From: Methylacidiphilum caldifontis
GTDB lineage: Bacteria > Verrucomicrobiota > Verrucomicrobiia > Methylacidiphilales > CAMAQI01
Assembly (NCBI GenBank): GCA_945877805.1
Contig: CAMCSM010000004.1
Coordinates: 1,582-65,581, forward strand
DNA length: 64,000 bases
Reading direction: 5' to 3'
A program made the translations under genes and the position numbers. The notes beneath the pieces were generated by a model. That model had not been told where the DNA came from, made no database searches, and was given only the letters and a program-made list of their open reading frames with translations. Shown in pieces: positions 1-64,000 of the stretch. How positions within the stretch are numbered: position 1 is the stretch's first letter; every line of letters starts with the position of its first letter.

Positions 1-682
1 TGACGGTTTCGATATTGTCGAATTCCATCGAGGGAGACATCGAGACATTGGCCTCTTTAAAAATCTTATCAATCGCTTTGCGGGTCGGGATATCCGGTTC
101 AAAGCCGATAAATTTCTGATGGGAAATCGCATCGAGAGTGACCTCTTTATGGGAGGCTAAAGGATTTTGGGGATGGCAAATCAGGATTAGGTGATCTTTA
201 AGAAAAGGCTCAATTTTGAGGTTTTTTTTCTGAACCGGGAAGGCGACTAAGCCGATGTCACGGGTTCCATCGAGCACATCGTCATAGACTTGATTCGAGC
301 GGCGATATTCGACATGGACGTGGACATTCGGATATTCCTTCAGAAAAACCTTGAGATAGGGGGGGAGCTCGTGAAGTCCGATACTGTAAACCGTTGCGAG
401 CCGGATTGTCCCTGAAACGACATTACGCATTTCGGAGATTTGATGTTGGAGCTTATCGTAGGCGTAAATGATCTCTTTGCTCGTGGCATAAAGAATGTGT
501 CCTTCACGAGTTAAGGAAAAACGTTTACTGCTTCGCTCAATGAGAGGGGTATGAAATTTCTCTTCAAGACTTCGGATTTGTTGACTGACTGCCGATTGAG
601 TGACAAAATTAAGCTGTGCCGCTTTACTAAAGCTTTCAGTGTCGACGAGGTCACGAAAAACTTTAAAGGATTCAACTTGCAT
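1..682 (-). CDS. LysR-family transcriptional regulator (C-terminal end runs off window)
   Basis: Minus-strand ATG at 680-682. My translation MQVESFKVFRDLVDTESFSKAAQLNFVTQSAVSQQIRSLEEKFHTPLIERSSKRFSLTREG is the canonical LysR winged HTH. The frame is open to the window edge, so it is absent from the ORF track. Confidence 0.85.
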   Translation of the reverse strand, partial: MQVESFKVFRDLVDTESFSKAAQLNFVTQSAVSQQIRSLEEKFHTPLIERSSKRFSLTREGHILYATSKEIIYAYDKLQHQISEMRNVVSGTIRLATVYSIGLHELPPYLKVFLKEYPNVHVHVEYRRSNQVYDDVLDGTRDIGLVAFPVQKKNLKIEPFLKDHLILICHPQNPLASHKEVTLDAISHQKFIGFEPDIPTRKAIDKIFKEANVSMSPSMEFDNIETV

Positions 683-736
683 ATCCTTTACAATAAGCAA
701 ACCTAATGAATATTCAAGGGAAATGATTAATTACTT

Positions 737-1450
737 ATGACAATTGAGAGTCGATATCGAGAGATTCAAGGGAGGATTCAGCGCTCTTGCGAGAAAAGTA
801 GGCGAGGAATTGAAGAGGTTTTGTTGATTGGGGTCACGAAGACTCATCCCCCAGAAACAGTAGAGGAGGGGCTTCGTTTAGGTATTTTGCATCTGGGTGA
901 AAACAAGGTTCAAGAGGCTCTTGCTAAAAAAAATGTGGTAGGAGAAAAAGGGATTTGGCATTTGATCGGGCATTTACAGGGGAATAAAGTAAAAAATGCG
1001 GTTCAAATTTTCGATCAGATCGATTCAGTGGATACATTGGCTCTCGCTCAGGAGATATCAAAACGTTGTGAGATGATCGGGAAAAGAATGACTGTTTTAA
1101 TGGAGGTCAACGTTTCTGGGGAGGGGAGTAAATTTGGGGTTAAACCGGAGCAGGCGGCACGATTAGCGGAGGAAATCAACCGATTGCCCGCTCTTGAATT
1201 GAGGGGATTGATGACGATGGCCCCCTTGATGGAGGATTCGACGAAGAGCCGTCCTTATTTTGCACAATTAAGAGAATTGAGGGATCGGATTCAGCAAGAG
1301 ACGGGGCTTCATCTCCCAGAGCTTTCGATGGGGATGAGTCAAGATTTTGAGGTCGCGATTGAAGAGGGGAGCACGATGATTCGTCTCGGAACGGTTTTAT
1401 TTGGAACAAGGCCGAAGCCGACAAGGGAGTTCTTCGAGGATTCGATTTAA
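737..1450 (+). CDS. yggS: YggS-family pyridoxal-phosphate homeostasis protein
   Basis: 237 aa. GVTKTHP, HLIGHLQGNKVK and MGMSQDFEVAIEEGSTMIRLGTVLFG match the YggS/PROSC alanine-racemase-fold family. Confidence 0.85.
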   Translation: MTIESRYREIQGRIQRSCEKSRRGIEEVLLIGVTKTHPPETVEEGLRLGILHLGENKVQEALAKKNVVGEKGIWHLIGHLQGNKVKNAVQIFDQIDSVDTLALAQEISKRCEMIGKRMTVLMEVNVSGEGSKFGVKPEQAARLAEEINRLPALELRGLMTMAPLMEDSTKSRPYFAQLRELRDRIQQETGLHLPELSMGMSQDFEVAIEEGSTMIRLGTVLFGTRPKPTREFFEDSI

Positions 1451-1533
1451 CCGCCAAGTTAAATTCAACCCCGACAAAGAGTACGGGGTAGGAATTCGCC
1501 AAGATTATAAGATTTTATTTAAACCGCTTATTT
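1449..1533. repeat. Intergenic repeat modules: ccgccaagtt word, ccccg/cgggg hairpin, tttaaaccgcttat word
   Basis: aaccgccaagttaaattcaa + ccccgacaaagagtacgggg + aggaattcgccaaga...tttaaaccgcttat. Related copies lie at 37396-37452, 51490-51525 (opposite strand) and 54203-54282. Confidence 0.75.
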
Positions 1534-1622
1534 TCCTTTTCTCCTTTTGGCGCTCTTTGCCTTTACCTTGGCGGTTAATCCCATTTCTTAGATGGTTTGT
1601 CTGGAACAACCGAGGGCTGTGA

Positions 1623-2570
1623 CTAGACCTTCGGAGGGGTCATCGTCAGCCAGCCGCTTTTGAAGTAATCTTCAATCCCTTTTTCTAAGGTATATTGCGG
1701 TTCCGTCTTGAGCTCTTTTTTGGTGGCGCTCAGATCGGCTTCCGTGTGGGGCTGGTAAAAGGGGTAGGGATTATCAAAGTAATCGGGAGTGATTTTTAAT
1801 TTCAAGACCTTATTGAGCGTTTCGATGATATCGTTAAAAGAACGAGGCTTTCCTGATCCGGCGTTGAAGACCCCAGATTTTTTCGCTTTCGTGAAACCGG
1901 CGATGGTGAATTCAACGATATCTTTCACATAAATGAAATCCCGTTTTTGTTCGCCATGCTTAAAGACTCTCGGGCGTTTCCCTGCGAGCATTTGATGGGC
2001 CAGCTGGTAGGTCATGCTCGCTGCCGATTTTTTATGGGTTTCGCGTGGTCCGTAGACATTAAAATAGCGAAGTCCGACAACCTTCTGGCGAGGGTATTCC
2101 CTGAGAAATTGAGCGGCTAGGTTTTCAAGCTGAACCTTAGAGAATCCATAGACATTGGCCGGCTTACGAGGATCGGAGAGACGATTGATTCCAGCCGCGA
2201 TCCCGTAGGTGGCAGCAGAAGAGGCATAAACGAGGGAGCTCTTCTTGCCGGCAATGAATTTGAGGATATTTCGTAGACTCTCGACATTATCGTAGGTCTG
2301 TTTGAACTGATCGTGTTCGGTGGTGTCGGTGATCGAACTTAAATGAAAAATCGCTTCAAAAGTGGTTTTCCCAAAAAGTTGTGAGAGGCAGATCTTTGAA
2401 AGATCATAGGAGAGGAAATCTCCTTTGAATCCTTCGAGATTACGAAAGTGTCCTGAGCGAAAATCATCAATGACGATCAGGTCGTGGGTCGGAAAACGTT
2501 CTTGTAATGTAAGGGCAAGGTTAGAACCAACAAAACCTGCTCCACCAGTGACGAGGATCTTTTTTGACAT
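1623..2570 (-). CDS. hldD: ADP-L-glycero-D-manno-heptose 6-epimerase
   Basis: N-terminal VTGGAGFVGSN Rossmann motif, then ASSAATYG and RYFNVYGPRE.HK...S, as in E. coli HldD/RfaD. 315 aa. Confidence 0.8.
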   Translation of the reverse strand: MSKKILVTGGAGFVGSNLALTLQERFPTHDLIVIDDFRSGHFRNLEGFKGDFLSYDLSKICLSQLFGKTTFEAIFHLSSITDTTEHDQFKQTYDNVESLRNILKFIAGKKSSLVYASSAATYGIAAGINRLSDPRKPANVYGFSKVQLENLAAQFLREYPRQKVVGLRYFNVYGPRETHKKSAASMTYQLAHQMLAGKRPRVFKHGEQKRDFIYVKDIVEFTIAGFTKAKKSGVFNAGSGKPRSFNDIIETLNKVLKLKITPDYFDNPYPFYQPHTEADLSATKKELKTEPQYTLEKGIEDYFKSGWLTMTPPKV

Positions 2571-2675
2571 TCGAGGAGATTAAAGAAAAAAAATAAAATT
2601 GAACAGAAATAACTATTTTCGGCACCCGCGTCCAAAACCGGAACAGATGAAGGGAAATACAAGGAGCTTGTTTGA

Positions 2676-2817
2676 GCCGCAAAAGAACGCAAAGAACACA
2701 AAAATGAAAAAATACAGCGATCTCTCTAATGAATGCAGGAATGCTTGAAAAAACAAAGGGAAATTATTTTCGTTTTTGCGTTCTTTGCGTTCTCTTGCGG
2801 CTAAATTCACTGTTTTT
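2676..2817. repeat. Inverted-arm element (29-bp arms, 68-bp spacer) whose right arm continues into module M1
   Basis: Left arm 2676-2704 gccgcaaaagaacgcaaagaacacaaaaa. Right arm 2773-2801 tttttgcgttctttgcgttctcttgcggc. They are complementary at 27/29 positions. 2773-2817 is the reverse complement of module M1 (27666-27710, 44414-44459). Confidence 0.8.
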
Positions 2818-2883
2818 AGATTCAAATGATCCAGGGATCTGATTATTATATTGATTTATTATGGGGGTGAGTATTATTGACCG

Positions 2884-4098
2884 ATGCTAGGATCGAAAAT
2901 TCCCTTAAATGAGTCCAAGCGTTTAGAGATGTTGACTCAATTTGAGATTATCGATTCCGATTTTGAAGAAAGCTATGATCAGATTGTCGAGCTCGCTTCG
3001 AAAATTTGTCAGACACCGATCGCCTTAATTAGTTTAATTGATGAAAAGCGCCAATGGTTTAAGGCCAAAGTCGGACTAGAGGTTCGGGAGACCCCTCGTG
3101 AGTTGGCCTTTTGTGGATATGCGGTTTATGAGTCGAGTTCCCTCATTGTTCAAGATACTTGGCTGGATGATCGATTTAAGAGTCATCCTTTAGTATTAGG
3201 AGATCCCAAGATTCGATTTTATGCCGGATTTCCGATTCAAGCGGAGAACGGGGTTACTTTAGGGACGGTCTGCGCAATTGATCGTGTTCCACGAGAACTA
3301 AGTACGGATCAGCTGCGCGCTTTAGAGATTTTAGCGAATCAAGTTGAGTCGTTACTACAGTTGCGAATCGCCTCTTTAAAGATTAAAAAGTATTTGCAAG
3401 AATTGGAAGAGGCGGCTCTTTTAAAAACAAAGTTTTTTTCTCTTATTTCCCATGATTTACGTTCTCCATTTAATGGGCTTCTTGGGTTTTCTAGTTTACT
3501 GAAGGAGGGAGCGGCTTCGATGAGTTCAGAAGCGATCGCTTTAATGGCGAATGATATTCACAGCACAGCTTCTGAAGCCTATGCTCTTTTAAATAATTTA
3601 TTAGAATGGTCGATGCTTGAGCGTGGGCTTATTCAGCCTGAGTACGTAGAGATTGAGTTAGGAGCGACGATTCGTAAAACGGAGATTCTTTATCGAGACT
3701 TACTGGCGCAAAAGAAAATTAAATTTACGGTTGATCCAAAAAGTTTTCTCGGATTGATGAAGACCGACGAAAGAATGTTAGAGACCATTCTTCGCAATTT
3801 GATCTCCAACGCGATTAAGTTTACTCCGTGTGAGGGACGGATTGATTGTTCTGTGATTCGAACAAATCAAGCCTACACGATTGAGGTTCGAGATTCAGGA
3901 GTGGGGATGAGCCAAGAGAAGGTCGCTAAGATTTTTTCTTCCTTTGCGATTTCCTCGACAGTAGGGACAGCGGGAGAGCGGGGCTCAGGTCTTGGACTGA
4001 ATATTTGTCATCAATTTATAGAACGGCTTAACGGAAAGATTGCGATTGAATCAGAGATTGGCAAGGGAACTGTTTTCCGAGTTGAAATTCCTGCGTAA
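2884..4098 (+). CDS. GAF-domain sensor histidine kinase
   Basis: N-terminal GAF-like region (CGYAV...FYAGFP...GTVCAIDR), HisKA H-box FFSLISHDLRSP, and HATPase N and G boxes (NLISNAIKFT, DSGVGM, GSGLGL). Confidence 0.85.
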   Translation: MLGSKIPLNESKRLEMLTQFEIIDSDFEESYDQIVELASKICQTPIALISLIDEKRQWFKAKVGLEVRETPRELAFCGYAVYESSSLIVQDTWLDDRFKSHPLVLGDPKIRFYAGFPIQAENGVTLGTVCAIDRVPRELSTDQLRALEILANQVESLLQLRIASLKIKKYLQELEEAALLKTKFFSLISHDLRSPFNGLLGFSSLLKEGAASMSSEAIALMANDIHSTASEAYALLNNLLEWSMLERGLIQPEYVEIELGATIRKTEILYRDLLAQKKIKFTVDPKSFLGLMKTDERMLETILRNLISNAIKFTPCEGRIDCSVIRTNQAYTIEVRDSGVGMSQEKVAKIFSSFAISSTVGTAGERGSGLGLNICHQFIERLNGKIAIESEIGKGTVFRVEIPA

Positions 4099-4166
4099 TT
4101 GAGACCGAAAAACTATTTCGGTGGAAATCACTTGTCAGAATTTATTATAAAATTAGATTAACGCTC

Positions 4167-6386
4167 GTGATTTTATTGAATCGTATTCGACTCTTATTTC
4201 TTGGGTGGAAACGATTTGCTGATTTGCTTCAAACCTGTTTTTTTATTCTCCTTGCATCACTGTTGATCTCACTCCTTGTCCAAGAGGTGATGTATCAACC
4301 GAGAGGGGGGGGAGGTCGGTCGACAGAGTTTTTTTATGGCATGGCTTTGGTCATGCTCTTTTTTTTAAATTACAAAAAGTTAACCGTTGCCCGCTGGGTC
4401 GCTTTAATTGCGATCGTATGGACGACTTTGCTTTGGTTTGATCTCTTGTTGCCGGGAGCGATTGATGGGCCGATAGGGATCTTGTCATTTAAATCGATAG
4501 GAGATGAGTCTCTTTGTCTTTCTGCTTTTTCCGCGATTTCTCTTTTTGGATTAGGGTATCCGTTTTTCTGGATGGGAAAAAGTCGGATTGGGCTCATGAT
4601 TATTGTCGGGCTCGGAGTCTCCTTAATCGGTTTTTTACTCTTGAGTAAGATCGTTGTTTTTGAGCGCACGATCGATTTTTCGCATTTCTTGAGTTTATGT
4701 GCGGCCTCATTATTTTTAATTATTTTTGGAGCGGTCATTTTAGTGAAAGGGATTCAAGATTGCCTCGATGAGGGGACAGGATATTGGCCCCAGATCCCCT
4801 ATGCCGCAGCCTCTGTGATGTTTCTTTTAACGACGGTATTGTGGTCGGCTTTCCATATTCATGAACAACAGATTTGGACGCGAGAAGTCGAATCCTATAC
4901 CGTAAAGATCGGAGATCGACTCGGGCAAAAATTTCATGATCTCAGCTTGGAACTCGAGAGATTTAATCGATGGACATTTTATCGAGAGGGGAAATTGGCT
5001 TTAGAATGGCAGAAAGAGGCCCGTATTTTTTTAGATCATGAAAAAGCGGTTTTTTTCATCGATTATTTTCCTCGGTCAAGTTTAGAGGGAAAGATGGAGA
5101 GATCAAAAGAAGGGAATTCTTTTAACAGAATTTCCTATCAACAAATCGATTCGGCGGCACAGAAATCGATGTTGAATCATTCTCCCTGGATGACTGATCC
5201 TTTTATTATTCAAGAGGGCAGGTATGGGATCGGTTTTGTTTCGGTCTCTCATTCGCCCGGTCAACCTATCTCTGGATTCTTAATGGGGGTCGAGTTTGAG
5301 CCGCTTTTTAACGATCTCATCGACAATGAGAATATACCGATCGATTTTCAGCTGAAGTGTGGGAGTTTGACTTTAAGAGACTTTGAGGAAAAGGGAAGTT
5401 TTACAGATAAGAATCAATTTATAACAGAGATTTATTTATATGGGACTCGTTTCACGATTCATGCTGTGCCGAAAAAACTTTTTTTTCAAAAGCGGGATCA
5501 GTATTTATCTTTTTGTTTTTTTGTGGCCGGTCTTTCGTTCTCGTTATTATTTGGAATTTTAATTGGTCTCTACATACATCTGCATCATGACTCTTTAGAG
5601 TTGCGTGAGATTAACGATCGGCTGGGATTTGAAATCGAAGAACGGCGGAGTGCAGAGAGAGAGGGGGATCAAAAGAATCGAGATTTAGAGACATTAATCT
5701 ACGTCGTTGCTCATGATTTGAGGGAGCCACTACGAGGAATTGAAAGCTTTTCTCGACTCATCTACGAGCGCTATTTGGATCGCTTGGATGAAAAGGGGCA
5801 GGATTTTTTACGCAGAATCGTCTTTTCCTCGATGCGCTTAGATCGACTCCTCGACGATATTGCGATGCTTTCTCGAGTCCAAAGAGCAGAACCTCCCACT
5901 GCGCCGATCCCAGGGAGAGAGCTCGTTATGGAGGCGTTGAGTCGGTTAGAGGCGGTTTCGAAGGCGAAGAATGCGAATATTTCCGTTGAAAGGGATATTC
6001 CCTCCCTCTGGGTGAATCGGACATGGGGAACACAGGCGATCTTTAATTTAATTGGCAATGCGTTGAAGTTTACGAATCCCCATCAAGAGCCGGAGATTTT
6101 AGTGAAAGCCTATCGGAGCGAAAATGGAGAGCAGGAGGGGGTTCAGATATTAGATCGAGGGCCAGGGGTGAAGGCGGAGCATGTGGAGAGGATATTCAAG
6201 CTTTTTCAACGGGCGGTTGGGAGGGATATTGAGGGGACGGGGGCGGGACTCGCCATTGTGAAACAGATTGCCGAGCGTCATGGGGGGACCGTTTATTATG
6301 AGAATCGTGAGGGAGGGGGAAGTTGTTTTACGCTGACTTTTGCAAAGAGAGATCGATCTGTGATTCCCGAAAGTGAGGAGGGATGA
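4167..6386 (+). CDS. Multi-pass membrane sensor histidine kinase
   Basis: About 200 aa of hydrophobic helices at the N-terminus, H-box VVAHDLREPLR, and HATPase motifs NLIGNALKFT, DRGPGV, GTGAGLAIV. GTG start. Confidence 0.85.
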   Translation: MILLNRIRLLFLGWKRFADLLQTCFFILLASLLISLLVQEVMYQPRGGGGRSTEFFYGMALVMLFFLNYKKLTVARWVALIAIVWTTLLWFDLLLPGAIDGPIGILSFKSIGDESLCLSAFSAISLFGLGYPFFWMGKSRIGLMIIVGLGVSLIGFLLLSKIVVFERTIDFSHFLSLCAASLFLIIFGAVILVKGIQDCLDEGTGYWPQIPYAAASVMFLLTTVLWSAFHIHEQQIWTREVESYTVKIGDRLGQKFHDLSLELERFNRWTFYREGKLALEWQKEARIFLDHEKAVFFIDYFPRSSLEGKMERSKEGNSFNRISYQQIDSAAQKSMLNHSPWMTDPFIIQEGRYGIGFVSVSHSPGQPISGFLMGVEFEPLFNDLIDNENIPIDFQLKCGSLTLRDFEEKGSFTDKNQFITEIYLYGTRFTIHAVPKKLFFQKRDQYLSFCFFVAGLSFSLLFGILIGLYIHLHHDSLELREINDRLGFEIEERRSAEREGDQKNRDLETLIYVVAHDLREPLRGIESFSRLIYERYLDRLDEKGQDFLRRIVFSSMRLDRLLDDIAMLSRVQRAEPPTAPIPGRELVMEALSRLEAVSKAKNANISVERDIPSLWVNRTWGTQAIFNLIGNALKFTNPHQEPEILVKAYRSENGEQEGVQILDRGPGVKAEHVERIFKLFQRAVGRDIEGTGAGLAIVKQIAERHGGTVYYENREGGGSCFTLTFAKRDRSVIPESEEG

Positions 6387-6793
6387 GAGAGGTGAAATTT
6401 TTAATGGTCGATGACCATGAGGATGATTCAATTCTTTTTCGGGAGATGTTGGATGACTCCGGTTTTGTTGGAGGGGTTGTCAGCGTGGGTGGAGCGAAGG
6501 AGGCGTGGGAGTATTTAGAGGGGTTGCGGAGGAACGGTTTACAGGAGGAGGTCGGGATTATTTTTTTAGATTTGAATATGCCGATGAAAAATGGATTTGA
6601 ATTTTTGGATGAGTTGATGTCCGATTTTGACTTCAAGAAAATCCCGGTGATTATGGTTTCGGGAAGCCGACGCGAGAGCGAAAAAGAGAGGGCTCTATCG
6701 AAAGGGGCGATCGCTTATATCTCGAAACCGATTACCTTTGAGCATATCGTCACAGCAATTCAGGGGCTATCGATGAAATGGTCGCTCTCCTAG
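6383..6793 (+). CDS. Single-domain response regulator (CheY-like receiver)
   Basis: MVDDHEDD acidic pocket, FLDLNMPMKNGFEFL phospho-acceptor Asp region, SKGAIAYISKP. The ATGA start overlaps the upstream kinase stop. Confidence 0.85.
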   Translation: MREVKFLMVDDHEDDSILFREMLDDSGFVGGVVSVGGAKEAWEYLEGLRRNGLQEEVGIIFLDLNMPMKNGFEFLDELMSDFDFKKIPVIMVSGSRRESEKERALSKGAIAYISKPITFEHIVTAIQGLSMKWSLS

Positions 6794-6916
6794 TGAAGTA
6801 TTCTTTAAAACCTTTCCTTTCGTGTAGCGCAAAACCCATTGGAGCAAGGCTACAAATAGTAAAAAAAGCTGAGCCATTATCGTTTGGTACAGGGGCCACA
6901 GAAAACACTTAACTTT

Positions 6917-6950
6917 ATAATGGACAAAATATAAGAATTTTGTCCATTAT
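6917..6950. repeat. Perfect 14-bp inverted repeat with a 6-nt centre
   Basis: ataatggacaaaat-ataaga-attttgtccattat. It sits 11 nt upstream of the point where the truncated ATPase frame opens. Confidence 0.9.
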
Positions 6951-6960
6951 GACGTAATGA

Positions 6961-7980
6961 CTAAATTCACTTCTTGCGGCCATTGACGAAATTTACGGTA
7001 ACCCCCTCCATATTCTCTTTGATGAAATTCAAAATTTCCCCAAGTGGGAGCTTCTGATTAATCGTCTCCAGCGTTCCGGTAAACACCTGCTGATTACTGG
7101 CAGTAACGCCAATTTGCTCAGCAGTGAGCTTGCAACTCATCTTACCGGGCGTCATCAATCTGTAATTTTGCTTCCCTTTTCATTTTCAGAAATTTTAACA
7201 TCAACTGGAAAACAAAATACTTCGGCCGAAACATCCGCCGTTTTTGACAAATTTTTAATGGAAGGCGGCTACCCTGAGCCACTGTTGCGAGGGGCTAATC
7301 GAGTCGATTATCTACGTGATTTAGTTCGTGCAACCTTGCTAAAGGATATCGTCCGACGTTATAAAATTCGCTCCAGTGCTGGACTTGAAGATGTTGCCCA
7401 TTACTTTTTTTCAAATGTAGCAAAGGAGTTCTCCTTTAGGACTGTCGCATCGGTGGCTAGAGTTTCCAGTCCGACAACGGCCGAAAAGTATACTCGAATG
7501 CTTTGTGAATCATTTTTGATTTTCACACTAAACCGACTTACATTTAAAGCCCGTGAAAGAACTGCAGCTAACAAAAAGGCTTATGCCATCGATCCTGCTC
7601 TTGCTGTTTGCCTTGGAACAAGACCCGGACAAGATTTAGACAGACTCGCTGAAAATGTAATTGCTATTGCTTTGTGGCGTCGACAGATGGCTGGTGAAAT
7701 CGATCTTTTTTTCTGGAAAAGTAAAGAACTTCACGAAGTTGATTTTGTAATTAAAGAAAGAGGGAAGATCTCTCAACTCATTCAAGTGTGCGTCGATTTG
7801 TCAGACCCTCATACCAGAACACGCGAATTTAGGGCTCTTGTAAAGGCCAGTGAGGAATTACGGTGCAACGAGTTAATTTGTTTAACGAGAGGTCAAAATG
7901 CTGTGGAAGATTTCACATGGAATGGAACAACGGTTCAGATTCGGGTCATTTCCATGGAAGACTGGTTACAGCAGATCTAA
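6961..7980 (+). pseudogene. 5'-truncated AAA ATPase with DUF4143 C-terminal domain
   Basis: The frame is open from 6961, after an in-frame TGA at 6958-6960. It reads ...ILFDEIQNFPKWELLINRLQRSGKHLLITGSNANLLSSELATHLTGRHQSVILLPFSFSE, which is the Walker B region onward. The roughly 100-aa Walker A portion is missing and no plausible start exists before the TTG at 7114. Confidence 0.7.
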
Positions 7981-8135
7981 TCCTTAAAAAATACAGTGCA
8001 TTTTTCCTGCTTTCCAGCCTTCCTGAGAGAATATTTTTATTCCGCCCTTATTTTCATAAACCGGAGTCGGAATGAGTTGATTCGATCTAAAAACAACTCG
8101 CCCCTCAAATGAACATTGGTTCCGGCTCGTCCGGT

Positions 8136-8360
8136 TTATGATTGGAGTTCGCGGATTTTGAGGAGCGCTTTTTCGTAGCTTTGGCGCTGCATAAAGTGAC
8201 GGAGTTCCGATTCGAGATCGTGGTGATATTTTTTTTGGAGCTCTGCCAAATTTTGAATCAACGGAAGAAGGGCTGGGGGATTGGGCTCTTTCTGAAGGGG
8301 GATGGCTTTGAAGTAGGACTCTAAAGCGGTGGCGAGTTCGTTTAAGATTTCTGAGTTCAT
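8136..8360 (-). CDS. Hypothetical small helical protein
   Basis: ORF-track frame 8136..8396. ATG at 8360 gives MNSEILNELATALESYFK... No motif recognised and no clear RBS. Confidence 0.4.
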   Translation of the reverse strand: MNSEILNELATALESYFKAIPLQKEPNPPALLPLIQNLAELQKKYHHDLESELRHFMQRQSYEKALLKIRELQS

Positions 8361-8683
8361 GGAACAGAGGATGGGGGATTTTTGACCCCTTTGCAATCCC
8401 CTCGGTTATGCTTCCTTCTGCGTTCAAATAAGCGACGACTTAAGGATAACAACAAAGCAAATTTCGCCAAGGAGATAAAATTCAATTTTAACCGTTTATC
8501 TTCACATATCGACATTCATCGAGGAATCTAAGCTTAAGATTTCACGTAAATAAACAGCAGAACTAGAAAAAACAAAACTTAGCTTATTTTTACTTAAAAA
8601 CAAGTAATATTATACAGTTATTATACAAGGGTATATCTTTATAATCAACGACTTACGACAATTTTTTACATTTCTTTGCTTGA

Positions 8684-8724
8684 CTGTTGGGGAGGAAAGT
8701 GGTTAAAAGTGGGGGATACTGGAG
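8684..8724 (+). promoter_or_regulatory. Putative MraZ operator: GTGG-type direct repeats phased at 10 bp
   Basis: aaaGTGG at 8696-8702 and again at 8706-8712, exactly 10 bp apart. Degenerate boxes ttGGGG (8687-8692) and acTGG (8718-8722) sit in the same phase. The array is 24-60 bp upstream of the mraZ ATG. TTGACT at 8680-8685 could be a -35 element. Confidence 0.45.
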
Positions 8725-8747
8725 AATAGTCCACAAAAAAAGAGAAT

Positions 8748-9173
8748 ATGGCCACAGGATACCAAGGAAATTTTGAGCGCTCCTTTGATCAAAAGGGACG
8801 GATGACCGTCCCTTCGGATTGGCGGACGATTGCGCATGAAAAAAGATTGAGCGTGATTCCTTTTAAAGGTCATGTTCGGGTTTATCCGCAGACATGGGTT
8901 GATGCTCAGCAGGAAAAGCTGAGTGGATTAAAGATGAGCGATCCGAAGGTCAAGGCATGGGGAGATCTCCAGAGTATTAGTCAAGCCGCGGAGGCGGATG
9001 ACCAGGGGCGTCTCATGATTCGCAATGAGTTGCGTGAGGTTTCGGTATTGTCAGGCAATTTATTACTTTTGGGAAAAGGAAGTCATTTTGAGATCTGGAC
9101 TCTCGAGGAAGGGCGCAAGCAGCTCCCTGCGAAGACGACATTTGAGGATGTCGCGGGAGTTTTGGATCTATAG
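8748..9173 (+). CDS. mraZ: Transcriptional regulator MraZ
   Basis: The N-terminus FERSFDQKGRMTVPSDWR and a second half-repeat DDQGRLMIRNELRE are the duplicated MraZ/SpoVT-AbrB motifs. It is the first gene of the dcw cluster. Confidence 0.9.
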   Translation: MATGYQGNFERSFDQKGRMTVPSDWRTIAHEKRLSVIPFKGHVRVYPQTWVDAQQEKLSGLKMSDPKVKAWGDLQSISQAAEADDQGRLMIRNELREVSVLSGNLLLLGKGSHFEIWTLEEGRKQLPAKTTFEDVAGVLDL

Positions 9174-9275
9174 AAAATATTATGCGAGCAAGAAACTGGA
9201 TCCAAATTCGACTGAAAATGAATCAGCGGGTTTGTCCTCTCCACGGTTTCAAAGCGCGCGTATGGAGTCAGTGCC

Positions 9276-10244
9276 GTGAATCCAAAGCCCGTACATCATC
9301 CGGTTTTGCTGGAGGCGTTTTTGGACGCCGTCCAGCCGAAGTCCGGTGAACGATGGATCGATGGGACTTTTGGGCGCGGTGGCCATACGACAGCGCTGTT
9401 GGAGCGAGGGGTGAAAGTCTTAGCGCTTGACCAAGATGCGGAGGCAGAGGCCGCTGCGGTTTTGGTGAAGGAACGTTGGGGGGAGTCGTTTCATTTCTTC
9501 CGAGAAAATTTTCGGGAGATGAAGCGGGTGAGTGAATCGATGGGATGGGAGAAGGTGGAGGGGATTCTTTTGGATCTCGGGGTTTCTTCTCCGCAGTTCG
9601 ATCAGGCGGAACGGGGGTTTAGTTTTCGGATGGAGGGACCTTTGGATATGCGGATGGATATGCGCCAGTTTTTGACTGCCGCGCGAATCATTTCCGGAGA
9701 GTCAGAGGAGGGGCTGAGTCGGATTTTTTGGGAGCTCGGTGAGGATCGGGATTCGCGAAAGATCGCTCGGGCGATTGTGAAGGCTCGGGAGGTGACTCCG
9801 ATTGAAACGACGACGCAATTGGCAGAGTTGGTCTCGGCAACAGTGCCGTGGCGGAAGGCGAAAGGGATTCATCCGGCGACGCAGGTTTTTCAAGCACTGC
9901 GTTTGAAGGTGAATGAGGAGATTGCGGTGTTGGAGGAGGTTTTGCCGGAGGGAACTGCCTTGTTATCGGAGGAGGGGCGGTTTGCGGTGATCAGTTTTCA
10001 TTCGGGTGAGGACAAGCGAGTGAAGCGTTTTTTTCAACGGCACGCTGCGGCGGAGTTGGAGAATCCGAGAAATGGGTGGCTGGAGCCGAATCCAGAGCGT
10101 TGGTATGGGCGGGTGAAGCGATTTTTGCCGGAAGAAGCGGAAATACAGCTCAATCCGAGATCGCGAAGTGCGCGACTTCGGGTGGCCTGGAAAAGTTTAA
10201 AGGAAGAAAAAAAGAGGAAATATTATGAGCCGAAATCGAGTTAA
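9276..10244 (+). CDS. rsmH: 16S rRNA (cytosine1402-N4)-methyltransferase
   Basis: HHPVLL...DGTFGRGGHT...LLDLGVSSPQFD...RGFSF...ISFHSGEDKRVK...NPRSRSARLR are RsmH/MraW hallmark motifs. GTG start. Confidence 0.9.
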   Translation: MNPKPVHHPVLLEAFLDAVQPKSGERWIDGTFGRGGHTTALLERGVKVLALDQDAEAEAAAVLVKERWGESFHFFRENFREMKRVSESMGWEKVEGILLDLGVSSPQFDQAERGFSFRMEGPLDMRMDMRQFLTAARIISGESEEGLSRIFWELGEDRDSRKIARAIVKAREVTPIETTTQLAELVSATVPWRKAKGIHPATQVFQALRLKVNEEIAVLEEVLPEGTALLSEEGRFAVISFHSGEDKRVKRFFQRHAAAELENPRNGWLEPNPERWYGRVKRFLPEEAEIQLNPRSRSARLRVAWKSLKEEKKRKYYEPKSS

Positions 10245-10578
10245 AAGCAGTCAATCACTTCATTGGGCGACCGTGCTTTTTTGGGTCGTGCTGGTGGGGA
10301 TGATCGCCTCGCTCGGAGTCAGTTATCTTGTGTTGAAGAATCGGATTATTCGGATTGCTGAAGAATCGCGAAAACAGGAGGTGGAGTTGATGAGATGGAA
10401 GGATCGTAATGCTCAGTTGCAAGCGGCGATTCAAACACTTCGTTCTCCGAAGGAGTTAGAGAAAAAAATTTCTGGGATGGGATTAGTGCGGGTATCGGAG
10501 TTGCAATGGATTCGGATGGATAATACGCCGGAGACCAAATTAGTTCGTGGGATGAATTTTGACGGAAGGGAGCCATAA
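10225..10578 (+). CDS. ftsL: FtsL-like cell-division protein
   Basis: 117 aa with a single TM helix (ATVLFWVVLVGMIASLGVSYLVL) followed by a coiled-coil-like segment. It occupies the rsmH-ftsI position typical of ftsL. Confidence 0.65.
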   Translation: MSRNRVKSSQSLHWATVLFWVVLVGMIASLGVSYLVLKNRIIRIAEESRKQEVELMRWKDRNAQLQAAIQTLRSPKELEKKISGMGLVRVSELQWIRMDNTPETKLVRGMNFDGREP

Positions 10579-10582
10579 TCCC

Positions 10583-12286
10583 ATGTCTTTGCGCAACCGA
10601 GCATTAATATTGACCTGCTGTTTAGCCCTTGGCTTTACGATCGTCTCGCTCCGGCTTGTGCAGATTCAGATTATGGATGGAGATCGATTCCATCAGGAAG
10701 CGATTCGAAATCATTTTGAGCGGGTCGAGGTGGCGCCGACTCGGGGGATGATTTTGGATTCGCATGGGACTATTTTAGCGAAGACGCATGTCGTTTATGA
10801 TGTTCGATTGGATGGGAAAGAGCTCAAGAGGCCTGAGCAGGATTTACCTTTAATTTCGAAGATCTTAGAGATTCCGTTGTCACAATTAAAAGAGGTCTAT
10901 TCCCCTACGAAACGTTTTGAGCTTTTGAAGACGAATCTTACGGAGGAGACGGTCTCGGCACTGAAGGATTTAAAATTAAAATCCCTTATTTTTGAGCGGA
11001 AGGCGATCCGTGCTTATCCGAATGGAGAGCATGCGAGTCATGCGATCGGATTTGTGGATCAGCAATGTTCAGGGGTTATGGGGATTGAGCGGTTGATGAA
11101 TAAAGAGCTCAAGGGGATTTCGGGGGAGCGCTGGATTGAACGGGATGTTCGTAAGCGAGAGATTGCGGCCTATCGACGTAAAGATGTGCGTTCCGTGGAT
11201 GGGATGAACGTTCAGTTGACTTTGGATTTGGGGATTCAACATGTGGTTGAGGAGTCGATTAGTCGCGTCATGGAGAAGACCAAAGCAAATGCGGTTTACT
11301 CGATTGTGATGCGGCCGAAGACGGGAGAGATTTTAGCGATGGCAAGTCGGCCGAACTTTGACCCGAATCAAGGAGGGGCGAAAGAGTTGAGTCAGTTGCG
11401 GAATCGTTGTTTGACGGATGTCGTTGAGCCGGGGTCGACCTTTAAGATTGTGACCTTAGCCGGAGTTTTGCAAGAGGGGTTGATGTCGCTGAATACGCAG
11501 ATTTTCTGTGAGAACGGAACTTTTTACTATGGAGGCAAATTACTTCATGATGATGAGGCGAATGGGGTTTTAACCGTTGAGGAGGTGTTGGCGCGTTCGA
11601 GTAATATTGGATTTTGTAAGATGGGATTGGCGCTGGGGGATGAACGACTTTATACCTACGCAAAGCAGTTTGGATTTGGAGCGGTCACCGGAATGATGAC
11701 GGGACAGGGGGAGAGTGCTGGAATTTTAAATCCGTTGCATCGCTGGACGAAGGTTTCGATTTCACGGATTCCGATGGGACATGAAATTGGGGTGACGCCG
11801 ATTCAAATGGTGAGCGCTTATAGTGCGATTGCGAATGGGGGAAGGCTGATGGAGCCGCGGTTGATCCGTTCGATTTCAGATAATCAAGGCAGAGTCCTTC
11901 GAGCCTTTCCTCCGCATGTGATTCGTCAGGTGATTCAGGAAAAGACAGCGAATCTTGTTTCTGAGGCATTGACGCGTGTCTTGTCTTCTGAGGGAACAGG
12001 AAAGCGTGCGAATGTTCCCGGTTTTACCGTTGCGGGAAAAACAGGGACGGCGCAGAAAGTGATTAATGGGGCATATTCTAAAGAAAAATATTTAGCCTCA
12101 TTTGTCGGTTATATGCCTCAGGAAAATCCGGAATTTGTTATTTTGGTGATGGTGGATGAGCCGAAGGGGCGTGAGTATCACGGCGGACAAGTGGCGGCTC
12201 CTGCTTTTTCAGAGATGGCGGCCCAGATTGCTCAGTCGCTTAATTTAGTTCCTAAAAGTGCTCCAGCAACAAAGGCGGCGCTATGA
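10583..12286 (+). CDS. ftsI: Peptidoglycan D,D-transpeptidase FtsI (PBP3-type)
   Basis: N-terminal TM helix, PBP dimerisation region, and transpeptidase motifs STFK (GSTFKIV), SSN and KTGT(AQK). I chose the ATG at 10583 because it lies just after the ftsL stop. Confidence 0.9.
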   Translation: MSLRNRALILTCCLALGFTIVSLRLVQIQIMDGDRFHQEAIRNHFERVEVAPTRGMILDSHGTILAKTHVVYDVRLDGKELKRPEQDLPLISKILEIPLSQLKEVYSPTKRFELLKTNLTEETVSALKDLKLKSLIFERKAIRAYPNGEHASHAIGFVDQQCSGVMGIERLMNKELKGISGERWIERDVRKREIAAYRRKDVRSVDGMNVQLTLDLGIQHVVEESISRVMEKTKANAVYSIVMRPKTGEILAMASRPNFDPNQGGAKELSQLRNRCLTDVVEPGSTFKIVTLAGVLQEGLMSLNTQIFCENGTFYYGGKLLHDDEANGVLTVEEVLARSSNIGFCKMGLALGDERLYTYAKQFGFGAVTGMMTGQGESAGILNPLHRWTKVSISRIPMGHEIGVTPIQMVSAYSAIANGGRLMEPRLIRSISDNQGRVLRAFPPHVIRQVIQEKTANLVSEALTRVLSSEGTGKRANVPGFTVAGKTGTAQKVINGAYSKEKYLASFVGYMPQENPEFVILVMVDEPKGREYHGGQVAAPAFSEMAAQIAQSLNLVPKSAPATKAAL

Positions 12287-13752
12287 AGCAATCGCAACTT
12301 CACTCTTTATTTCCTGAAGCGATTTTTAAAGGAGAGCTGCACGGAGAGATCCGGGGCTTGAGCTATGACTCGCGTCGTGTCCGATCAGGAGATCTCTTTT
12401 TTGCGTGGAAAGGGGATAAATCGGATGGGCATCAATATTTGCTTCAAGCGATCGAAAAAGGGGCGGTGGGGGTTGTCGTGGAGAAGATTTCTGCAGCGTT
12501 ACCTCCGCAGTTTTTACAAATTGAGGTCAAACGGGTGCGTGAAAGCCTTGCTCGGGTTGCCTCGGTTTTTCATCACGATCCGAGTCAGAAATTGGCGTTG
12601 ATTGGAGTGACCGGAACGAATGGAAAGACGACCACGGCTTATTTAACGAAACATCTTCTTCAATCGAGCGGATGGAATTCTGGGCTGATCGGAACGATCC
12701 GTTATGAAATTGGCGACCGTATCATTCCTTCGACGCGAACGACTCCCGAAGGATCGGATTTGCAGGATCTGTTTTCTCAGATGGTGAAAGAGGGGGCACG
12801 GGCCTCGGTGATGGAGGTCTCCTCTCATGCGTTAGATCAAGGACGTGTGGCGGGAACGAAGTTTCAAGTCGTTGTTTATACAAATCTCACTCAAGATCAT
12901 CTTGATTATCATGGATCGATGGAGAGTTATTTTCAGGCGAAACTGAGTCTATTTACGGGATTGGAATCCGGATCGAGTGCGGTGATCAATTTGGATGATC
13001 CGCGGGCGATGAAAGTGATCGAATCGCTTCCTGCGAATGTGACTCCGATTACCGTGAGTGTTGAGGAGCATCCCGAAGCGACGCTTTTGGCGCGCAAGGT
13101 CGTTTGTCATACGGGCGGAACAGAGTTTGAGTTAGTCTATCAAGGGGCCACTTTTGCGATTTCAACTCCTTTGATCGGGATGTTCAATGTGGCCAATACG
13201 CTTTGTGCGATGGCCGCTGTTTTAGCTTTAGGGATTTCAACAGAAACGATGATCGATCATTTGCAGACCATTCCTCAAGTTCCCGGTCGTTTGGAAAAAA
13301 TCATGCGTCAGGATGGATTAACGGCGGTGGTTGATTATGCGCATACGGAAGATGCGTTGAGAAAAACGCTGATGACCCTTCGGGATTTGAATCCAAGAAA
13401 ATTAGTCGTGGTGATTGGATGTGGGGGGAATCGTGATGCCTCGAAGCGTCCGAAGATGGCGCGTGCGGCGGTAGAGCTTGCGGATCTTGCTATTTTTACA
13501 TCCGATAATCCTCGCAATGAATCGGCCGCTACGATTTTAGATCATATGGAGGCGGGGGTGATGGGGGCGAGGAACTATCTTAAAATTGAAGATCGAAAAT
13601 CAGCCATTTTAAAGGCTTTAAATGAAGCACAGTCGAGCGATCTCGTTTGTATTGCCGGTAAAGGACATGAGGTGACGCAGGAGATTGGAGGACGATATCT
13701 GGCCTTTGATGACTGCGAAGTGGTTCGTGAGTGTATGGGGGTTCTTGTATGA
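12283..13752 (+). CDS. murE: UDP-MurNAc-L-Ala-D-Glu:meso-DAP ligase
   Basis: [12 protein letters not shown]-loop, Mur-ligase middle and C-terminal domains, and a DNPR motif (TSDNPRNE) typical of DAP-adding MurE. Confidence 0.9.
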   Translation: MKQSQLHSLFPEAIFKGELHGEIRGLSYDSRRVRSGDLFFAWKGDKSDGHQYLLQAIEKGAVGVVVEKISAALPPQFLQIEVKRVRESLARVASVFHHDPSQKLALIGVTGTNGKTTTAYLTKHLLQSSGWNSGLIGTIRYEIGDRIIPSTRTTPEGSDLQDLFSQMVKEGARASVMEVSSHALDQGRVAGTKFQVVVYTNLTQDHLDYHGSMESYFQAKLSLFTGLESGSSAVINLDDPRAMKVIESLPANVTPITVSVEEHPEATLLARKVVCHTGGTEFELVYQGATFAISTPLIGMFNVANTLCAMAAVLALGISTETMIDHLQTIPQVPGRLEKIMRQDGLTAVVDYAHTEDALRKTLMTLRDLNPRKLVVVIGCGGNRDASKRPKMARAAVELADLAIFTSDNPRNESAATILDHMEAGVMGARNYLKIEDRKSAILKALNEAQSSDLVCIAGKGHEVTQEIGGRYLAFDDCEVVRECMGVLV

Positions 13753-15131
13753 GAGAGGTCACCGTTCGTGATTTAGCCGAGGCAATGGGGGGAACCGTTC
13801 TTCGGGGAAGTGGATCGATTTCACGACTTCATACCGATACGCGGACGATTCGTGCAGGAGATTGTTTCGTTGCTTTGTCTGGAGAGCATTTTGATGGGCA
13901 TCAGTATGTGATCGCAAGCGCTCAGGGGGGGGCTGTTGCGGCCGTCGTTGCAAAGGTACCTGAAGGGGAATTACCTGAGTCGTTTGGATTGATTCTGGTG
14001 GAGGATCCGCTGCAAGCGTTGCAGCGTTATGCCCATTTTTATCGCAAAAGTCTTCAGGTTCGTGTCGTCGGAATCACGGGGAGCAGTGGGAAGACGAGTA
14101 CGAAAGAATTTATCAAAGCGGTGCTTTCACAGAAGTTTAAGACTGGGGCGACTGTTGCAAATTTAAATAATCATATTGGGGTTCCGTTAACGCTTTTATC
14201 TTTGGAGCCAGAAACGGAGTGGGCGGTCGTGGAGATGGGGATGAATCACCCTGGGGAAATTGAGCCGTTAGCAAGGATGAGTGCCCCTGATTTTGGGGTG
14301 ATCACTCGGGTGGGTCAGGCGCATATCGAAAATTTTAAAAATATTCAAGGGATTGCTCAGGAGAAGTCGGAGTTGTTACGGGCATTGAAATCGACTGGAA
14401 AAGCCTTTATTCCCGCAGAGGATTGCTTTTGTTCTTATCTCAGTGGACGTACAGAGGCTCCGATTGTTTATGTCGGAGAGTCGAACTCCTCTCGTTGGAA
14501 AGCAAAAGAGATTCAAGTGACGGCACAAGGGTTGGAGTTTTTGCTGGAGCATAACGGAAGCTCTATTGCGGTTCGACTTCCCCTTTGGAATCGAGTGATG
14601 ATTCAAAACGCTCTTTTAGCTGCCGCGGTGGGATTTGAGGCAGGGGTTTCCTTGGAGCAAATTGCGATGGGGCTTCAACAGGTTGAACTGCCGGGACAAC
14701 GGATGAAGGTTTATCGTCAAGATGGAGCGATCTGGATTAATGATGCTTACAATGCGAATCCGGAGTCAATGGAGTCCGCAGTGAATACATTAATGGAAAT
14801 TCCATTTGATGGGGTGCGCGTTGCGGTGTTGGGGAGCATGGGAGAGCTTGGGGGACAGGCTGAGATGTTGCATCGGGAGATCGGCTCTTATGCGGCACGC
14901 CATGGAGTGAGTCAGGTCGTTGCCGTAGGTCCGATGGCTGATTTGATTGCTGAAGGGGTCCGTCTGGTAACTGACTCAAAGACGGAGGTTCTCACGGCTT
15001 TGGATGCTGCGGAGTCGATTGAAATTTTAGAACGCTCCGATCTCAAGCGAGCGGTGTTGGTGAAGGGGTCTCGATTTATGAAGCTCGAAAAAGTTGTTGA
15101 GCATTTCACGGGACAAGGGGGGGGGCACTAA
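13749..15131 (+). CDS. murF: UDP-MurNAc-tripeptide:D-Ala-D-Ala ligase
   Basis: GITGSSGKTSTKE P-loop, NNHIGVPLTLL and DAYNANP motifs. The ATGA start overlaps the murE stop. Confidence 0.9.
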   Translation: MREVTVRDLAEAMGGTVLRGSGSISRLHTDTRTIRAGDCFVALSGEHFDGHQYVIASAQGGAVAAVVAKVPEGELPESFGLILVEDPLQALQRYAHFYRKSLQVRVVGITGSSGKTSTKEFIKAVLSQKFKTGATVANLNNHIGVPLTLLSLEPETEWAVVEMGMNHPGEIEPLARMSAPDFGVITRVGQAHIENFKNIQGIAQEKSELLRALKSTGKAFIPAEDCFCSYLSGRTEAPIVYVGESNSSRWKAKEIQVTAQGLEFLLEHNGSSIAVRLPLWNRVMIQNALLAAAVGFEAGVSLEQIAMGLQQVELPGQRMKVYRQDGAIWINDAYNANPESMESAVNTLMEIPFDGVRVAVLGSMGELGGQAEMLHREIGSYAARHGVSQVVAVGPMADLIAEGVRLVTDSKTEVLTALDAAESIEILERSDLKRAVLVKGSRFMKLEKVVEHFTGQGGGH

Positions 15132-15132
15132 T

Positions 15133-16233
15133 ATGTTTTATTATCTTCATCAATGGGCGAGCGATCTCGGATTTTTGAACGTCTTTCGGTATGTGACCTT
15201 TCGTGCGATTGGGGCGGCATTAACCGCATTAATTCTTTGTTTGTGGCTAGGGCCAATGACGATTCGCTTGCTCACGCGTTTGAAATTAGGCCAGCCGTTA
15301 CGAGGGAAAGAGGAGGTGCATAAACTTGCGGATCTTCATAGTGCTAAAAAAGGGACTCCGACGATGGGAGGGCTGCTCATTTTATTGTCGGTGACCGTAT
15401 CGACATTGCTTTGGGCACGCCTCGATCAAACGGTACTTTGGCTTGCGCTGATCGGAATGCTTCTTTTAGGGATGGTCGGATTTGCGGATGACTATTTGAA
15501 GGTTGCCAAGAAAAAGTCAGATGGAATTCCTGGTCGAATTAAATTGGCTGGTCAGTTTCTCGTTGCCGTTGGGGTTGCGGCTGTATTAATGGGAAGTCCG
15601 ATTCATCGCGACTCTTGCGAAATGATTTTTGTCCCCTTTATGAAGAGCCCTCTGCTTACCCAGATTGGCTGGTGGGTGATTCCTTTCTTTGCGATCGTCG
15701 TGATGGGGACCTCCAATGCAGTAAATTTGACCGATGGTTTAGATGGGTTGGCCGCAGGGTGTACCGTGAGTGTGATGTTGGTCTTTGCAGTCTTTTCTTA
15801 TCTTTCGGGGCATCTCGATCATGCAAAGTATCTCTATCTTCCGCATACCCCAGGCGCAGGGGAGCTCGCTGTTTTTTGTGCGGCGATGGCGGGGGCCGCG
15901 CTTGGATTTCTTTGGTATAATTGTCATCCGGCGCAAGTGTTCATGGGAGATACGGGCTCACTTGCGATTGGGGGAGGACTTGGCGTTGTCGCCATTTGTA
16001 TTAACCAAGAGTTACTTTTGATCATTGCCGGCGGGGTTTTTGTGATGGAGGCCGGATCGGTGTTGCTGCAGGTCGCCTCCTTTAAACTGACCGGGAAACG
16101 AATCTTTGCGATGGCGCCGATCCATCATCATTTTGAACTTAAGGGTTGGAAAGAGACAATGGTCGTGACCCGTTTCTGGATCTTGAGTTTCCTTTTTGCG
16201 GTGATTGCAATTTCAACACTGAAATTAAGATAA
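15133..16233 (+). CDS. mraY: Phospho-MurNAc-pentapeptide translocase
   Basis: Polytopic membrane protein with KKGTPTMGG, NAVNLTDGLDGLA, MGDTGSLAIGG and APIHHHFE motifs. The ATG at 15133 lies directly after the murF stop. Confidence 0.92.
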   Translation: MFYYLHQWASDLGFLNVFRYVTFRAIGAALTALILCLWLGPMTIRLLTRLKLGQPLRGKEEVHKLADLHSAKKGTPTMGGLLILLSVTVSTLLWARLDQTVLWLALIGMLLLGMVGFADDYLKVAKKKSDGIPGRIKLAGQFLVAVGVAAVLMGSPIHRDSCEMIFVPFMKSPLLTQIGWWVIPFFAIVVMGTSNAVNLTDGLDGLAAGCTVSVMLVFAVFSYLSGHLDHAKYLYLPHTPGAGELAVFCAAMAGAALGFLWYNCHPAQVFMGDTGSLAIGGGLGVVAICINQELLLIIAGGVFVMEAGSVLLQVASFKLTGKRIFAMAPIHHHFELKGWKETMVVTRFWILSFLFAVIAISTLKLR

Positions 16234-16234
16234 C

Positions 16235-17563
16235 ATGAATATACAAGGTCAACATCTTCTGATTTTGGGGCTCGGCGTGAGCGGCTTTGCGGCCGCCCGT
16301 CTTGCTCGTGAACTTGGAGCTCATGTGACGGTGTGTGATGAAGCGATGCGTCCGACGATTCGCGATAAAGGTCTGACGCTCGAAAAAGAGGGGATCACGA
16401 TTCATTTAGGGGGCAATTTAATAATGCCCGCTTGTGACCTTGTGATCGTGAGTCCGGGGATTGATTTACAGTCCGATTTTGCAAAGAGTGTGATTCCTTT
16501 AGGAGTTCCTATCATTGGGGAGTTAGAGTTTGCCTCCTCTTTCTGTAAGCTCCCGATGATTGCGATTACAGGAACGAATGGAAAGACGACGACGACGGAG
16601 TTAATTTCTGCGGCTCTGATCAAGGCAGGCAAAAAAACGGAGGCCGTCGGCAATATCGGGAAAGCCCTTTCGATTGTGGCAAAGAATTCATGCGACTTTG
16701 ATTGCTTAGTGATTGAGGTGAGCTCTTTTCAGTTGGAGACGATTCGAGAGTTTTCTCCGCATATTGCGTTGCATTTGAACTTAACTCCCGATCACTTGGA
16801 TCGTTACGAATCGATGAGTGATTACGGTCGCGCCAAAGAGCGTATTTTTGAGAATCAGAAATCGAGCGACTTTGCGGTGGTCAATTCAAATTTAAGCCTT
16901 CAACCCTTTAAGGCTAAAAAGATAACTTTTAGTGGGGTTGATTCAAAAGCTGATTATCGATTTGAAAATGGAGTCCTCTTCGCTGGTTCTGAGCGCCTCA
17001 TGAGCATGAGTGAATCGCAGCTTCTGGGGATGCATAATGTGGAGAATATTTTAGCCACGCTTGCGACTACCGATCTGATGGGGGCCGATCGCAAGTTAGT
17101 TATTGAATCGATTTGTGAGTATCGTCCTAAAGCGCATCGATGCGAGAGGGTGGGAGAGTTTGAGGGAGTTCTTTATATCAATGATTCCAAAGGGACGAAT
17201 GCCGATGCCGTTGAAAAGGCCTTAAGTTCTTTGAGTCGTCCTGTGATTTTGATCGCGGGAGGAAAAGATAAGGGGCTTTCCTTTACTGAATTGCGCACGC
17301 CGATTTCTCAAAAAGTGAAACATGCGGTTCTCATCGGCGAGACACAAGATCAAATTGCTCGTGAATGGGATCAAGTGGTTCCGCTAGAAAAAGCGGCTTC
17401 GCTTCGTGAGGCCGTGGAGCTCGCTCGTCGTGCCGCGAGTCATGGCGATATTATTTTACTTTCCCCTGGATGTTCGAGTTTCGACATGTTTCGAAGCTAC
17501 GAAGATCGAGGAGATCAATTTCGTCAAGAGGTCTTGGCGATTCATCAATCCAAACAAACCTAA
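16235..17563 (+). CDS. murD: UDP-MurNAc-L-Ala:D-Glu ligase
   Basis: N-terminal Rossmann-like GLGVSG, the [11 protein letters not shown]-loop and Mur-ligase C-terminal motifs. Confidence 0.9.
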
Positions 17564-17580
17564 CCGACTGGAGTAAATAT

Positions 17581-18438
17581 ATGGAAAACGAAAATCAACA
17601 ACAACAAGGTTCGTCCAATGGTGGCGGACTCAAACTGATGACGGTCTTTATCGTCGTCCTTGCCCTTCACGTTCTCGTCATTGGTGGCGTGAGCGCTTAC
17701 AGCCTTCTTAAGGGGAACACAGAGCCCGTGGCTCTTGAGGAAAACAATGCAGAAAAACAAGAGGCAACCCCGGCAGCCGCAGAGACCCCTGCATTAGAAA
17801 CAACGGCGCCTGTCGTGGCTGAAAATAGTGGAACCTCATCGGTGATCGCCCCAGAAGCGACTCCGACAGTGGCTCCTGTGATCACCTCACCTGAGCATTC
17901 TCTCACAACAGCGCCGATTGCTTCGGCTCCTGTCGTGGAGGCAGCTCCTAAACATGAGATGAGCTCGAATTCGAGTTATCATGTCGTTAAGGGAGATACC
18001 TTGAGCAAAATTGCTCGAATGCACGGAATGAAAGTTGCGGATCTCAAGGCCTTAAATGGAATGAAATCTGACAATCTAAAGATTGGACAGGAAATGAAAG
18101 TCCAAAGCGGAAACGCAGTGGTTTCCTCTCCTGTTGCTTCGAGTGTTAAGAGCGAGGTTGCTAGTTCAACTCCCGCTCCTGTTGCTGCAAAAGCGACGAC
18201 GACCGCAAGTTATGTCGTTGGAAAGGGAGATACATTAACCAAGATTGCAAAGCAATATAACACCACTCCTTCCGCAATTATGGCAGCAAACAAGCTTGCC
18301 GATGCGCGTAAATTAAAGATTGGAATGAAACTAAGCATCCCTTCGCAAACACGTCAGCAAGTCAGTGAGCAACAAGTGCCGGCTTCGACTTTGGAGAAAT
18401 CCTCAGGAACAAGCGCTGATTTTGCGATGGCAAAATAA
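17581..18438 (+). CDS. Bitopic membrane protein with two C-terminal LysM domains
   Basis: The ATG at 17581 is preceded by GGAG. The protein has a TM helix ([22 protein letters not shown]), an Ala/Pro/Thr-rich linker and two LysM repeats ([17 protein letters not shown]...LKIGQEMKV and [17 protein letters not shown]...[10 protein letters not shown]). Confidence 0.8.
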
Positions 18439-18516
18439 TTTTTTCGAAGAAAAAATTATGAATTTATGAAAACACTATTTCTTAAGACTTTGAAAATTTA
18501 AAATAGCAAAAAAATT

Positions 18517-19665
18517 ATGATACAACGGAATGTAGGATATCTTCTGCTGGTGATGACGCTTGCGCTCATCTCCGTGGGAGTGATCATGCTGTTGAGCACG
18601 AGTGGCCGTCTGGCCATGGATGTTCATGCGGATCTCTACGCTCCGTTGCGCAAACAGATGGTTTGGCTCCTTTTGGGCTCGATCGTTTGCATCGCTGTCT
18701 CTCGTTTGGATTATCATTGGATCTTGCAGCACTCTTGGATCTGGGTTGCTTCATCAGCGTTGTTGATGGTGATGTGCCTCGTTCCTCATATTGGCAAAAA
18801 AGCCAAAGGAGCGGCTCGCTGGATCGAGGTCGGTGGGTTTACGCTCCAACCGTCTGAACTCGGGAAGGTTGCTTTTATCTGTTTTCTTGCCTGGTGGCTG
18901 GGACAGAATCAAAGGCGCATTCACGAGTTCGGGCGGGGGGTAGCGGTTCCTGTTGCGGTGTTCGGACTTTTTGCGGTCATCCTTGCGAAATTTCAACATG
19001 ATTTAGGATATACCGTTTTGATGGGAACGATCCTTTTCAGTATGTTGGTGTGTGCCGGAATTCGTTGGTATTATTTGGCGCCGATTCCCTTTTTGGGGAT
19101 TGGCGGGATCCTTGGAATTGCTTGGCTGATGCCGGAACGTCAAGGACGTCTGCTCGCTTTTATGGATATTGAGAAATATAAGCAAGGGGATGGCTGGCAA
19201 GTTTATCAAGCTTTAGTGGCTTTAGGATCAGGGGGAACAGAGGGGTTGGGATTGGGGAATAGCCGCCAAAAAATGTTTTGGCTTCCGGAAGCGCATACCG
19301 ATTTTGTTTTCCCGATTTTAGGCGAGGAACTCGGAGTCTGGGTGGCGCTTTTAGTCGTATTTTGTTTTTTAATCATGACTCTTTGTAGCGGATGGATCTC
19401 GATGAATGCTCCCGATGCGACGGGGGTATTACTGGGGATCGGAATCAGTACCCTTTTTGCCGTTCAATCTCTGATGAATTTATCGGTTGTCACAGGACTG
19501 ATGCCGAACAAAGGAGTTCCGTTGCCCTTTATTAGTTATGGGGGCTCCAGTTTGATGATGTGGATGGTGTGCATTGGAATTCTTTTTAATTTACAAAGAC
19601 AAGGGGTCCATGAATCGGATCAACGTGCTCCAGTAACCGTTAAAAAGGCAACGATTCGATTATGA
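18517..19665 (+). CDS. ftsW: SEDS-family peptidoglycan polymerase FtsW
   Basis: Ten-TM SEDS pattern with LQPSELGK, PEAHTDFVF and GVPLPFISYGGSS motifs. It sits between murD and murG in the dcw cluster. Confidence 0.9.
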   Translation: MIQRNVGYLLLVMTLALISVGVIMLLSTSGRLAMDVHADLYAPLRKQMVWLLLGSIVCIAVSRLDYHWILQHSWIWVASSALLMVMCLVPHIGKKAKGAARWIEVGGFTLQPSELGKVAFICFLAWWLGQNQRRIHEFGRGVAVPVAVFGLFAVILAKFQHDLGYTVLMGTILFSMLVCAGIRWYYLAPIPFLGIGGILGIAWLMPERQGRLLAFMDIEKYKQGDGWQVYQALVALGSGGTEGLGLGNSRQKMFWLPEAHTDFVFPILGEELGVWVALLVVFCFLIMTLCSGWISMNAPDATGVLLGIGISTLFAVQSLMNLSVVTGLMPNKGVPLPFISYGGSSLMMWMVCIGILFNLQRQGVHESDQRAPVTVKKATIRL

Positions 19666-20756
19666 AAGCTCTTCGTGTTGCGATTGCTTGTGGGGGAACG
19701 GGGGGGCATTTATTTCCGGGGATTGCGATTGCGCAAACGCTGCATCAACGTGGACATGAGGTCATGCTTTTAGTCTCTGCAAAACAGATTGATGCCGTGG
19801 CCCTGAAGGACTATCCAGAATTTCGAGCCGAGGTTATTCCGGGAATGGGATGGACCGGAATCAATCCACAAGCGATCCGATTTCTTTATAAAATTCTACA
19901 GGCCAGAGGGGTCTGCCGCGGGTTATTTAAAAGCTTTAAACCGGATGCAGTTCTGGGGATGGGAGGCTTTACGAGCGCCGTTCCCTTGCTGGTCGGAAGA
20001 CGGATGAAAAAGGCAACCTATCTTCATGAATCGAATGCCATTCCGGGCCGTGTCACAAAGCTTCTTGCTAAACAGGTCTCTCGGGTATTTCTCGGTTTTG
20101 ATGCCTGTGACTCTTACTTAGAAGAGGCCAATACTGTGGTGACCGGAACTCCTTTGAGAAAAGATCTCATCAAAATTCATCGTGACGAGGCCTTGGCTCA
20201 GCTCGGACTGAATCCCCATTTAAAAACTATTTTAGTGATGGGGGGAAGCCAAGGAGCCCGCGGAGTCAATGAAATGGTTTTGAAGTCGATCCCCCTTTGG
20301 GAACGGGAAAAAGATCAGTGGCAATTCATTCATCTTACGGGAGAGATGGATGCGACGATTGTCGATATTAACTATCGTCGCTGTCGTTTAAATGCCTATG
20401 TCAAAGCCTTTTCAACGAATATGGGGCTCTTATTAAGTGCCTCGGATTTAGTGATCAGCCGCTCCGGAGCGAGCAGTTTAACCGAGATTTCAGCTTTTGG
20501 ATTGCCGAGTATCTTAATTCCTTTTCCTGCGGCGATCGATGATCATCAGACCTTAAATGCTCGGGTTTTCTCGATGGTCGGAGCGGCTTACTTAGAGCCT
20601 CAATCGAAGCTCACTCCCCAAGGATTAGATCAAAAAGTATCGGAAATTTTACATCAAAGCGAGCATCTGGAATCGATGAAAGTTGCGGCGCATTCGCTCT
20701 TTGTCCCTGATGCGGCAGAGCGGATTGCCCTTGAAATCGAGAGGGGGGCCGCATGA
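19662..20756 (+). CDS. murG: UDP-GlcNAc:lipid I GlcNAc transferase
   Basis: GGTGGHLFPGIAIA N-terminal motif and the C-terminal GGSQGA...SRSGASSLTE pattern. Confidence 0.9.
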   Translation: MKALRVAIACGGTGGHLFPGIAIAQTLHQRGHEVMLLVSAKQIDAVALKDYPEFRAEVIPGMGWTGINPQAIRFLYKILQARGVCRGLFKSFKPDAVLGMGGFTSAVPLLVGRRMKKATYLHESNAIPGRVTKLLAKQVSRVFLGFDACDSYLEEANTVVTGTPLRKDLIKIHRDEALAQLGLNPHLKTILVMGGSQGARGVNEMVLKSIPLWEREKDQWQFIHLTGEMDATIVDINYRRCRLNAYVKAFSTNMGLLLSASDLVISRSGASSLTEISAFGLPSILIPFPAAIDDHQTLNARVFSMVGAAYLEPQSKLTPQGLDQKVSEILHQSEHLESMKVAAHSLFVPDAAERIALEIERGAA

Positions 20757-23035
20757 CCACGATTCGTGAGATTCTCGCTTTGGGGCAGGCACGGATTCAT
20801 CTCTTAGGAGTTGCGGGGAGTGGGATGAGTGGGCTTGCGCGGATCCTGCTTCAGATGGGGTACCAAGTTTCCGGCTCCGATCTTCAACGTTCCCGTGGAA
20901 TCGAAAAGTTAATTGATATGGGATTAAAGTTTTCTCAAGGACATGAGAAAGATGAACTCGATTCCGTGAATCTTGTGGTCTATTCCTCTGCGATTCGAGA
21001 GGATAACCCCGTTCGTCGTCAAGCGGGCGAGCGAGCGATTGCGTGCGTTCGGCGTGCTGCATGTCTAGCGGTTTTATCGGAGCAAAAGCAACCGTTAGTC
21101 GTTGCGGGAATGCATGGAAAAACAACGACCTCCTCGATGCTTGCTTATGTTTTGCGTTCTGCGGGATGGCGTTGCGCTCATTATATTGGCGCTGAAATTC
21201 CGATTCTCGGGGAAAGTGCTTCGATTGATGATGGAGAGCATTTTGTGATTGAGGCGGATGAAAGCGATGGGACGATCACGCTCTTTAAACCAAAGCATTC
21301 GTTACTCCTGAATATTGAAGAGGAGCATCTCGATCATTACGGGAATTTAGAGGCGATTTTGAAAACATTTCGGGAGTTCATTTCGAATACCACGGGAAAA
21401 GTCGTTTATTGTGCCGATGATAAAAATACCTTATTGCTGTGTTCACATCATCCGACGGCTGTCAGTTACGGCTTTGGAAGTCAGTCGGATTACCGGGCGA
21501 TCGAGGTCCGTAGTCAAAATTTCTCCTCGCAATTTCAAATTCAAAATCGCGGACAAATTTTAGGAACCATTGTTCTTCAAATTCCCGGAATGCAAAATAT
21601 CAGCAATGCCCTCGGGGTAGTTGCGCTTGCGACGGAGCTGGGGGTTCCTTTCGATTCCATTACCCAGGCGCTCCAGGAGTTTCGAGGGGCGACTCGACGA
21701 TTTGAAGTCAAGTTTAGGAATCCAGAGTTTATGATCGTTGATGATTACGCCCATCATCCGACAGAGATTAAAGCGACCCTCGCTGCGGCAAAGGCCGGAG
21801 GATGGAATCGTGTGATCGCTTTATTTCAGCCGCATCGTTACACACGAACACAGCTTTTATTTGATGAATTCGTGAACGCCTTTCAAGATGCTGATTTAGT
21901 TTTTATTACCGATATCTATGCTGCGAGCGAAGTTCCGATTGAGAACGTCAACGGAAAAGGTTTGGCAGAGGCAATTTCAAAATTAGGAAAGGCAGAAAAA
22001 GTAGCGTTTGAGTCGAATCTTCAAACATTACGGAAACGGGTTTCGCGTGAGATGCAACCGGGAGATCTTCTGTTAACGCTCGGAGCAGGAAACATCCATC
22101 AAGTGGCTCTCTCCCTCGCTCAAGAGTTAAATTGGTTTAGCGAGATGAGGAAGCTCATCAGCTCCGATTCTAGATTGCTGCGTCAAGAGCCGATGAGCAA
22201 GCATACTTCCATGAGAATTGGCGGTCCGGCACAGTTTTGGTTTGAACCGGCGAATGAGCCGGATCTTGTTTCCGTTGTTCGTTATGCCTATGAGCATTCG
22301 ATTCCCTTAATGGTCATTGGGCGGGGGTCAAATCTTCTTGTTCGTGATGGCGGGATCTCGGGAATTTGTGTTCATTTAGGTCACCCTTATTTTAGCGAAA
22401 TCAAAGTTGAAGGAGAGAATTTGAGAGTGGGTGCCGGGGCTCGGTTAAAGGCGATTACCACAGAGGCGCGTCGTGCTCAGATCGGGGGACTGGAGTATCT
22501 TGAGGGAATTCCCGGGAATCTTGGCGGGGCCCTTCGGATGAATGCCGGAGCGATGCAGGGATGGACTTTGGATAATATTGTTGAGGTAAAGATGCTCGAT
22601 CTCCAAGGGAATTGGCATCATCAGTCACGTCAAGAGATCGAAGTGGCCTATCGCTCTGTTCCGCTATTTAAAACCCATATTGCGGTGAGTGCTTTGGTGA
22701 GTGGAAAGGGGTCGACCTCAGAAGCAATTGAGGAACGATTAAAGCAGTTTAGCACCAAACGATGGGATTCTCAACCAGCTGCCCCGAGTGCCGGCTGCAT
22801 TTTTAAAAATCCAGCGGAATCGCCGGCGGGGAAAATTGTCGATGAACTCGGATTAAAAAATCGGCATGTGGGTAAGGCACGAGTTTCAGAGGTTCATGGA
22901 AATTTTATCGTCAATGATGGGGGGGCCACAGCTTGCGAAGTTCTTCAGTTAATTTCTGAAATTCAGGCAACGGTTAAATCCCAACGTCAGATTCAATTAG
23001 AAACAGAGGTTGTCATTTTGGGAGAGGATTTATGA
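20753..23035 (+). CDS. murC: Fused UDP-MurNAc:L-Ala ligase (MurC, N-terminal) and UDP-N-acetylenolpyruvoylglucosamine reductase (MurB, C-terminal)
   Basis: Single 760-aa frame. Residues 1 to about 465 carry MurC motifs (GVAGSGMSGLA, GMHGKTTTSSM, DDYAHHPTEI). Residues from about 475 carry MurB motifs (HTSMRIGGPA, IGRGSNLLVRDGG, GCIFKNP). Confidence 0.9.
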   Translation: MTTIREILALGQARIHLLGVAGSGMSGLARILLQMGYQVSGSDLQRSRGIEKLIDMGLKFSQGHEKDELDSVNLVVYSSAIREDNPVRRQAGERAIACVRRAACLAVLSEQKQPLVVAGMHGKTTTSSMLAYVLRSAGWRCAHYIGAEIPILGESASIDDGEHFVIEADESDGTITLFKPKHSLLLNIEEEHLDHYGNLEAILKTFREFISNTTGKVVYCADDKNTLLLCSHHPTAVSYGFGSQSDYRAIEVRSQNFSSQFQIQNRGQILGTIVLQIPGMQNISNALGVVALATELGVPFDSITQALQEFRGATRRFEVKFRNPEFMIVDDYAHHPTEIKATLAAAKAGGWNRVIALFQPHRYTRTQLLFDEFVNAFQDADLVFITDIYAASEVPIENVNGKGLAEAISKLGKAEKVAFESNLQTLRKRVSREMQPGDLLLTLGAGNIHQVALSLAQELNWFSEMRKLISSDSRLLRQEPMSKHTSMRIGGPAQFWFEPANEPDLVSVVRYAYEHSIPLMVIGRGSNLLVRDGGISGICVHLGHPYFSEIKVEGENLRVGAGARLKAITTEARRAQIGGLEYLEGIPGNLGGALRMNAGAMQGWTLDNIVEVKMLDLQGNWHHQSRQEIEVAYRSVPLFKTHIAVSALVSGKGSTSEAIEERLKQFSTKRWDSQPAAPSAGCIFKNPAESPAGKIVDELGLKNRHVGKARVSEVHGNFIVNDGGATACEVLQLISEIQATVKSQRQIQLETEVVILGEDL

Positions 23036-23934
23036 GTTTGAAAAAAATCGCCGTATTTAAAGGGGGTCCTTCTAAAGAGCGTGAGGTTTCATTGCGGACC
23101 GGGAGCGCTATTGCGGAGGCCTTGCGTACGAAGGGATATGAGGTTGAAGAGGTTGATATCACGGGGCCTGATTTTAAGATTCCTGAAGCGACCGAATTTA
23201 TTTTTATTGCTCTGCATGGAACGTTCGGTGAAGACGGGCAGATTCAACGGCTTTTAGATCAACGAGGGATTCGTTATACCGGCTGTGGAGCCCATGCAAG
23301 TGCCTTGGCCTTTGATAAAGAAAAAAGTAAAGAGTGCTTCAAGATTTACCAAGTGCCGACGCCTGCAGGAGAGTCTTTAAGAGAGGGAGAAAAGACCACG
23401 CTTAATGTCCCATTAGTTTTCAAGCCTGCGTGTGAAGGATCCAGTATTGGATTAGAGATGGTTCATCGTGTCGAGGATATTGAGCCAGCCTTTCGTCGCG
23501 CCTGTCAGCATGGAACGATCATCCTTGCGGAAAAAATGATCCAAGGACGGGAGTTAACCGTGGGGATTTTAGAAGGAGAAGCCCTTCCGGTTGTTGAGAT
23601 TCGACCAAAGACAGGAACCTACGATTATCAAACCAAATATACCGCTGGCTCTTCCGAATATAGTTGCCCTGCCGCTCTTTCAGAAAAGACAACAAAGGCA
23701 GTTCAAGAGTCGGCGCGTAAAGCCTATGAGGCACTGGGGTGTGAGGTTTATGCCCGAGTCGATGTTTTAATTGATGCAGAGGAGAATCCTTGGGTGCTCG
23801 AAGTGAATACGATTCCGGGGATGACCTCGACAAGCCTTCTTCCGAAAGCAGCCAAAGCGGCGGGAATGGAATTTCCTGAATTATGCGAAAAGATTCTTTT
23901 ATTTAGCGAACAAAAATATCGGAGAAATCTATGA
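23032..23934 (+). CDS. ddl: D-alanine-D-alanine ligase
   Basis: ATP-grasp fold with HGTFGEDGQIQ, SSIG and ARVDV...EVNTIPGMT motifs. Confidence 0.9.
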   Translation: MSLKKIAVFKGGPSKEREVSLRTGSAIAEALRTKGYEVEEVDITGPDFKIPEATEFIFIALHGTFGEDGQIQRLLDQRGIRYTGCGAHASALAFDKEKSKECFKIYQVPTPAGESLREGEKTTLNVPLVFKPACEGSSIGLEMVHRVEDIEPAFRRACQHGTIILAEKMIQGRELTVGILEGEALPVVEIRPKTGTYDYQTKYTAGSSEYSCPAALSEKTTKAVQESARKAYEALGCEVYARVDVLIDAEENPWVLEVNTIPGMTSTSLLPKAAKAAGMEFPELCEKILLFSEQKYRRNL

Positions 23935-24797
23935 AAAGAACCCTTTTTGAAACCCCTAAACGTCGAGATGTTCATACCCTTTATTCAGAAACAAAAAAAA
24001 TGCACTTTCAGAAAAAGTTGCGTCAAGGATCGATCTGGGTTGTCGCTGCCATTCTCGTATTTGCTGTTTTGGGATGGCTGACGCATTGGGGGGTTCAAAA
24101 AGTGGTTCGTCATTTTGTGATGGATAACCCCCGGTATAATTTGACGGAAATTGAGGTCGAGCTTCAAGGATCACTCCAAAAACGAGATATTATTCGAGCC
24201 GCCAAAATTGAAACCGGCATGGGGCTCATGAAGATCGATCTTCGGCAAGTGCAATTGGATATCGAAAAGATGCCCTATGTCTCTGAAGCTCGAGTCATTC
24301 GACATCTCCCCAATAAGATCATGATAAGTGTTAAAGAGCGAGTTCCGATGGTTCGTTGGACCTATGCCGGAACCTCCACGCATATGAGAGAGGTTTTTAC
24401 GATTGACCGTGATGGCGTGCTGATTCGCTCGCGCTCCAATGAGCAGCAAAATCTTCCTGAGATTATCGGATTTAAATTATCGGATCCTGAGCCGGGCCAA
24501 AAGATTGAAAACAGAGAGGTTTTGGCCGCCGTTCAACTTCTTAAATATTTAGAGCGCACCGCACTCCGAGGGCTGATGAGTGTCCGATCAATCGATGTTT
24601 CTGCTCCCTATTGTTTACATGTTGTTTCAGGAGAGGGAATGGTCGCTCAATTTCGAACAACGGTGATTGATCAACAGTTAGAACGACTTGCCAAAGTCAT
24701 TGAGATTTCACGACAAAAAGAGAACCCCATTGCAACGATCGATCTGACCTTAGATCGAAATGTTCCCGTCACATTCATCAATCGCGGAGAAATTTAA
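23931..24797 (+). CDS. ftsQ: Cell-division protein FtsQ
   Basis: N-terminal TM helix followed by a POTRA-like region (YNLTEIEV...G). It occupies the ddl-ftsA position. Confidence 0.75.
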   Translation: MKRTLFETPKRRDVHTLYSETKKMHFQKKLRQGSIWVVAAILVFAVLGWLTHWGVQKVVRHFVMDNPRYNLTEIEVELQGSLQKRDIIRAAKIETGMGLMKIDLRQVQLDIEKMPYVSEARVIRHLPNKIMISVKERVPMVRWTYAGTSTHMREVFTIDRDGVLIRSRSNEQQNLPEIIGFKLSDPEPGQKIENREVLAAVQLLKYLERTALRGLMSVRSIDVSAPYCLHVVSGEGMVAQFRTTVIDQQLERLAKVIEISRQKENPIATIDLTLDRNVPVTFINRGEI

Positions 24798-24821
24798 ATA
24801 GAGTCGAAAAAGGAGGGCATT

Positions 24822-26051
24822 ATGTTCTGGAAAAAAGAGAGAAATATCGTAGTCGCAGCAGAAATTGGAAGTTGTAAGGTCGCGGTGGCGGTCTCAGAAC
24901 TTCGTGAAGATGGATCGCTGTTTTTAATGGCGGTCGGGGAAGCCCCTTCAGGAAAGGTTCGTAAATGTGAGATCACCGACTTTCAAACTTCTCAAGATTG
25001 TCTCAAGGATGCACTTCGTGATGCTGAAGAGAAAACCGATGTTGCCATTCAAGAGCTCTATCTCGCGCTCAGTGGGGCGCATATTCGCTCCGTGAATACG
25101 CGCGTTTCGACTTCGATCGATAATGAGGGTGATGAAGTTCGCGAGTTCGATATCGAAGTCCTTCGTCAAAAGGCTCAAGATTACGCGGCCCCGGCAGAGG
25201 CGGTTTTACTTCATGATTTACTGCGTCATTACTATCTCGACGATGGATCAACGGTTCCCAACCCGGTAGGGATCTCTTCAAAGAAAGTCTTTGCCGATTA
25301 TCATCTCGTTTATGGAATGGCGACTCGACTCCAAACCACCTTGCGTTGTGTGAAAGATCTTTCGATTGATGTTCCGGGCTATGCCCTGAGCTCTTATGCA
25401 ACCGCTCAATCGGTTTTAACGCATGCGCAGAAGCAGGTGGGTTCAATCGTCATTAACTGTGGTGGGGGAGTCACGGACTACATTGCCTACGAACGCGGGG
25501 CAGTGGTTCATACCGGGGTCTTAGGAGTGGGGGGAGAGCATCTGACCAGCGATCTCTCGATTGGTCTTAAAATCTCTTTTGCAAAAGCGGAGGAGCTCAA
25601 GCGTAAGGAAGGCTCTGTTTATTTTGATCCTTCTTTAGAAAATGAAATTGCGATTCGCGATTTGAATTTTAGTGATCGGCATATCTATCGGGAGTCGATG
25701 GTGACGATCTTGGGGGCACGACAAGAGGAGATGTTTAAAATTATCCTTGAAGAGCTATCGGAGCAGGCATTCTGGTCAGAGTTTAGTGGGACCATTTATT
25801 TAACAGGGGGCGCCTCACAAATGAGAGGCCTGCTCGATTTGGCCCGAGAAATTTTTTCACATCCCGTAGAAATGGCAAAACAGAAGCCGATGGAGGGAGA
25901 TCAATCTTATTTAAACCGCCCTGATCTCGCAACGGTATTTGGGCTGCTGCAATATGCCCGTTCAGATCAAATGTATAATCCTCCCGTTCGCGGTTGGAAT
26001 CGAATGCAGCAATCGTTTCGAAAAGTTCTCAGTGTTCTTAAACTTTTGTAA
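24822..26051 (+). CDS. ftsA: Cell-division protein FtsA
   Basis: Actin/HSP70-fold motifs (VAAEIGSCKV, INCGGGVTDY, YLTGGASQMRGL) and a C-terminal amphipathic tail. It lies immediately upstream of ftsZ. Confidence 0.9.
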   Translation: MFWKKERNIVVAAEIGSCKVAVAVSELREDGSLFLMAVGEAPSGKVRKCEITDFQTSQDCLKDALRDAEEKTDVAIQELYLALSGAHIRSVNTRVSTSIDNEGDEVREFDIEVLRQKAQDYAAPAEAVLLHDLLRHYYLDDGSTVPNPVGISSKKVFADYHLVYGMATRLQTTLRCVKDLSIDVPGYALSSYATAQSVLTHAQKQVGSIVINCGGGVTDYIAYERGAVVHTGVLGVGGEHLTSDLSIGLKISFAKAEELKRKEGSVYFDPSLENEIAIRDLNFSDRHIYRESMVTILGARQEEMFKIILEELSEQAFWSEFSGTIYLTGGASQMRGLLDLAREIFSHPVEMAKQKPMEGDQSYLNRPDLATVFGLLQYARSDQMYNPPVRGWNRMQQSFRKVLSVLKLL

Positions 26052-26069
26052 GTGAAAAAAGGAGCCCCT

Positions 26070-27485
26070 ATGATCGACCTATGTGGAAAACATGATAAAG
26101 ATAATAAGAGAGCAAATGCCAAAGCCCGTTTTCGCGTTTTGGGATTAGGGCGTGGTGGAATTTCAGTTTTAGATCGATTGGTTCTCGGGGGACTCGATCA
26201 TTTGGATATGGTCGCTCTTGATACCGATGAGCAAACTTTATTAACGACCGTCCTTCAACGGCGGCTTTTGTTAGGGGAAAAAATTGCTGGGGGATTAGGT
26301 TGTTGGGGGGATGCGCAGCGGGGATATGAAATTGCTCAAGCAGAACAAGAGTCTTTAAAGCTGATTTTGGATGATTGCGATTACCTTTTAATTTCAGTTA
26401 GCTTTGGCGGTGGGACGGGGGGAGGAATTCTTCCTAAGATCCTCGAAATGGCCCAAGCGGAAAGAGTTCAGACCGTAGTCTTTGGGACCCTGCCTTACGC
26501 TTGCGAAGGAGAGAATCGTGTGGCCCTTTCGCTTGAGCAACTCCACCAGGCCCGAAATTTTGCGGATTGTGTTTTGACCTCATCTCATGAGCGACTGACT
26601 CCTTATTTTACTCGAGAGGCCAATCATCGCAAGGGGTATGAGTGGATGCACCAAATTGAGTCAAAGGTCATTTATAGTATTTTGATGCTCCTTGAGCAGC
26701 CAGGGCTTTTTCCGTTAAGTTTTGCGGACTTGAGAAGCTTATATGGAAGACTTCAAGGAAGTCTGAATAGCGAAAACTGTCTCATCGGTTATGCCGAAGG
26801 AACTCTTGGCGTTGAAAATGAGGCGTTACTCGACGATCTTTTAGAGGGACCTCTTTTAGCTGGAGAAGATGTTTGGCGAGAAATGGATCATGCCCTTCTT
26901 TCGGTGAGCGGAGGAAAAGAGCTCTCGGTTCTTGAAATTCAAGAGATTATGAGTCAAATTCAAAATCGTTTTGGCCGACCGCTTCCGGTTGCGGTCAGTG
27001 CGCATTTTGAAGGCCCTCAAGATGGTAAAATTCGTTTAACGTTGATGTTGGCAAAAACTGTTGAAACCGAAATTCCAGCACTGGTTCAAGAGCGGAAGCC
27101 GTCGATTTCGATTCCAGAAAAACGAGAGGTTGTATCGGCTCGAAGTGAAGAGTTTGAGCCCGTGATCATTCTTGAAATGCCAGAACAATTTGATGAGGCC
27201 CCTCCTTTCGTTCATTCCCCTCAGGTGCCGGTCCAAGCCGAACTCGGTCAATCGATCTCTATCGCAGAGGAATTAACCACTCCCGATTTTGCCTTTGAGA
27301 TGGGGGAAGTGCCAGAGGCTGCTGGAAAGAGTCGAAAGTCGAAGCCGAGAAAGGTCAAGCAAGAGGAGCTTTCCTTAGAGACTCCGAACCGTGGACGATT
27401 TGAGAAGGCCTCCGAAACCTTTTGGAAAGGGGAGAATCTCGATCAACCGACCTTCAAACGACGCTGCTTGTACGTTCGACTCTAA
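26070..27485 (+). CDS. ftsZ: FtsZ, divergent in its GTP-contact loops
   Basis: The ATG at 26070 lies 4 nt after AAGGAG. Tubulin/FtsZ signature GGGTGGG, LDTDEQTL (NTDAQAL-like), LPYACEGENR (KPFxFEG-like), SFADLRSL, and a C-terminal NLDQPTFKRR peptide resembling the FtsA-binding tail. Confidence 0.85.
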   Translation: MIDLCGKHDKDNKRANAKARFRVLGLGRGGISVLDRLVLGGLDHLDMVALDTDEQTLLTTVLQRRLLLGEKIAGGLGCWGDAQRGYEIAQAEQESLKLILDDCDYLLISVSFGGGTGGGILPKILEMAQAERVQTVVFGTLPYACEGENRVALSLEQLHQARNFADCVLTSSHERLTPYFTREANHRKGYEWMHQIESKVIYSILMLLEQPGLFPLSFADLRSLYGRLQGSLNSENCLIGYAEGTLGVENEALLDDLLEGPLLAGEDVWREMDHALLSVSGGKELSVLEIQEIMSQIQNRFGRPLPVAVSAHFEGPQDGKIRLTLMLAKTVETEIPALVQERKPSISIPEKREVVSARSEEFEPVIILEMPEQFDEAPPFVHSPQVPVQAELGQSISIAEELTTPDFAFEMGEVPEAAGKSRKSKPRKVKQEELSLETPNRGRFEKASETFWKGENLDQPTFKRRCLYVRL

Positions 27486-27509
27486 TTCCATTTCTTGGAT
27501 TGGACTAAA

Positions 27510-27657
27510 CCTAGATTCGGCAGTTGAAATGGAGGGGCAGTGGCTCACTGCCTTCCCCGTAGCCCGAGGCACAGGGCCTGTGCCCCTCCAAATAGGACTC
27601 ACCCTTTGGGTGAAGGCTAATGGAGAGGTAAATGTGACTTCAACTGCCGAATTTAGG
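27510..27657. repeat. 148-bp element with 19-bp terminal inverted repeats that carries the 59-nt two-hairpin module M2
   Basis: The TIRs cctagattcggcagttgaa (27510-27528) and ttcaactgccgaatttagg (27639-27657) are complementary at 18/19 positions. M2 lies at 27531-27589. A second, inverted M2 copy is at 56391-56449. Confidence 0.85.
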
Positions 27658-27665
27658 CTAAATCT

Positions 27666-27710
27666 AAAAACAATGAATTTAGCCACAGAGAACGCAAAGA
27701 ACTCAAAAAT
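27666..27710 (+). repeat. Module M1 (aaaaacaRtgaatttagccacagagaacgcaRagaactcaaaaat)
   Basis: Near-identical to 44414-44459 on the same strand and to 2773-2817 on the opposite strand. Confidence 0.85.
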
Positions 27711-27932
27711 TTTGGTTCCTTCCCGTTTGAAAGGGAAAGGGATAATTGCGGAAAAATTGCACGTTCACCTTTTGTGGTTAAATGGATTACCGCTAGGTTA
27801 ATAAGTTACAGAGCGTGTCACGGACTGCACTAGGCACATTCAGTAGGGTAAACTTTTTATTTATATCGCTCGTTTTTATTTAACCGATCGTCTATTTTTA
27901 ATTTTGCTCGATCTGATTAGTTTCTTGTGTTT

Positions 27933-29948
27933 ATGAAAAAATTATCGAAAGAAAAGAAACCTCAAAGGCGTGAGATATTGGCGGGAGATCCGCGGGAACT
28001 CCAAGGCCAAGGGATGTATCAAGACCTTTTTCAACTCGCTCCCGTGGGGTATTGCACGCTCACCGTGGAGGGACTCATCCTTGAAGCGAATCTCACGATC
28101 ACCACTCTTTTGGGGGTTCCTAAGAGTAAACTTGTGAATTGTCCCTTCAGCTCCTTTATCCTCAAAGCGAATCAGGACGTTTTCTATCTGAATAAGGATC
28201 GACTTTTTAAAACAGGTAAATCTCAATCGTTCGATCTGCAAATAGTTCAAAATGAGGGAACCTCTTTCTGGGCGAATCTCGTGATCGCCCTCAAAAATAT
28301 TAACGAAAGATCGTTGATTTACCTGACCTTGACTAATGTCGAGGACAGAAAACAAATGGAGTTGACGCTGGCATTCACCGCGGAACAGCTTGCGCGAACT
28401 GGAAGAATCGCCAAAATTGGAGGGTGGCATCTTGATCTTCAAACCAAGAATCTTTTCTGGTCAGAAGAGACCTGTCGTATTCATGAAGTCGATCCCCCCG
28501 TCGCCCCAAGATTAGAAGAGGCGATCGGTTTTTATGCTCCTGAAGCCCAAGAGACCATCAGGGATCTCGTACAGGCTGGAATCGATCACGGAACCGATTG
28601 GGATGTGGAGTTGCCACTGATTACGGCGAACGGGCGTCGGATTTGGGTGCGCGCGCAAGGCTCTGCAGTGATGAAAGAGGGAAAAGTTGTGGAGCTTTTG
28701 GGGACTTTTCAGGATATTACGGAGCGCAGGACATTGGAAACCCAACTCCGACAAGCACAGAAAATGGAGACGATCGGTCGACTGGCGGGGGGAATCGCGC
28801 ATGATTTTAATAATATGCTCACCGTGATTCTCGGTCATGTGGAAATGGCTTTGCCTTCCTTGGCTCCCTCCGATCCCATTCATGGAGCATTTTTGGAGAT
28901 CGGACAAGCAGCAGAGCGCTCGGCAGAGCTCACCCGCCAATTGCTCGCATTTTCGCGTCAACAAATCGTAGCCCCTAAGGTCCTCTCATTGAACAATTTC
29001 GTGAATGAGACGATCCAAATGGTGAAGCGTCTCATTGGACCGAATATCACGCTGATTTGGAATCCTGCGGAGGATCTCAAGCTCGTAAAAATCGACCCGA
29101 GTCAAGTCCACCAGATCATCACCAATCTTTGCGTCAATGCCCGTGATGCGATCTCCGAGAACGGAACCATTACGATCGAAACCGGAAATCATCAAGTGAC
29201 CCCAAGCAAATTTGAAGGATCTATGGACTTGCCGCTTGGGGACTATGTGAGATTGAGCGTGCGCGATGATGGCTGTGGGATGAGCCCTGAAATCTGTGCT
29301 CACATTTTTGAGCCCTTTTATACAACAAAAGAGGTCAACAGTGGTACTGGTCTCGGTCTTGCGATGGTCTATGGGATTGTCAAACAAAACGACGGGAGCA
29401 TTCGCGTTTCGAGTCGACTCGGAGAAGGGACAACTTTCCAGATTGATCTCCCTGCCTATGACGGTGCGATGGATCCGTCGCTCCCAGAAGCAGAATCGAA
29501 AGTAAAATTTCAAGGGAGGGAGACCCTCCTGATCATCGAAGATGAATTATTGCTTCTCGATATGACCCAGCGAATGCTGGAGTCGAAAGGATACACCGTC
29601 CTCACCGCGAGCTCCCCTTCTGAGGCCCTTCGGGTGGTCGAGGTGCATGGGGAAAAAATAGATCTCCTCCTCACCGACGTCCAGATGCCTGAAATGAATG
29701 GTTGCGAGTTCTCTAAGCTTCTTCAATCCCGTTACCCCCATCTCTGCTCTCTTTTTATGTCTGGCTTCACCGCCAAAGGCTTGACGCTCGATTGGACGCT
29801 GAATGAGGGAATCGAGTTTATCGAAAAACCGTTTACGATCAATGGATTGTCGGAAAAAGTTCGTCAAATCTTAGATCAATCGACGAAATCAGAGGAGTCT
29901 AAAAAAACGGTTCCTTCCCATTTCCGGGGGAATAAAGAAATCTCTTAG
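27933..29948 (+). CDS. Hybrid sensor histidine kinase (PAS-PAS-HisKA-HATPase-receiver)
   Basis: Two PAS-like regions, H-box IAHDFNNMLTVILG, HATPase motifs (NLCVNARDA, DDGCGM, GTGLGLAMV), and a C-terminal receiver (LLIIEDE...LLLTDVQMPEMNG...IEKPF). Confidence 0.88.
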   Translation: MKKLSKEKKPQRREILAGDPRELQGQGMYQDLFQLAPVGYCTLTVEGLILEANLTITTLLGVPKSKLVNCPFSSFILKANQDVFYLNKDRLFKTGKSQSFDLQIVQNEGTSFWANLVIALKNINERSLIYLTLTNVEDRKQMELTLAFTAEQLARTGRIAKIGGWHLDLQTKNLFWSEETCRIHEVDPPVAPRLEEAIGFYAPEAQETIRDLVQAGIDHGTDWDVELPLITANGRRIWVRAQGSAVMKEGKVVELLGTFQDITERRTLETQLRQAQKMETIGRLAGGIAHDFNNMLTVILGHVEMALPSLAPSDPIHGAFLEIGQAAERSAELTRQLLAFSRQQIVAPKVLSLNNFVNETIQMVKRLIGPNITLIWNPAEDLKLVKIDPSQVHQIITNLCVNARDAISENGTITIETGNHQVTPSKFEGSMDLPLGDYVRLSVRDDGCGMSPEICAHIFEPFYTTKEVNSGTGLGLAMVYGIVKQNDGSIRVSSRLGEGTTFQIDLPAYDGAMDPSLPEAESKVKFQGRETLLIIEDELLLLDMTQRMLESKGYTVLTASSPSEALRVVEVHGEKIDLLLTDVQMPEMNGCEFSKLLQSRYPHLCSLFMSGFTAKGLTLDWTLNEGIEFIEKPFTINGLSEKVRQILDQSTKSEESKKTVPSHFRGNKEIS

Positions 29949-29969
29949 GAATGCAGGAATGCATGAAAA

Positions 29970-30015
29970 TTAACCGCAAAAGGCTCGGGAACCGAAAAGC
30001 TATTCTTCGCTGGAA
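29970..30015 (+). repeat. Module M3 (ttaaccRcaaaaggYtcgggaaccgaaaagctattcttcgctRgaa)
   Basis: 43/46 identical to 63757-63802. Both copies begin about 20 nt after a plus-strand stop codon. Confidence 0.85.
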
Positions 30016-30027
30016 CCCGAAATGTTT

Positions 30028-31602
30028 TCAGTATTTGAGATCTTGAATGAGATAAAATTCGATACTATCCGTTAGGGCGAGCCAAGAGGCATCAATGATA
30101 TTGTCGGAGACCCCAACGGTATTCCATGTCTGGGCTCCGTTGCTCGACTCAATGAGCACTCGTGTCTTTGCGGCGGTTCCGGCATTCGAGTTTAAGATGC
30201 GAACTTTATAATCGGTAAGACGGATCTCCGCAATTTTCGGATAAAATTTAACCAATGCGGCTCGTAGCGCAGCATCAAGGGCATTCACCGGCCCATCCCC
30301 CTCAGAAACAGTATAAATGGTTTCACCGTTGATCTGGATCTTTACCGTCGCTTCACAGGCATCAAAAGGATGTTCTGATTTACGTCGGAAAGAAACATGA
30401 TACTCGATGAGTTCAAAAAAGGCTTTCTTATTTTGTAACGCTTTACGAATCAGCAATTCAAAAGAGGCATCGGCCGCCTCAAATTCGTAGCCTTTATTTT
30501 CGAGATCCTTCACTTGATCCAAGATCATTTTGGTCTCGGGGGCTTTTTCATCTAAATCGATCTTAAGCTCACGGGCCTTCAGCATCACGTTGGTACGACC
30601 CGAGAGTTCTCCGATGAGAATCCGCTGCGTATTTCCGACAAGCTCGGGAGTAATATGCTCGTAACTGGTCGAGGTTTTATTGATCGCATTGACGTGCGTT
30701 CCTCCTTTGTGGGCAAAAGCGGCAGCTCCGACAAAGGGGGCCCGGATATTATGACGCTGGTTGGCGATCTCATCAACATAAAGCGAAAGTTCGCGAAGCT
30801 TCTGGAGACACTCTGAAGTGAGGAGAGAGTAGCCCATCTTCAATTGAAGATTCGGAATGATGGAGATCAGATTACAATTTCCGACGCGCTCTCCAAATCC
30901 GTTGATCGTCCCTTGGACTTGTAACGCCCCTTCTTGAACTGCCGCGAGCGCATTGGCGACACCACAGCCACTATCATCATGAGTATGAATTCCTAATTTT
31001 GTCGGAACTAAAGGAATTAAAAAACGAACAATTTCAGAAATTTGAGTGGGGAGAGTTCCTCCATTCGTATCACAAAGAACGACATAGTCGGCTCCCGCTT
31101 GGGCCGCGGCCTGGAGGCATTGAGTCGCATACTCCGGAGAGTTCTTAAAGCCATCGAAAGCATGCTCGGCATCATAAATCACTTCGCGCCCGTGGGATTT
31201 AAGAAAACGAACCGTATCCGCGATCATCGCCAGATTTTCTTCAGGGGTTGTTCTCAAGACCTCCGTGACATGAAGAAGCCACGTCTTGCCGTAGATCGTG
31301 ACGACCGGAGTTTCAGACTCAAGAAGAAGCCTCACTTGCAGATCCTCCTCAACCTTGATCCCTGCCTTGCGAGTACTTCCGAAGGCAGCCAATTTTGCGG
31401 TCTTAAGCTTTAACGATTTTGCGTGCTGAAAGAATTCGATATCTTTGGGATTCGATCCCGGCCATCCCCCTTCAATATAATGCACCCCAAAAAGATCGAG
31501 ACGTTCTGCAATTCGAATCTTGTCTGCCAACGATAAATTGATTCCCTCTCCCTGCGTTCCATCTCGCAGGGTCGTATCGTAGATCGTGACCGGTTTTTGC
31601 AT
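30028..31602 (-). CDS. cimA: (R)-citramalate synthase / LeuA-family aldolase
   Basis: IYDTTLRDGTQGEGINLSLADKIRIAERLD..YIEGGWPGSNPKD, HTHDDSGCGVANALAAV, and a C-terminal LeuA-dimer-type regulatory domain. Length of 524 aa and the N-terminal pattern fit CimA-type enzymes. Confidence 0.75.
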   Translation of the reverse strand: MQKPVTIYDTTLRDGTQGEGINLSLADKIRIAERLDLFGVHYIEGGWPGSNPKDIEFFQHAKSLKLKTAKLAAFGSTRKAGIKVEEDLQVRLLLESETPVVTIYGKTWLLHVTEVLRTTPEENLAMIADTVRFLKSHGREVIYDAEHAFDGFKNSPEYATQCLQAAAQAGADYVVLCDTNGGTLPTQISEIVRFLIPLVPTKLGIHTHDDSGCGVANALAAVQEGALQVQGTINGFGERVGNCNLISIIPNLQLKMGYSLLTSECLQKLRELSLYVDEIANQRHNIRAPFVGAAAFAHKGGTHVNAINKTSTSYEHITPELVGNTQRILIGELSGRTNVMLKARELKIDLDEKAPETKMILDQVKDLENKGYEFEAADASFELLIRKALQNKKAFFELIEYHVSFRRKSEHPFDACEATVKIQINGETIYTVSEGDGPVNALDAALRAALVKFYPKIAEIRLTDYKVRILNSNAGTAAKTRVLIESSNGAQTWNTVGVSDNIIDASWLALTDSIEFYLIQDLKY

Positions 31603-31790
31603 AAGAGGAGGAGAAATAGCCGATTTTCCTTAAAAGACAAGGATTCCAAAGTATCAGGCTACTCGGCTAACAGGCTATCAAGCTTCCCTTCTTCCCCATT
31701 AGCCTCAAAAGCAGAATCGTTTTTGACAGGGCGATAGAAATCTATTTAACGGGCTTGCAAAATCGGTGCGATGGCTCAAAGTTTAATGCT

Positions 31791-32195
31791 ATGTCAGAAA
31801 TCTCTGAGTACACACGTCACGGTTCAGCAACCATTACCCCTCGCGTCTTAAAAGATTTGATGCACAAACTCCCGCTTTTAAAGGCGGAGTTTACACAGAT
31901 CCATGCCCCTAAGTTCCCTCATCTCGTCGATCAATTGGAGTTCTTAGCGGATGTCGTGGAGGATGTCATGGAAGATGCTTATCTCGATCTTCCTTACGAA
32001 GCGTTGGCCATGGCCTCTTTCGCTTTGATTTATGTTCATAAACAAATGGATCTCATTCCAGATAGCGTTCCCGTTTGGGGGCTTTTGGATGACTCGCTAG
32101 TTGTTCGCTCGGTTCTCTTGGAGCATGAACAGGACTTTAAAGCTTACGCAGCAATTCTTGGCTTTGATTGGTCGAGGGTTACTACTAAAGCGTAA
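31791..32195 (+). CDS. DUF1232 (YkvA-like) protein
   Basis: DLIPDSVPVWGLLDDSLVVRSVL matches the DUF1232 core motif. ATG at 31791. Confidence 0.6.
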   Translation: MSEISEYTRHGSATITPRVLKDLMHKLPLLKAEFTQIHAPKFPHLVDQLEFLADVVEDVMEDAYLDLPYEALAMASFALIYVHKQMDLIPDSVPVWGLLDDSLVVRSVLLEHEQDFKAYAAILGFDWSRVTTKA

Positions 32196-32210
32196 GCCTT
32201 TCTTAACTCA

Positions 32211-32831
32211 ATGAACACCCGCTTGGGCTCTTTTCCCTACGAAGCCCGTTTTCTCTACCTCGATAATCTTTTTGATCGTATTGAATGGCAGGGGCTATTT
32301 CAAAATGAACAGCCCGTTCATATTGACCTCGGTGCTGGGGATGGCGGTTATACCGCCGCAATGGCTCAGAAACATCCTGGGATCAACTTTCTTGCGGTCG
32401 AACGACTCAAAGGAAGGGCGATCAAGATTGCTAAAAAATCGGTTCGTTTCCATTGTCCAAATCTTCGCGTGATTCGTTTAGAGTCGGCTTATCTGATTCG
32501 CTGGCTCATCAAACCGGCCTCGATCGAGGCGGTTCACCTCTTATTTCCCGATCCGTGGCCGAAGCGAAAGCAACAAAAATTCCGTCTGCTTCAACCGGAG
32601 TTTGTGGTCGATCTCGTGAAAGCGATTAAACCGGGAGGTTATTTTCATTTTGCAACTGATCATGAAGAGTATTTTGAAATTGGCACCTTAGCCGTTGATC
32701 AAAATCCCAATTTCGAACGGGTCGAAAGTTCTCCTTGGGGAGAACTTCCCCAGACCGATTTCGAAAAGCAATGGGTTTCTCAGGGGAAAAAAATCGGCAG
32801 AGCTTTTTGGAGACGACGAGATAAGGAATAA
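32211..32831 (+). CDS. trmB: tRNA (guanine46-N7)-methyltransferase
   Basis: DLGAGDGGYTAAMA SAM-binding motif and LFPDPWPKRKQQKFRL, the TrmB signature. Confidence 0.88.
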   Translation: MNTRLGSFPYEARFLYLDNLFDRIEWQGLFQNEQPVHIDLGAGDGGYTAAMAQKHPGINFLAVERLKGRAIKIAKKSVRFHCPNLRVIRLESAYLIRWLIKPASIEAVHLLFPDPWPKRKQQKFRLLQPEFVVDLVKAIKPGGYFHFATDHEEYFEIGTLAVDQNPNFERVESSPWGELPQTDFEKQWVSQGKKIGRAFWRRRDKE

Positions 32832-32937
32832 AACCCAGAATTTTTGTATTCTGCGAAGCAAATTTCGTAGGTGGGGATTGACTTTCCGATGTCATGCTCT
32901 AGCAAAAAATCATTAATTTTAACAGGAAGTAGAAAAT

Positions 32938-34083
32938 ATGAGTGCAACGCCCGCTGTTTATAACCGTAATAATCCGTTTATGGCCTCGATTAAAGAGAAT
33001 CGTCTTCTCAATAAGGCCGGTTCGGAAAAGGATACTCGACATATCGTTGTCGATACCGCCGGCCAGGTTCCCTATCATGTCGGAGATTCGCTGGGGGTGA
33101 TTCCTCGTAATGTTCCGGCTGTGGTTGCAGATTTAATCGGCAAATTAAAGCTCGATCCGGAGACCCCGGTTCCTGCGGCGAATAATACTACGGTCACTCT
33201 GAAGGAGGCGTTGTCTTCTCAGTATATTTTGAATCGGGCGAGTAAGAAGTTCGTGAAGGGGATTGTGGAAAAGATTCCTGCCGGGGCTAAGAAGGAGGAG
33301 ATCACGGCGTTGATCGCCAATGAGCCAGCTTTGGATGAATATGTTTTTTCGAGAGATTATGTCGATGTCTTGAATGAGTGCGCAGGGGTGGAGTTGAGTG
33401 CGGTGGAGCTTTTAGGATTGGTGAATAAGGTCGCTCCTCGACTTTATTCGATCGCTTCTTCTTCAGTGGTTTATCCGAATGAGGTTCATTTGACCGTTGC
33501 TGTGGTGAAGTATGAGAGTCACGGTCGTCCGAAGATGGGGATCGCCTCTGGATATCTCGGCTATCATTCGGAGTCTGTTTTGACCCCTGTTTATACTCAG
33601 CCGACCCGTCATTTCCATTTGCCGCCGTTGGATAAGAATATCATTATGGTGGGACCGGGAACGGGGATTGCACCGTTTCGTGCCTTTTTGCAGGAACGCA
33701 AGGCGACAGGGGCAACCGGGAAGAACTGGCTTTATTTTGGAGATCAACGTCGTGCGACCGATTATTTGTACGAAGAGGAGCTGGAAGGGGCGGTCAAAGA
33801 GGGCTCGCTGCATCAGCTTGATTTGGCCTTCTCACGGGATCAGGCCGAGAAGATCTACGTCCAGACTCGGATGATGGAAAAGAGTGCTGAGATGTGGAAA
33901 TGGATTCAAGAGGGGGCTTATTTCTACGTCTGTGGAGATGCCAAGAGAATGGCGAGGGATGTGCATCAGGCGTTAATTGATATCGCCAAGAAAGAGGGGG
34001 GACTCTCTCAAGAGGCTGCGGAAGCCTATATCAATGTGACCTTTACGAAAGAGGAGAAACGTTATCTCAAGGACGTTTATTAA
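32938..34083 (+). CDS. CysJ-like FAD/NADPH oxidoreductase (FNR-type module only, no flavodoxin domain)
   Basis: RLYSIASS (FAD-binding RxYS), GPGTGIAPFRAF (NADPH-binding), YFYVCGDAKRMARDV and the terminal YLKDVY, as in sulfite reductase flavoprotein and CPR C-terminal halves. At 381 aa it is too short to include the FMN domain. Confidence 0.8.
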   Translation: MSATPAVYNRNNPFMASIKENRLLNKAGSEKDTRHIVVDTAGQVPYHVGDSLGVIPRNVPAVVADLIGKLKLDPETPVPAANNTTVTLKEALSSQYILNRASKKFVKGIVEKIPAGAKKEEITALIANEPALDEYVFSRDYVDVLNECAGVELSAVELLGLVNKVAPRLYSIASSSVVYPNEVHLTVAVVKYESHGRPKMGIASGYLGYHSESVLTPVYTQPTRHFHLPPLDKNIIMVGPGTGIAPFRAFLQERKATGATGKNWLYFGDQRRATDYLYEEELEGAVKEGSLHQLDLAFSRDQAEKIYVQTRMMEKSAEMWKWIQEGAYFYVCGDAKRMARDVHQALIDIAKKEGGLSQEAAEAYINVTFTKEEKRYLKDVY

Positions 34084-34172
34084 GAAATAATCAGGGAAGC
34101 CCGGTTTCCTTTTGAAAAAAGTGATATTTTTTACTTTACCTTCAAAATGAACTGGCTAGCAAAGGAATCCTT

Positions 34173-34328
34173 ATGGCACTTCATAGCAGTCTTCGTAGTT
34201 CATCGACAACCTCCGCAAAACGGAACGTTTTAAAACGTTTCGAACGCGTTGAATTGATCAAAAAGCGTGGTCAATGGAAAGAGGATATGAAAGTAATTGG
34301 TCTTCCGAAAACAAAGCCGGAAGCTTAA
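34173..34328 (+). CDS. Small basic protein, 51 aa (below the ORF-track length cut-off)
   Basis: AAAGGAA RBS at 34161-34167, then ATG at 34173. It encodes MALHSSLRSSSTTSAKRNVLKRFERVELIKKRGQWKEDMKVIGLPKTKPEA. From memory this resembles the conserved 'small basic protein' family seen in PVC bacteria. A strong terminator follows. Confidence 0.6.
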   Translation: MALHSSLRSSSTTSAKRNVLKRFERVELIKKRGQWKEDMKVIGLPKTKPEA

Positions 34329-34358
34329 TTTTTTTCCTCTTCATTAAAAATCAATTTC

Positions 34359-34406
34359 GATAGGATCTTCTCCTCGCTTTTTGAGGAAAAGATCCTATCT
34401 CTTTTC
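34359..34406 (+). terminator. Rho-independent terminator
   Basis: 17-bp stem gataggatcttctcctc / gaggaaaagatcctatc with one mismatch, a 7-nt loop, then the T-rich tract tcttttc. Confidence 0.8.
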
Positions 34407-34407
34407 T

Positions 34408-35106
34408 GTGAGAATTAACCAATTTTTAGCCCGTGCAGGGTACGGCTCTCGGCGCGCTTGTGAAGAACTTGTCGCCCAAGGGGCGGTCATGATTAATGGC
34501 GAGATCATTCAAGTCCTTGCGACGCAGGTGAATCCAGGGGACAAGGTGAAGGTCAATGGCTGTCACGTTGCGGTGAGTGATCAAACGATCACGGTGGCGA
34601 TGAATAAGCCGAAGAGTTATGTGTGTACGATGGATGATCCTCAAGATCGCCGTCGGATTTATGATTTATTGCCGAGCGATTTTCCTCGGGTGGTTTCGAT
34701 TGGGCGTTTGGATTATGACAGTGAGGGATTGATTCTCCTGACGAGCGATGGGGATCTTGCAAATGAATTGACGCATCCGAGCTCTAAAGTTCCGAAGACT
34801 TATGAAGTGGTGTTGGACCGTGATTTTGATTTTGAACTCTCTCCCCGTTTGAAGAAAGGGATTAATGTAGAGGGGAAAAGAGCGCGGATGGAGTCGATCC
34901 ATCGGATTGGACCGAAACAGTTACGGGTCGTTTTGACTCAGGGAATTAAGCGTCAAATTCGCTGGATGTTTTTTAAAGTTGGATACAAAGTGAAGAACCT
35001 GAAGCGGGTCCAGATTGGTAAATTCGAACTGGGTCGAATTCCGCTTGGAAAATGCAAAGTTTTGACACCTGAGGAGATCCAACAATGTCGAAGTCGAATG
35101 GCGTAA
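34408..35106 (+). CDS. Pseudouridine synthase, RsuA/RluB family (S4 domain plus catalytic domain)
   Basis: VRINQFLARAGYGSRRACEELV is the S4 domain and GRLDYDSEGLILLT is the catalytic-Asp motif. I moved the start to the in-frame GTG at 34408 because the track's TTG at 34381 lies inside the terminator hairpin. Confidence 0.85.
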   Translation: MRINQFLARAGYGSRRACEELVAQGAVMINGEIIQVLATQVNPGDKVKVNGCHVAVSDQTITVAMNKPKSYVCTMDDPQDRRRIYDLLPSDFPRVVSIGRLDYDSEGLILLTSDGDLANELTHPSSKVPKTYEVVLDRDFDFELSPRLKKGINVEGKRARMESIHRIGPKQLRVVLTQGIKRQIRWMFFKVGYKVKNLKRVQIGKFELGRIPLGKCKVLTPEEIQQCRSRMA

Positions 35107-36509
35107 AGAAGCGGGCAACAAAAGTTGCGAAAACTCAGTCTCAATCTCTTTGGGGGGGGCGTTTTGCCGAAAACCCTGCGGAGTTGCTTCAAAAATATTC
35201 TGAATCGGTCTCCTTTGATTGGCGTTTATATCGTCATGATATTCGCGGAAGTATTGCCCATGCGCGGATGTTGCAGAAGATTAAGGTTTTAACGGCTGGG
35301 GAATTTAAGGCGATTGAGGCGGGGCTGCTTCAGATTGAGAAAGAGATCTCTGAAGGAAAGTTTGTTTGGTGTGTCGATCGTGAAGATGTTCATATGAATA
35401 TCGAGGCGACCTTAACGAGCCGAGTCCCTGCGGGAGCAAAGTTACATACCGCTCGTAGTCGCAATGATCAGGTGGCGACCGATGTCCGTCTTTGGGTGCG
35501 AGATCAGATTTCTCAGAATCTTCATGCGATTCGATTTCTGCAAAAAACTTTAGTGGCTTGGGGGCAAAAGGATCTTCAGGTGATTATTCCTGGATTTACC
35601 CATCTTCAACGGGCCCAACCGGTTTTATTGGCGCATCACTTATTGGCTTATGTCGAAATGCTCGATCGGGATGCGGGACGATTGATCGATGCGCAGAAGC
35701 GGATGAATTTTCTTCCGTTGGGGAGCGGTGCGATTGCGGGGAGTACGATTGCCTTGGATCGGGAGTTTGTGGCGCAGCAGTTAGGATTTGAGGGGATCAC
35801 GCGAAATTCGATGGATGCGGTGAGTGATCGCGATTTTGTCGTTGAGTATTTGAGTGCCGTGGCACTGTGTGGGGTTCATCTTTCACGGCTTTCTGAGGAT
35901 TTGATCCTTTGGTCGAGTGCGGAGTTTGGATGGATTCGACTTTCGGATGCCTTTACCACGGGATCGAGTTTGATGCCGCAAAAAAAGAATCCGGATGTAG
36001 CCGAGCTTTGTCGTGGGAAGTCGGGGCGATTGATTGGAAATCTCGTCTCCCTTTTAGTTCTTCTGAAGGGATTGCCGATGACTTATAATCGCGATCTCCA
36101 AGAGGATAAGGAGCGGCTTTTTGATTCTGCGGATACCTTGCAGATGAGTTTAGAGATCATGGCCGCGATGCTCCAGCAGGTGGAGGTTCATGGGGCGAAG
36201 TGCCGTGAGGCGGCCTCGGATCCGTTGCTTTTAGCGACCGACCTTGCCGATTATTTAGTCAATAAAGGGGTTCCTTTTCGTCATGCTCATGAAATCGTCG
36301 GCAGAGCGGTGGCCTTGGCAGAGAAGCTTAAGGTTCCGTTGAATCAACTTGAAATGGCGGAGTGGAAGAATTTGAGTCCTCATTTTGGATCGGATATTCA
36401 AAACGTTTTTCAATTAGAGAACGCATTGAAGCGTCGTCCGATGGTCGGAGCCCCAAATCCAAAAAGAGTCGAGCAAGAGATTCAGCGCTGGAATAAACGT
36501 TTATCGTAA
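35085..36509 (+). CDS. argH: Argininosuccinate lyase
   Basis: LWGGRF, TARSRNDQVATD, GFTHLQRAQP and GSSLMPQKKNPD (the fumarate-lyase signature). Confidence 0.92.
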   Translation: MSKSNGVKKRATKVAKTQSQSLWGGRFAENPAELLQKYSESVSFDWRLYRHDIRGSIAHARMLQKIKVLTAGEFKAIEAGLLQIEKEISEGKFVWCVDREDVHMNIEATLTSRVPAGAKLHTARSRNDQVATDVRLWVRDQISQNLHAIRFLQKTLVAWGQKDLQVIIPGFTHLQRAQPVLLAHHLLAYVEMLDRDAGRLIDAQKRMNFLPLGSGAIAGSTIALDREFVAQQLGFEGITRNSMDAVSDRDFVVEYLSAVALCGVHLSRLSEDLILWSSAEFGWIRLSDAFTTGSSLMPQKKNPDVAELCRGKSGRLIGNLVSLLVLLKGLPMTYNRDLQEDKERLFDSADTLQMSLEIMAAMLQQVEVHGAKCREAASDPLLLATDLADYLVNKGVPFRHAHEIVGRAVALAEKLKVPLNQLEMAEWKNLSPHFGSDIQNVFQLENALKRRPMVGAPNPKRVEQEIQRWNKRLS

Positions 36510-36551
36510 GCGGAGTTGAAAAATCAGGATGCTCTTTCAGAGGATAAAAGA

Positions 36552-37382
36552 ATGAACCCTTGGTTTTCCTCCTTTGATTGTCTTGCTCCTGGAGATCAAA
36601 AATCGAGAGAGTTTGAGGGAGATGGAGTTGCGGTCACCTCGATTGAGTCATCGGATCATCCGTTGTTTGAACGGGCTTTTGCTGCCCTTTGGAGAGAGTT
36701 CGGAGAGAAGGCGGAGATTGAGCAGAGGTCGGTAATTCAGTCACGATTTGAATGGCAGGGGAGGCCGTTGAGTTCTGGGGCTCGCTATTTTTATCAACTT
36801 TTATGGATTGAAAAAGAGGGGGTTCCTTTAGGGGTGCGCGATCACACCGTGATCACTCATTCGGATCATCATCGGGTTATTGTTCATCTTTCTCATAATC
36901 TTCTTTTTCCTGTGTCGCGTCGAACGGGCTTGGCGGGGTGGATGAGGGCTTGGCCGTTGGTGTTTGCGAAGCGTTGTCAAAAGGAGTGGGGGATTGATCT
37001 TCCGATCACGTTGGTGGCAGAGATGGAGCCGATACAAATCGATAGTCCTGAACGATTGCCCCGATTGATCTCTGTTGAAAGAGCTGGTTTTTTGAAGATT
37101 GGTGAGTGGAATTATTTGCAGCCGGATTTTCGAGATCCTGCGGCGATTGATTCCTTAGGAGGGTCCGTTCCGTTGGAGATGAGTCTGGTGATTCGTCGAG
37201 TGGGAGAGGAGGGGATTGAGATGATTTCAGGGGAGGAACTTCACGGGTTAGCGAGGGGTCTCTATCGGATGTATGGGAGGGGTTTTCGAGAGCAGGAGAT
37301 GAGAGGCCCTTGGGAAAGAGAGGGAGCGATTGAGGGCCAGAAGGGTTATCCGCTTGTGAAACCGACTTTCTCCTCGCGCTGA
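36552..37382 (+). CDS. Hypothetical protein, possibly GNAT-like
   Basis: No confident family match. FPVSRRTGLAGWMRAW loosely resembles GNAT motif A (R-x-x-G-x-A). The start is ambiguous between the TTG at 36516 and the ATG at 36552. Confidence 0.45.
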   Translation: MNPWFSSFDCLAPGDQKSREFEGDGVAVTSIESSDHPLFERAFAALWREFGEKAEIEQRSVIQSRFEWQGRPLSSGARYFYQLLWIEKEGVPLGVRDHTVITHSDHHRVIVHLSHNLLFPVSRRTGLAGWMRAWPLVFAKRCQKEWGIDLPITLVAEMEPIQIDSPERLPRLISVERAGFLKIGEWNYLQPDFRDPAAIDSLGGSVPLEMSLVIRRVGEEGIEMISGEELHGLARGLYRMYGRGFREQEMRGPWEREGAIEGQKGYPLVKPTFSSR

Positions 37383-37395
37383 GAAAGAAGGGTTG

Positions 37396-37884
37396 AACCG
37401 CCAAGTTAAAGACAAAGTTCGCCAAGGTTATAAAATTCTATTTAAACCGCTTATCTTTACTCATTAAAAGGAGTCTCACACTAAAACACAAAGGAAAAGG
37501 CATTCAAAACCAGGTTTAACCTAAAAAAAGCAGTTGGAACCACGGATATCACGGATCACACGGATTTCCAATAATTTAGGGAAATTTGCACGTTCACCTT
37601 TTGGGTGAAGAGAAAAACGGAGATTAATTCTCATAAACTCCTCCATCCGTGGTATCTGTGTTATCCGTGGTTAAATGGATTGCCGAATTTAGGTTTAACC
37701 GCGGATGAACACGGATTTAAAACTTGGCGAATTTTGTCTTTAACTTGGCGGTTAAACATCTCTTTCGCCGCGTCGCTGCGCGAGGCACTCCTCTGTATTT
37801 TGAATGCCTTTTCCTTTGTGACTTTGTGCCTTGGTGTGAGACAGGTATTCAATGTCTTTAAGCTGCGTTAACTGCGGATTAATC
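37396..37884. repeat. About 490-bp gap built entirely of repeat modules, in interleaved inverted order A-B-C / C'-A'-B'
   Basis: A at 37396-37429 is complementary to A' at 37721-37756. B at 37473-37509 is complementary to B' at 37797-37842. C at 37538-37565 is complementary to C' at 37645-37672. Module D (gcgcgaggcactcctctg) lies at 37757-37800. Confidence 0.8.
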
Positions 37885-39030
37885 AAAGAGACGTCGCAGC
37901 TGCCAACGTAGGAGGGAGGTATGATGGGAGACGAAACCGGAAGCGATGAGGGCGATTCCGGCAGCGAGTTGGATAAATCGGGATTCCGTCCATCCGGGAG
38001 TGGGATCGAGGTGAAAGAGATCAGCGGTAAAGACGAGGATGACGACAATCACCCCTGAGCCTATGACCAGAAGTCTCATGACGATCAAGAGAGTGATTTG
38101 GGCGGGGGAAAGAACTTTGAGCCCCATCATTTTATAAGACCATCGACTGAAAAGTTGATTTTGAAGAAAGATCCCAGCGAGAACGAGCAGGAGTCCAGCG
38201 ATGAATTGACATCGTCGAGGCCAACCCCAACCGGGAGTGGGATCGAGACCCAGGAGATCGGCCCCTCCGACAAGGAACATGGTGAGCAATCCGGAGATAA
38301 GAAGAACTGCACGTGTAAACCAAGTGACAACGGCGCGAATCTTTTTTAAGGCCATGCGACCGAATTTTTTCATCAGCCAAATATGAATCGATCGGTCATA
38401 GAGAAGATAGCCAGCGAGAAGAAGTGTGAGTCCTGAGATAAATTGCATTTTTCGGGTATAACCCCAACCGGGAGTCGGATCGATTCCAAGCCAATCGGCA
38501 GCAAGAACAAGAAAAGTGCAGACGATCCCGACAGCGGCAAAGAGGACGCGAGTAAAAATTAAGATAGAGAAAGAGATAGCCCTCCAAAATTCAACACCAC
38601 AGCGACGGGTGATCGATTTCTGAATATTATCGCGCCACCAGTAAATCCAGAGCGTCATCAGCGCAAGCCCAAAAGAAAAAAGGACTCCTTCAATGGGTGA
38701 GGAGAGGTGTTTCGGGTGAGTTGAAGAGAGAAGGAGTTTCAAAAAAAGGAAGAGAGAGAGGATCATTCCAGAAAAAACAGAGGAACGGATTGTGAGATGA
38801 ATATTGAGGAGTAAAGGGGAAAGGAGTCGCGGAAAACCGGTCTGGAGAAAAATTCGTTTCATTTTCCATGAGCCGAGAATGATCGCTTGAACCACGCCGA
38901 TAGAGCCCAGGAGTTGAAGAGCGGTCGCGAGGAATAATTGCGAGGCAGGGGTTCGAAGACTCAGAATCATTGCCCCGATCCCACTGAGAAGGCTGAGGAG
39001 TCGAAAAAGGGTTAAGATTCTATTTCCCAT
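37879..39030 (-). CDS. Polytopic membrane protein with three tandem 79-aa repeats (motif DPTPGW)
   Basis: DPTPGW occurs at residues 184, 263 and 342, exactly 79 aa apart. Each occurrence is flanked by hydrophobic helices (ADWLGIDPTPGWGY.., ADLLGLDPTPGWGW.., ADLFHLDPTPGWTE..). Confidence 0.7.
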   Translation of the reverse strand: MGNRILTLFRLLSLLSGIGAMILSLRTPASQLFLATALQLLGSIGVVQAIILGSWKMKRIFLQTGFPRLLSPLLLNIHLTIRSSVFSGMILSLFLFLKLLLSSTHPKHLSSPIEGVLFSFGLALMTLWIYWWRDNIQKSITRRCGVEFWRAISFSILIFTRVLFAAVGIVCTFLVLAADWLGIDPTPGWGYTRKMQFISGLTLLLAGYLLYDRSIHIWLMKKFGRMALKKIRAVVTWFTRAVLLISGLLTMFLVGGADLLGLDPTPGWGWPRRCQFIAGLLLVLAGIFLQNQLFSRWSYKMMGLKVLSPAQITLLIVMRLLVIGSGVIVVILVFTADLFHLDPTPGWTESRFIQLAAGIALIASGFVSHHTSLLRWQLRRLFD

Positions 39031-39042
39031 AACGACTTAAAA

Positions 39043-39690
39043 CTATTGAGAGGAGGCTGCGGTTGCGAAACTCTCTTCACGAAGAACCTCAATACGGCCC
39101 GTGAGGGAGCTGATTCGAATAATCGCTTTTTGCGGTTTAGTTCCGAGACTTTGGACCCCACATTGAATCCCCCGTCCGATTTTTTTAACGCTATTCAAAG
39201 AGGCTTCTCCTTGGGGTGAGAATTGAATCATTGACTCAAATTGAACCTCTTTTCCCGCAACATTGCGAGTGATCCCTAAAGGGGTTCCTTCAGAGAGGAG
39301 GGAGAAATCTTCGATTTGAGGAATAAACTCTTCATTCAATTTCATGTTTTTAATGATCAGCGGTTTTGCGGTCGGTGTCCAAGTGGAATCATCGTCGCTA
39401 TTTATTTTTTCCTCGCTCGCGGAGGCATCTCCGGTGTAGGTCAGGGAAAGGATCACGAGATCCTGGTCATCCATGGCAATTAAAAGACGAATTAGGTTAC
39501 GGGTCGAGAGCGATTGAGCCTGAGCGAGTTCCAAAGCTCCTGAGAGTTGACTCAGACCTTTTGAGAACTCTTGAGAGCCCTGTCCTGAAAAGGCTTTCAT
39601 TCCGATTCCCATGAGAATCGACATAATTGCTAAAACAACGAGAATTTCGACGAGTGAAAAAGCTCTTTTACTTCGGGGGTAGGGAGTCAT
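39043..39690 (-). CDS. Prepilin-type N-terminal cleavage/methylation domain protein (pseudopilin-like)
   Basis: MTPYPRSKRAFSLVEILVVLAIMSILMGIG is a type IV pilin-like leader plus hydrophobic helix. ATG at 39690. The stop lies 12 nt upstream of the repeat membrane protein. Confidence 0.75.
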   Translation of the reverse strand: MTPYPRSKRAFSLVEILVVLAIMSILMGIGMKAFSGQGSQEFSKGLSQLSGALELAQAQSLSTRNLIRLLIAMDDQDLVILSLTYTGDASASEEKINSDDDSTWTPTAKPLIIKNMKLNEEFIPQIEDFSLLSEGTPLGITRNVAGKEVQFESMIQFSPQGEASLNSVKKIGRGIQCGVQSLGTKPQKAIIRISSLTGRIEVLREESFATAASSQ

Positions 39691-39886
39691 GGTCTCTATT
39701 CTTCCAAACCTCCGAGGAAGAGACAAGCGTTAAGTAAAGGGGAAGGAGACCCGTGTGTCGGACTAAAAAGTTAGGTAATTAACGCGACGTCCTGATTTGT
39801 CCAACGCCTAGGTTGAGTTGTTCTCTGGTATTGAAGGATTTTACGCAAGAATGGATCGTTATTTGAGGGATTAATTTTAGAGGAGA

Positions 39887-41047
39887 TCAGAGCTTTCGGA
39901 GGGATTCCAAAAGACGCATTCCGATGAGGTCGATCATTTCATCATCGGAGTTGGAGAGAAGGGTGACGCTTAGGGGAAGATCTTCCCAGAATCCGACAAA
40001 AGAGCGAAATCCTCCAGCTCCTCCATTTTTCCAAATGATCGTTCCAAAGCGATGCTGACTTTTGTACCAACCGAGTCCGAGTTCTAAGCCCTCTTTCTGT
40101 TTACTTGAAGATTTTAAGGTCAGATGAGTCGCATTCGGAAAAGGAGTACGATCGGGATAGGTCATGGCATTCATATATTTTAAGAGATCGGGAAGAGTGC
40201 TGCTGAGTCCCCCTGCAGCATTAAAAGCGTAGAGAGGGAGCCTGAAGGTCGGTTTTCCATTGCGATGAGGCTGGGCGATGAGATAGGGAGGGGCGGGGGA
40301 GCCTTCACTTCCAAAGAGCATCGATTGAAGGCCGAGGGGATTGAGGATCTCAGAACGAAGAAGCGTGGAATAAGGGCGGCCTCGAAAGCGAGAGAGCGAT
40401 TCTCCGAGGGCGGCAAAGCCGTAGTTCGAGTATTGATACAATCCGATTTTATCCGGTTGGATTGCTGAAAGAGAGTTCCAGAGGGAGTCACTGGAATAAT
40501 GCTCGAACGGATTTTCTCCCTTCTCCTCGGTGGGAAAATTGAGAGGCATTTTAGGGAATCCGGCGGTGTGGGTGGCGAGGTCGATAAGTCGGATCGATTT
40601 CAAATTTAACGGGGTGGAGGAGCCGAGGATTTGATGGAGAAGAGGATCGGGAGGGATCTGTTTTTGATCGATCATCCGGGCGAGCCAAAGTCCGGTAAAG
40701 GTTTGGGTGACGGCACCGATTTCAAAGAGTGTGTTTTCATCGATTTTTCGACCTTTTTCGTCGGCGATTCCGAAGTAGAAGGGGAAGGAGTTCACTCCAT
40801 AAGTGATTCCGATCGCAAGGCCTGGATTTTTTCCGTTTTGATGAAAAACGGTGAAGAGGGGGAGGAGATCGTCCGATTCAATTTTTTGAATGGCGATTTT
40901 TGAAATGGTTTTGAAGGCCTCATTGAGTTGGGAGGCGGTCTTCATCTCCTCTTTTTGATCGATCTGCACGCGAAACATGTAAAAGAGCGTAAAAACGCTG
41001 CCTCCTAGGATCAGGGCATAAATCAAAAAGGAGAGGGCTTTCTTCAT
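39887..41047 (-). CDS. Beta-lactamase/serine-hydrolase-fold protein with a substituted active-site motif
   Basis: Signal or anchor MKKALSFLIYALILGGSVF. LFEIGAVTQTFTG stands where the family normally has LFEIGSxxKxFT. The YSN (LYQYSNYGF) and WKNGGAGGF motifs are present. Confidence 0.7.
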   Translation of the reverse strand: MKKALSFLIYALILGGSVFTLFYMFRVQIDQKEEMKTASQLNEAFKTISKIAIQKIESDDLLPLFTVFHQNGKNPGLAIGITYGVNSFPFYFGIADEKGRKIDENTLFEIGAVTQTFTGLWLARMIDQKQIPPDPLLHQILGSSTPLNLKSIRLIDLATHTAGFPKMPLNFPTEEKGENPFEHYSSDSLWNSLSAIQPDKIGLYQYSNYGFAALGESLSRFRGRPYSTLLRSEILNPLGLQSMLFGSEGSPAPPYLIAQPHRNGKPTFRLPLYAFNAAGGLSSTLPDLLKYMNAMTYPDRTPFPNATHLTLKSSSKQKEGLELGLGWYKSQHRFGTIIWKNGGAGGFRSFVGFWEDLPLSVTLLSNSDDEMIDLIGMRLLESLRKL

Positions 41048-41050
41048 GGA

Positions 41051-41665
41051 TTAAAAGAGAGAGAGGAGTCCTCGTATTAGGGAGAGAACGAGATGGGTCG
41101 ATAAATTGAGTGCAAATTGAAGGGGAGGGAGATTGATGCAGACTAAGATAATCAGAATCCACCACGGTCCGATGCGTTGCTCTAAGGAGTCCGGGAGTTT
41201 AAAAATTGTTTTGCAGAGAGTCCATCCATCCATCGGAGGAAAAGGGAGGAGATTAAAGAATCCGAGGAAGACTGCAAATTGGGCAAACTTTTCAGCCAGG
41301 ATAAGAAGTTCGTGTCCTGCAGGAAGAGCCACCGTGGCAAGCAAAAGCACGATAAAAGCGAGAAGAAAATTGGCGACGGGGCCGGCGAGCGCGACGAGAA
41401 TATCATCGCGTCGTGGATGTTGAAATTGATAGCGATCGACGGGGACAGTTTTTCCAAATCCGAGAGGGGTTCCGCCAAAGCTCACGTTGATGATCGGCAA
41501 GATGACGGAGCCGAAAAGATCGATATGAGAGATCGGATTGAGATTCATTCGGCCTTGATCCTTGGCGGTGTCATCGCCACAGCGATGAGCCATCCATGCG
41601 TGGGCATATTCATGGAGGGTAATGATCGGAAAGAGCATTAAAAGATAAGGTAGTTTTTCGAGCAT
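41051..41665 (-). CDS. M50-family (site-2 protease-like) membrane metalloprotease
   Basis: HEYAHAW (HExxH) in the first TM helix, NLNPISHIDLFGS, and the LLPFPPMDG motif. Confidence 0.8.
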   Translation of the reverse strand: MLEKLPYLLMLFPIITLHEYAHAWMAHRCGDDTAKDQGRMNLNPISHIDLFGSVILPIINVSFGGTPLGFGKTVPVDRYQFQHPRRDDILVALAGPVANFLLAFIVLLLATVALPAGHELLILAEKFAQFAVFLGFFNLLPFPPMDGWTLCKTIFKLPDSLEQRIGPWWILIILVCINLPPLQFALNLSTHLVLSLIRGLLSLF

Positions 41666-41714
41666 AGAGGTTTGACCTTGAGCAGTTCCACTGACAAAGT
41701 GTTGTTACCTATTT

Positions 41715-43055
41715 ATGACAAATACGCAAATTCGCAAGTGGCTTTTATTGCTCCTTTGTTTTTTGATTCCACTTTCCGCAACTCCTGTCGTGGAGTTGGG
41801 GATTGATACCTTGGTTAAATTTAAGTTTAAGGGGCTGGAGGGAAAGCGGGTCGGTTTGTTAACGAATCAAACTGGGGTAAATTCGCGCGGGGTCAGTACG
41901 ATTGATATTCTTAGAAATGCCAAGGAGGTCAATTTGGTGGCCCTCTATTCTCCGGAGCATGGGCTTTATGGGGCAGAATTGGCGGGAGATGCGGTCAGTG
42001 ACACGAAGGATGTTCGTACAGGGCTTCCGGTTTATTCACTGCATGGAGCGACTCGTAAGCCGACCCCAGCAATGATGAAGGGGATTGATGTGCTTCTTTA
42101 CGATTTGCAAGATATTGGATGTCGGAGTTACACATACATTAGTACGATGGGATTAGCGATGGAGGCGGCGGGGGAGGCGGGAGTGGCGTTTTATGTCTTG
42201 GATCGTCCGAATCCATTAGGGGGGAATCGCGTTGAGGGAATGCCTCTGGATCCTGCCTTTCGTTCATTTGTGGGGCAGTGGAACATTCCGTACGTTTACG
42301 GGCTGACTCCTGGGGAACTGGCGCAGATGATTGTTAAAGAGAAATGGATTACAAAAGCACCGAAGCTTGTGATCGTCCCGATGGGAGGATGGAATCGGGA
42401 GATGGTCTGGTCGGAGACAGGGTTGGTTTGGGTTCCGACCTCTCCGCATATTCCGATGGCGGAAAGCTGCTTTCACTATGTGATTACCGGGCTGATTGGA
42501 GAGCTTGCTTTAGTGAGTACCGGAGTCGGTTATACGCAGCCGTTTATGTTAATCGGACATCCCTCCTTTAATTCCTTTGAATGGGCAGATCGATTGAATG
42601 GGAAAAGGCTTTCAGGGGTCACTTTTCGTCCTGCTTTTTATAAACCGTTTTACGGGAGCTTAAAAGGTCAGATGTGTCAGGGAGTTCAGATGCATTTTTG
42701 GGATTTTTCAAAGGCAAATTTAATGCAGATTTCAATGAATTTAATGCAGGAGATTCGAGCGCGATTTGGGCCGACGATATACCAAGGCATTGTCGCCGAT
42801 AAGATTTCGCTTTATGATAAAGTCTGTGGCGGGAACTCCCTTCGCAATCATTTTACAAAGGGGGGGAGCGCTCAGGAAATTATGGCAACATGGGAGCCCT
42901 CCTTGCAGGCCTTTCGCGAGCTTCGTAAAAAATATTTGATTTATCCGCTTCCCATCGCATCCTCCCTTCCAACGACAGGAACGGAGAGGAGTCTCTCGAA
43001 TCCTGTGAGTAAAACTCCGATCCCTCCGAAGCCCCAGAAAAAGGAAAAACCGTGA
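41715..43055 (+). CDS. DUF1343 protein (NamZ-type exo-beta-N-acetylmuramidase family)
   Basis: GKRVGLLTNQTGVNS, LYSPEHGLYG, TGLPVYSLHG, GIDVLLYDLQDIGCRSYTYISTM and VLDRPNPLGG match the DUF1343 family. A signal peptide is present. Confidence 0.8.
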   Translation: MTNTQIRKWLLLLLCFLIPLSATPVVELGIDTLVKFKFKGLEGKRVGLLTNQTGVNSRGVSTIDILRNAKEVNLVALYSPEHGLYGAELAGDAVSDTKDVRTGLPVYSLHGATRKPTPAMMKGIDVLLYDLQDIGCRSYTYISTMGLAMEAAGEAGVAFYVLDRPNPLGGNRVEGMPLDPAFRSFVGQWNIPYVYGLTPGELAQMIVKEKWITKAPKLVIVPMGGWNREMVWSETGLVWVPTSPHIPMAESCFHYVITGLIGELALVSTGVGYTQPFMLIGHPSFNSFEWADRLNGKRLSGVTFRPAFYKPFYGSLKGQMCQGVQMHFWDFSKANLMQISMNLMQEIRARFGPTIYQGIVADKISLYDKVCGGNSLRNHFTKGGSAQEIMATWEPSLQAFRELRKKYLIYPLPIASSLPTTGTERSLSNPVSKTPIPPKPQKKEKP

Positions 43056-43414
43056 TACAAGTAGTTTTTAATGAAGCGAGCTCAACCGATCTCACCGTGC
43101 TTCCGAAGCTGACGCAGCTCGAAATTGTGAGCGAGTTCCAAAGTTTAGTTCAAAATCTCGATCAGTTGGATCCGGATCGATTTGGGCGACTGACCCGTGA
43201 GGGACAGGAGCTTTACCGTTTTCGAACCAAAGAGTATCGAATCTATTTTGAAAAAACCGGGGATGGGGTCAAAATTCACCGAATTATCAACAAGAACTCT
43301 TTGAAAGACTTTCTTTTCCGGTCAAATTTGCCGACGGTTGAGGATGAAGAGTTACAGAAAAATCCGGCCTTCTGGGAGTTAATCGATCAGAAGAAGCCAA
43401 ATAAAACCGCATGA
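43052..43414 (+). CDS. RelE/ParE-fold-like small protein (tentative)
   Basis: LYRFRTKEYRIYFEKTGDGVKIHRIINKN resembles the RelE/ParE core pattern (xRxRxGdYRiiY...v.i..i.hR). Its GTGA start overlaps the upstream stop and its stop overlaps the downstream ATGA. Confidence 0.45.
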   Translation: MIQVVFNEASSTDLTVLPKLTQLEIVSEFQSLVQNLDQLDPDRFGRLTREGQELYRFRTKEYRIYFEKTGDGVKIHRIINKNSLKDFLFRSNLPTVEDEELQKNPAFWELIDQKKPNKTA

Positions 43415-44409
43415 GTCGTCGACGAACGAGTCCAATTGATCGAATTCGATCGAATTGGGGCCGTCTCTGGGGAGAGCCGATTGGATGGGTCTGGCTCTCT
43501 GCCTTTTTGCTTCATCTGGTCGCGCTTTTTTGCGTTCAAGATTTTGTGCTATTCAAAGGGATGAGCGCGCACGAGCATGGGCTCTTTATTGTTCAAAGCA
43601 TGCGGTTTCCTACAGTAGAGAAGAGCCCTATCAATTTAAATCCCCCTCGGGAGGTTGAGATTTCAACCGAGATCGTTCCTTCAAATCAAAAAATCAATAC
43701 CACGGCACCGGAGAAGAAAAAGGAGGAGGGTAAAATGGTGGAGGTTCCTCAATGGAACCCGCTCGCAAAGTTATCGGGACCGGCTCCAAATCCAGACTCA
43801 AAAGAGGAGGGAGAGGTGACAACGGGGGTTCCGGGAGTGAAGATTTGGGAGTTGAAGAGTGCGGTTAAAAAAGTCATTTTTTTAATCGATGTTTCAGGGA
43901 CGATGTGGAATGAGATTGAGGGAAAGTGCGGCTTTGAAATCGCTCAAGAGGAGGTGATTCGTTCGATCAAATGGATGCCTCCAGAGATGGTTTTTAATGT
44001 GATCTATTATTCCGATGCCACTTCGATGATGTCACCGACACTTGTTTCGGCGACAGCGGAAAATAAAGAGTTGGCGCGACGCTTTTTAAGGCAGAAGCCG
44101 ATGTTGAGTGGTGCGACCGATTTTTTTAAGGGGATTAAGGCGGCGTTTGAGCAGCGTCCAGAGGCGATTTTTATTTTTACCGACGGGGAGATGGATCTTC
44201 CCCGATGGAAAATTCCAAGTCTTATGGATTCGTTAAAGGAACGAGCGGGGGTCTCAATTCCTGTTTTTGGGGTCGGGTTTTTTTACGAGAAAAATCAGGA
44301 GTCGTTAGATGTTTTACAGAAGATCTGCTTTACAACGGGGGGAGATTTTAAGCTCTATTTTTACTATTCAGCTCCTGTTAAAACGGAGAAAAAACGAAAT
44401 CCACCTTAA
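43411..44409 (+). CDS. Membrane-anchored von Willebrand factor type A domain protein
   Basis: N-terminal TM helix (IGWVWLSAFLLHLVALFCV). C-terminal vWA domain with a MIDAS-like motif, VIFLIDVSGTM...FTDGE. Confidence 0.7.
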   Translation: MSRRRTSPIDRIRSNWGRLWGEPIGWVWLSAFLLHLVALFCVQDFVLFKGMSAHEHGLFIVQSMRFPTVEKSPINLNPPREVEISTEIVPSNQKINTTAPEKKKEEGKMVEVPQWNPLAKLSGPAPNPDSKEEGEVTTGVPGVKIWELKSAVKKVIFLIDVSGTMWNEIEGKCGFEIAQEEVIRSIKWMPPEMVFNVIYYSDATSMMSPTLVSATAENKELARRFLRQKPMLSGATDFFKGIKAAFEQRPEAIFIFTDGEMDLPRWKIPSLMDSLKERAGVSIPVFGVGFFYEKNQESLDVLQKICFTTGGDFKLYFYYSAPVKTEKKRNPP

Positions 44410-44413
44410 ATAA

Positions 44414-44459
44414 AAAAACAGTGAATTTAGCCACAGAGAACGCAGAGAACTCAAAAATG
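44414..44459 (+). repeat. Module M1
   Basis: aaaaacagtgaatttagccacagagaacgcagagaactcaaaaatg. It starts 5 nt after the vWA gene stop and matches 27666-27710. Confidence 0.85.
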
Positions 44460-44530
44460 AAAACGGAGGAGATTCCTCTCTCAAATACGCATAGACGTCA
44501 ACCTAAGGATAACAAACCAAATACAATTTT

Positions 44531-44660
44531 TACCGCAGGGTAAACGGAGGGCAGCAGAGGAAAATTCAATTTACTATTTATTTAAAAACCAACATACCTG
44601 CCTTTTTTCCCAATTAAAAATAATCATAACCTCCGTTGTCCTCCGTTTACCCAGCGGTGA
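44531..44660. repeat. Inverted-arm element (about 30-bp arms, 69-bp AT-rich spacer)
   Basis: taccgcagggtaaacggagggcagcagagg (44531-44560) against cctccgttgtcctccgtttacccagcggtga (44630-44660). They are complementary apart from 4 mismatches and 1 indel. Confidence 0.75.
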
Positions 44661-44676
44661 AACTGTCTTTCTCTGC

Positions 44677-44710
44677 GTCTCTGCGCGAGGCACTCCCCTG
44701 AATTTGAAAT
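44677..44710 (+). repeat. Module D (ctctgcgtctctgcgcgaggcactccYctg)
   Basis: Related copies at 37757-37800 and 45789-45836. Partial copies at 51526-51545 and 54566-54614. Confidence 0.8.
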
Positions 44711-44785
44711 TAATTTAGGCTATTCAGCTATTAGGCTATCCCGCGCCCCTTGACGACTCCCCCTCTTCTCTCCCACGGAGAGAAA

Positions 44786-45079
44786 ATGAATCTTTCCAAT
44801 AAACTCTATCATCTTTTTGAAAGTCCTAAGCTTTTTGGCTCTTTAAAAGAGGAGGGCCGAGAGCTCGGAGGGAATTTGCCTATGATCGCACCTCTTCTCT
44901 CGACCGTTCCCAAAAAAAGAGCGCCGCGAAAAAAATCAGCACCTCGAAAAAAGAAAACGGAGGGGCATTGCTGCTGTTCACTTCCGGATCTACCCGAGAA
45001 GAACCTAAAATCGGATCCCTTTGAGATTAAAAGATCTCAAAAATTACAAATAAACATCAATAAAGAGGAAAATATATGA
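44786..45079 (+). CDS. Hypothetical protein (Lys/Arg-rich centre, CCC motif)
   Basis: GGAGA lies 5 nt upstream of the ATG at 44786. The protein contains KKRAPRKKSAPRKKK and GHCCCSLPDLP. No family recognised. The stop overlaps the next start (ATGA). Confidence 0.55.
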   Translation: MNLSNKLYHLFESPKLFGSLKEEGRELGGNLPMIAPLLSTVPKKRAPRKKSAPRKKKTEGHCCCSLPDLPEKNLKSDPFEIKRSQKLQININKEENI

Positions 45080-45543
45080 GTAAAACGCAAATAGCGATTC
45101 AGGGAGGGCTCATGATGGAGGCGATCGAAATGGTGGGTAAGGCGACCACATTAAGCGCTTCTGAAATGGAGGCCGAAAAGAAGGAAAAACTAGGGAACGC
45201 AATCGATCATGCGATCCATGGCGGTACACGAGAAAAAACTGCGGCAACTCTCGATGGAATCCGTCAAGGATTCGGTCTTTCGATTGCGAATGGAGTCGAA
45301 AGAGCCCATGAGGCACTGGCGACCGTTCGTCACGATGCCATGGAGAGTAAGGCCTATGCGATCGCAAAAGGAGTGGTGAATGTCCCCGCGCAAATCATGA
45401 GAGGGATGGTGGTGGATACCACCATGGATGTGGCTCAGATTGCGGGGAGTAAAATCGCAAGCTCGCTTCCCGATCTTCCGACTCACACCAAAGAGATCCG
45501 TTCTAAAGAGATCCACGATCGTCCCCCCTCGCGGGAGCGCTAA
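45076..45543 (+). CDS. Hypothetical protein (Ala/Gly-rich, probably helical)
   Basis: 155-aa ORF translationally coupled to the upstream ORF and followed by a terminator. No motif recognised. Confidence 0.55.
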   Translation: MSKTQIAIQGGLMMEAIEMVGKATTLSASEMEAEKKEKLGNAIDHAIHGGTREKTAATLDGIRQGFGLSIANGVERAHEALATVRHDAMESKAYAIAKGVVNVPAQIMRGMVVDTTMDVAQIAGSKIASSLPDLPTHTKEIRSKEIHDRPPSRER

Positions 45544-45550
45544 GGCAGTC

Positions 45551-45590
45551 AACGGAGGGAGACCTTTCGGCTCTTCCTCCGTTCGGTTTT
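45551..45590 (+). terminator. Rho-independent terminator
   Basis: aacggagggagacc-tttc-ggctcttcctccgtt stem-loop followed by cggtttt. It lies 8 nt after the stop. Confidence 0.75.
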
Positions 45591-45737
45591 GGATAGCGTT
45601 TGGGCCTGCAATAAGTCGAGAAGGAGAAAGAGAGGCTAATCGGCTGATCCACCTTCGTCCCGTACTGCGGGACTACGGCGGACTAAGCGTAGACTGTGGG
45701 GTTGATGGGGTGGTGAGGGGTGGTAAGAAGGCTACTA

Positions 45738-45972
45738 ATTAAAAGGAGTCTCACATCAAGACGCTAAAACACAAAGTTCGATTTAAAACTCTCTGCGTCT
45801 CAGCGGCTCCGCGCGAGGCACTCCTCTGTATTTTTTATCATTTTCTTAAGTTTACGCCTATGGGTATTTGCGGGACGGCTCTCCCCTGTTTTGAATGGCT
45901 TTAAATCCGTGTTTATCCGTGGTTAAAAATGCCTTTAAATTCGTGCTCATTCGTGTCCATTGGTGGTTAAAA
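45738..45972. repeat. Run of repeat modules (B in reverse, D, and cacggat/attcgtg words)
   Basis: attaaaaggagtctcaca... (as at 37463-37509), ctctctgcgtctcagcggctccgcgcgaggcactcctctg, and aaatccgtgtttatccgtggttaaaaatgcctttaaattcgtgctcattcgtgtccattggtggttaaaaat. Confidence 0.75.
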
Positions 45973-46048
45973 ATCGTTTTAAATTGTGTTGATCTGCGGT
46001 AATTCACTTTTTCAGGAGATTTGACGAAGGACAAAGGAGCGATAGGGT

Positions 46049-46294
46049 GTGCCGATGAAACTTCAGCAAGATCAGCTCTACAAAAAGGGCGAGGAATATA
46101 TTCGCATCGTTAAACTCGAGCGTTTAATCGTCGATTATAAAATTATTAAAGACCTCCAAACCCGAGATGGAATTCATCTCCGGATTAAGAAAAAAGAGTT
46201 TTGCCGTTTTATTAAAGAGGCTATTTTAGTCACTCCCGAGGAACAAAAAGCGATTCTTAAAAGCTTTCCCGAACATCCTGGAGAAACATTTTAA
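46049..46294 (+). CDS. Hypothetical small protein
   Basis: AAGGAG lies 9 nt upstream of the GTG at 46049, and an ATG follows at 46055. Lys-rich, 79-81 aa. No family recognised. Confidence 0.5.
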   Translation: MPMKLQQDQLYKKGEEYIRIVKLERLIVDYKIIKDLQTRDGIHLRIKKKEFCRFIKEAILVTPEEQKAILKSFPEHPGETF

Positions 46295-46341
46295 TCCGAT
46301 CATTAACCTCAAAAGAGAAACCTCTAAAAATAAAGAACCTT

Positions 46342-47505
46342 ATGAATTCGGAATGGAAACCCCCTGAAATCCCTAAGAACGAATCAAGCTCCTCTTCCTC
46401 TGGAACTCCTGATGGTCGAGCCGTTCAACCCCCTCACGGCCTCAGCTCCTATTTGAATCCGACGATTGCCTTGATCGTCGGTGTCGCTTTGATTGTGATG
46501 ACGGTTCTTTATTTTTTTATCAACCAAGATCATTCCGGAAAAACGAGCGATTGGGCTCGTCATGGAAAGGCAAATGTCATCGCCTCCCTTGAGGAGCCAT
46601 TGCCTTGGTGGAGCTCTTTTGGGAAACCGGATGCAGCAAAGATTAAGAAATTAGTCGAAAAAAATGGGATCAAGGTTCGTAAGTTGATCGCAGTTGGAAA
46701 AGAAAAGAGTGAAGAGGGGGTTCTCTGGACTTACCAGATTCAAATTCGGGTCAATCAAACCTTGATCCAACCGCAAATGGAGCCGTTCGATACTCAAAGC
46801 GATCTGAAGTTTATCTCCTCGCAGTTAAAGTTGAATGAGAAATTGCCAACGGGGATGGTTTTTACCAGTCAGCCCAAATCCTCGATGCCCAAGGATGAGA
46901 TTGTCATCATGGAGTATAAAATTTTAGTTTCAGAAGAGGAGACCTTGATTTCGGAAAATCCATTTGATCTTTTTCTCACTCAAGAGGAGTGGAAAAGTGG
47001 GATGGAGCGTCAAAGTCAACGGATCACTTCTCTCAACGCGCAAGCCGAACTTATTAAACTCGATGCCAAAAAATGGGGAGAGGCTGAGCTTGCGAAAGTT
47101 CCCTATCCTTCAAAGCCAAATATGTCGGCAGAAAAATGGCGTGGAAATGCTGGAACCGGAGAGCCAACGAAATCGGTGACACGCGTTGGAAGCGGCGCCG
47201 CATTAGGGGCAGGGATCGGAGCACTCGCGGGAAAGACTGAGGGGGGGCTTATTGGAGCCTTAGCAGGAGCCGTAGCGGGAGGGGTTTATGATGCGGTTTC
47301 GAAGTCGACCGATCGTAAAAAGTTTGAAGCAGAGGAGAAATCGAGAGTTTCGGCAAATCGTCGCGAATATGAAAATGAGGTTTCTCTTTATAACCGTCGG
47401 AAAAAAGAGGTCGAGACAGCAACCGCTGAATACTATCGAACAAAATTACTCCAGCTTGTTCAAACCCCTCTTTCTGATTCTGCCGTAGAATTTCCCTTAA
47501 AGTAG
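46342..47505 (+). CDS. Hypothetical bitopic membrane protein with a glycine-zipper segment
   Basis: Ser-rich N-terminus, TM helix (IALIVGVALIVMTVLYFFI), a domain of about 200 aa, then GSGAALGAGIGALAGKTEGGLIGALAGAVAGGVYD (glycine-zipper-like) and a charged tail. Confidence 0.6.
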   Translation: MNSEWKPPEIPKNESSSSSSGTPDGRAVQPPHGLSSYLNPTIALIVGVALIVMTVLYFFINQDHSGKTSDWARHGKANVIASLEEPLPWWSSFGKPDAAKIKKLVEKNGIKVRKLIAVGKEKSEEGVLWTYQIQIRVNQTLIQPQMEPFDTQSDLKFISSQLKLNEKLPTGMVFTSQPKSSMPKDEIVIMEYKILVSEEETLISENPFDLFLTQEEWKSGMERQSQRITSLNAQAELIKLDAKKWGEAELAKVPYPSKPNMSAEKWRGNAGTGEPTKSVTRVGSGAALGAGIGALAGKTEGGLIGALAGAVAGGVYDAVSKSTDRKKFEAEEKSRVSANRREYENEVSLYNRRKKEVETATAEYYRTKLLQLVQTPLSDSAVEFPLK

Positions 47506-47515
47506 ATTCCGTTCT

Positions 47516-48586
47516 ATGACCGAAAAATACGACGTTATTGTGGTAGGGGCTGGCCCTGCGGGATCGATGGCGTCGTTGATTCTGGCGCGTGCAGGAAAAA
47601 AAGTGCTCCTTCTCGATAAAGCCAGTTTTCCTCGTCATAAAGTTTGCGGAGACTGCTTAAATCCGAGAATTTGGGCTCTCTGGAAGAAATACGGTTTAGT
47701 CGATTCCTTTAAAACCCTCCCTCAAACGGCCCTTGAGGGGCTGCGAATTGAGCACGATCAAGAGACGCTGCTTCGCCGTAATTTTGAGAGCCTCAAAGAA
47801 TCGTACATCTCGATCGATCGCGAGATCTTTGATGCTTGGCTCGTACAAGAGGCGATTAAATCGGGAGTCGTATTCATTCATGAGACCCGTGTTCAGACCG
47901 TTCACTTCTCCGGAAAAGTCGAGACCTCAGCCGGAGATTTTCAAGGGGATTGGATTTTAGGGGCTGATGGACGTAATTCAGTGGTCTCCCGTAATGCAGG
48001 ATTGATGGCTCCCCTTCAAAACTGCTGTCGTGTTGGATGGCAAGCCCATCTGGAACTTGAAAATTTAGATTCCGATCTTCATCTCCGATTTTTTAGTGAG
48101 GGCTATAGTGGGTTGAGTCGGATTCATGATCAAAAAGCAAATCTTTGGATGGTTCTCGATTCCAAGGTCTCTGGAATTCCTCAAAAAATTGCGAACCGCT
48201 ACTTTCCGAATCTTCCGGCTCTTGTTTGGCATAGTATCACCCCTGTTACTCGAAAGCCCTCAGTCTTGGGGAAGGGAAAGATCTGGTTGATTGGTGATGC
48301 GGCACGGGTTGTCGAACCGTTTACGGGAGAGGGGGTTTACTTCGCTCTGCTCAGTGCTGAATTGGCGGTTAAATCGATTTTAAATGTAAAGCGAGCCGAA
48401 GAGGTCTCTGGGGCTCTTTTGAACTACCAGAGAGAGCACGAGCTCCTCTGTCACTCCCAAATTCGCCCGGGGTTCATCCTTCGCTGGCTTCTCCGAAGCC
48501 CCGAAAGAGCCTATCGTTGGATCCCATTGCTTCGCTATTTTCCAGGGCCCGTCAGTCGAATCATCAATCGACTCATTGGAATTTAA
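47516..48586 (+). CDS. FAD-dependent oxidoreductase (geranylgeranyl-reductase-like family)
   Basis: YDVIVVGAGPAGSMASLILARAGKKVLLLDK dinucleotide-binding motif, HKVCGDCL, and a GDAARVVEPFTGEG C-terminal FAD motif. Confidence 0.8.
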   Translation: MTEKYDVIVVGAGPAGSMASLILARAGKKVLLLDKASFPRHKVCGDCLNPRIWALWKKYGLVDSFKTLPQTALEGLRIEHDQETLLRRNFESLKESYISIDREIFDAWLVQEAIKSGVVFIHETRVQTVHFSGKVETSAGDFQGDWILGADGRNSVVSRNAGLMAPLQNCCRVGWQAHLELENLDSDLHLRFFSEGYSGLSRIHDQKANLWMVLDSKVSGIPQKIANRYFPNLPALVWHSITPVTRKPSVLGKGKIWLIGDAARVVEPFTGEGVYFALLSAELAVKSILNVKRAEEVSGALLNYQREHELLCHSQIRPGFILRWLLRSPERAYRWIPLLRYFPGPVSRIINRLIGI

Positions 48587-48732
48587 TCACTTATTCTCGC
48601 TCCTCTCGGAAGCCGGGATAGCTGAATAGCTTGATAGCGAGTAAGCCGGATAGCTTAAATCCATTTAAAATGCAGGGGAAATTCTAATCCGCAGATGACG
48701 CAGATTTTCCTGCATTCCTTAAAGAAAAATGT

Positions 48733-48831
48733 CTTTTCCTTTGTGACTTCGTGTCTTCGTGTGAGACGGGTATTCAATGTCTTCAATCAGTGTAAATTAG
48801 CGAAAATTAGCGGTTCAAATTCTTTGCCTTT
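48733..48831 (+). repeat. Module B, 99 bp
   Basis: cttttcctttgtgacttcgtgtcttcgtgtgagacgggtattcaatgtcttcaatcagtgtaaattagcgaaaattagcggttcaaattctttgccttt. It is 92/99 identical to 54450-54548. The first half is shared with 37808-37857. Confidence 0.88.
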
Positions 48832-48838
48832 TTCTCTT

Positions 48839-50122
48839 TTAGAATAGCGAATTCATGAAATTAAAGAGGGGATTTCGAATGCTATTCCAAACATTGTGGG
48901 CATAAGGGAGGATCGCAATCGCAATCCCTGTCATCAGAACATTCGCCAGAGCCACGGGAAGAAAGACCTTCCAGCCGATATTCATCAATTGATCGTAACG
49001 AAAACGGGGAACCGTCCAACGAATCCAGATAAAGAAGAAAAGGAAGGCAAAAAGTTTCGCAAGAAAGACTCCCACTTGAACCGGGATGAACCACCACGGA
49101 TGATTCTGACCAGCGAACCAATCGACCAAGAGGCTAAACCAAGCGGGGGTTTCGAGTTGACAAAAGCTTAAGAAATTTTGAATAAATCCAAGCGGAAGAC
49201 TCCATCCTCCGAAGAAAAGGGTGACCATCACTCCCGAGGTGACGATCATCGCTGCATACTCCCCAAGGAAGAATAAGGCAAATTTCATCGAGGAGTATTC
49301 GGTATGATAACCCCCAATCAGCTCCGTTTCGCTCTCAGGAAGATCAAAGGGGGCGCGATTCGTTTCGGCAAAGGAGGAGATCAAAAAGATCACGAAGGAG
49401 AGAAGCATGAAGGGGAGAAGAAAGAAACTATCGAAGCACCAATTCGCAGACATGAACGGGAAAACGATCCATCCATGCAGAATCTGCTGCGTAATGATTT
49501 GGGAGAAATTTAAGGTCCCGAGAACCATGAAAAGAGGAATAATGGAGAGCCCCATCGAGATTTCGTAGGAGATCATTTGCGCACTAGAGCGGATCCCTCC
49601 GAGGAACGGATACTTGGAGTTTGAGGACCATCCAGCTAAAACGATTCCGTAAACCGAGAGCGAGGCAAAGGCGAAAACGAAAAGGACACCGATATCGATA
49701 TCGGCAATCACCCCGGGGGAGGGGATCGTCAGATTCAAGAACGGAATATAAATATCCTGAATACTCGCGAAGGGAATTACCGCGAGGGTGATCAAAGCGG
49801 GGCAAACGGCAAGGGCCGGAGCAATCGTAAAGTAGAGTTTGTTGACGTGACCAGGAGTAAACTCCTCCTTGAAGATGAACTTGGCGCTATCACAAATCGG
49901 CTGAAGCAGTCCAAAAGGGCCGACCCGGTTCGGCCCGACTCGATCTTGGATGAGTGCGCTCACCCGTCTTTCCGCCATTACGGTATAAGAGACAATTCCC
50001 AGAACAACCCCGATGACGGCAGCGGTTTTGAGAATCGAACTCACGACGAAAATCGTCGGATCAAATTGAGCGAGTAAACCGATAAATGAGAAAAGGCCTA
50101 GGTCCATACAAGAGACATTCAA
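48839..50122 (-). CDS. nuoH: NADH-quinone oxidoreductase subunit H (ND1 homologue)
   Basis: AERRVSALIQDRVGPNRVGPFGLLQPICDSAKFIFKEEF and ETNRAPFDLPESETELIGGYHTEYS are NuoH signatures. TTG start at 50122 (AAGGGGG upstream), or ATG at 50107. Confidence 0.88.
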   Translation of the reverse strand: MNVSCMDLGLFSFIGLLAQFDPTIFVVSSILKTAAVIGVVLGIVSYTVMAERRVSALIQDRVGPNRVGPFGLLQPICDSAKFIFKEEFTPGHVNKLYFTIAPALAVCPALITLAVIPFASIQDIYIPFLNLTIPSPGVIADIDIGVLFVFAFASLSVYGIVLAGWSSNSKYPFLGGIRSSAQMISYEISMGLSIIPLFMVLGTLNFSQIITQQILHGWIVFPFMSANWCFDSFFLLPFMLLSFVIFLISSFAETNRAPFDLPESETELIGGYHTEYSSMKFALFFLGEYAAMIVTSGVMVTLFFGGWSLPLGFIQNFLSFCQLETPAWFSLLVDWFAGQNHPWWFIPVQVGVFLAKLFAFLFFFIWIRWTVPRFRYDQLMNIGWKVFLPVALANVLMTGIAIAILPYAHNVWNSIRNPLFNFMNSLF

Positions 50123-50200
50123 AAGAACCCCCTTGAAAAAACAACATAAAAACTAAAAAAGATTTACGAGGAGGATTCCTTTGCTAGACCCTCCTTTGTT

Positions 50201-50617
50201 GTGAAGTCTCGTTCTTTTCATTTTGGAGTGGTGATTAGTGAATATCACCGTGAATATACCGAACCGATGTTAGATTCGGTTCAGGAGGTCCTCTCTGCCT
50301 ACGATCTCACTGTGGTTTGGGTTCCCGGGGCTTTCGAAATCCCTTTACAAGTCCAGCGACTAGCCGAATCCGGGCATTACGACGCCGTGATCGCCTTAGG
50401 ATTGATCTGGCAAGGGGCAACGCTTCATAATACCGAGATTTTAAGAGCCGTGACCGATTCGTTGATGCGGATTGGCTTAGATTGTGATCTTCCCGTGATT
50501 CACGAGGTGCTTTCCGTGAAAACAGCCAAACAGGCTCGTGAGCGGTGCCAAGGAAAAATGAATCGAGGCCGCGAAGCGGCTTTAGCCGCCCTTTCAGTGG
50601 CCCGATTGAAAGGGTAA
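50201..50617 (+). CDS. ribH: 6,7-dimethyl-8-ribityllumazine synthase
   Basis: FGVVISEYHREYTEPML, VPGAFEIPL and ALGLIWQGAT.HNTEI fit RibH. GTG start. Confidence 0.8.
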   Translation: MKSRSFHFGVVISEYHREYTEPMLDSVQEVLSAYDLTVVWVPGAFEIPLQVQRLAESGHYDAVIALGLIWQGATLHNTEILRAVTDSLMRIGLDCDLPVIHEVLSVKTAKQARERCQGKMNRGREAALAALSVARLKG

Positions 50618-50629
50618 TGAGGGAATTTT

Positions 50630-51064
50630 ATGGGAATGCGTCGCGATGCTCGAGAGAAGGTAGTTCAATTTCTGTATTATAAGGAGTCAGTTCCGAGTTA
50701 TACCTTGGAGGCTGCTTTGAACTTTTTTTGGCAATCCCAAGAGGTACGTCAGGATGTCTTTAAATTTGCCTCACGTCTGATTCAAGGAGTCTTGGAAAAA
50801 CAAAAAGAGATCGATCTTAAAATCGAACCGATCTCCAAGCATTGGGACTTTGATCGTATCGCTCCGATTGATCGCAATATCCTACGCCTAGCCTTCTATG
50901 AAATGCTCTTTTGCGACGATATCCCCCCTGTGGTGACCATCAATGAGGCGATCGAAATTGCGAAGAAATTCAGCACCGAAGAATCGGGAAAATTTGTCAA
51001 TGGATTCCTCGATGTTCTCCGCAAAGACCTCCCTCGTCCTGCCCGCCAATCGGCAGGCAAGTAA
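50630..51064 (+). CDS. nusB: Transcription antitermination factor NusB
   Basis: RRDAREKVVQFLY, DRIAPIDRNILRLAFYEM, PPVVTINEAIEIAKKF and KFVNGFLD. The ribH-nusB pairing is conserved. Confidence 0.88.
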   Translation: MGMRRDAREKVVQFLYYKESVPSYTLEAALNFFWQSQEVRQDVFKFASRLIQGVLEKQKEIDLKIEPISKHWDFDRIAPIDRNILRLAFYEMLFCDDIPPVVTINEAIEIAKKFSTEESGKFVNGFLDVLRKDLPRPARQSAGK

Positions 51065-51103
51065 GAGATCGGGAGTAAAGAGGAATCAATTTAAAGGCAT
51101 TTT

Positions 51104-51366
51104 TCTCACACGAAGCCGCTAAGGACACGAAGTGGAAAATTGCAACGACACACTGAGGTGATTCACTCTGTTTCCTCCTGCGTCGGAAAACACCTTCTGA
51201 GAATCTCTCCCGTTTCTTTGAAAAAAGGATTTTCAAAAACGATCGATCTTCTCCTCAGGGGCTCGGCTTCGCCTCTCCTGGAATCAACCTCGGGGTCTCC
51301 TTGTCTAATTCATAAAAAAAGGGGAAGGAGGTATTTAACTTCGTGTCGTTGTGCCTTCGCGTGAGA
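51104..51366. repeat. Inverted pair of B-type words flanking about 200 bp
   Basis: tctcacacgaagccgctaaggacacgaagt (51104-51133) against acttcgtgtcgttgtgccttcgcgtgaga (51338-51366). About 22/30 positions are complementary. Confidence 0.6.
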
Positions 51367-51489
51367 TAATGTTTTTAGGATACTGTTTGTTAAGTTGACG
51401 CCTATGCGCACCAGCGGAAGAAGAGGTTGCATCCCCGAAAAAGGATCAGTGCAGATCAGTGAAGATAAGCGGTTAAAAATGACTCTAAA

Positions 51490-51545
51490 AACTTGGCGAA
51501 TTTTGAATTTAACTTGGCGGTTAAGCCTCTCTTTCTCTGCGTCTG
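51490..51545 (+). repeat. Modules A' and D (truncated)
   Basis: aacttggcgaattttgaatttaacttggcggttaag is 33/36 identical to 37721-37756. It is followed by cctctctttctctgcgtctg. Confidence 0.85.
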
Positions 51546-51579
51546 AAATACCTTCTCTTGACGAATCTAGTTTTAAATT

Positions 51580-51641
51580 TGCTCTCGGAGTGACTCGAAC
51601 ACTCGACCCACCCCGAAAGAATTCGGGGTTGCTCTTTCCTA
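51580..51641 (-). pseudogene. tRNA-Arg-derived 3' fragment (part of the D arm, an altered anticodon arm, T arm, acceptor 3' strand)
   Basis: 51581-51610 is identical (30/30) to 51914-51943 of the intact tRNA. Similarity resumes at agagcaac on the far side of a replaced anticodon arm (accccgaattctttcggggt, 20 nt instead of 17). There is no 5' acceptor strand or D-stem 5' half. Confidence 0.75.
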
Positions 51642-51943
51642 ATCTTTCTTTTCCAGATAATATTGAATCAACTTGGGATTCTTTTTTGCTTTTAAATATC
51701 GCTCTAAATCTCTCGCTTCTTTAAGGTTTTTACATTCACGAGTAACAACCACAGACAATGGCCGTCCAATCCGTTTACTACTTGGACACGATCCATGTTG
51801 GTGATGGTCGAGACGACGTTGAAAATTATCAGTCGATCCTAAATAGTGTCGCCCTGTTGTCCCTTGAAGTAAATAAACGCAAATCACCTCAATCCTTTTC
51901 TTTTTTAAAATCTGCTCTCGGAGTGACTCGAACACTCGACCCA
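51581..51943 (-). mobile_element. Candidate GIY-YIG cassette bounded by 30-bp direct repeats derived from the tRNA 3' end
   Basis: The direct repeats gctctcggagtgactcgaacactcgaccca at 51581-51610 and 51914-51943 bracket the GIY-YIG ORF. No integrase or transposase is present. Confidence 0.4.
51639..51887 (-). CDS. GIY-YIG nuclease-superfamily small protein
   Basis: (V)ICVYLLQGTTGRHYLGSTDNFQRRLDHHQHG... is the GIY-YIG/URI core pattern. I chose the GTG at 51887 because AAGGA lies 5 nt upstream. The track's longer frame (to 51944) would begin inside the tRNA. Confidence 0.75.
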   Translation of the reverse strand: MICVYLLQGTTGRHYLGSTDNFQRRLDHHQHGSCPSSKRIGRPLSVVVTRECKNLKEARDLERYLKAKKNPKLIQYYLEKKD

Positions 51944-51986
51944 CGGATTAGAAATCCGTTGCTCTATCCAGCTGAGCTACGAGAGC
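51913..51986 (-). tRNA. tRNA-Arg (anticodon UCU)
   Basis: Manual cloverleaf: GCTCTCG-TA-GCTC-AGCTGGATA-GAGC-A-ACGGA-TTTCTAA-TCCGT-GGGTC-GAGTG-TTCGAGT-CACTC-CGAGAGC-A. All four stems are fully paired and CCA is not encoded. Confidence 0.93.
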
Positions 51987-52161
51987 TAATGATTGAATTT
52001 ACAATTAACAGATCCAAACCAGCAACGAAAGAAAAAAGAAAAGAGGGTTCAGCACAAACGTTGGTCAATTGAGGACTAAATAAAGCGGAGTTATTTACTT
52101 TTGAAAAATCTCTCGTGAAAGACCACTTTGACGAATCTCTTTTCCTGAAAAAACTCCCAAC

Positions 52162-52386
52162 TTAGGCATGAACTGCCTCAAAACGAGTGATAAAGACTTC
52201 TCCGTGGAGTCTTTGTTTAATCTCCTCCTTCGAGGCACATTCCAAAAAGAGTTCGACCGCTTCTTTTAAATTAGCGAGCGATTCCTCGACGCTTTCCCCC
52301 TGACTCGCCACGTCGAGCTCAGGACAAAGGGAGACATAGCCGTTATCCTCTTTTTCCAAAATGGCAGTGAATTGTGATTTGCTCAT
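52162..52386 (-). CDS. HicB-like antitoxin-fold protein (UPF0150-type)
   Basis: MSKSQFTAILEKEDNGYVSLCPELDVASQGESVEESLANLKEAVELFLE matches the HicB N-terminal domain pattern. No DNA-binding C-terminal domain and no adjacent hicA. Confidence 0.65.
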   Translation of the reverse strand: MSKSQFTAILEKEDNGYVSLCPELDVASQGESVEESLANLKEAVELFLECASKEEIKQRLHGEVFITRFEAVHA

Positions 52387-52559
52387 ATCTGATTTTGATC
52401 CTTCAAGTAGCATAAGTCACCTCTAAAAATATTCAATTGATTTATGATCCTCCTGCGGACTAATCATTCGAACTCATTAGCTCTCAATTAAGTAAGGTGC
52501 GCAAGTTGCTTTTGTCGGTCTCGCCATTGTCCACGGGGCATGGTGGAATTATTCAACGA

Positions 52560-52580
52560 TATTGTCATTTTATGACAATA
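52560..52580. promoter_or_regulatory. 21-bp AT-rich palindrome (9-3-9), candidate operator upstream of sufT
   Basis: tattgtcat-ttt-atgacaata, 46 bp upstream of the sufT ATG. Confidence 0.45.
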
Positions 52581-52625
52581 ATTCAGATCTTGTCAGAGCG
52601 ATGAGGTTGAATTAGGATCGGGGGT

Positions 52626-53171
52626 ATGTCCTCTCAAGATCTTCCTATTACTTTAAAGCGTGATGTCTCTGCGATTCAAATCCCTGCGGGGGTCGAAAAA
52701 CTTTTACTTTCCGGATCCCAAGTCCAAATGATGCAATCGTTGGGGGGGACCTTCACGGTCGTTGCCTTAGGGGAGTCGGGGCTCTATCGAATTCGAGGGG
52801 AGGATGCGGAGGCGCTCGGATTGGCAAAGCCAACGGAGGGGACTCCTTCGATTGAAGGTGAGGTCAATGAGGATCAGATTTGGGAGAAATTGAAGGGCTG
52901 TTACGATCCTGAGATTCCGGTCAATATTGTCGATTTAGGTCTGATTTATAGCTTGGAGATTCAACCGGTAGAGCAAGGGAAAAGAGTGGAGGTCAAGATG
53001 ACCTTAACCGCTCAAGGGTGCGGGATGGGGCCCTCGATTGCCGCTGATGCTCGCGAGAAGATTTTGACCCTTCCGGGGGTTGTTGAGGCTGAGGTGGAGG
53101 TCGTTTGGCAACCGGTTTGGAATCCGGCGATGATCTCTGCAGAGGGAAAAAAACGTCTCGGAATGGCGTAA
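52626..53171 (+). CDS. sufT: SufT-like Fe-S assembly protein (long form, DUF59/MIP18 C-terminal domain)
   Basis: The C-terminal half, CYDPEIPVNIVDLGLIY...VKMTLTAQGCGMGP...PGV..AEVEVVWQPVWNP, is the DUF59 pattern. The 181-aa length with an N-terminal extension fits long-form SufT. Confidence 0.65.
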   Translation: MSSQDLPITLKRDVSAIQIPAGVEKLLLSGSQVQMMQSLGGTFTVVALGESGLYRIRGEDAEALGLAKPTEGTPSIEGEVNEDQIWEKLKGCYDPEIPVNIVDLGLIYSLEIQPVEQGKRVEVKMTLTAQGCGMGPSIAADAREKILTLPGVVEAEVEVVWQPVWNPAMISAEGKKRLGMA

Positions 53172-53177
53172 CTTTTT

Positions 53178-54104
53178 ATGTCGAATCCGCTCGAACATTC
53201 GAAAGAGTGGGCGGCATGGGCCCCTGTTTCGGAGGGATGGAAGCCACTGCAAGGGCGATTTTATTCTGAGGGCTGGAGTATTGAATCTCACCAGTTTCAA
53301 AGTGCTCGCGAAATTAATTGGGCGGAGAGCTTTCATGGGAATGGCTTAGAGATCTGTTTTAATCTTTCCGGAATCGGGCGATTAAATGCGGGGAAGAGTG
53401 CCTTGGAGTTTTTACCGGGAACGGAGGGCTTTTATCGGGTCGATCCCGCCTCGATGCGAGGATCGAGAGTGGCTCAAGAGAATCATCATTTTGTAACGGT
53501 CGAGTTGACCTCAAATTATCTGAAAAAACATTTAGAACAGGAGATCGATCATCTTTATCCCGTCGTCCAAAAGGTCATGGAGGATAAAAAATCGACAGGG
53601 GAGCTTGGAATGACCCGTTCTTTGACGATGCCCCATCGTCTCCTCGCCTCCTCCTTGATGAATCCGCCGGTTCAAACCTCGGCACAGGGATTGTGGTACC
53701 AAGGAAAAGTTTTGGAGATTATCGCTGAGATTTTATATCTTCCCGTTCAAGAGGAGCTTTTTTGTGCCAGGCATAAGCGGGTCGCTCGGGATCGAGTGGA
53801 GGAGATGAAACGGTTATTAGAGTTGGATTTAGAGAATCCCCTTTCGTTAGAAGATTTAGGAAAAAAGATCGGCTGCAGTCCCTTTTATTTAAGCCGAACT
53901 TTTTCTCAGGAGACCGGAACGACGATGCCTCAGTATTTACGCTCTTTACGAATGGAAAAGGCGGCCGAATTCTTGCGAAGCGGAAAGTATAATGTCACCG
54001 AGGCGGCCCTTGCGGTGGGCTATAATAGTTTGAGTCATTTCAGTAAGGTTTTCAGTGAGGTTTTTGGAAAATGTCCCTGTGCCTTTCCTCTTAAACCGAA
54101 ATGA
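53178..54104 (+). CDS. AraC-family transcriptional regulator
   Basis: C-terminal double HTH: LSLEDLGKKIGCSPFYLSRTFSQETG...YLRSLRMEKAAEFL...NVTEAALAVGYNSLSHFSKVFSEVFG. Confidence 0.85.
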   Translation: MSNPLEHSKEWAAWAPVSEGWKPLQGRFYSEGWSIESHQFQSAREINWAESFHGNGLEICFNLSGIGRLNAGKSALEFLPGTEGFYRVDPASMRGSRVAQENHHFVTVELTSNYLKKHLEQEIDHLYPVVQKVMEDKKSTGELGMTRSLTMPHRLLASSLMNPPVQTSAQGLWYQGKVLEIIAEILYLPVQEELFCARHKRVARDRVEEMKRLLELDLENPLSLEDLGKKIGCSPFYLSRTFSQETGTTMPQYLRSLRMEKAAEFLRSGKYNVTEAALAVGYNSLSHFSKVFSEVFGKCPCAFPLKPK

Positions 54105-54202
54105 CTTTTAATCGCCAAAAGGATCGTGAAAACGATTAACCACTAACAGCGGAGCTGCTTGTAATTTTAGCTTGGAGGGTGGAAGAGGAGCAACATAAGT
54201 AC

Positions 54203-54282
54203 AACCCCGACAAAGAGTACTCCGACACTAAACTCGGAGCAGGCGGGGCAGGAATTCGCCAAGAATTTTAAACCACTTATCC
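54203..54282 (+). repeat. Copy of the 1467-1533 module carrying a 24-bp nested hairpin insertion
   Basis: aaccccgacaaagagtac[tccgacactaaactcggagcaggc]ggggcaggaattcgccaaga...tttaaaccacttat. The bracketed 24 bp are absent from the 1467-1533 copy. Confidence 0.8.
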
Positions 54283-54406
54283 TCACTTATTTTCACTAAT
54301 CCAAATCCTCAAAACAGTGAGAATTTCGATCTTGATCGAAATCAAAGCCATGAAACAAACGAATCTCGCAAACGCGTTTGTGAAGATCGTTTTTCTCATG
54401 ATTTTG

Positions 54407-54445
54407 GATTCGTTCCGGCAGCCGGACGAATCTTTACTGTTTTTA
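54407..54445 (+). terminator. Terminator-like hairpin with a T tract, about 300 bp from the nearest stop codon
   Basis: gattcgt(t)ccgg-ca-gccggacgaatc followed by tttactgttttta. Confidence 0.5.
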
Positions 54446-54449
54446 ATGC

Positions 54450-54548
54450 CTTTTCCTTTGTGACTTCGTGTCTTGGTGTGAGACGGGTATTTAATGTCTT
54501 CAATCAGTGTAAATTAGCGTCGATTAGCGGTTTCAATTCTTTGCCTTT
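54450..54548 (+). repeat. Module B, 99 bp
   Basis: 92/99 identical to 48733-48831. Confidence 0.88.
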
Positions 54549-54639
54549 AATCTGGCGTTTAATCCCTGCCTTTCCTCTGCGTTCCTCATCGCCCTCGGCG
54601 GTTTAAAAATGCCTTTAATGCCTTTTTCCCATCAGCCTG

Positions 54640-54790
54640 CTCGGATTGAGGCTAATTGACCGATGGACTGATTGGCTGTTGGGTTTAAACCGATCAGCCA
54701 AAAGTCACTTTGCGACTGTACAGCCCATTAGTCCATTAGCCTCTCTTCCTCTATCCGTGTTCATTCGTGTCCATCCGTGGTTAATTCGGT
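54640..54790 (+). repeat. Element R1, copy a (MITE-like palindromic core gaggctaat...attagcctc plus ccgtg-word tail)
   Basis: 54640-54748 is 109/109 identical to 56190-56298. The ends are imperfect inverted repeats: gaggctaattgaccgatggactgattggctgt against acagcccattagtccattagcctc. Confidence 0.9.
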
Positions 54791-54850
54791 ATTTTTCCTT
54801 TTTTCAATTGGCAGTTGTCAAAAGAATGTCTAATAACAACCCTTTCGCTT

Positions 54851-56068
54851 ATGGCCTTAATTGTACAAAAATATGGGGGAACCTCTGTTGGGAATCCAGA
54901 GAGGATCAAGAACGTTGCATCACGAGTCGCCGAATGGCGCGCTCGAGGGGATCAAGTCGTCGTCGTTGTTTCGGCGATGTCCGGAGTGACGGATGGATTG
55001 ATCAAATTGGCAAAAGAGGTATCCAGTGAACCGGCCGAACGGGAGATGGATATGCTTCTTTCGACCGGTGAGCAAACGACGATCGCGTTGACCGCCATGG
55101 CCCTGCAACAGATCGGAATACCGGCCGCTTCCCTGACGGGGGCTCAAGCAGGGATCGTGACCGATGGGGTCCACACACGGGCTCGGATCTCCAATATCAC
55201 TCCGAAACGAGTTCATGATCTTTTAAATGCCGGAAATGTCGTGATTGTCGCCGGATTTCAAGGACATACCGCAGAGGGGGCGATTACCACCTTAGGGCGA
55301 GGAGGATCAGATCTCACCGCCATCGCACTTGCGGCCGCGCTCAAGGCCGATCTTTGTCAGATTTATACCGATGTGGATGGCGTTTATACCGCCGATCCTC
55401 GACTTGTCCCCCACGCCTCGAAAATCGAGGAGATCTCGTATGATGAAATGCTGGAGTTAGCCAGTTTAGGGGCGAAGGTCATGCAGGCTCGCTCGGTGGA
55501 ATTTGCGAAGAAATTTAATGTCGTGTTTGAGGTAAGATCGAGTTTTAATAAAAATGCAGGAACGATTGTGAGAGAGGAGACAAAATCTATGGAAGAAGTC
55601 GTCGTACGAGGAGTGAGCTTGGAAAAGAATCAAGCGAAGGTAACGATTAATGGAGTTCCTGATCAACCGGGAGTCGCTGCCAAGATTTTTACTTTAATTG
55701 CCCAAGCCAATTTAAATATCGATATGATCGTTCAAAACGTTTCGATTCACGGAACCACCGATATTACCTTTACCTTAAACAAAGATGATTTAGCGAAGGC
55801 CCGCAAAACACTCGATCCTGTCGTCAAAGAGGTTAAAGCAAAGGAATTGATTGCACAAGAAGGGGTCTCCAAGCTTTCCGTTGTCGGAATTGGAATGCGT
55901 TCCCATAGCGGAGTCGCCTCGACCCTCTTCACCGCCTTAGCGAATGCGAAGATCAATGTTCAGATGATCTCGACCAGCGAAATTAAAATCTCGGTGATCA
56001 TCGACGAGGCCTCCGGCCCAGAGGCAACGAAGATCGTCCACGATGCCTTTCAGCTCGGAAAGAGTTAA
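54851..56068 (+). CDS. lysC: Aspartate kinase
   Basis: MALIVQKYGGTSVG, VVVVSAMSGVTD, RGGSD.TA..LAAAL and two C-terminal ACT domains. I prefer the ATG at 54851 because the track start at 54815 adds 12 atypical residues. Confidence 0.9.
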   Translation: MALIVQKYGGTSVGNPERIKNVASRVAEWRARGDQVVVVVSAMSGVTDGLIKLAKEVSSEPAEREMDMLLSTGEQTTIALTAMALQQIGIPAASLTGAQAGIVTDGVHTRARISNITPKRVHDLLNAGNVVIVAGFQGHTAEGAITTLGRGGSDLTAIALAAALKADLCQIYTDVDGVYTADPRLVPHASKIEEISYDEMLELASLGAKVMQARSVEFAKKFNVVFEVRSSFNKNAGTIVREETKSMEEVVVRGVSLEKNQAKVTINGVPDQPGVAAKIFTLIAQANLNIDMIVQNVSIHGTTDITFTLNKDDLAKARKTLDPVVKEVKAKELIAQEGVSKLSVVGIGMRSHSGVASTLFTALANAKINVQMISTSEIKISVIIDEASGPEATKIVHDAFQLGKS

Positions 56069-56160
56069 CTCAGATTCGTCATGAGAGATCGTTTCTCATG
56101 CAATACATTGAGTTAAACTTAAAACTCCTTAAACCACTTATCTACGCTCATTTTAGGAAG

Positions 56161-56186
56161 GCCGAATAGCCGAATAGCCGAATAGC
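56161..56186 (+). repeat. Tandem octamer (gccgaata) x3
   Basis: gccgaatagccgaatagccgaatagc, directly abutting R1 copy b. Related ATAGC words occur at 48612-48655, 44718-44742 and 31654-31682. Confidence 0.9.
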
Positions 56187-56189
56187 TCA

Positions 56190-56325
56190 CTCGGATTGAG
56201 GCTAATTGACCGATGGACTGATTGGCTGTTGGGTTTAAACCGATCAGCCAAAAGTCACTTTGCGACTGTACAGCCCATTAGTCCATTAGCCTCTCTTCTC
56301 CGCCTCTTCCTCTATCCGTGTTTAT
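56190..56325 (+). repeat. Element R1, copy b
   Basis: Identical to copy a over 109 bp, then carries an 11-bp insertion (tccgcctcttc) that the third copy shares with one mismatch (cccgcctcttc). Confidence 0.9.
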
Positions 56326-56365
56326 CCCATTTCTTGCATTGGGAATGGATATTCCTCACAAACGA

Positions 56366-56500
56366 TATCACCAAAATGGTGATAAAAAATGGAGGGGCAC
56401 AGGCTCTGTGCCTCATCGGACGGGGAAGGCAGTGGGCCACTGCCCCTCCAGTTCTAATGACGAATCTGGGTTTATCAGTGTCCATCCGTGGTTCCAACTG
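56366..56500. repeat. Second copy of the M2-bearing element (inverted relative to 27510-27657)
   Basis: M2 at 56391-56449. The flanking hairpin atcacc-aaaa-tggtgat corresponds to tcaccc-aaa-gggtga in copy 1. The flank cgaatctgggttta corresponds to cgaatctaggttta. It ends in atccgtggttccaactgcttttt, the reverse complement of 37525-37547. Confidence 0.8.
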
Positions 56501-56602
56501 CTTTTTCTGTTTTGAACGGGATCGACCTCGAATAGTCGAGTAAAAAGGGGAAATTTTCACTTTTTGACCCCCTTTTACAAAGTTTTGAAGAAAGTTCTCT
56601 AT

Positions 56603-56620
56603 TTGTCATGAAACTGTAAC
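56603..56620 (+). promoter_or_regulatory. Pho-box-like direct repeat
   Basis: TTGTCAT-GAAA-CTGTAAC against the E. coli-type consensus CTGTCAT-AWAW-CTGTCAY. It lies 84 bp upstream of the porin ATG, at the head of the porin-pstSCAB-phoU cluster. Confidence 0.5.
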
Positions 56621-56703
56621 AATCGGCTGCTTAGTTCTTGGTGCTTTCAAAGGGCTTTCTGATGAGAAGGGGATGAAGGCATATAAAAACAACAAGGAGA
56701 AAT

Positions 56704-58086
56704 ATGAAAAAAACATTTAAAAAGATGACCGCGTTGGCGGTAGCTTTTGCTGCGATGACCTTCGCGGCAGTCGCTCAAGATAGCGGGGCGCTCGTTGAAG
56801 CCCTCGTGAAGAAGGGAATTCTCTCGGATCAAGAAGCAGAAGAAATTCGCGCCGATTTGACCAAAGAATTCGGACAAACCCCTGCTGGAAAATTAAATTT
56901 GAACAGCGCGGTCACTCAATTGAAATTGTATGGCGATACTCGTGTTCGTTATACAACGGAAAGTTCCCGTACTAAAAACGGACATGAGCTGTCAACCCAA
57001 AATCGGGAGCAACTTCGTTACCGCGTCCGTTTAGGGGCAGAGTACTCCTTCGTTGATAACTTCAAAGCGGGAGTCGCATTCACAACAGGAACAGCAAATG
57101 ACTCTGGTAATTCCACTTTTGGAAACGGAACAGACGGAGCATTCGGTAAATCAAGTGCAAACGATGCGATCGTTGTTGATCTCGCTTACCTCCAATATGA
57201 CCCAGTCATGTTTGATTCAAGCGTGAAGACATCGCTTTTCGTTGGTCGTCATAAAAAGACCTTTGAACTCGACTGGATCAACTTTGATGGCGATATCAAT
57301 GTTGAAGGAGCTGGCGAAAAAGTCTCTTGGGAGTTGAACAAGAATTTCAACTTTGGATATAACGGAGGTCAGTACCTTTATGAAGATACCACCAATCAAG
57401 GGACGAACAACACCAATACAACTCGTCACGATACTTGGCTTTTGGTTAACCAAGTGGTTGCCGAATACAAGGTCAATAAAGATTTGAGCTTCAAAGTCTC
57501 TCCGATGATGATGGATATGGTGAACCAAACCAGCCCTGATTCTGGTGCTACTGGTGCGAGCACGACAATCGCTGGATATGGAAGCATTCTCTTTGTTCCT
57601 TTGGAAGCAAAGTTCAAACTTTGGAATACACAATTCCGTCCTTACTACATCTACAGTCACAACTTTGAGTCTGAAGAGGCTCTATTAGCAGCGCAATCGC
57701 TTCGCCGAGACAACGTCACTGTTGATCGTAATAACGCCGATCAAAGCGACAGTCACACCTTCGGATTCGAAGCCGGTGAGTTGAAGAAGAAAAAAGATTG
57801 GCAAGTGGGTCTCTATTATATCCACCGCGAAGCTTTTGCTTCTAATAACGACCTCGTCGATTCCGATTGGGCGCTTCAACGTTCGAACATGAAGGGCTAT
57901 GCTGTGAAGGCTGGTTATATGCTCACGGATAACGTTTCATTGAATGCGGCTTATCTGACCGGTGATACGCTTCAAGATCATATCTTCCCGAATAATGTTG
58001 TTGGCGGTGCAGCAAGCAACACAAATCAAATTGCAGATCGAAGCAGAGTTGAAGTATTTCAACTTGACGTGAATTGGAAATTCTAA
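56704..58086 (+). CDS. Outer-membrane porin, probably phosphate-selective (OprO/P-like) by context
   Basis: Signal peptide MKKTFKKMTALAVAFAAMTFAAVAQ, alternating beta-strand-like sequence, and a C-terminal ...LDVNWKF (terminal Phe). It lies directly upstream of pstS. Confidence 0.6.
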   Translation: MKKTFKKMTALAVAFAAMTFAAVAQDSGALVEALVKKGILSDQEAEEIRADLTKEFGQTPAGKLNLNSAVTQLKLYGDTRVRYTTESSRTKNGHELSTQNREQLRYRVRLGAEYSFVDNFKAGVAFTTGTANDSGNSTFGNGTDGAFGKSSANDAIVVDLAYLQYDPVMFDSSVKTSLFVGRHKKTFELDWINFDGDINVEGAGEKVSWELNKNFNFGYNGGQYLYEDTTNQGTNNTNTTRHDTWLLVNQVVAEYKVNKDLSFKVSPMMMDMVNQTSPDSGATGASTTIAGYGSILFVPLEAKFKLWNTQFRPYYIYSHNFESEEALLAAQSLRRDNVTVDRNNADQSDSHTFGFEAGELKKKKDWQVGLYYIHREAFASNNDLVDSDWALQRSNMKGYAVKAGYMLTDNVSLNAAYLTGDTLQDHIFPNNVVGGAASNTNQIADRSRVEVFQLDVNWKF

Positions 58087-58117
58087 TCAACGTTTGATTT
58101 AAAAAATCAATAAAAAA

Positions 58118-58145
58118 CCCCCGGTGAGCGGAAACTCACCGGGGG
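58118..58145. terminator. GC-rich 11-bp hairpin after the porin gene
   Basis: cccccggtgag-cggaaa-ctcaccggggg, flanked by A-runs on both sides. There is no U tract on the plus strand, so its terminator function is uncertain. Confidence 0.5.
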
Positions 58146-58237
58146 TCTAAAAAAACAAATGAATTGCTTTTGAACGAACAAAAACGATTCTGCTGTTTCA
58201 GTAAACAAAAATCAATCAAGGAATTGTTACATTTTTT

Positions 58238-59047
58238 ATGAAAAAACTTTTTACACTCTCATTGGCTGCTTTGATGACCCTTTCGTTCATCCAAGCTGAA
58301 AAATTGGTCATCAAAGGTTCTGACACTCTTGGAGCTAAACTCGTTCCTCAGCTCGCAGAGGCTTTCAAGGCTGCGAACCCTGGAACAACGTTCGAAATCG
58401 CTGCTGAAGGTTCAACCACCGGTATCGCTGCGATCACCGACGGAACTGCTGATATCGGGATGTCCTCCCGCCGTGCAAAGCCGACTGAAATGTCGGCTGC
58501 GACTGCAAAGGGCGTCAGCATGAAGCCGACGATCGTTTGTTATGATGGAATCGGAATTGTGGTCAATGCTGCTAGTCCTCTTAAAGGACTCACAAAGTCA
58601 CAAGTTGAAAAGATCTTCACTGGTGATGTAACGGATTGGAGTGCTGTTGGTGCTCCTGCTGGTGCAATCTCGATCTATACTCGTAATACCTCCTCTGGTA
58701 CTTATTCCGATTTCAAGGAATTAGCGATGAAGAAACGGGATTATGCAGGAAGTTCACAAAAGATGGCCGGTAACGAACAGATCGTTGCTGAAGTCTCCAA
58801 GAACAAAAACGGAATCGGTTATGTTGGCATGGCCTACATCAAAGAGGCAGGAATTAAAGTCCTTCCTGTCGATGGTGCGGTTCCTTCCAAAGCCTCTGTT
58901 TTAGGGAAATCCTATCCTTATGCTCGTCCAACTTTCTTCTACACCAACGGTGATGCCGCTGGTTTGGCTGCTAAGTTCATCGAATTCACGCACTCTGCTC
59001 CTGGGATGAAGATTACGGAGCAAGTCGGATTTGTTCCTGTCAAATAA
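58238..59047 (+). CDS. pstS: Phosphate ABC transporter substrate-binding protein
   Basis: Signal peptide, IKGSDTLG, GSTTGIAAITDGTADIGMSSR and YPYARPTFFY (PstS/PBP-like 2 family). Confidence 0.88.
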   Translation: MKKLFTLSLAALMTLSFIQAEKLVIKGSDTLGAKLVPQLAEAFKAANPGTTFEIAAEGSTTGIAAITDGTADIGMSSRRAKPTEMSAATAKGVSMKPTIVCYDGIGIVVNAASPLKGLTKSQVEKIFTGDVTDWSAVGAPAGAISIYTRNTSSGTYSDFKELAMKKRDYAGSSQKMAGNEQIVAEVSKNKNGIGYVGMAYIKEAGIKVLPVDGAVPSKASVLGKSYPYARPTFFYTNGDAAGLAAKFIEFTHSAPGMKITEQVGFVPVK

Positions 59048-59164
59048 TTTTCATTTTCGGGTGGTTTGTTTGAATTGATGGAGAACTCACTTCTCTTTTG
59101 ATGAGTGCAAGCCGCCTGAGAGAAAATGAAAATGCTTTAGAAGATCGTTATTTCTCCTGTTGTA

Positions 59165-59200
59165 AAAAAACCGGGCCGAGTCCAACCCTCGGCCGGTTTT
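59165..59200. terminator. Bidirectional-type rho-independent terminator after pstS
   Basis: aaaaaaa-ccgggccgag-tccaacc-ctcggccgg-tttt. Confidence 0.7.
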
Positions 59201-59442
59201 AGATCTTAAATAAAGTTCGGAGCAATCTATTAGAGAAGATAAAACAATATCTCTTAGGAAAGCAGGAAATCAGGAAAAGAGTCCCGATAAAAATAGGGAT
59301 ACGAAGACTTGGAAATTAAAATTGTTTTTTTCATGCTTTCCTGCATTCCTTAGAGATTTTGGCGTTTAAGTATTGTTATCTGTAAAAAATGGGGTTACTT
59401 CGGAGGGGGATTCGAGGAGTATAAACTCAAAGAGAAACTATT

Positions 59443-61047
59443 ATGCCGATTGAACAACCTACAGCTAAGAAGATGCCGGTGAATAAGATGCCGATAGCCG
59501 AAGCTTTGCGTACGGTGCAACGGCCTACGTTTTTGGGCATCACCTTTGATGATGCGATGCATTATTTTTTTCGCGGAAATGCAACGGTCTCGATCCTTGT
59601 TTTGTTTTTGATCGTTATCTTTTTATTTAAAGAGGGGGGCGGTTTTTTTAGTCAGAATGTTCAGAATTTGGAGATCTACCGTAAGGCCGGGCTTGAGTAT
59701 GTCGATATTGTTCGAACCCGAGTCGATAATCATCGGACCTTAGGACGTTTTTTAGGGGAACTACGCACGAAACAACTTAATCTTCTCCATGGCGATGAAA
59801 GTGCCCTAGCCGGTTATGATGCGGCCGTTGAGCGTTTTTCAGTAACGATTGATGAGTATCAAGGATTTGTCTCTGAGTATACTGAGGTCGCTACGGGGAT
59901 TAAGGAGAAGTTTAAAATTGGTTTGGACATGGAGGTGGCAAAGCAAAACTTCCAAAGAGAGGGAAAATTTGAGGAATCGGGGAAGATTGTAATCCCTGAA
60001 ATTGATTTTGCTACAGAAACTCAGATTTTTCGGGATTCGGTCCCACAAATCAAAGTTATCGACGAAAAGTTTCATACGGAAGTGAATGCCTCGCTGGAAT
60101 CTTTTCCTGCGATGCCCTCTGTCGAGTTACAGCCGCAACTGGAGAAGTTTAAAGAATTAGTAAAGCTTCATCAAGAGGATGTCCGGACGATGGAGAAGAG
60201 TTTAACGGAGTGGAATTGGCAAAAACCGATTCCTTGGTACGAAACATTCACCTCCTTTATTTTTGGACGGAATTGGTTAACGGCCAGTTTTTGGCAAGAT
60301 TGGTACGGGATCATTCCGTTATTTGTCGGCTCTTTGATTATTGCGATTTTGTCAATCGCGATAGCCGTTCCCTTCGCCATTGGTGCGGCGATCTATGTGA
60401 ATCAAGTCGCCACTCGACATGAACAAAATTTGATCAAGCCGTATATTGAGTTCGTTTCCGCGGTACCTTCGGTTGTTTGGGGTTTCTTTGGGATTGCAGT
60501 GGTTGGTCAGCTGATCCGTACCGTCTCAGAACTTGGTGTCGTCTCTTGGGTGCCTTTTTTTCCGATTGCAGAACGTTTGAATATTGCGACCGCTTCCTGT
60601 CTTTTGGCGATCATGGCGATTCCGACGATCTTTAGTCTTGCAGAGGATGCGATTCAAAATGTGCCAAATGCTTATACGGAGTCCTCCCTGGCTTTAGGAG
60701 CGACAAAATTTCAGACAATCTGGATTATTATGATTCCCTCCGCACTCTCTGGAATTGTTTCTGCGATCATTCTTGGGCTGGGACGAGTGATTGGTGAGAC
60801 GATGGTCGTGTTGCTTTGTTCGGGAGGTCGAATTCAAATTCCTGATTTTTCTAAGGGACTTGGAATTTTCTTCCAACCCGTGCATACGATGACCGGAATT
60901 ATTGCTCAAGAGATGGGGGAAGTGGCTAATGGAGCGATTCACTATCGGGCCTTGTTTATGGTCGGAATTGTCCTCTTTTTTATCTCACTCCTTTTGAACT
61001 ATGCGGCACAACAGGTCGTGAAACGCTATAAAATTTCGATCGGATAA
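59443..61047 (+). CDS. pstC: Phosphate ABC transporter permease PstC (long form with a large periplasmic loop)
   Basis: The C-terminal ~250 aa carry the PstC core (EDAIQNVPNAYTESSLALGATKFQTIWIIMIPSALSGI). The N-terminus has a TM helix and a loop of about 230 aa. Confidence 0.85.
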   Translation: MPIEQPTAKKMPVNKMPIAEALRTVQRPTFLGITFDDAMHYFFRGNATVSILVLFLIVIFLFKEGGGFFSQNVQNLEIYRKAGLEYVDIVRTRVDNHRTLGRFLGELRTKQLNLLHGDESALAGYDAAVERFSVTIDEYQGFVSEYTEVATGIKEKFKIGLDMEVAKQNFQREGKFEESGKIVIPEIDFATETQIFRDSVPQIKVIDEKFHTEVNASLESFPAMPSVELQPQLEKFKELVKLHQEDVRTMEKSLTEWNWQKPIPWYETFTSFIFGRNWLTASFWQDWYGIIPLFVGSLIIAILSIAIAVPFAIGAAIYVNQVATRHEQNLIKPYIEFVSAVPSVVWGFFGIAVVGQLIRTVSELGVVSWVPFFPIAERLNIATASCLLAIMAIPTIFSLAEDAIQNVPNAYTESSLALGATKFQTIWIIMIPSALSGIVSAIILGLGRVIGETMVVLLCSGGRIQIPDFSKGLGIFFQPVHTMTGIIAQEMGEVANGAIHYRALFMVGIVLFFISLLLNYAAQQVVKRYKISIG

Positions 61048-61058
61048 AGGAGTTTTTT

Positions 61059-62090
61059 ATGGAACATGCATTTTCAAATCGACCGACGAAGGCAAAAACG
61101 ACGCAGAATATCGCTTTCTGGATTATGAGATCGATGACCTACACGATTGTGATTCTCGCAACGCTGATTTTTGGGACGATTTTTATAAAAGGGGGGTCGA
61201 CTGTTTTTCAAACTTCATTTCCCTTTGTGAATACCACCTTTCTATTTAGCAAACCGGAAACCTTGCACGTTGTGACGAGTGATGGAAATAAATTGCAGAT
61301 GGGGGACAAAGAATGGCGAGCTTATAGCGAAAAAAATCCAGAGGCTGTCATTGAGGATCATAAGACCTATGTTTATTCAGCAGGCGGTATTTTTCCCTGT
61401 ATTGTCGGAACAGTTCTTCTTGTTTTAGGGTCGATGACGATTGCCTTAACTTTAGGGGTCATGAGTGCCATTTATTTAAGTGAGTACAGCAAACATGGAT
61501 TGTTTATTGAATGGGTTCGAATCTCGATTGCGAACCTTGCAGGGGTTCCTTCGATTGTTTTTGGTCTTTTCGGCTATGGAATCTTTGTGATCTTTTTCGG
61601 GTGGAATGTTTCCCTTTTATCGGGATGGTTTACCTTAGCCTTCATGGTCTTACCGGTGATTATCACCTCGAGTGAAGAGGCGATGCGAGCGGTTCCTAAG
61701 GGGTTTCGCGAAGGCTCCTTAGCTCTTGGGGCGACGAAGTGGCAGACGATCACCGGCAATGTCCTTCCTTATGCTATTCCTGGAATTTTGACCTCCTCTG
61801 TATTAAGTATTTCACGGGTTGCGGGGGAAACGGCACCGATCATGTTTACAGCTGCCTATGTGGTGCGCGATGAGCTCCCTTGGGAGGTGAGTAAGCTTTC
61901 CGATTTCTTTTTACAGGGAGTTCAGGCTCTTCCTTATCATATTTATGTGGTGAGTTCAAAAATTCCTCAGAACGAGTATACGGCTCGGGTTCAATGGGGA
62001 GGGGCTTTCGTTTTTCTAGTGGTCGTGTTAGCGATTGCGATGACCTCTGTCGTGATGCGGTCAAAAATGCGGCAAAAATACCGGTGGTAA
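61059..62090 (+). CDS. pstA: Phosphate ABC transporter permease PstA
   Basis: EEAMRAVPKGFREGSLALGATKWQTITGNVLPYAIPGILT (the EAA loop) and GETAPIMFTA. Confidence 0.88.
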   Translation: MEHAFSNRPTKAKTTQNIAFWIMRSMTYTIVILATLIFGTIFIKGGSTVFQTSFPFVNTTFLFSKPETLHVVTSDGNKLQMGDKEWRAYSEKNPEAVIEDHKTYVYSAGGIFPCIVGTVLLVLGSMTIALTLGVMSAIYLSEYSKHGLFIEWVRISIANLAGVPSIVFGLFGYGIFVIFFGWNVSLLSGWFTLAFMVLPVIITSSEEAMRAVPKGFREGSLALGATKWQTITGNVLPYAIPGILTSSVLSISRVAGETAPIMFTAAYVVRDELPWEVSKLSDFFLQGVQALPYHIYVVSSKIPQNEYTARVQWGGAFVFLVVVLAIAMTSVVMRSKMRQKYRW

Positions 62091-62093
62091 AAA

Positions 62094-62960
62094 ATGAGTA
62101 CAACACTCGAAAAATCTGCTAATCAAAAGAAGAAGGAGGAGGCCATGAGTATCAACTCGTTAATTAACCCCTCGATGGAGTCTATGATGACCGAAACAAA
62201 ACCGAAACCGATCATTGAGATCGATAATGTCGATTTTTACTATGGTGCCACCAAGGCGTTGCATGGCATTACCTTGAATATTGAACCGAAAAAAGTGACC
62301 GCTTTTATCGGGCCCTCGGGTTGCGGTAAATCGACATTGCTTCGTTGTATTAACCGGATGAATGACCTCGTCGATATTGCCCGAGTCGGGGCGGGTCAAT
62401 TTCGGATCAGCGGGGTCGATATTTATCATCCAAGCGTCGATGTGATTGAGCTTCGCAAACGAGTGGGAATGGTTTTTCAGAAGTCGAATCCTTTTCCAAA
62501 ATCGATCTACGAAAACATTGTTTACGGTCTGCGAATTCAAGGGATCAATGATAAAAAACGGCTCGATGAAGTGGTGGAGAAGAGTCTTCGCGGAGCAGCA
62601 CTTTGGGATGAGGTGAAAGATCGGCTTCATGATTCCGCCTTAGGGTTATCGGGAGGTCAGATGCAGCGGATTTGTATCGCTCGGGCGATTGCGGTCGATC
62701 CAGAGATCATTTTGATGGATGAGCCCTGTTCGGCATTGGATCCAATTGCGACCGCGAAAGTCGAGGAGTTGATCCACGAATTGAAAACGAAGTTTACGAT
62801 CGTGATCGTGACTCATAATATGCAACAAGCGGGACGCTGTTCCGATACGACCGCCTTTTTCTATCTTGGAAAGTTGATCGAAATTGGAAATACGGAGAAA
62901 ATCTTTACGAATCCAACGCAACAACAGACCGAGGATTACATCACCGGTCGATTTGGCTAA
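62094..62960 (+). CDS. pstB: Phosphate ABC transporter ATP-binding protein
   Basis: GPSGCGKST Walker [15 protein letters not shown] signature motif, [12 protein letters not shown] Walker B, and the PstB-typical tail [10 protein letters not shown]. Confidence 0.92.
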
Positions 62961-62990
62961 TTTTTAAAAGCGCAAAGCCGCTTTTAAAAA
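62961..62990. terminator. Perfect 12-bp AT-rich hairpin between pstB and phoU
   Basis: tttttaaaagcg-caaagc-cgcttttaaaaa, starting 1 nt after the pstB stop. It may act as an attenuator. Confidence 0.5.
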
Positions 62991-63062
62991 TGATTTAAGA
63001 GAGATGATCGTTGTCTTTTAAATGTGGGGAGAGAGTTTTTAAAATGAAGAAGAGGGAGTTCT

Positions 63063-63737
63063 ATGTCACAAGTATTTGAGCAGCAATTAAATCATATCCG
63101 CGAACAACTTTTAATGATGGCCAGTTTGGTGGAGAGAAATCTTCATCTCTCGATCAAGTGTCTCGTGGAACGTGATTCCGTCATGGCTTCGGTAGTGGAG
63201 TCGGAGGATAATGAGATCGATGCTTTAGAGGTTCACATCGATGAACTGATTGTGACTTATATGGCGACTCATGGAGCGATGGCCAAGGATTGTCGTTTCT
63301 TGATCGTCTCTTCGAAAATTGTAAGTAACTTAGAGCGGATGGCTGATCAAGCGGTTTCAATTGCTCGCCGTGCCAAAGATTTGAATTCCGAGACCCAGCT
63401 CAAACCGTTGATTGATCTTCCTCGGATGGGAATGATTGGAATTGAGATGTTAAAAGAGGGGATCGGGGCGCTCATTGAGAAGAATCCGGAGAAGGCTCAA
63501 GAGGTGATTCTTCGGGATAAATCGGTGGATGATATCAATCGCCAGCTGACCCGTGAGATGACGACCTATATGATTGAAGATCCGAAGAATATTACCCGTT
63601 GTTTGAATCTTCTTTTTGTCTCCCGCTCGATTGAGCGGATGGCCGATCACGCGAAGAATATCGCTGAAGAGGTCTACTATCTTTATCGCGCGAAGGATAT
63701 TCGCCATCAGAATAGCCTCAGCTCGACGATTTCGTAA
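63063..63737 (+). CDS. phoU: Phosphate signalling complex protein PhoU
   Basis: Two PhoU repeats with E(D)xxxD motifs (VESEDNEIDALE and LERMADQA; later RSIERMADHAKNIAEEV). Confidence 0.9.
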   Translation: MSQVFEQQLNHIREQLLMMASLVERNLHLSIKCLVERDSVMASVVESEDNEIDALEVHIDELIVTYMATHGAMAKDCRFLIVSSKIVSNLERMADQAVSIARRAKDLNSETQLKPLIDLPRMGMIGIEMLKEGIGALIEKNPEKAQEVILRDKSVDDINRQLTREMTTYMIEDPKNITRCLNLLFVSRSIERMADHAKNIAEEVYYLYRAKDIRHQNSLSSTIS

Positions 63738-63756
63738 TGATTCATTCAAAACCGTT

Positions 63757-63802
63757 TTAACCACAAAAGGTTCGGGAACCGAAAAGCTATTCTTCGCTAG
63801 AA
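63757..63802 (+). repeat. Module M3
   Basis: 43/46 identical to 29970-30015. It begins 20 nt after the phoU stop. Confidence 0.85.
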
Positions 63803-63926
63803 GCGGAAATAATTTTGGCTCGCTGGGAAAACCATTCGTGAAACGAAAAATAGGAAAACAGGGTCTGATTGTTTGGTGCGGGGGCATACGGGGGGCACAA
63901 CCAAATCGAAGATTTGTACGGGGGAG

Positions 63927-64000
63927 CAAATGGACACTGATGAACACGGATAGAGGAAGAGGCGGGGAAGAGAGGCTAATGGACTAATGGGCTGTACAGT
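63927..64000 (-). repeat. Element R1, copy c (inverted, truncated by the window end)
   Basis: The reverse complement reads actgtacagcccattagtccattagcctctcttccccgcctcttcctctatccgtgttcat..., matching copies a and b. It also has an 11-bp insertion like copy b's, differing at one base. Confidence 0.85.

Follow-up and report, generated by a model that had tools for sequence, protein, structure and literature searches.

Three loci in the window (i.e., the whole stretch of 64,000 nucleotides of Methylacidiphilum caldifontis DNA analyzed here) carry long inverted repeats, one of which (locus 1) lies upstream of hldD (1623-2570, minus strand), and they raise the question of whether such repeats are kept for the structures that they can form, serve the genes that they adjoin, or are copies of dispersed elements. 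The window has a G+C content of 46%, and its genes include the dcw cell-division/cell-wall cluster, the pst operon, nusB, an aspartate kinase gene, and other housekeeping genes.

All three inverted repeats were present at the positions given in the original prediction, which had been made from the sequence alone. More specifically, the arms of locus 1 extend over 39 nt each (2672-2710 and 2767-2805; 90% complementary), around a core (2676-2704 and 2773-2801) with the predicted 27 of 29 complementary positions, whereas those of locus 2 span 33 nt (44528-44560 and 44630-44662; 85% complementary, spacer of 69 nt) and those of locus 3 span 28 nt (37538-37565 and 37645-37672; 86% complementary, spacer of 79 nt). 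Using a definition of at least 22 nt per arm, at least 80% complementarity, and a distance of no more than 260 nt, we found six long inverted repeats in the window versus 0.03 expected from Markov-1 shuffles, in none of which the number of matched bases exceeded 20. The inverted repeats of the window are far beyond chance. Folding energies of the doublets (i.e., two inverted arms and their spacer) ranged from -50 to -55 kcal/mol, and the comparison with shuffled sequences that had been proposed as a check yielded z-scores of -5.5 to -8.0 on both strands. As had also been noted, the two mismatches of locus 1, each A-C when read on the plus strand, turn into G-U pairs on the minus strand, whose predicted fold contains a 30-bp stem without interruption. 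The arms are indeed built from words, for Tandem Repeats Finder reported tandem arrays with a period of 8-10, among them arrays of period 9 at 2678-2703, 2767-2799, and 37541-37565.

The arms had further been described as specific to each locus, and this description did not survive comparison with other sequences: they recur within the window, at non-orthologous sites in other genomes, in Planctomycetota, and on viral contigs. Self-comparison of the window revealed that its intergenic regions are a patchwork of short modules (coordinates of the elements are collected in Table 1). Matches to the right arm of locus 1 and the adjoining flank (2767-2822) lie at 44414-44463 and 27661-27709, and this end of the element (A-end; ~55 nt) stands solo at 44407-44463 and 27659-27711, as well as at 12222-12273 of the Methylacidiphilum sp. 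MAG L001 and in L088. Positions 2723-2753 of the locus 1 spacer have counterparts at 59326-59356 and 29941-29969, and the spacer includes one half of the element seen as a doublet at 59245-59361; since it carries this half-copy of another arm family, the locus 1 element is a mosaic. Likewise, fragments of locus 3 turn up again at 56484-56506, 27742-27774, and 45900-45927, and locus 3 is itself nested in two more arm pairs (37392/37757 and 37465/37845) that are mutually interleaved, the right arm of the latter recurring at 48728-48783 and 54440-54500. The complete GGCTAAT doublet, 109 nt in length, occurs twice in the window at 100% identity.

Table 1. Positions of the repeat elements in the window (feature, positions, strand, description)
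Feature	Positions	Strand	Description
Locus 1 left arm (B-end)	2672..2710	+	Head TTTGAGCCGC, then words AAAAGAACGC, AAAGAACAC; conserved in sequence in L001, L082, L087
Locus 1 spacer	2711..2766	.	Half-copy of another arm family (AGGAATGCAGGAA words) at 2723-2753
Locus 1 right arm and conserved outer flank (A-end)	2767..2830	-	CTAAAAACAGTGAATTTAGCC and GAACGCA words
Locus 2, whole unit	44516..44665	+	Words TAAACGGAGG / CAGAGG
Locus 3 doublet	37538..37672	+	CACGGAT words behind AACC head
CGCCAAG-word outer pair around locus 3	37392..37757	+	Arms 37392-37426 / 37723-37757, 94% complementary, spacer 296
CACAAAG/CACGAAG-word pair, interleaved with the CGCCAAG outer pair	37465..37845	+	Arms 37465-37509 / 37798-37845
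CGCCAAG-word doublet	1447..1578	+	Between alanine-racemase-like gene and hldD 3' end
AGGAAAGCAGGAA-word doublet	59245..59361	+	Between pstS and pstC
GGCTAAT-word doublet, copy 1	54640..54748	+	100% identical to 56190-56298
GGCTAAT-word doublet, copy 2	56190..56298	+	With copy 1, brackets the aspartate kinase gene
GGCTAAT-word doublet, third, partial copy	63939-64000	-	At window end
Classical MITE-like insertion, 150 nt	27509..27658	+	19-bp terminal inverted repeats (CCTAGATTCGGCAGTTGAA), CTAAA duplication
Solo A-end, locus 1 family	44407..44463	+	Begins at stop codon of VWA-domain gene
Solo A-end, locus 1 family	27659..27711	+	Also at orthologous site in L088
Solo composite module	48728..48831	-	CACGAAG and TTAGCG words; 92% identical to 54445-54548

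The arm families share a grammar. The outer end of an arm is an AT-rich head (TTTAACCGC, TTTTACCGC, TTTAGCCGC, or TTCACCAC), and toward the spacer it is followed by CRCRRAG-like words (CGCAAAG, CGCAGAG, CACGAAG, CACAAAG, CACGGAT, CGCCAAG). Tandem CRCRRAG words occurred 23 times in the Methylacidiphilales loci against 0.8 expected (~30-fold) and 12 times in the Planctomycetota loci, which served as an independent test set, against 1.6 expected (~8-fold); in other phyla, they were barely over-represented (4 versus 1.3 expected). The head profile preceding the first word reads W-T-T-T-Y-A-A-C in DNA with a median G+C of 0.60, and near-identical arms were found in contigs of 54-64% G+C. Scans of IMG/VR with three families returned 40, 24, and 84 loci (contig median G+C of 0.60), relative to ~2-7 chance matches per scan by a rough estimate of the size of the collection, and a single 39-kb contig held up to 11 pattern matches. 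Third words and heads were present at these matches even though the pattern did not demand them, indicating that the matches are real.

The arms also share a polarity. Among 402 purine-word arrays in 1.25 Mb of viral loci, paired arrays had the purine arm first (i.e., head-out) in 113 cases versus 6 the other way, and, as every doublet is counted on both strands, these figures correspond to ~56 versus 3 doublets. All doublets of Methylacidiphilales were head-out, and the three exceptions with reverse polarity came from one Planctomycetota locus and one Bacteroidota locus. Head-out polarity is the same on both strands and is therefore silent on which strand is transcribed. In contrast to the fixed geometry of ~70 nt that had been predicted, spacer lengths vary from 49 to 79 nt among the six window repeats and from 10 to 296 nt in members elsewhere (10 to 232 nt on viral contigs, where 31-49 nt is the commonest length, and 11 to 296 nt in genomic loci), and with a range of 10 to ~300 nt, a spacing of ~70 nt is no rule. 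Solo arms outnumber doublets by ~5 to 1 on the viral contigs, which leaves either form as a candidate replicating unit.

Each of the flagged loci has relatives outside the window. An orthologous copy of locus 1 was found in L001, in which exactly one 9-nt word has been deleted from one arm and the loss is uncompensated; two further differences from the window are a double change in the inner stem (G-C to A-U) and a change that mends a mismatch. The same arms enclose a wholly different spacer in L082 and L087 (Methylacidiphilum-like metagenome contigs of 42% G+C), where the doublets lie 3' of csrA and beside a response-regulator gene, respectively. Across the four doublets of this family the arms are conserved in sequence, and co-variation of the arms was not observed: none of 25 predicted pairs carried a double change in the four copies. 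On this comparison, the conserved trait is the arm sequence and not the shape alone. We scanned metagenomes for exact copies of the locus 1 A-end and obtained eight matches, only three of which were real (L082, L087, and L088). Five of six independent copies of this end lie 0-35 nt past a stop codon and are co-oriented with that gene, and the A-end of locus 1 itself departs from the family consensus at three positions, each departure raising the match to its own partner.

The locus 2 unit, arms and spacer included, is homologous to positions 1675-1820 of L098, where it lies in reverse orientation ~700 nt downstream of hldD, and a locus 2 arm is also present at the contig end of L095 (3960-4000). 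One G-C to A-T compensatory change distinguishes the window from L098 at this unit, and the few compensatory changes seen overall hint that pairing itself may matter. The head and words of locus 3 (AACCACGGAT..CACGGAT) were detected at 96 places within 84 loci, all from viral contigs, and the arms of the 59245 doublet form a doublet in a different genus (L091, 4929-5010; genome G+C of 52%). No match to loci 1 and 2 was found by BLAST among GenBank plasmids and phages, and a scan of the viral contigs with the locus 2 arm returned 0 matches. Synteny breaks at the genes adjacent to loci 2 and 3 in L089, L091, L092, and L101-L104. The 1447..1578 doublet has kept its left arm alone in L001, beside 3.5 kb of other genes. 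In sum, both arms and complete doublets exist in multiple copies, at non-orthologous sites across species, genera, phyla, and phages; some are nested within one another as mosaics, and others have decayed to solo arms.

Such cassettes are cleanly present in some genomes and absent from related ones. At 27509-27658, the window holds a 150-nt element with a CTAAA target-site duplication that is missing at the orthologous site of L088, which is empty; a 30-nt solo array flanked by a 5-bp direct repeat (ACCTA) in L190, and likewise in L226, is absent in L214 (single ACCTAG); a 68-nt array cassette separates two L134 genes that are 4 nt apart in the related phage L148; and a 116-nt mosaic in L013 is absent in L008 (two Planctomycetota chromosomes). 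Where short repeats flank the element, its loss by deletion could account for the difference, but insertion is the simpler reading given the multi-copy, non-orthologous distribution of the elements. Two array-bearing viral contigs are bona fide tailed-phage genomes, with genes for terminase, portal, head, and tape-measure proteins in L120/L135 and L190. No flanking target-site duplication was detected at any of the three flagged doublets. Nor did we find a transposase or other mobilizing gene in the scanned window ORFs (those outside the dcw cluster) or a Y1 transposase domain in the 36 window ORFs scanned against Pfam. The single insertion sequence seen was an IS4-like element in L001 (3690-5137), whose ends (CACAGCCATCCCACAGGGATGGTT) are unrelated to the arms, and no parent insertion sequence with matching ends was found in the sequences examined.

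What, then, do these repeats represent? Three readings had been offered at the outset, and the one invoking several unrelated MITE families of similar size comes closest to the evidence, except that the families are not unrelated; of the MITE hallmarks, multi-copy dispersed units are present, but a target-site duplication and a cognate insertion sequence were not seen at the flagged loci. We conclude, with a probability of roughly 60%, that all three loci belong to a superfamily of small, non-coding dispersed repeats of the MITE/REPIN kind. A purely structural requirement (an RNA hairpin or a DNA cruciform) is unsupported, because such a constraint would not impose a common sequence grammar and one polarity, and the absence of covarying pairs in the locus 1 family speaks against it as well.

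A weaker version of that idea holds that the elements are kept by the host as RNA hairpins, i.e., as transcript stem-loops that withstand 3' exonucleases or as points of processing or attenuation. REP elements in the malEFG and pst operons are hairpins of that mRNA-protecting or processing kind, and in the window a doublet sits between pstS and pstC, where differential expression within the operon is expected. This reading, which is partly compatible with dispersed repeats, also draws on the very stable folds of both strands, the position of five of the six independent locus 1 A-ends just behind a co-oriented stop codon, and the few compensatory arm changes. We nevertheless regard it as unlikely: solo arms, which are unable to form a hairpin, are the majority; doublets are found in a divergent promoter region at locus 1 and between two convergent genes at locus 3 as well; the arms keep their sequence and do not co-vary; and instead of a U-tract geometry, T precedes and A follows the hairpin on both strands. 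Orientation relative to genes was inconsistent as well, being 113 versus 65 by one measure and 54 versus 42 (not significant) by another, two proxies for solo arrays that disagree and that depend on ORF calling, which is unreliable at 60% G+C. For hldD in particular, a dedicated regulatory hairpin in the 5' leader had been proposed, and we give it hardly any credence. The two mismatches become G-U pairs on the hldD strand, and inverted repeats adjoin hldD in the unrelated genomes L002, L009, L010, L035, and L099, but these stand before the gene in some cases and behind it in others and represent different families. The product of the window gene shares 98% identity with its L001 counterpart and 91% with that of L002 (another verrucomicrobial MAG), and the L002 repeat is of another family, a perfect 36-nt pair located at a different distance, 40 nt from the start codon. 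HldD of L095 and of L098 is 87% identical to that of the window, and the L095 orthologue has no such element upstream; the L098 contig starts 16 nt before hldD, and there is nothing in those 16 nt. Members of the element family adjoin csrA (L082), a response-regulator gene (L087), pstS/pstC, and convergent genes (locus 3), which are unrelated to hldD, and no predicted promoter places the element inside the hldD transcript.

The same grammar might instead mark fixed binding-site arrays of a conserved host or phage DNA-binding protein (nucleoid-associated or regulatory) that never move. Words 8-10 bp apart, about one helical turn, an AT-rich head kept in DNA of ~60% G+C, and the recurrence of the same words in two phyla and in phages would all suit such a protein, yet many word variants stand side by side in one genome, presence/absence is polymorphic, positions are non-orthologous, and no gene class is consistently associated, so that this explanation is quite improbable in our judgment. 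Generation in place, in which word arrays would grow by replication slippage and the inverted arm would be copied from its partner through intramolecular template switching, with no transposition at all, finds an echo in the L001 arm that is short of exactly one 9-nt word and in the three locus 1 A-end changes toward the partner, which are typical of quasi-palindrome correction. It cannot explain how the same heads, words, and whole units with their spacers came to occupy non-orthologous sites across species, phyla, and phages, and it leaves the head-out polarity unexplained; as the general origin of these elements we find it very improbable.

According to the dispersed-repeat reading, the superfamily comprises elements of ~30-190 bp. 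Their basic unit, the arm, consists of an AT-rich head (TTTAACC-like, then G/A-C) and 2-4 degenerate purine-rich words of the CRCRRAG type, 8-10 nt apart, and a doublet is two arms arranged head-out around a variable AT-rich spacer. Copying to new sites, now or formerly, would be performed by a trans-acting protein that recognizes the head and word array, and such recognition would hold the arm sequence and the head-out polarity in place as the spacers diverged. The arms would be complementary mainly because both are copies of one recognized end, with hairpin-templated correction or selection for fold-back perhaps making an occasional added contribution. Effects on neighboring genes, for example through hairpins in pstS-pstC or hldD transcripts, would be secondary. 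Hairpin potential would then be a by-product, or possibly a secondary RNA function, and the few compensatory changes, together with the pstS-pstC doublet, leave room for a secondary RNA or fold-back role.

These repeats account for much of the odd low-complexity intergenic sequence in this genome, and caution is warranted with small ORFs, "CRISPR-like" arrays, and gene-specific leaders there, which are prone to misannotation. Repeats of this sort interrupt assemblies, give rise to rearrangements, and can change the stability of mRNAs; in L001, one half doublet lies directly beside a 3.5-kb block of genes. That the word-array superfamily is common to Verrucomicrobiota, Planctomycetota, and their tailed phages, with a grammar implying a conserved trans-acting protein, is a possibility that we consider less likely than not. 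If it holds, the protein could be transposase-like or a host or phage DNA/RNA-binding factor, the ~30-nt solo arrays, inserted with duplication of 5 bp, would rank with the smallest known mobile units, and phages would be a vehicle for spread between hosts. If grammar and polarity do reflect one recognition system, they would define a class of miniature repeats that is widespread in a little-studied superphylum and the phages that infect it. The class can be tested in the complete genomes of M. infernorum V4, M. fumariolicum SolV, and M. kamchatkense Kam1 along with existing transcriptomes.

Comparison with known systems removed several candidates. Integron attC sites are textbook examples of sites that are alike in fold and not in sequence, being imperfect inverted repeats of 57-141 nt. 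Here, some arm ends (GTTAAAT, GTTAAAC) match the RYYYAAC / GTTRRRY (R''/R') core, but those of loci 1 and 2 do not; neither a cassette array nor intI is present, and the elements are scattered among housekeeping genes. Loops of 50-80 nt and a 3' flank that is A-rich on both strands do not fit an intrinsic terminator, and terminator-like sites around the three loci (0, 1, and 1) were no more numerous than in shuffles, neither coinciding with a doublet; promoter-like consensus sites around the three loci were likewise no commoner than in shuffles, and none was on a doublet. No Rfam family matched the elements, the only hits being a tRNA and a group II intron in searches of the window (gathering threshold and E up to 5) and of 14 array-rich loci (gathering threshold). 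CsrA-binding GGA repeats were set aside, as GGA occurs in only some word families; DnaA boxes and parS half-sites bear a partial resemblance only, and Chi-like sites do not predict the polarity. We found no published description of the elements in Methylacidiphilum genome papers, in surveys of REPs, REPINs, and HUH transposases, or by keyword searches.

Closer parallels exist among miniature repeats. The elements resemble the Correia/NEMIS MITEs of Neisseria, which are intergenic, multi-copy units of 100-190 bp with terminal inverted repeats of ~25-35 nt and nested insertions and can be co-transcribed as hairpins. As in MITEs, terminal inverted repeats bound a short non-coding unit, many copies occupy unrelated sites with insertion polymorphism between relatives, and the element at 27509-27658 combines terminal inverted repeats with a target duplication. 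In contrast to Correia/NEMIS elements, the arms here are arrays of degenerate words, with a grammar common to many families and phyla. Cyanobacteria reportedly harbor repeats of comparable build, namely, the short tandemly repeated repetitive (STRR) sequences and the small dispersed repeats (SDR) of Nostoc, which are said to have been described by Mazel et al. in 1990 and Elhai et al. in 2008. The likeness lies in intergenic tandem arrays of short words, in 20-30 nt units seemingly inserted in other repeats, and in families alike in fold and little in sequence, whereas both the phylum and the words (heptamers such as CCCCAGT) are different. To our knowledge, neither a conserved TTTAACC-like head nor head-out pairing has been described for STRR/SDR.

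In the same superphylum, "atypical secondary structures" flank class 3 TnpA-Y1 (HUH) genes in Planctomycetes and Acidobacteria and have been proposed to be REP-like and mobilized in trans, with a CnGA foot 5' of the hairpin (PMC6006769). Like the word arrays, they are high-copy dispersed structured repeats, a comparison made by description and not by sequence. A CnGA foot is found at some elements here (CCGA in L002, CGGA at 54640) and is absent at the three flagged loci. REP dimers, REPINs, and BIMEs are mobilized by RAYT, the TnpA-REP transposase. They are extragenic and multi-copy, with two short inverted units 20-110 bp apart that form one long hairpin; they also show a strong preference in unit orientation, singlets, and mosaic clusters, with spacers that are conserved or variable depending on the family (PMC3733652, PMC3116915). 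No RAYT gene was seen in the scanned window ORFs. The arms also lack the palindrome of a REP unit (folding each of the six arms by itself yielded energies between 0 and -3.6 kcal/mol and z-scores between +1.2 and -1.8, none of them significant) and a GTAG or CGTC foot (arm ends TTTGAGCCGC, TTTTACCGC, GGAACCAC); they are purine-rich tandem-word arrays, not palindromes, and differ further in the very high frequency of solo arms and in carriage by tailed phages. What they share with REPINs are inverted units that lie close together, can form a long hairpin, and favor one orientation. The nearest concepts for the elements of this window are REP dimers/REPINs and the "atypical secondary structures" beside class 3 TnpA-Y1 genes (PMC3733652, PMC3116915, PMC6006769).

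Comparison of the window with L001, a Methylacidiphilum sp. MAG, revealed that a 3.5-kb block, coding for glucuronate isomerase (UxaC) and a TonB-dependent receptor, is present where the CGCCAAG-word doublet at 1447-1578 of the window has its spacer and right arm (L001 6950-10513 versus window 1468-1621). Since the breakpoint coincides precisely with the inner end of this doublet's left arm, our data suggest that doublets, in which two inverted arms of tandem words surround a spacer, are rearrangement hot spots. Moreover, the GAF histidine-kinase gene, which is intact in the window, is split in L001 by an IS4-like insertion sequence (corresponding to window 3431-3440), having inverted ends of 24 bp (CACAGCCATCCCACAGGGATGGTT) and a duplication of 9 bp.

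Inverted-arm elements were found on one or both sides of hldD in the window and in the compared loci L002, L009, L010, L035, and L099. These elements belong to different families, and the genomes carrying them are unrelated (Verrucomicrobiota, Planctomycetota, and Chitinophagaceae); their presence beside hldD may simply result from this gene standing alone between long intergenic regions.

Features located in the window and in compared loci
Feature	Location	Strand	Source	Remarks
tRNA-Arg(TCT)	51913-51986	minus	Window	
IS4-like insertion sequence	L001 3690-5137		Methylacidiphilum sp. Phi MAG	DDE_Tnp_1 + DUF4372
Inverted arms of other tandem words	L032 2695-2802		Bacteroidota	Word AGTATGGG x4
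Inverted arms of other tandem words	L067 11548-11636		Bacteroidota	TTCTTCGG-type

A second copy of the 3' ~40 nt of tRNA-Arg(TCT) is present in the window (51571-51611 and 51904-51944; 95% identity, ~330 nt apart), an arrangement resembling the trace left by a very small element upon integration at the tRNA. The interval between the two copies holds a small minus-strand ORF. CGCCAAG-word arms (51458-51543) adjoin the duplication.

A G+C-rich hairpin (TGGAGGGGCAGTGGC...GCCCCTCCA) is common to window 27530-27590 and 56390-56474 (86% over 85 nt), with one copy lying inside the MITE-like 27509-27658 element and the other being intergenic, downstream of the aspartate kinase gene. This hairpin is a further dispersed module, of a non-word type. 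A second long hairpin (GTCATTGCGAGCGAAGCGAAGCAATCCCC ... GGGGATTGCTTCGTCGCTACGCTCCTCGCAATGAC) was detected at ~5080-5190 of the compared locus L170, within the spacer of a CACGAAG-word doublet, and may represent another dispersed repeat, nested inside the doublet.

No ORF was called by the filter in window 17564-18516 (~950 nt), where the dcw cluster ends, yet this stretch is coding-like and carries two LysM-like repeats; it is probably a gene whose start or frame escaped the ORF calling rather than an intergenic region. In the tailed-phage contig L135, CGCAGAG/CGCGGAG-word arrays (9506-9835, 5615-5639, and 6114-6129) lie within naive ORF calls, namely, the portal gene and an ORF adjoining the head gene. 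With their period of 9 nt (3 codons), these arrays could be in-frame low-complexity insertions; alternatively, the ORFs could have been miscalled, the DNA being G+C-rich.

Inverted arms in two Bacteroidota loci, L032 and L067, show that the tandem-word inverted-repeat architecture exists beyond the PVC group too, with words unlike those of PVC genomes and, in L067, with reversed polarity.

Follow-up and report, generated by a model that had tools for sequence, protein, structure and literature searches.

The treadmilling of FtsZ draws on GTP hydrolysis at a composite active site and is believed to organise the synthesis of the septal wall, and the residues N207, D209, G71, N165 and D186 are regarded as conserved across species (numbering of E. 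coli K-12 FtsZ, translated from its gene and denoted Ec throughout). The window analysed here, a stretch of 64,000 nucleotides whose host would belong to an uncultured lineage of Verrucomicrobiota related to Methylacidiphilales, carries an ftsZ gene in which these residues are replaced. The locus raises the question of whether the encoded protein is still a division FtsZ and what became of its nucleotide site.

Gene context, fold and C-terminal tail

The ftsZ coding sequence occupies positions 26070..27485 of the window on the + strand, where all features described below are also located, and is an intact open reading frame of 471 aa plus a stop codon. Two starts are possible, a GTG at 26052 and an ATG at 26070, both running to 27485. 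We favoured the ATG because a Shine-Dalgarno sequence AAGGAG (26059..26064, read from the sequence) precedes it by 5 nt and because the homologs begin with MIDLRGK. Directly upstream is ftsA (24822..26051; TIGR01174, 267.4 bits against a cutoff of 175.85), preceded by ftsQ (23931..24797) with its POTRA_1 and FtsQ_DivIB_C domains. The remaining dcw genes at 9276..23934 were identified by NCBIfam scans as rsmH, an ftsI-like PBP gene, murE, murF, mraY, murD, a LysM-domain gene, ftsW, murG, a murC-murB fusion and ddl, and ftsZ is the final gene of this complete cluster, 3' of ftsQ-ftsA. The stretch between murD and ftsZ is syntenic in two related genomes (L002, L004), and the longer one beginning at mraY in another (L006); the three related genomes with a syntenic cluster include the cultured isolate GAS474. 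The ftsQ-ftsA-ftsZ slot is held by this type of ftsZ in four genomes.

The protein scored 77.6 bits against the tubulin/FtsZ GTPase domain (PF00091; E = 2e-21), above the gathering cutoff of 33, and 18.6 bits against the FtsZ C-terminal domain (PF12327), below the cutoff of 27. Despite this shortfall, the fold is modelled with high confidence, and the model can be superposed on complete FtsZ structures. With the NCBIfam equivalog TIGR00065, the score of 132.6 bits is well under the curated cutoff of 295.2, on a scale where E. coli FtsZ reaches 472, a canonical-like representative 328 and mainstream Verrucomicrobiota 272-288. HMMER matches to FtsZ sequences in the PDB extended down to 1e-30. 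The AlphaFold2 model has a pLDDT mostly above 90 in the core and a pTM of 0.71, and the best 50 Foldseek matches in the PDB were all FtsZ, with E-values to 1e-29 and target-normalised TM-scores of 0.72-0.86. We could thus reject BtubA/B or another bacterial tubulin, since all significant PDB sequence matches as well as the best 50 fold matches were FtsZ. The FtsZl1 and FtsZl2 families are divergent members of the FtsZ-tubulin superfamily, and an FtsZl1 gene has been reported in M. infernorum (Makarova and Koonin, 2010, PMC2875224). An FtsZl protein was likewise rejected, as the best sequence and structure matches are bona fide FtsZs and the protein has the C-terminal domain fold of FtsZ, an FtsA-type tail and a dcw position.

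The core is followed by a fast-evolving, disordered linker (27060..27359; residues 331-430) with a pLDDT below 50, and by a conserved C-terminal tail (27360..27482; residues 431-471; QEEL…RGRFEK…GENLDQPTFKRR), in which an FtsA-type peptide stands after a conserved module. A preliminary description of this DNA had reported an acidic, Pro-rich linker of about 135 aa. The linker exists (D+E 19%, K+R 12%, Pro 12%) but is about 100 aa long and gives way to the conserved tail of about 40 aa, so that the earlier length is somewhat too great. Family-invariant columns of the tail span Q431 to R464, and the pattern QEEL…RGRFE…NLD-PTF-RR is common to the window protein and the mainstream verrucomicrobial FtsZs. 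The terminal peptide NLDQPTFKRR aligns with LDIPAFLRKQ of E. coli, which suggests the FtsA/ZipA-binding type; its docking site would be the product of the adjacent upstream ftsA, the presumed partner and membrane tether. The ftsQ-ftsA context, the fold and the tail bear out the earlier identification of the protein as the division FtsZ of the dcw cluster with an FtsA-type peptide, and the gene is a real, dcw-encoded orthologous FtsZ.

Residue states of the GTP-contact and catalytic loops

The window protein shares with canonical FtsZ (E. coli, S. aureus, B. subtilis, M. jannaschii) the fold, the domain order, the linker with its C-terminal peptide and the genomic position, but differs from it at ten hallmark residues (G20R, N24S, N43D, A70C, G71W, T110G, N165H, D/N186H, N207P and D209S). 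Its core identity to E. coli FtsZ is 24%, with 8 of the 18 hallmark residues kept. The canonical-like set used for comparison was chosen for N207, D209, D212 and GGGTG[ST], which are therefore at 100% by construction, while the other positions are independent of this choice.

The T1 loop (26142..26168; residues 25-33) reads GLGRGGISV against GVGGGGGNA in E. coli, with Ec G20 replaced by R, G23 by I and N24 by S, and with the glycines of GxGxxG kept. T2 (26220..26228; residues 51-53) is DTD, in which N43 is changed to D and D45 retained. In the T3 loop (26292..26324; residues 75-85), GLGCWGDAQRG stands against GLGAGANPEVG, with A70 changed to C and G71 to W; the accompanying A72G and N73D are frequent in otherwise canonical FtsZs. 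The T4 tubulin-signature region (26406..26426; residues 113-119) reads GGGTGGG against GGGTGTG (T110G) and fails the signature [SAG]GGTG[SAT]G, as quoted in PMC1845146, at one position, where Gly occupies position 6. T5 (26490..26510; residues 141-147) reads LPYACEG against KPFNFEG, keeping P134, E138 and G139, with R142 kept just downstream, and its Leu at Ec133 is the majority state among FtsZs. The earlier claim of non-canonical GTP-contact and catalytic loops thus holds for T1, T3 (C70 and W71), T4, T6 and T7, whereas T5 and a part of T3 fall within normal variation.

The segment SSHERL (26580..26597; residues 171-176) had previously been taken for the T7 loop. It aligns instead with IPNDKL of E. 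coli, part of IPNDKLL at residues 163-169, and represents the T6 region, where N165 is replaced by H and D166 by E. The T7 loop of E. coli is GLMNVDFADVR (residues 204-214), and its counterpart here, the synergy loop with the start of H8 (26703..26735; residues 212-222), reads GLFPLSFADLR. In this loop N207 is replaced by P (P215) and D209 by S (S217), and F210, A211, D212 (D220) and R214 (R222) are kept, so that of the triad N207, D209 and D212, defined in PMC6528577, D212 alone is kept. The proposed substitution of the Asn and Asp residues that activate hydrolysis is consequently right by way of N207P and D209S, albeit not through the residues originally quoted, and the key D212 is retained. 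All other motif pairings of the preliminary description (T1, T3, T4, T5 and the C-terminal peptide) were confirmed by HMMER alignments to solved FtsZs and by MAFFT, and every motif string it quoted is present in the protein. The true T7 is non-canonical as well.

The N43D change in T2 and the His at the base-contact position Ec186 in helix H7 are absent from the preliminary description. The latter residue, His194 (26649..26651), occupies a position that is Asp or Asn in canonical FtsZ. We also considered D187Q as a lost guanine contact and discarded it, because Ec187 varies in canonical FtsZ (D/E/R/Q) and the conserved base-contact position is Ec186. Kept in comparison with canonical FtsZ are the T1 glycines, D45, Q47, T108, G109, P134, E138, R142, F/Y182 (Tyr here), G204, F210, D212 and R214. 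A charge swap, in which N43D in T2 would offset D209S in T7, found no support, as the two changes showed no association among 146 representatives (Fisher p = 0.21, phylogeny ignored).

A divergent lineage under purifying selection

The loop changes are not peculiar to the window gene and mark a whole lineage, as at least 115 relatives, comprising Methylacidiphilales-like MAGs and the isolate GAS474, carry a conserved alternative motif set. We defined the lineage operationally by T1 G-L-G-[QRH]-x-G, T2 D-x-D, T3 G-L-G-C-x-G-D, T7 [QP]-L-S-F-A-D-x-R and the tail RGRFE…GENLD-PTF-RR; the window protein has all of these states (GLGRGG, DTD, GLGCWGD, PLSFADLR and RGRFEK…GENLDQPTFKRR). Its named relatives are Methylacidiphilales MAGs and Verrucomicrobium sp. 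GAS474. The T7 sequence GLIQLSFADVR is found in 96 of the 115 family members, and Cys at Ec70 in 93% of the family. E146 (Ec E138), D220 (Ec D212) and R222 (Ec R214) do not vary in 79 members, and conservation is 90% or more at G25, G27, G30, D53, T116, G117 and R150. The clade of the window protein consists of three species-level genomes only and is just about 35% identical to the Methylacidiphilales-type relatives. Whereas the family majority has AG[SA]TGVA in T4 and Gln at 207, this clade has GGGTGGG, Pro at 207 and GLGR-GIS in T1. HMMER scores fall off smoothly towards canonical FtsZ, and a neighbour-joining tree, which carries no support values, nests the clade within the verrucomicrobial FtsZs.

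The window FtsZ adds a member to a divergent lineage that is already known and whose fast evolution has been on record since 2008. For M. infernorum, accelerated evolution of ftsZ and not of ftsA was described qualitatively, with 'data not shown' (Hou et al., 2008, PMC2474590), and its FtsZ was detected only by an alternative query (Rivas-Marín et al., 2016, PMC5147048). Both observations were reproduced here, with identities of about 36% for the FtsZ core and about 58% for FtsA in the same genomes. The FtsZ of Methylacidiphilum infernorum and the Methylacidiphilales type is like the window ftsZ in phylum-level lineage, speed relative to ftsA, elusive detection and dcw location, the M. infernorum protein being likened by its published description. 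We found no residue-level description of T1-T7 for a Methylacidiphilales-type FtsZ in the searchable literature.

The mainstream FtsZ of Verrucomicrobiota (Verrucomicrobiales/Chthoniobacterales type) shares with the window protein the long branch, the dcw location and the tail …GRF-…-DLD-PTF-RR. Its T7 is also without N207 and D209, the latter being absent in 120 of 120 sampled sequences. However, the pocket of the mainstream proteins is canonical, with G20, N24, N43, G71, GGGTGSG, N165 and D186 at 97% or more, whereas that of the window protein is remodelled. The mainstream T7 reads GLIRIGMDDL (G209, D211), in contrast to the window protein with its S209 and retained FAD-R; the Verrucomicrobiales T7 was read from Verrucomicrobiales-labelled MAG sequences. 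A remark that the FtsZ of another PVC member, Lentisphaera araneosa, is non-functional reportedly stems from Pilhofer et al. 2008. The homolog is called non-functional in reviewer comments to PMC2474590, and by this description it also has altered functional residues, whereas purifying selection on the window protein is clear. In V. spinosum (order Verrucomicrobiales), whose FtsZ is also covered in PMC1845146, ftsZ is essential (PMC12283558).

Against the ortholog in L002, dN/dS was 0.032 for the GTPase domain, 0.019 for the tail and 0.218 for the linker, values that are approximate because dS is near saturation. Identity to the same ortholog was 0.48 in the linker and 97% in the tail, and the C-terminal domain is 95% identical to that of an ortholog with 81% overall identity. 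Since dN/dS outside the linker is only about 0.03-0.06, the gene is maintained by purifying selection and is not decaying. The N-terminal domain is less conserved than the C-terminal domain, opposite to what canonical FtsZ shows. The base-contact positions vary within the closest clade, where Ec165 is H, L or Y and Ec186 is H, Q or N, which gives them the look of relaxed constraint.

Function of the remodelled nucleotide site

On balance, we lean towards a division FtsZ whose nucleotide site would have been rebuilt and not lost, keeping GTP binding and polymerisation with an altered, probably slower hydrolysis. The sequence makes it reasonable to predict that nucleotide binding or turnover is altered. 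As the two-domain fold, both longitudinal-interface elements, the linker and the C-terminal peptide are kept, membrane-tethered head-to-tail filaments would most likely still form at the division site. The phosphate and ribose core persists in GxGxxG of T1, G-G-G-T-G of T4, D45, Q47, E138 and R142, and T7 retains its main catalytic residue D212. The replacements concern the catalytic helpers (N207P, D209S), the sensors of Mg2+ and the gamma-phosphate (N43D, A70C, G71W, N24S, G20R) and the guanine-contact residues (N165H, and D/N186 to H). In S. aureus FtsZ, N208L or D210N (Ec N207 and D209) singly abolish assembly, G72 (Ec G71) helps to position the catalytic water, and N44 and D46 hold Mg2+ waters (PMC8936486). 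By the standard of these mutants, the window protein should be severely impaired unless other changes compensate.

The same residues could also be read as those of a hydrolysis-dead scaffold, which would polymerise and recruit the divisome via FtsA with GTP hydrolysis effectively lost and without GTP-powered treadmilling. We regard this as rather unlikely, even though N207 and D209 are missing, G71 is Trp, and matching single mutants inactivate S. aureus FtsZ, the equivalent mutations being reported to inactivate EcFtsZ in vivo (PMC8936486; bioRxiv 10.1101/677963). The tubulin signature is matched by just one of the 115 family members, the N-terminal domain is the relatively less constrained one, and the wider PVC group tends towards loss of FtsZ (PMC5147048, PMC12283558), all of which would suit a scaffold; in such a scenario, sister clades with AG[SA]TGVA in T4 may have lost GTP binding as well. 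However, E138, D212, R214, T108, G109 and D45 vary hardly or not at all throughout the family, the new form of T7 is identical in most members, and dN/dS of the GTPase domain is about 0.03. Invariant residues, a conserved T7 and low dN/dS fit a working site better than a dead one, and Ser209 would still be able to hydrogen-bond water.

A changed nucleotide preference, in which His at N165 and at D/N186 would re-tune base recognition towards another nucleotide or make binding pH-dependent, seems improbable to us. The two His residues do co-occur in 74 of the 115 members, whereas the 12 most canonical-like ones have N/N, and the aromatic stacking residue (F182, Tyr here) is kept together with the ribose and phosphate contacts. 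Yet the variation of Ec165 and Ec186 within the window clade speaks against a precise new recognition, and our literature search found no FtsZ of non-guanine specificity.

It is very improbable that the window copy is a specialised paralog with another role while division is served by a canonical ftsZ at another place in the genome. Only 64 kb of the genome are visible, and M. infernorum is reported to have an additional gene of the FtsZl1 family (PMC2875224), but the canonical ftsQ-ftsA-ftsZ slot is occupied by this type in four genomes and the tail is that of mainstream verrucomicrobial FtsZ. Moreover, standard queries of the M. infernorum proteome gave no canonical FtsZ (PMC5147048), and Hou et al. 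described a single, accelerated ftsZ (PMC2474590). All six-frame ORFs of the 64-kb window were searched with a broad FtsZ HMM and with E. coli FtsZ, and no second FtsZ or tubulin came to light. We infer that the gene is probably the sole ftsZ of its genome.

A decaying gene or pseudogene heading for loss, as in Planctomycetota and Chlamydiota, is hardly credible in spite of the low core identity to E. coli and the 8 of 18 hallmark residues, as the intact open reading frame has a good Shine-Dalgarno sequence in front of it, the model is confident, and the dN/dS values and domain identities effectively rule it out.

For surveys of division genes, the family has a practical consequence. The two named Methylacidiphilales members (P0047 and P0095) are annotated as 'hypothetical protein'; together with scores under the curated cutoff, such labels mean that FtsZ surveys may wrongly score genomes as FtsZ-less.

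A rebuilt site in a maintained division FtsZ makes the lineage a natural experiment, since several such changes occur together, under purifying selection, in a peptidoglycan-making host with a complete dcw cluster and a cultured relative. The nucleotide binding and turnover of these FtsZs would reveal how far division proteins of this kind really depend on the canonical active site, and could inform the PVC route to FtsZ-independent division. It is quite unlikely, in our estimate, that the lineage, including the cultured GAS474 and probably Methylacidiphilum, divides by a sole FtsZ in which the canonical GTPase machinery was either taken apart or re-specified. If this were true, septation would proceed without normal treadmilling driven by GTP hydrolysis, and the lineage would stand, as an extant intermediate, between division by FtsZ and the FtsZ-less mode of Planctomycetota and Chlamydiota.

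The ftsZ gene and its neighbourhood

A complete dcw cluster lies on the forward (+) strand of the window in the order rsmH, an ftsI-like PBP gene, murE, murF, mraY, murD, a LysM-domain gene, ftsW, murG, a murC-murB fusion, ddl, ftsQ, ftsA and the ftsZ ORF (26052/26070-27485, +; product 471 aa). We take ATG 26070 as the real start because AAGGAG stands 5 nt upstream and the close homologs all begin MIDLRGK. The neighbouring FtsA scores comfortably above its own equivalog cutoff (267 vs 176 bits). The murC-murB fusion is a single 760-aa ORF (20753-23035, +), in which residues 14-452 match the murC model TIGR01082 and residues 467-759 the murB models. It also occurs in L002, L004 and L006, related-genome loci carrying ftsZ orthologs, and has been termed a peculiarity of V. 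spinosum (PMC12283558). The LysM-domain gene (17470-18438, +; counterpart in L006 at 1235-2260), weakly similar to DipM, ActS and MepM-type cell-wall hydrolase/activator proteins, is kept in related genomes between murD (or mraY) and ftsW. Directly 3' of ftsZ is a PAS-containing hybrid histidine kinase gene (27927-29948, +), best matched by CckA-type cell-cycle kinases (NF046020, 403 bits, well under the cutoff); it is not conserved at that position in L002, L004 and L006. GC skew is positive nearly throughout the window, its cumulative value climbing from 0.19 to 4.44, and the + strand encodes almost every large ORF, consistent with a chromosomal segment on the leading strand; nothing in the whole window pointed to mobile DNA.

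The window protein matched the Tubulin/FtsZ GTPase domain PF00091 with 77.6 bits, while FtsZ_C stayed below threshold (18.6 vs 27 bits), as did the curated FtsZ equivalog TIGR00065 (132.6 bits vs a cutoff of 295.2). All significant PDB sequence matches were FtsZ, the best being Aquifex 2r6r (2.6e-30). The AlphaFold2 model, built from a 79-sequence family alignment, was confident for the globular part (residues 21-330, pLDDT mostly >90) and disordered at residues 336-420. Its top 50 Foldseek matches were all FtsZ structures (target-normalised TM 0.72-0.86) at only 20-24% identity.

Motif states of the protein and its family

Aligning the protein with 120 homologs and E. coli FtsZ (E. coli K-12 ftsZ from NC_000913.3, which supplies the numbering) bore out the motifs first read by eye as GLGRGGISV for T1 (E. 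coli GVGGGGGNA), GLGCWGDAQRG for T3 (GLGAGANPEVG), GGGTGGG for T4 (GGGTGTG) and NLDQPTFKRR for the C-terminus (DIPAFLRKQ). T3 had been called non-canonical and LPYACEG an unusual T5 (KPFNFEG in E. coli); both strings are correct, but G72 and D73 in the former and Leu133 and the 'FEG' context in the latter are ordinary FtsZ variation. SSHERL, which the preliminary description placed in T7, aligns instead with IPNDKL (163-168) of T6, including N165/D166. The true T7 reads GLFPLSFADLR against E. coli GLMNVDFADVR (204-214), with N207 replaced by Pro and D209 by Ser, and with F210, A211, D212 and R214 kept. The proposed loss of hydrolysis-activating Asn/Asp thus holds for residues other than those named, and the main catalytic Asp is still in place. 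The linker is acidic and Pro-rich as described (19% acidic, 12% Pro), although about 100 aa rather than ~135 aa long, and a conserved ~40-aa tail comes after it. Two changes had escaped the earlier reading: N43 to Asp in T2, and His in place of Asp/Asn at the helix-H7 base contact Ec186. Position 187, Gln here, varies among ordinary FtsZs. Altogether 8 of 18 hallmark residues are kept, against 16-18 in canonical-like representatives. The observation is genuine and rightly placed, with some of its labels wrong, and it concerns a known phenomenon.

The derived motif states are common to about 120 homologs, few of them named (Methylacidiphilales MAGs and Verrucomicrobium sp. GAS474); close relatives come from only three species-level genomes. 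Family T1 reads GLGQTGAA, T2 D-x-D (98% Asp at Ec43), T3 GLGC-GD (Cys in 93%) and T4 mostly AG[SA]TGVA, the tubulin signature being matched by 1 of 115 members. His occupies both base-contact positions in 74/115, and T7 is GLIQLSFADVR in 96/115. Across 79 aligned members, P134, E138 (the ribose contact), G204, F210, D212, R214 and the tail Q…RGRFE…T…G..LD.P…R are invariant, and the T1 glycines, D45, T108, G109 and R142 nearly so. The window clade differs from the family majority in its nearly canonical T4 (GGGTGGG), Arg instead of Gln in T1 and Pro instead of Gln at 207, and it is variable at the base-contact positions (H/L/Y and H/Q/N). The elements of the pocket that were eroded thus differ from one subclade to another, following a T7 change that they share. 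The non-canonical loops are a lineage trait, not a lesion.

The conserved C-terminus (27360-27482, residues 431-471) far exceeds a classical FtsZ C-terminal peptide in length: GENLD-PTF-RR is preceded by a QEEL-x-[FL]E…RGRFE[KN] module that does not vary in the family, can be recognised in mainstream verrucomicrobial FtsZs (57 of 144 representatives) and may be a second partner-binding site. The C-terminal extension of V. spinosum FtsZ is reported to be essential. The N-terminus MI[ED][FL] (26070-26081, residues 1-4) is nearly invariant (100/120 in the family; mainstream consensus MIE…), an unusual degree of conservation given how variable the N-terminal extension of FtsZ normally is.

Mainstream relatives and evolutionary rate

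Searched exhaustively with HMMER, 1.84 billion representatives yielded 8,977 FtsZ-like clusters, with scores falling smoothly from 617 to ~126 bits among the best 150 of them. Against TIGR00065, E. coli FtsZ scored 472 bits, a canonical-like representative 328, mainstream Verrucomicrobiota FtsZs 272-288, an intermediate 'DTD' clade 205-210 and the family 112-152. NCBI labels the family members P0047, P0095 and P0265 'hypothetical protein', likely because of these low scores relative to the cutoff. The MAG records with the closest orthologs are L002 (CAMCYL010000003.1, 'Akkermansia muciniphila') and L003 (CAMAQI010000195.1, 'Methylacidiphilum sp. Phi'); these FtsZs share 81-91% identity with each other's clade but just ~35% with named Methylacidiphilales, so the species labels look unreliable.

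With the mainstream verrucomicrobial-type profile, 5,450 or more proteins matched at E <= 1e-30; those with names come from Verrucomicrobiales, Verrucomicrobiae and Chthoniobacterales. In 120 sampled mainstream FtsZs the pocket is fully canonical (G20, N24, N43, G71, GGGTGSG, N165 and D186 each >=97%), whereas T7 reads GLIRIGMDDL (P0184, P0227, P0418 and others): N207 has become R/Q/H and D209 Gly (100%), an additional Asp stands at 211 beside D212, and R214 is missing. The acidic pair thus seems to have moved within an FtsZ that is canonical elsewhere, and we found no published account of this in the papers searched. A non-canonical T7 is thus common to all 120, and what distinguishes the window family is the added remodelling on the pocket side. 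In a crude NJ tree, canonical, mainstream, 'DTD' and window-family FtsZs are nested in that order, and the longest path leads to the window clade (root-to-tip 0.85 vs 0.59). The tail module …GRF-…-DLD-PTF-RR, common to the family and the mainstream FtsZs, supports FtsZ orthology throughout the nested clades.

Core identity to E. coli is lower for the window FtsZ (24%) than for FtsA (31%); across phyla this comparison normally runs the opposite way. On shared contigs the median identity is 58% for FtsA and 36% for the FtsZ core, so the acceleration is FtsZ-specific and ongoing within the clade. The GTPase domain is less conserved than the C-terminal domain against L002 (0.87 vs 0.95), against L004 (0.72 vs 0.85) and family-wide (0.36 vs 0.40), opposite to canonical-like FtsZs (0.44 vs 0.33). 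Against the 81%-identical L002 ortholog, dN/dS was 0.057 overall, 0.032 in the GTPase domain, 0.019 in the tail and 0.218 in the linker, and 0.027-0.103 for neighbouring dcw genes, all rough values as dS is near saturation. This pattern rules out a decaying ftsZ.

The GTP site and its meaning

In S. aureus FtsZ filaments (numbering Ec+1), N44 and D46 of T2 hold Mg2+ waters, G72 of T3 with D210 and D213 of T7 holds the catalytic water, and R143 is arginine-finger-like; assembly is abolished by any one of D46A, N208L, D210N or D213N (PMC8936486). Transferred to the window protein, D45, Q47, R142 and D212 are kept and N43, G71, N207 and D209 are changed, on both faces of the composite site. Conservation of D212, of the new T7 sequence and of the contacts to phosphate and ribose makes a working but re-tuned site seem more likely than a dead one. 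The protein would still bind guanine nucleotide and form FtsA-tethered filaments, with GTP hydrolysed more slowly or through an altered geometry that uses Ser217 instead of Asp as water ligand. A hydrolysis-dead scaffold would fit the losses at N207 and D209, but we consider it unlikely given the same conserved contacts. An altered base preference through the His pair, present in most of the family and variable in the window clade, is improbable. That this is a specialised paralog beside a canonical ftsZ elsewhere is very improbable; the GAS474 member (29% identical) occupies the same dcw position in a cultured isolate (LT629781.1).

Verrucomicrobial FtsZ has been called highly divergent but essential (Yee et al., 2007, PMC1845146; the 2025 V. 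spinosum study, PMC12283558), the latter showing that ftsZ is essential in V. spinosum, which belongs to Verrucomicrobiales. Rivas-Marín et al. (2016, PMC5147048) needed an alternative query to find M. infernorum FtsZ, and Hou et al. (PMC2474590) reported that ftsZ, unlike ftsA, evolves at an accelerated rate in M. infernorum, as well as loss of FtsEX and MinCDE. We found neither a residue-level description of the family's active-site state nor any biochemistry of it in the literature, and therefore regard the window FtsZ as a new member of a known fast-evolving lineage. Its residue-level pattern may merit experiment and, with family scores so far under the TIGR00065 cutoff, presence/absence surveys may miscount FtsZ in genomes that carry it.

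Follow-up and report, generated by a model that had tools for sequence, protein, structure and literature searches.

Two copies of a 59-nt module, in which two 7-bp hairpins with triloops are joined by a 15-nt linker and closed by a 5-bp outer stem, are present in the window, i.e. the 64,000-nucleotide stretch of Methylacidiphilum caldifontis DNA analysed here. The locus raises the question of what kind of element is maintained in this form. A sequence-only reading had proposed that its structure is under selection, either as a structured RNA or as a pair of palindromic protein sites, rather than being that of a decaying repeat. We propose with high confidence that the module is a REPIN, i.e. 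a small mobile DNA of a kind already known from bacteria, and belongs to a REP-RAYT system with a GGAG tag.

The module is a head-to-head heterodimer of two inverted REP units that are separated by a spacer of ~15 nt. In each unit, a GGAG(G) tag precedes a perfect hairpin with a 7-bp stem and a 3-nt loop, and the dimer is termed a heterodimer because the inner stems of its units differ (CAG/CTG versus GTG/CAC). The cores and their units are located as follows.

27531-27589, minus strand: REPIN core of copy 1 (59 nt), scoring 82.4 bits with covariance model R1, with T at -1 and A at +1.
27568-27589, minus strand: h1-type REP unit of copy 1, GGAGG-GGCACAG-GCC-CTGTGCC (GGAG tag and 7-3-7 hairpin).
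27531-27552, plus strand: h2-type REP unit of copy 1, GGAGG-GGCAGTG-GCT-CACTGCC, in inverted orientation to h1.
56391-56449, plus strand: REPIN core of copy 2 (59 nt), scoring 87.8 bits with covariance model R1.
56391-56412, plus strand: h1-type REP unit of copy 2, GGAGG-GGCACAG-GCT-CTGTGCC, identical to the REP 72 nt upstream of the RAYT gene at locus L052 (see below).
56428-56449, minus strand: h2-type REP unit of copy 2, GGAGG-GGCAGTG-GCC-CACTGCC.

When the reverse complement of 27531-27589 is aligned without gaps to 56391-56449, seven differences are found, placed as the sequence-only reading had counted them: one in each triloop, five in the linker and none in the proposed stems. The five linker differences occupy contiguous positions, and the copy-1 linker (TCGGGCTACGGGGAA) recurs exactly at L021:754-812 in another genome. 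They are therefore a mark of a subfamily and not five independent hits, which makes the argument from two copies weaker than it was first stated. The 59-nt alignment holds, but the homology between the copies covers 85 nt (27506-27590 with 56390-56474). The window contains exactly two occurrences of each 7-3-7 palindrome (GGCACAG-nnn-CTGTGCC and GGCAGTG-nnn-CACTGCC), versus ~0.05 expected from dinucleotide shuffles. The genomic setting is also as reported: copy 1 begins 46 nt past the stop codon of an FtsZ-like gene, and copy 2 is located 255 nt upstream of a Porin_5 gene that is followed by pstS and pstC, i.e. upstream of the Pho cluster.

The 22-mer GGAGGGGCACAGNNNCTGTGCC was scanned against 185,579 species-representative genomes, a collection that excludes the window's own genome. 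This resulted in 66 stretches, namely 59 (with 61 matches) in the Verrucomicrobiota MAG JAZKBH01, three in Methylacidiphilum sp. Phi and four unrelated chance matches. Orthologous genes of the window's genome and JAZKBH01 share 75-81% nucleotide identity. The window carries four REP units and JAZKBH01 61 exact 22-nt units, so the module is not a two-copy element. Doublets dominate the family, with 54 full modules versus ~8 singlet or hybrid units and four units truncated by contig ends; the presence of singlets and hybrids is the expected shape of a REP population. The flanks are shared as well, with T at -1 in 51 of 54 members and A at +1 in 50 of 54. A metagenome scan with the same 22-mer yielded one true short-form copy (L067) and two unrelated matches, and covariance model R1 retrieved only two further full copies over 486 kb. 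One of these, L021:754-812, has hairpin 1 replaced by GGCAGAC-GCC-GTCTGCC.

The units are short (20-40 nt), GC-rich palindromes with many extragenic copies, and the four overlaps with open reading frames (ORFs) concern spurious ORFs built from the repeats themselves. The tag at the hairpin foot is an invariant GGAG and not the conserved 5' GTAG (or GTGG) by which classical REPs are recognized. ORFs of 82-136 aa run through the window repeats at 27375-27686 (minus), 27391-27801 (plus), 56196-56543 (plus) and 56312-56560 (minus), of which 27375-27686, 27391-27801 and 56196-56543 encode 103-136 aa. These ORFs are almost certainly spurious and should not be called genes; one repeat-spanning ORF is called as a 90-aa gene in an ENA assembly (L078:6708-6980). 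The REPIN repeats also break short-read assemblies of this lineage: contigs end inside the REPIN core at MAG loci L015, L017, L024, L036, L040, L047 and L063, and the Logan contig of the window's own genome (L079) ends inside the element at window position 27535.

Conservation of the structure was evaluated on an alignment of 53 full copies. With the two-hairpin structure of the sequence-only reading, 99.2% of the stem cells pair; as hairpin 1 and the left tag were prescribed by the scan pattern, the invariance of both in this alignment is partly a collection effect. In hairpin 2, two pairs are altered on both sides, in 25 cells (13 rows with U:A changed to A:U; 12 rows with G:C changed to C:G or U:A). 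As the compensated variants are subfamilies, these cells represent at least three to four independent events and not 25. The observed covariation score was reached by none of 500 shuffles, and slid controls fall to 42-59% paired. Per site, the non-consensus fraction amounts to 0.195 for linker positions, versus 0.023 for the right outer stem and ~0.02 for stem columns outside the compensated pairs, i.e. the linker is ~10 times more variable per site than non-compensated stem columns. The hairpin-2 stem reaches 0.084 per site, almost entirely through variation at the four compensated columns. Its fully compensated versions are GTG/CAC, GAC/GTC (the second-commonest h2 variant among REPINs), GAG/CTC and GAT/ATC, next to a long GGCAGCCCCGAC/GTCGGGGCTGCC form. 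Selection on hairpin structure rather than on sequence is thus upheld at the level of the family.

The proposed two-hairpin fold is not the minimum-energy fold. With RNA parameters it reaches -27.6 kcal/mol versus -36.9 and -38.3 for one long imperfect hairpin, and with DNA parameters -13.9 versus -16.8 and -16.9. Variation within the family nevertheless favours the two local hairpins. The long hairpin was rejected as the conserved structure although it is the thermodynamic optimum: none of its pairs changes on both sides, and 13-14 copies, those with the GAC/GTC variants, break two of them. The neighbouring small hairpin, said to be kept by compensating change, is present in both window copies with its loop-closing pair changed from C:G to A:T. 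It was rejected as a conserved feature of the family, as it reaches at least 5 bp in only five of 20 long-form copies.

A gene for the matching transposase was found in the related MAG JAZKBH01. Locus L052 (JAZKBH010000285) contains a 157-aa ORF (1386..1859, minus strand) that matches the NCBIfam equivalog NF047646 'REP-associated tyrosine transposase' with an E-value of 8.7e-23 and 80.8 bits, a marginal pass at a cut-off of 80. Its similarity to E. coli TnpA_REP (PDB 4ER8; E-value 2.2e-8) covers the HLH of the HUH motif and the YxxxNP tyrosine, with PDHLHLF aligned to PEHMHCI and NYVRDNPVRH to DYIYINPVKH, at ~30% identity over the aligned region. A Pfam scan of this protein gave no match, PF01797 being absent at an E-value of 0.01. 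On the coding strand, the gene is preceded at 72 nt by GGAGGGGCACAGGCTCTGTGCC (GGAGG-GGCACAG-GCT-CTGTGCC) and followed at 17 nt by GGCAGACAGCGTCTGCCCCTCC (GGCAGAC-AGC-GTCTGCC-CCTCC). These REPs (1348-1369 and 1931-1952) have 26-nt arms that are 85% complementary. The RAYT locus thus has the order and orientation of the module, with the transposase gene replacing the 15-nt linker. It is syntenic with window 56600-62845 (porin and pst cluster; 75-81% identity), so the RAYT gene occupies the intergenic region that holds copy 2 in the window. Beside the gene, at L052:1296-1369, a tail-to-tail REP pair with its tags inward was observed (GGCACAGAGCCTGTGCC-CTCC, a 24-nt spacer and GGAGG-GGCAGACGCTGTCTGCC), and the RAYT locus therefore holds three REP units.

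Homologous RAYTs from other metagenomes (P0001, P0004 and P0005; 40-45% identity) are flanked by hairpin dimers with unrelated stems and GGAGGG tags, and a more distant homologue (P0007) by GTAG-tagged hairpins. No RAYT was detected with tblastn in the 64-kb window, nor in the other 485 kb of fetched loci except L052. A search of 5.8 billion proteins, a collection that holds the window's other proteins, yielded no close RAYT homologue that might stem from the window's genome, the best match being 45% identical. The window's lineage may have lost the RAYT gene and hold an orphan REPIN population.

A RAYT gene flanked by inverted REPs, together with gene-less REP doublets across extragenic DNA, defines a REPIN-RAYT system (PMC3116915, PMC2817692). 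Identification of the module as a REPIN follows from the RAYT in the related MAG, which is flanked by the module's own REPs and stands in the place of the linker. The distribution of the copies is the classical REP distribution. Among 41 classifiable copies, 22 are located between convergent genes, 17 between tandem genes and two between divergent genes, and in tandem contexts seven have the same orientation as the neighbouring gene and ten the opposite one. The preference for gene 3' ends and the avoidance of divergent promoter regions are those by which REPs and REPINs with a RAYT are recognized. This 3'-end distribution in either orientation argues against a strand-specific RNA gene and against regulator sites bound at promoters.

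By analogy with the E. coli and Pseudomonas systems, ssDNA recognition, cleavage and actual mobility may be attributed to the module, whose structure is best explained as a ssDNA hairpin recognized by an enzyme of the RAYT family. The RAYT, with its HUH and Y1 motifs, would propagate the family by binding the REP hairpin in single-stranded DNA; the tag at the hairpin foot would guide the enzyme, and the strand would be cut and rejoined. Copies that retain complementarity would remain replication-competent, compensated stem variants would found subfamilies and the spacer would be free to drift. Selection for hairpin recognition would in this way account for stems that stay complementary, a drifting spacer and compensated variants that persist as subfamilies. 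The earlier contrast between structure under selection and a decaying repeat is consequently misplaced, as the module belongs to a repeat family that would be under replicative selection for its hairpins.

The 148-bp unit around copy 1, with its 19-nt terminal inverted repeats (TIRs), is real: the repeats are complementary at 18 of 19 positions and extend to 29 nt at 83% (24 of 29; 27500-27528 with 27639-27667). Copy 2 likewise lies in a TIR-bounded unit of ~150 bp (56324-56474), of which the arms are more degenerate. The parts of this framework in the window are as follows.

27500-27528, plus strand: framework arm of copy 1, type TAAACCTAGATTCGGCAGTTGAA (29 nt at 83%; 19 nt at 18/19).
27639-27667, minus strand: other framework arm of copy 1.
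27590-27638, minus strand: framework interior of copy 1, 49 nt from arm to core, with the small hairpin tcaccc-aaa-gggtga at 27598-27614.
56324-56345, plus strand: degenerate framework arm of copy 2, subtype CCCATTTCTTGCATTGGGAA as in L037.
56450-56474, minus strand: framework arm of copy 2 (AGTTCTAATGACGAATCTGGGTTTA), with one mismatch to arm consensus A.
56346-56390, plus strand: framework interior of copy 2, with the small hairpin tatcacca-aaa-tggtgata at 56365-56383.
56065-56116, no strand assigned: framework-like palindrome without a GC-rich core (TTAACTCAGATTCGTCATGAGA..TTTCTCATGCAATACATTGAGTTAA), of which the terminal (first) TTAA supplies the stop codon of the aspartokinase gene.

For about one third of the cores, the arms (consensus TTAAACCCAGATCTTGCATTAGAA and its complement) bound a long form, with one arm located 44-49 nt from the core and the other 2 nt from it. 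A short form is present in few copies, and about half of the cores are without detectable arms. Arms without a core, i.e. empty frameworks, occur at L012:5531-5610 and at window 56065-56116, and arms also surround other GGAG-tagged cores (L051:2928-3110, L020:4965-5135, L013:5701-5830, L005 and L046). The unit is therefore a separate palindromic framework in which REP dimers sit. In L051:2928-3110, L020:4965-5135 and L013:5701-5830, the cores inside the arms are longer, GC-rich and tagged GGGAGGG...CCCTCCC, from which it follows that several REP families share one framework. The relative also has a second REP family with the same architecture and other stems, GGAGC-GCCGCYG-GCT-CRGCGGC (L030:378-461, L013 left of 4585 and L005:60-90), which is sometimes followed by the same framework arm. 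At both ends of the units, TTAAA or TTTAA is present; these bases could have arisen by target duplication or belong to the inverted repeat. An empty orthologous site was sought through the window's FtsA and porin; only matches from the same genome were found, at 99.7-100% identity (100% for the contigs of ENA assembly ERZ27280245).

These arms invite a different reading, in which the whole ~150-bp unit is a MITE of a DDE insertion sequence, moved through its 19-29 bp TIRs with the two-hairpin module as passive cargo. The near-perfect repeats (18/19, extending to 29 nt), the recurrence of the same arms around roughly a third of the relative's copies, the TTAAA or TTTAA on both sides as a possible target-site duplication, and arms that occur without the core and around other cores would all fit it. 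However, about half of the cores lack detectable arms, and it is the core hairpins, not the arms, that flank the RAYT gene. In about 550 kb, no pair of arms at insertion-sequence spacing (0.6-3 kb) and no transposase gene between arms was found, and the TTAA-containing ends can equally belong to the inverted repeat. We regard a MITE as quite improbable for the unit as a whole, and it may still hold for the framework element alone.

A structured RNA, either a small RNA or a 3'-UTR element that stabilizes or terminates the upstream transcript, would explain the compensated stems and the enrichment of copies just past gene 3' ends. Folding of the 148-nt unit is also strong (z-scores of -7.0 and -4.5), and the REPs of E. 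coli are co-transcribed and able to shield the 3' ends of mRNAs. Yet the predicted RNA fold is the long hairpin that family variants break, the orientation relative to the neighbouring gene is unbiased (seven versus ten), and copy 1 has neither a promoter-like site nor a T-run after its GC hairpins. An intrinsic terminator was rejected on the latter ground, the sole terminator-like match being the small framework hairpin, which occurs at chance frequency. Rfam gave no match to the module at gathering threshold; over the window, only a tRNA was detected in gathering mode, and in E-value mode (E up to 10) the copies gave only noise, with best scores of 13-24 bits versus gathering scores of 39-218. 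The module is thus indeed unassigned in Rfam, as had been expected. A total of 61 REP units in one genome, in either orientation and with their hairpins flanking a RAYT gene, points to a DNA-level replicator, and a discrete structured RNA is not the best reading; we consider it very improbable, with an effect on mRNA possible as a by-product. The other earlier proposal, that the two 7-3-7 palindromes are dsDNA sites for a dimeric regulator or nucleoid protein, draws on their perfect symmetry, fixed 3-nt centres and fixed spacing of ~15 nt, and E. coli BIMEs bind gyrase and IHF. The inner stems, however, change and stay complementary (GTG/CAC, GAC/GTC, GAG/CTC, GAT/ATC), which preserves the hairpin and not a recognition sequence. 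Moreover, divergent genes, the setting of promoters, flank only two of the 41 classifiable copies, and the copy number far exceeds that of a regulon. For a dispersed repeat located mostly between gene 3' ends, with hairpins that flank a RAYT, paired protein sites are scarcely credible.

Identification as a REPIN removes one candidate from the structured RNAs and accounts for the compensated-hairpin pattern by a known mechanism. REPIN biology gains a system from the Verrucomicrobia in which the guide tag differs by one base (GGAG instead of GTAG). The REP dimers nested in a second palindrome, both empty and filled, provide a clear case that can be used to study RAYT target choice and the fate of REPINs after RAYT loss. 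A broader picture can be drawn only tentatively, and we think it possible but rather doubtful: an undescribed REPIN-RAYT clade with a GGAG guide in PVC-type bacteria, with REPINs preferentially centred in a second, independently repeated palindromic framework that would serve as a landing pad common to several GGAG-tagged REP families, and with a window lineage that lost its RAYT and retains two divergent copies as an orphan, decaying population.

Other repeats were observed in the window as well. Intergenic inverted-repeat families are located at 2672-2805, 27659-27710, 44407-44458, 37377-37772, 45905-45985, 54763-54799, 56474-56510 and 44528-44662, and share a grammar of terminal TTTARCC/GGYTAAA with a short word present twice (GCCAAG..GCCAAG, ACGGAT..ACGGAT, GAGAACGCAGAGAAC). 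Two of them, at 27659 and 56474, adjoin the REPIN units. The aspartokinase gene (54815-56068) has a perfect 109-nt direct repeat on either side (54640-54748 and 56190-56298), of which an inverted partial copy is present at the window end (63939-64000; 62 nt, 97% complementary). A 46-nt segment that overlaps the 3' part of a tRNA gene (51913-51986, minus strand) is present at 51566-51611 and 51899-51944, 333 nt apart and with 91% identity, and may be an att-like remnant of integration beside the tRNA.

Several known systems resemble the module. Correia/NEMIS-type MITEs are intergenic units of ~100-155 bp with TIRs of ~25 bp and AT-rich ends, present in many copies and in long and short forms. 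The framework-bounded units share all of these traits, namely unit size, TIRs, intergenic location, AT-rich ends, copy number and long and short forms. They differ in that a DDE partner was looked for without success, a RAYT-type REP doublet forms the conserved core and half of the cores are without TIRs.

The REPIN-RAYT system of Pseudomonas fluorescens SBW25 (Bertels & Rainey 2011, PMC3116915) has the same inverted, hairpin-forming REP doublets with a short spacer. There, too, doublets are more common and better conserved than singlets, the repeats are extragenic and the RAYT is flanked by the same REPs. The present system departs from that of SBW25 in its tag (GGAG instead of GTGG or GTAG) and its verrucomicrobial host. 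Its core, at 59 nt, is short and its 7-bp stems are perfect; a second palindromic framework encloses many of the copies, and no RAYT was found in the 64-kb window of the module's own genome.

The E. coli REP/BIME repeats and their TnpA_REP (PDB 4ER8; Messing et al. 2012, PMC3479197) share with the present system a homologous transposase, a 5' tetranucleotide at the hairpin foot and mosaic arrangements with non-REP motifs. In E. coli, the enzyme requires this tetranucleotide both to bind and to cleave, with A3 and G4 placed so as to read the CT cleavage site, and a change to any tag base abolished cleavage (PMC3479197). The GGAG tag retains A3 and G4, whereas base 2 is G here and T in E. coli. 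Compared with E. coli REPs, the stems are perfect and shorter, and the RAYT protein is ~30% identical over the aligned region.

REPs in the PVC superphylum and the Verrucomicrobia have already been reported. Di Nocera et al. 2013 (PMC3733652) described GTAG/CGTC-tagged REP dimers, including GTAG families of the verrucomicrobium Opitutus terrae, and found the GTAG-15 REP dimers of Anabaena variabilis inside long palindromes. The module agrees with these dimers in being a head-to-head heterodimer with different stems and a conserved spacer length, and in the location of REP dimers within a longer palindrome. It differs from them in its GGAG tag, which is not among the tags described in PMC3733652, and in its host palindrome, which is also found empty or with other REP families.
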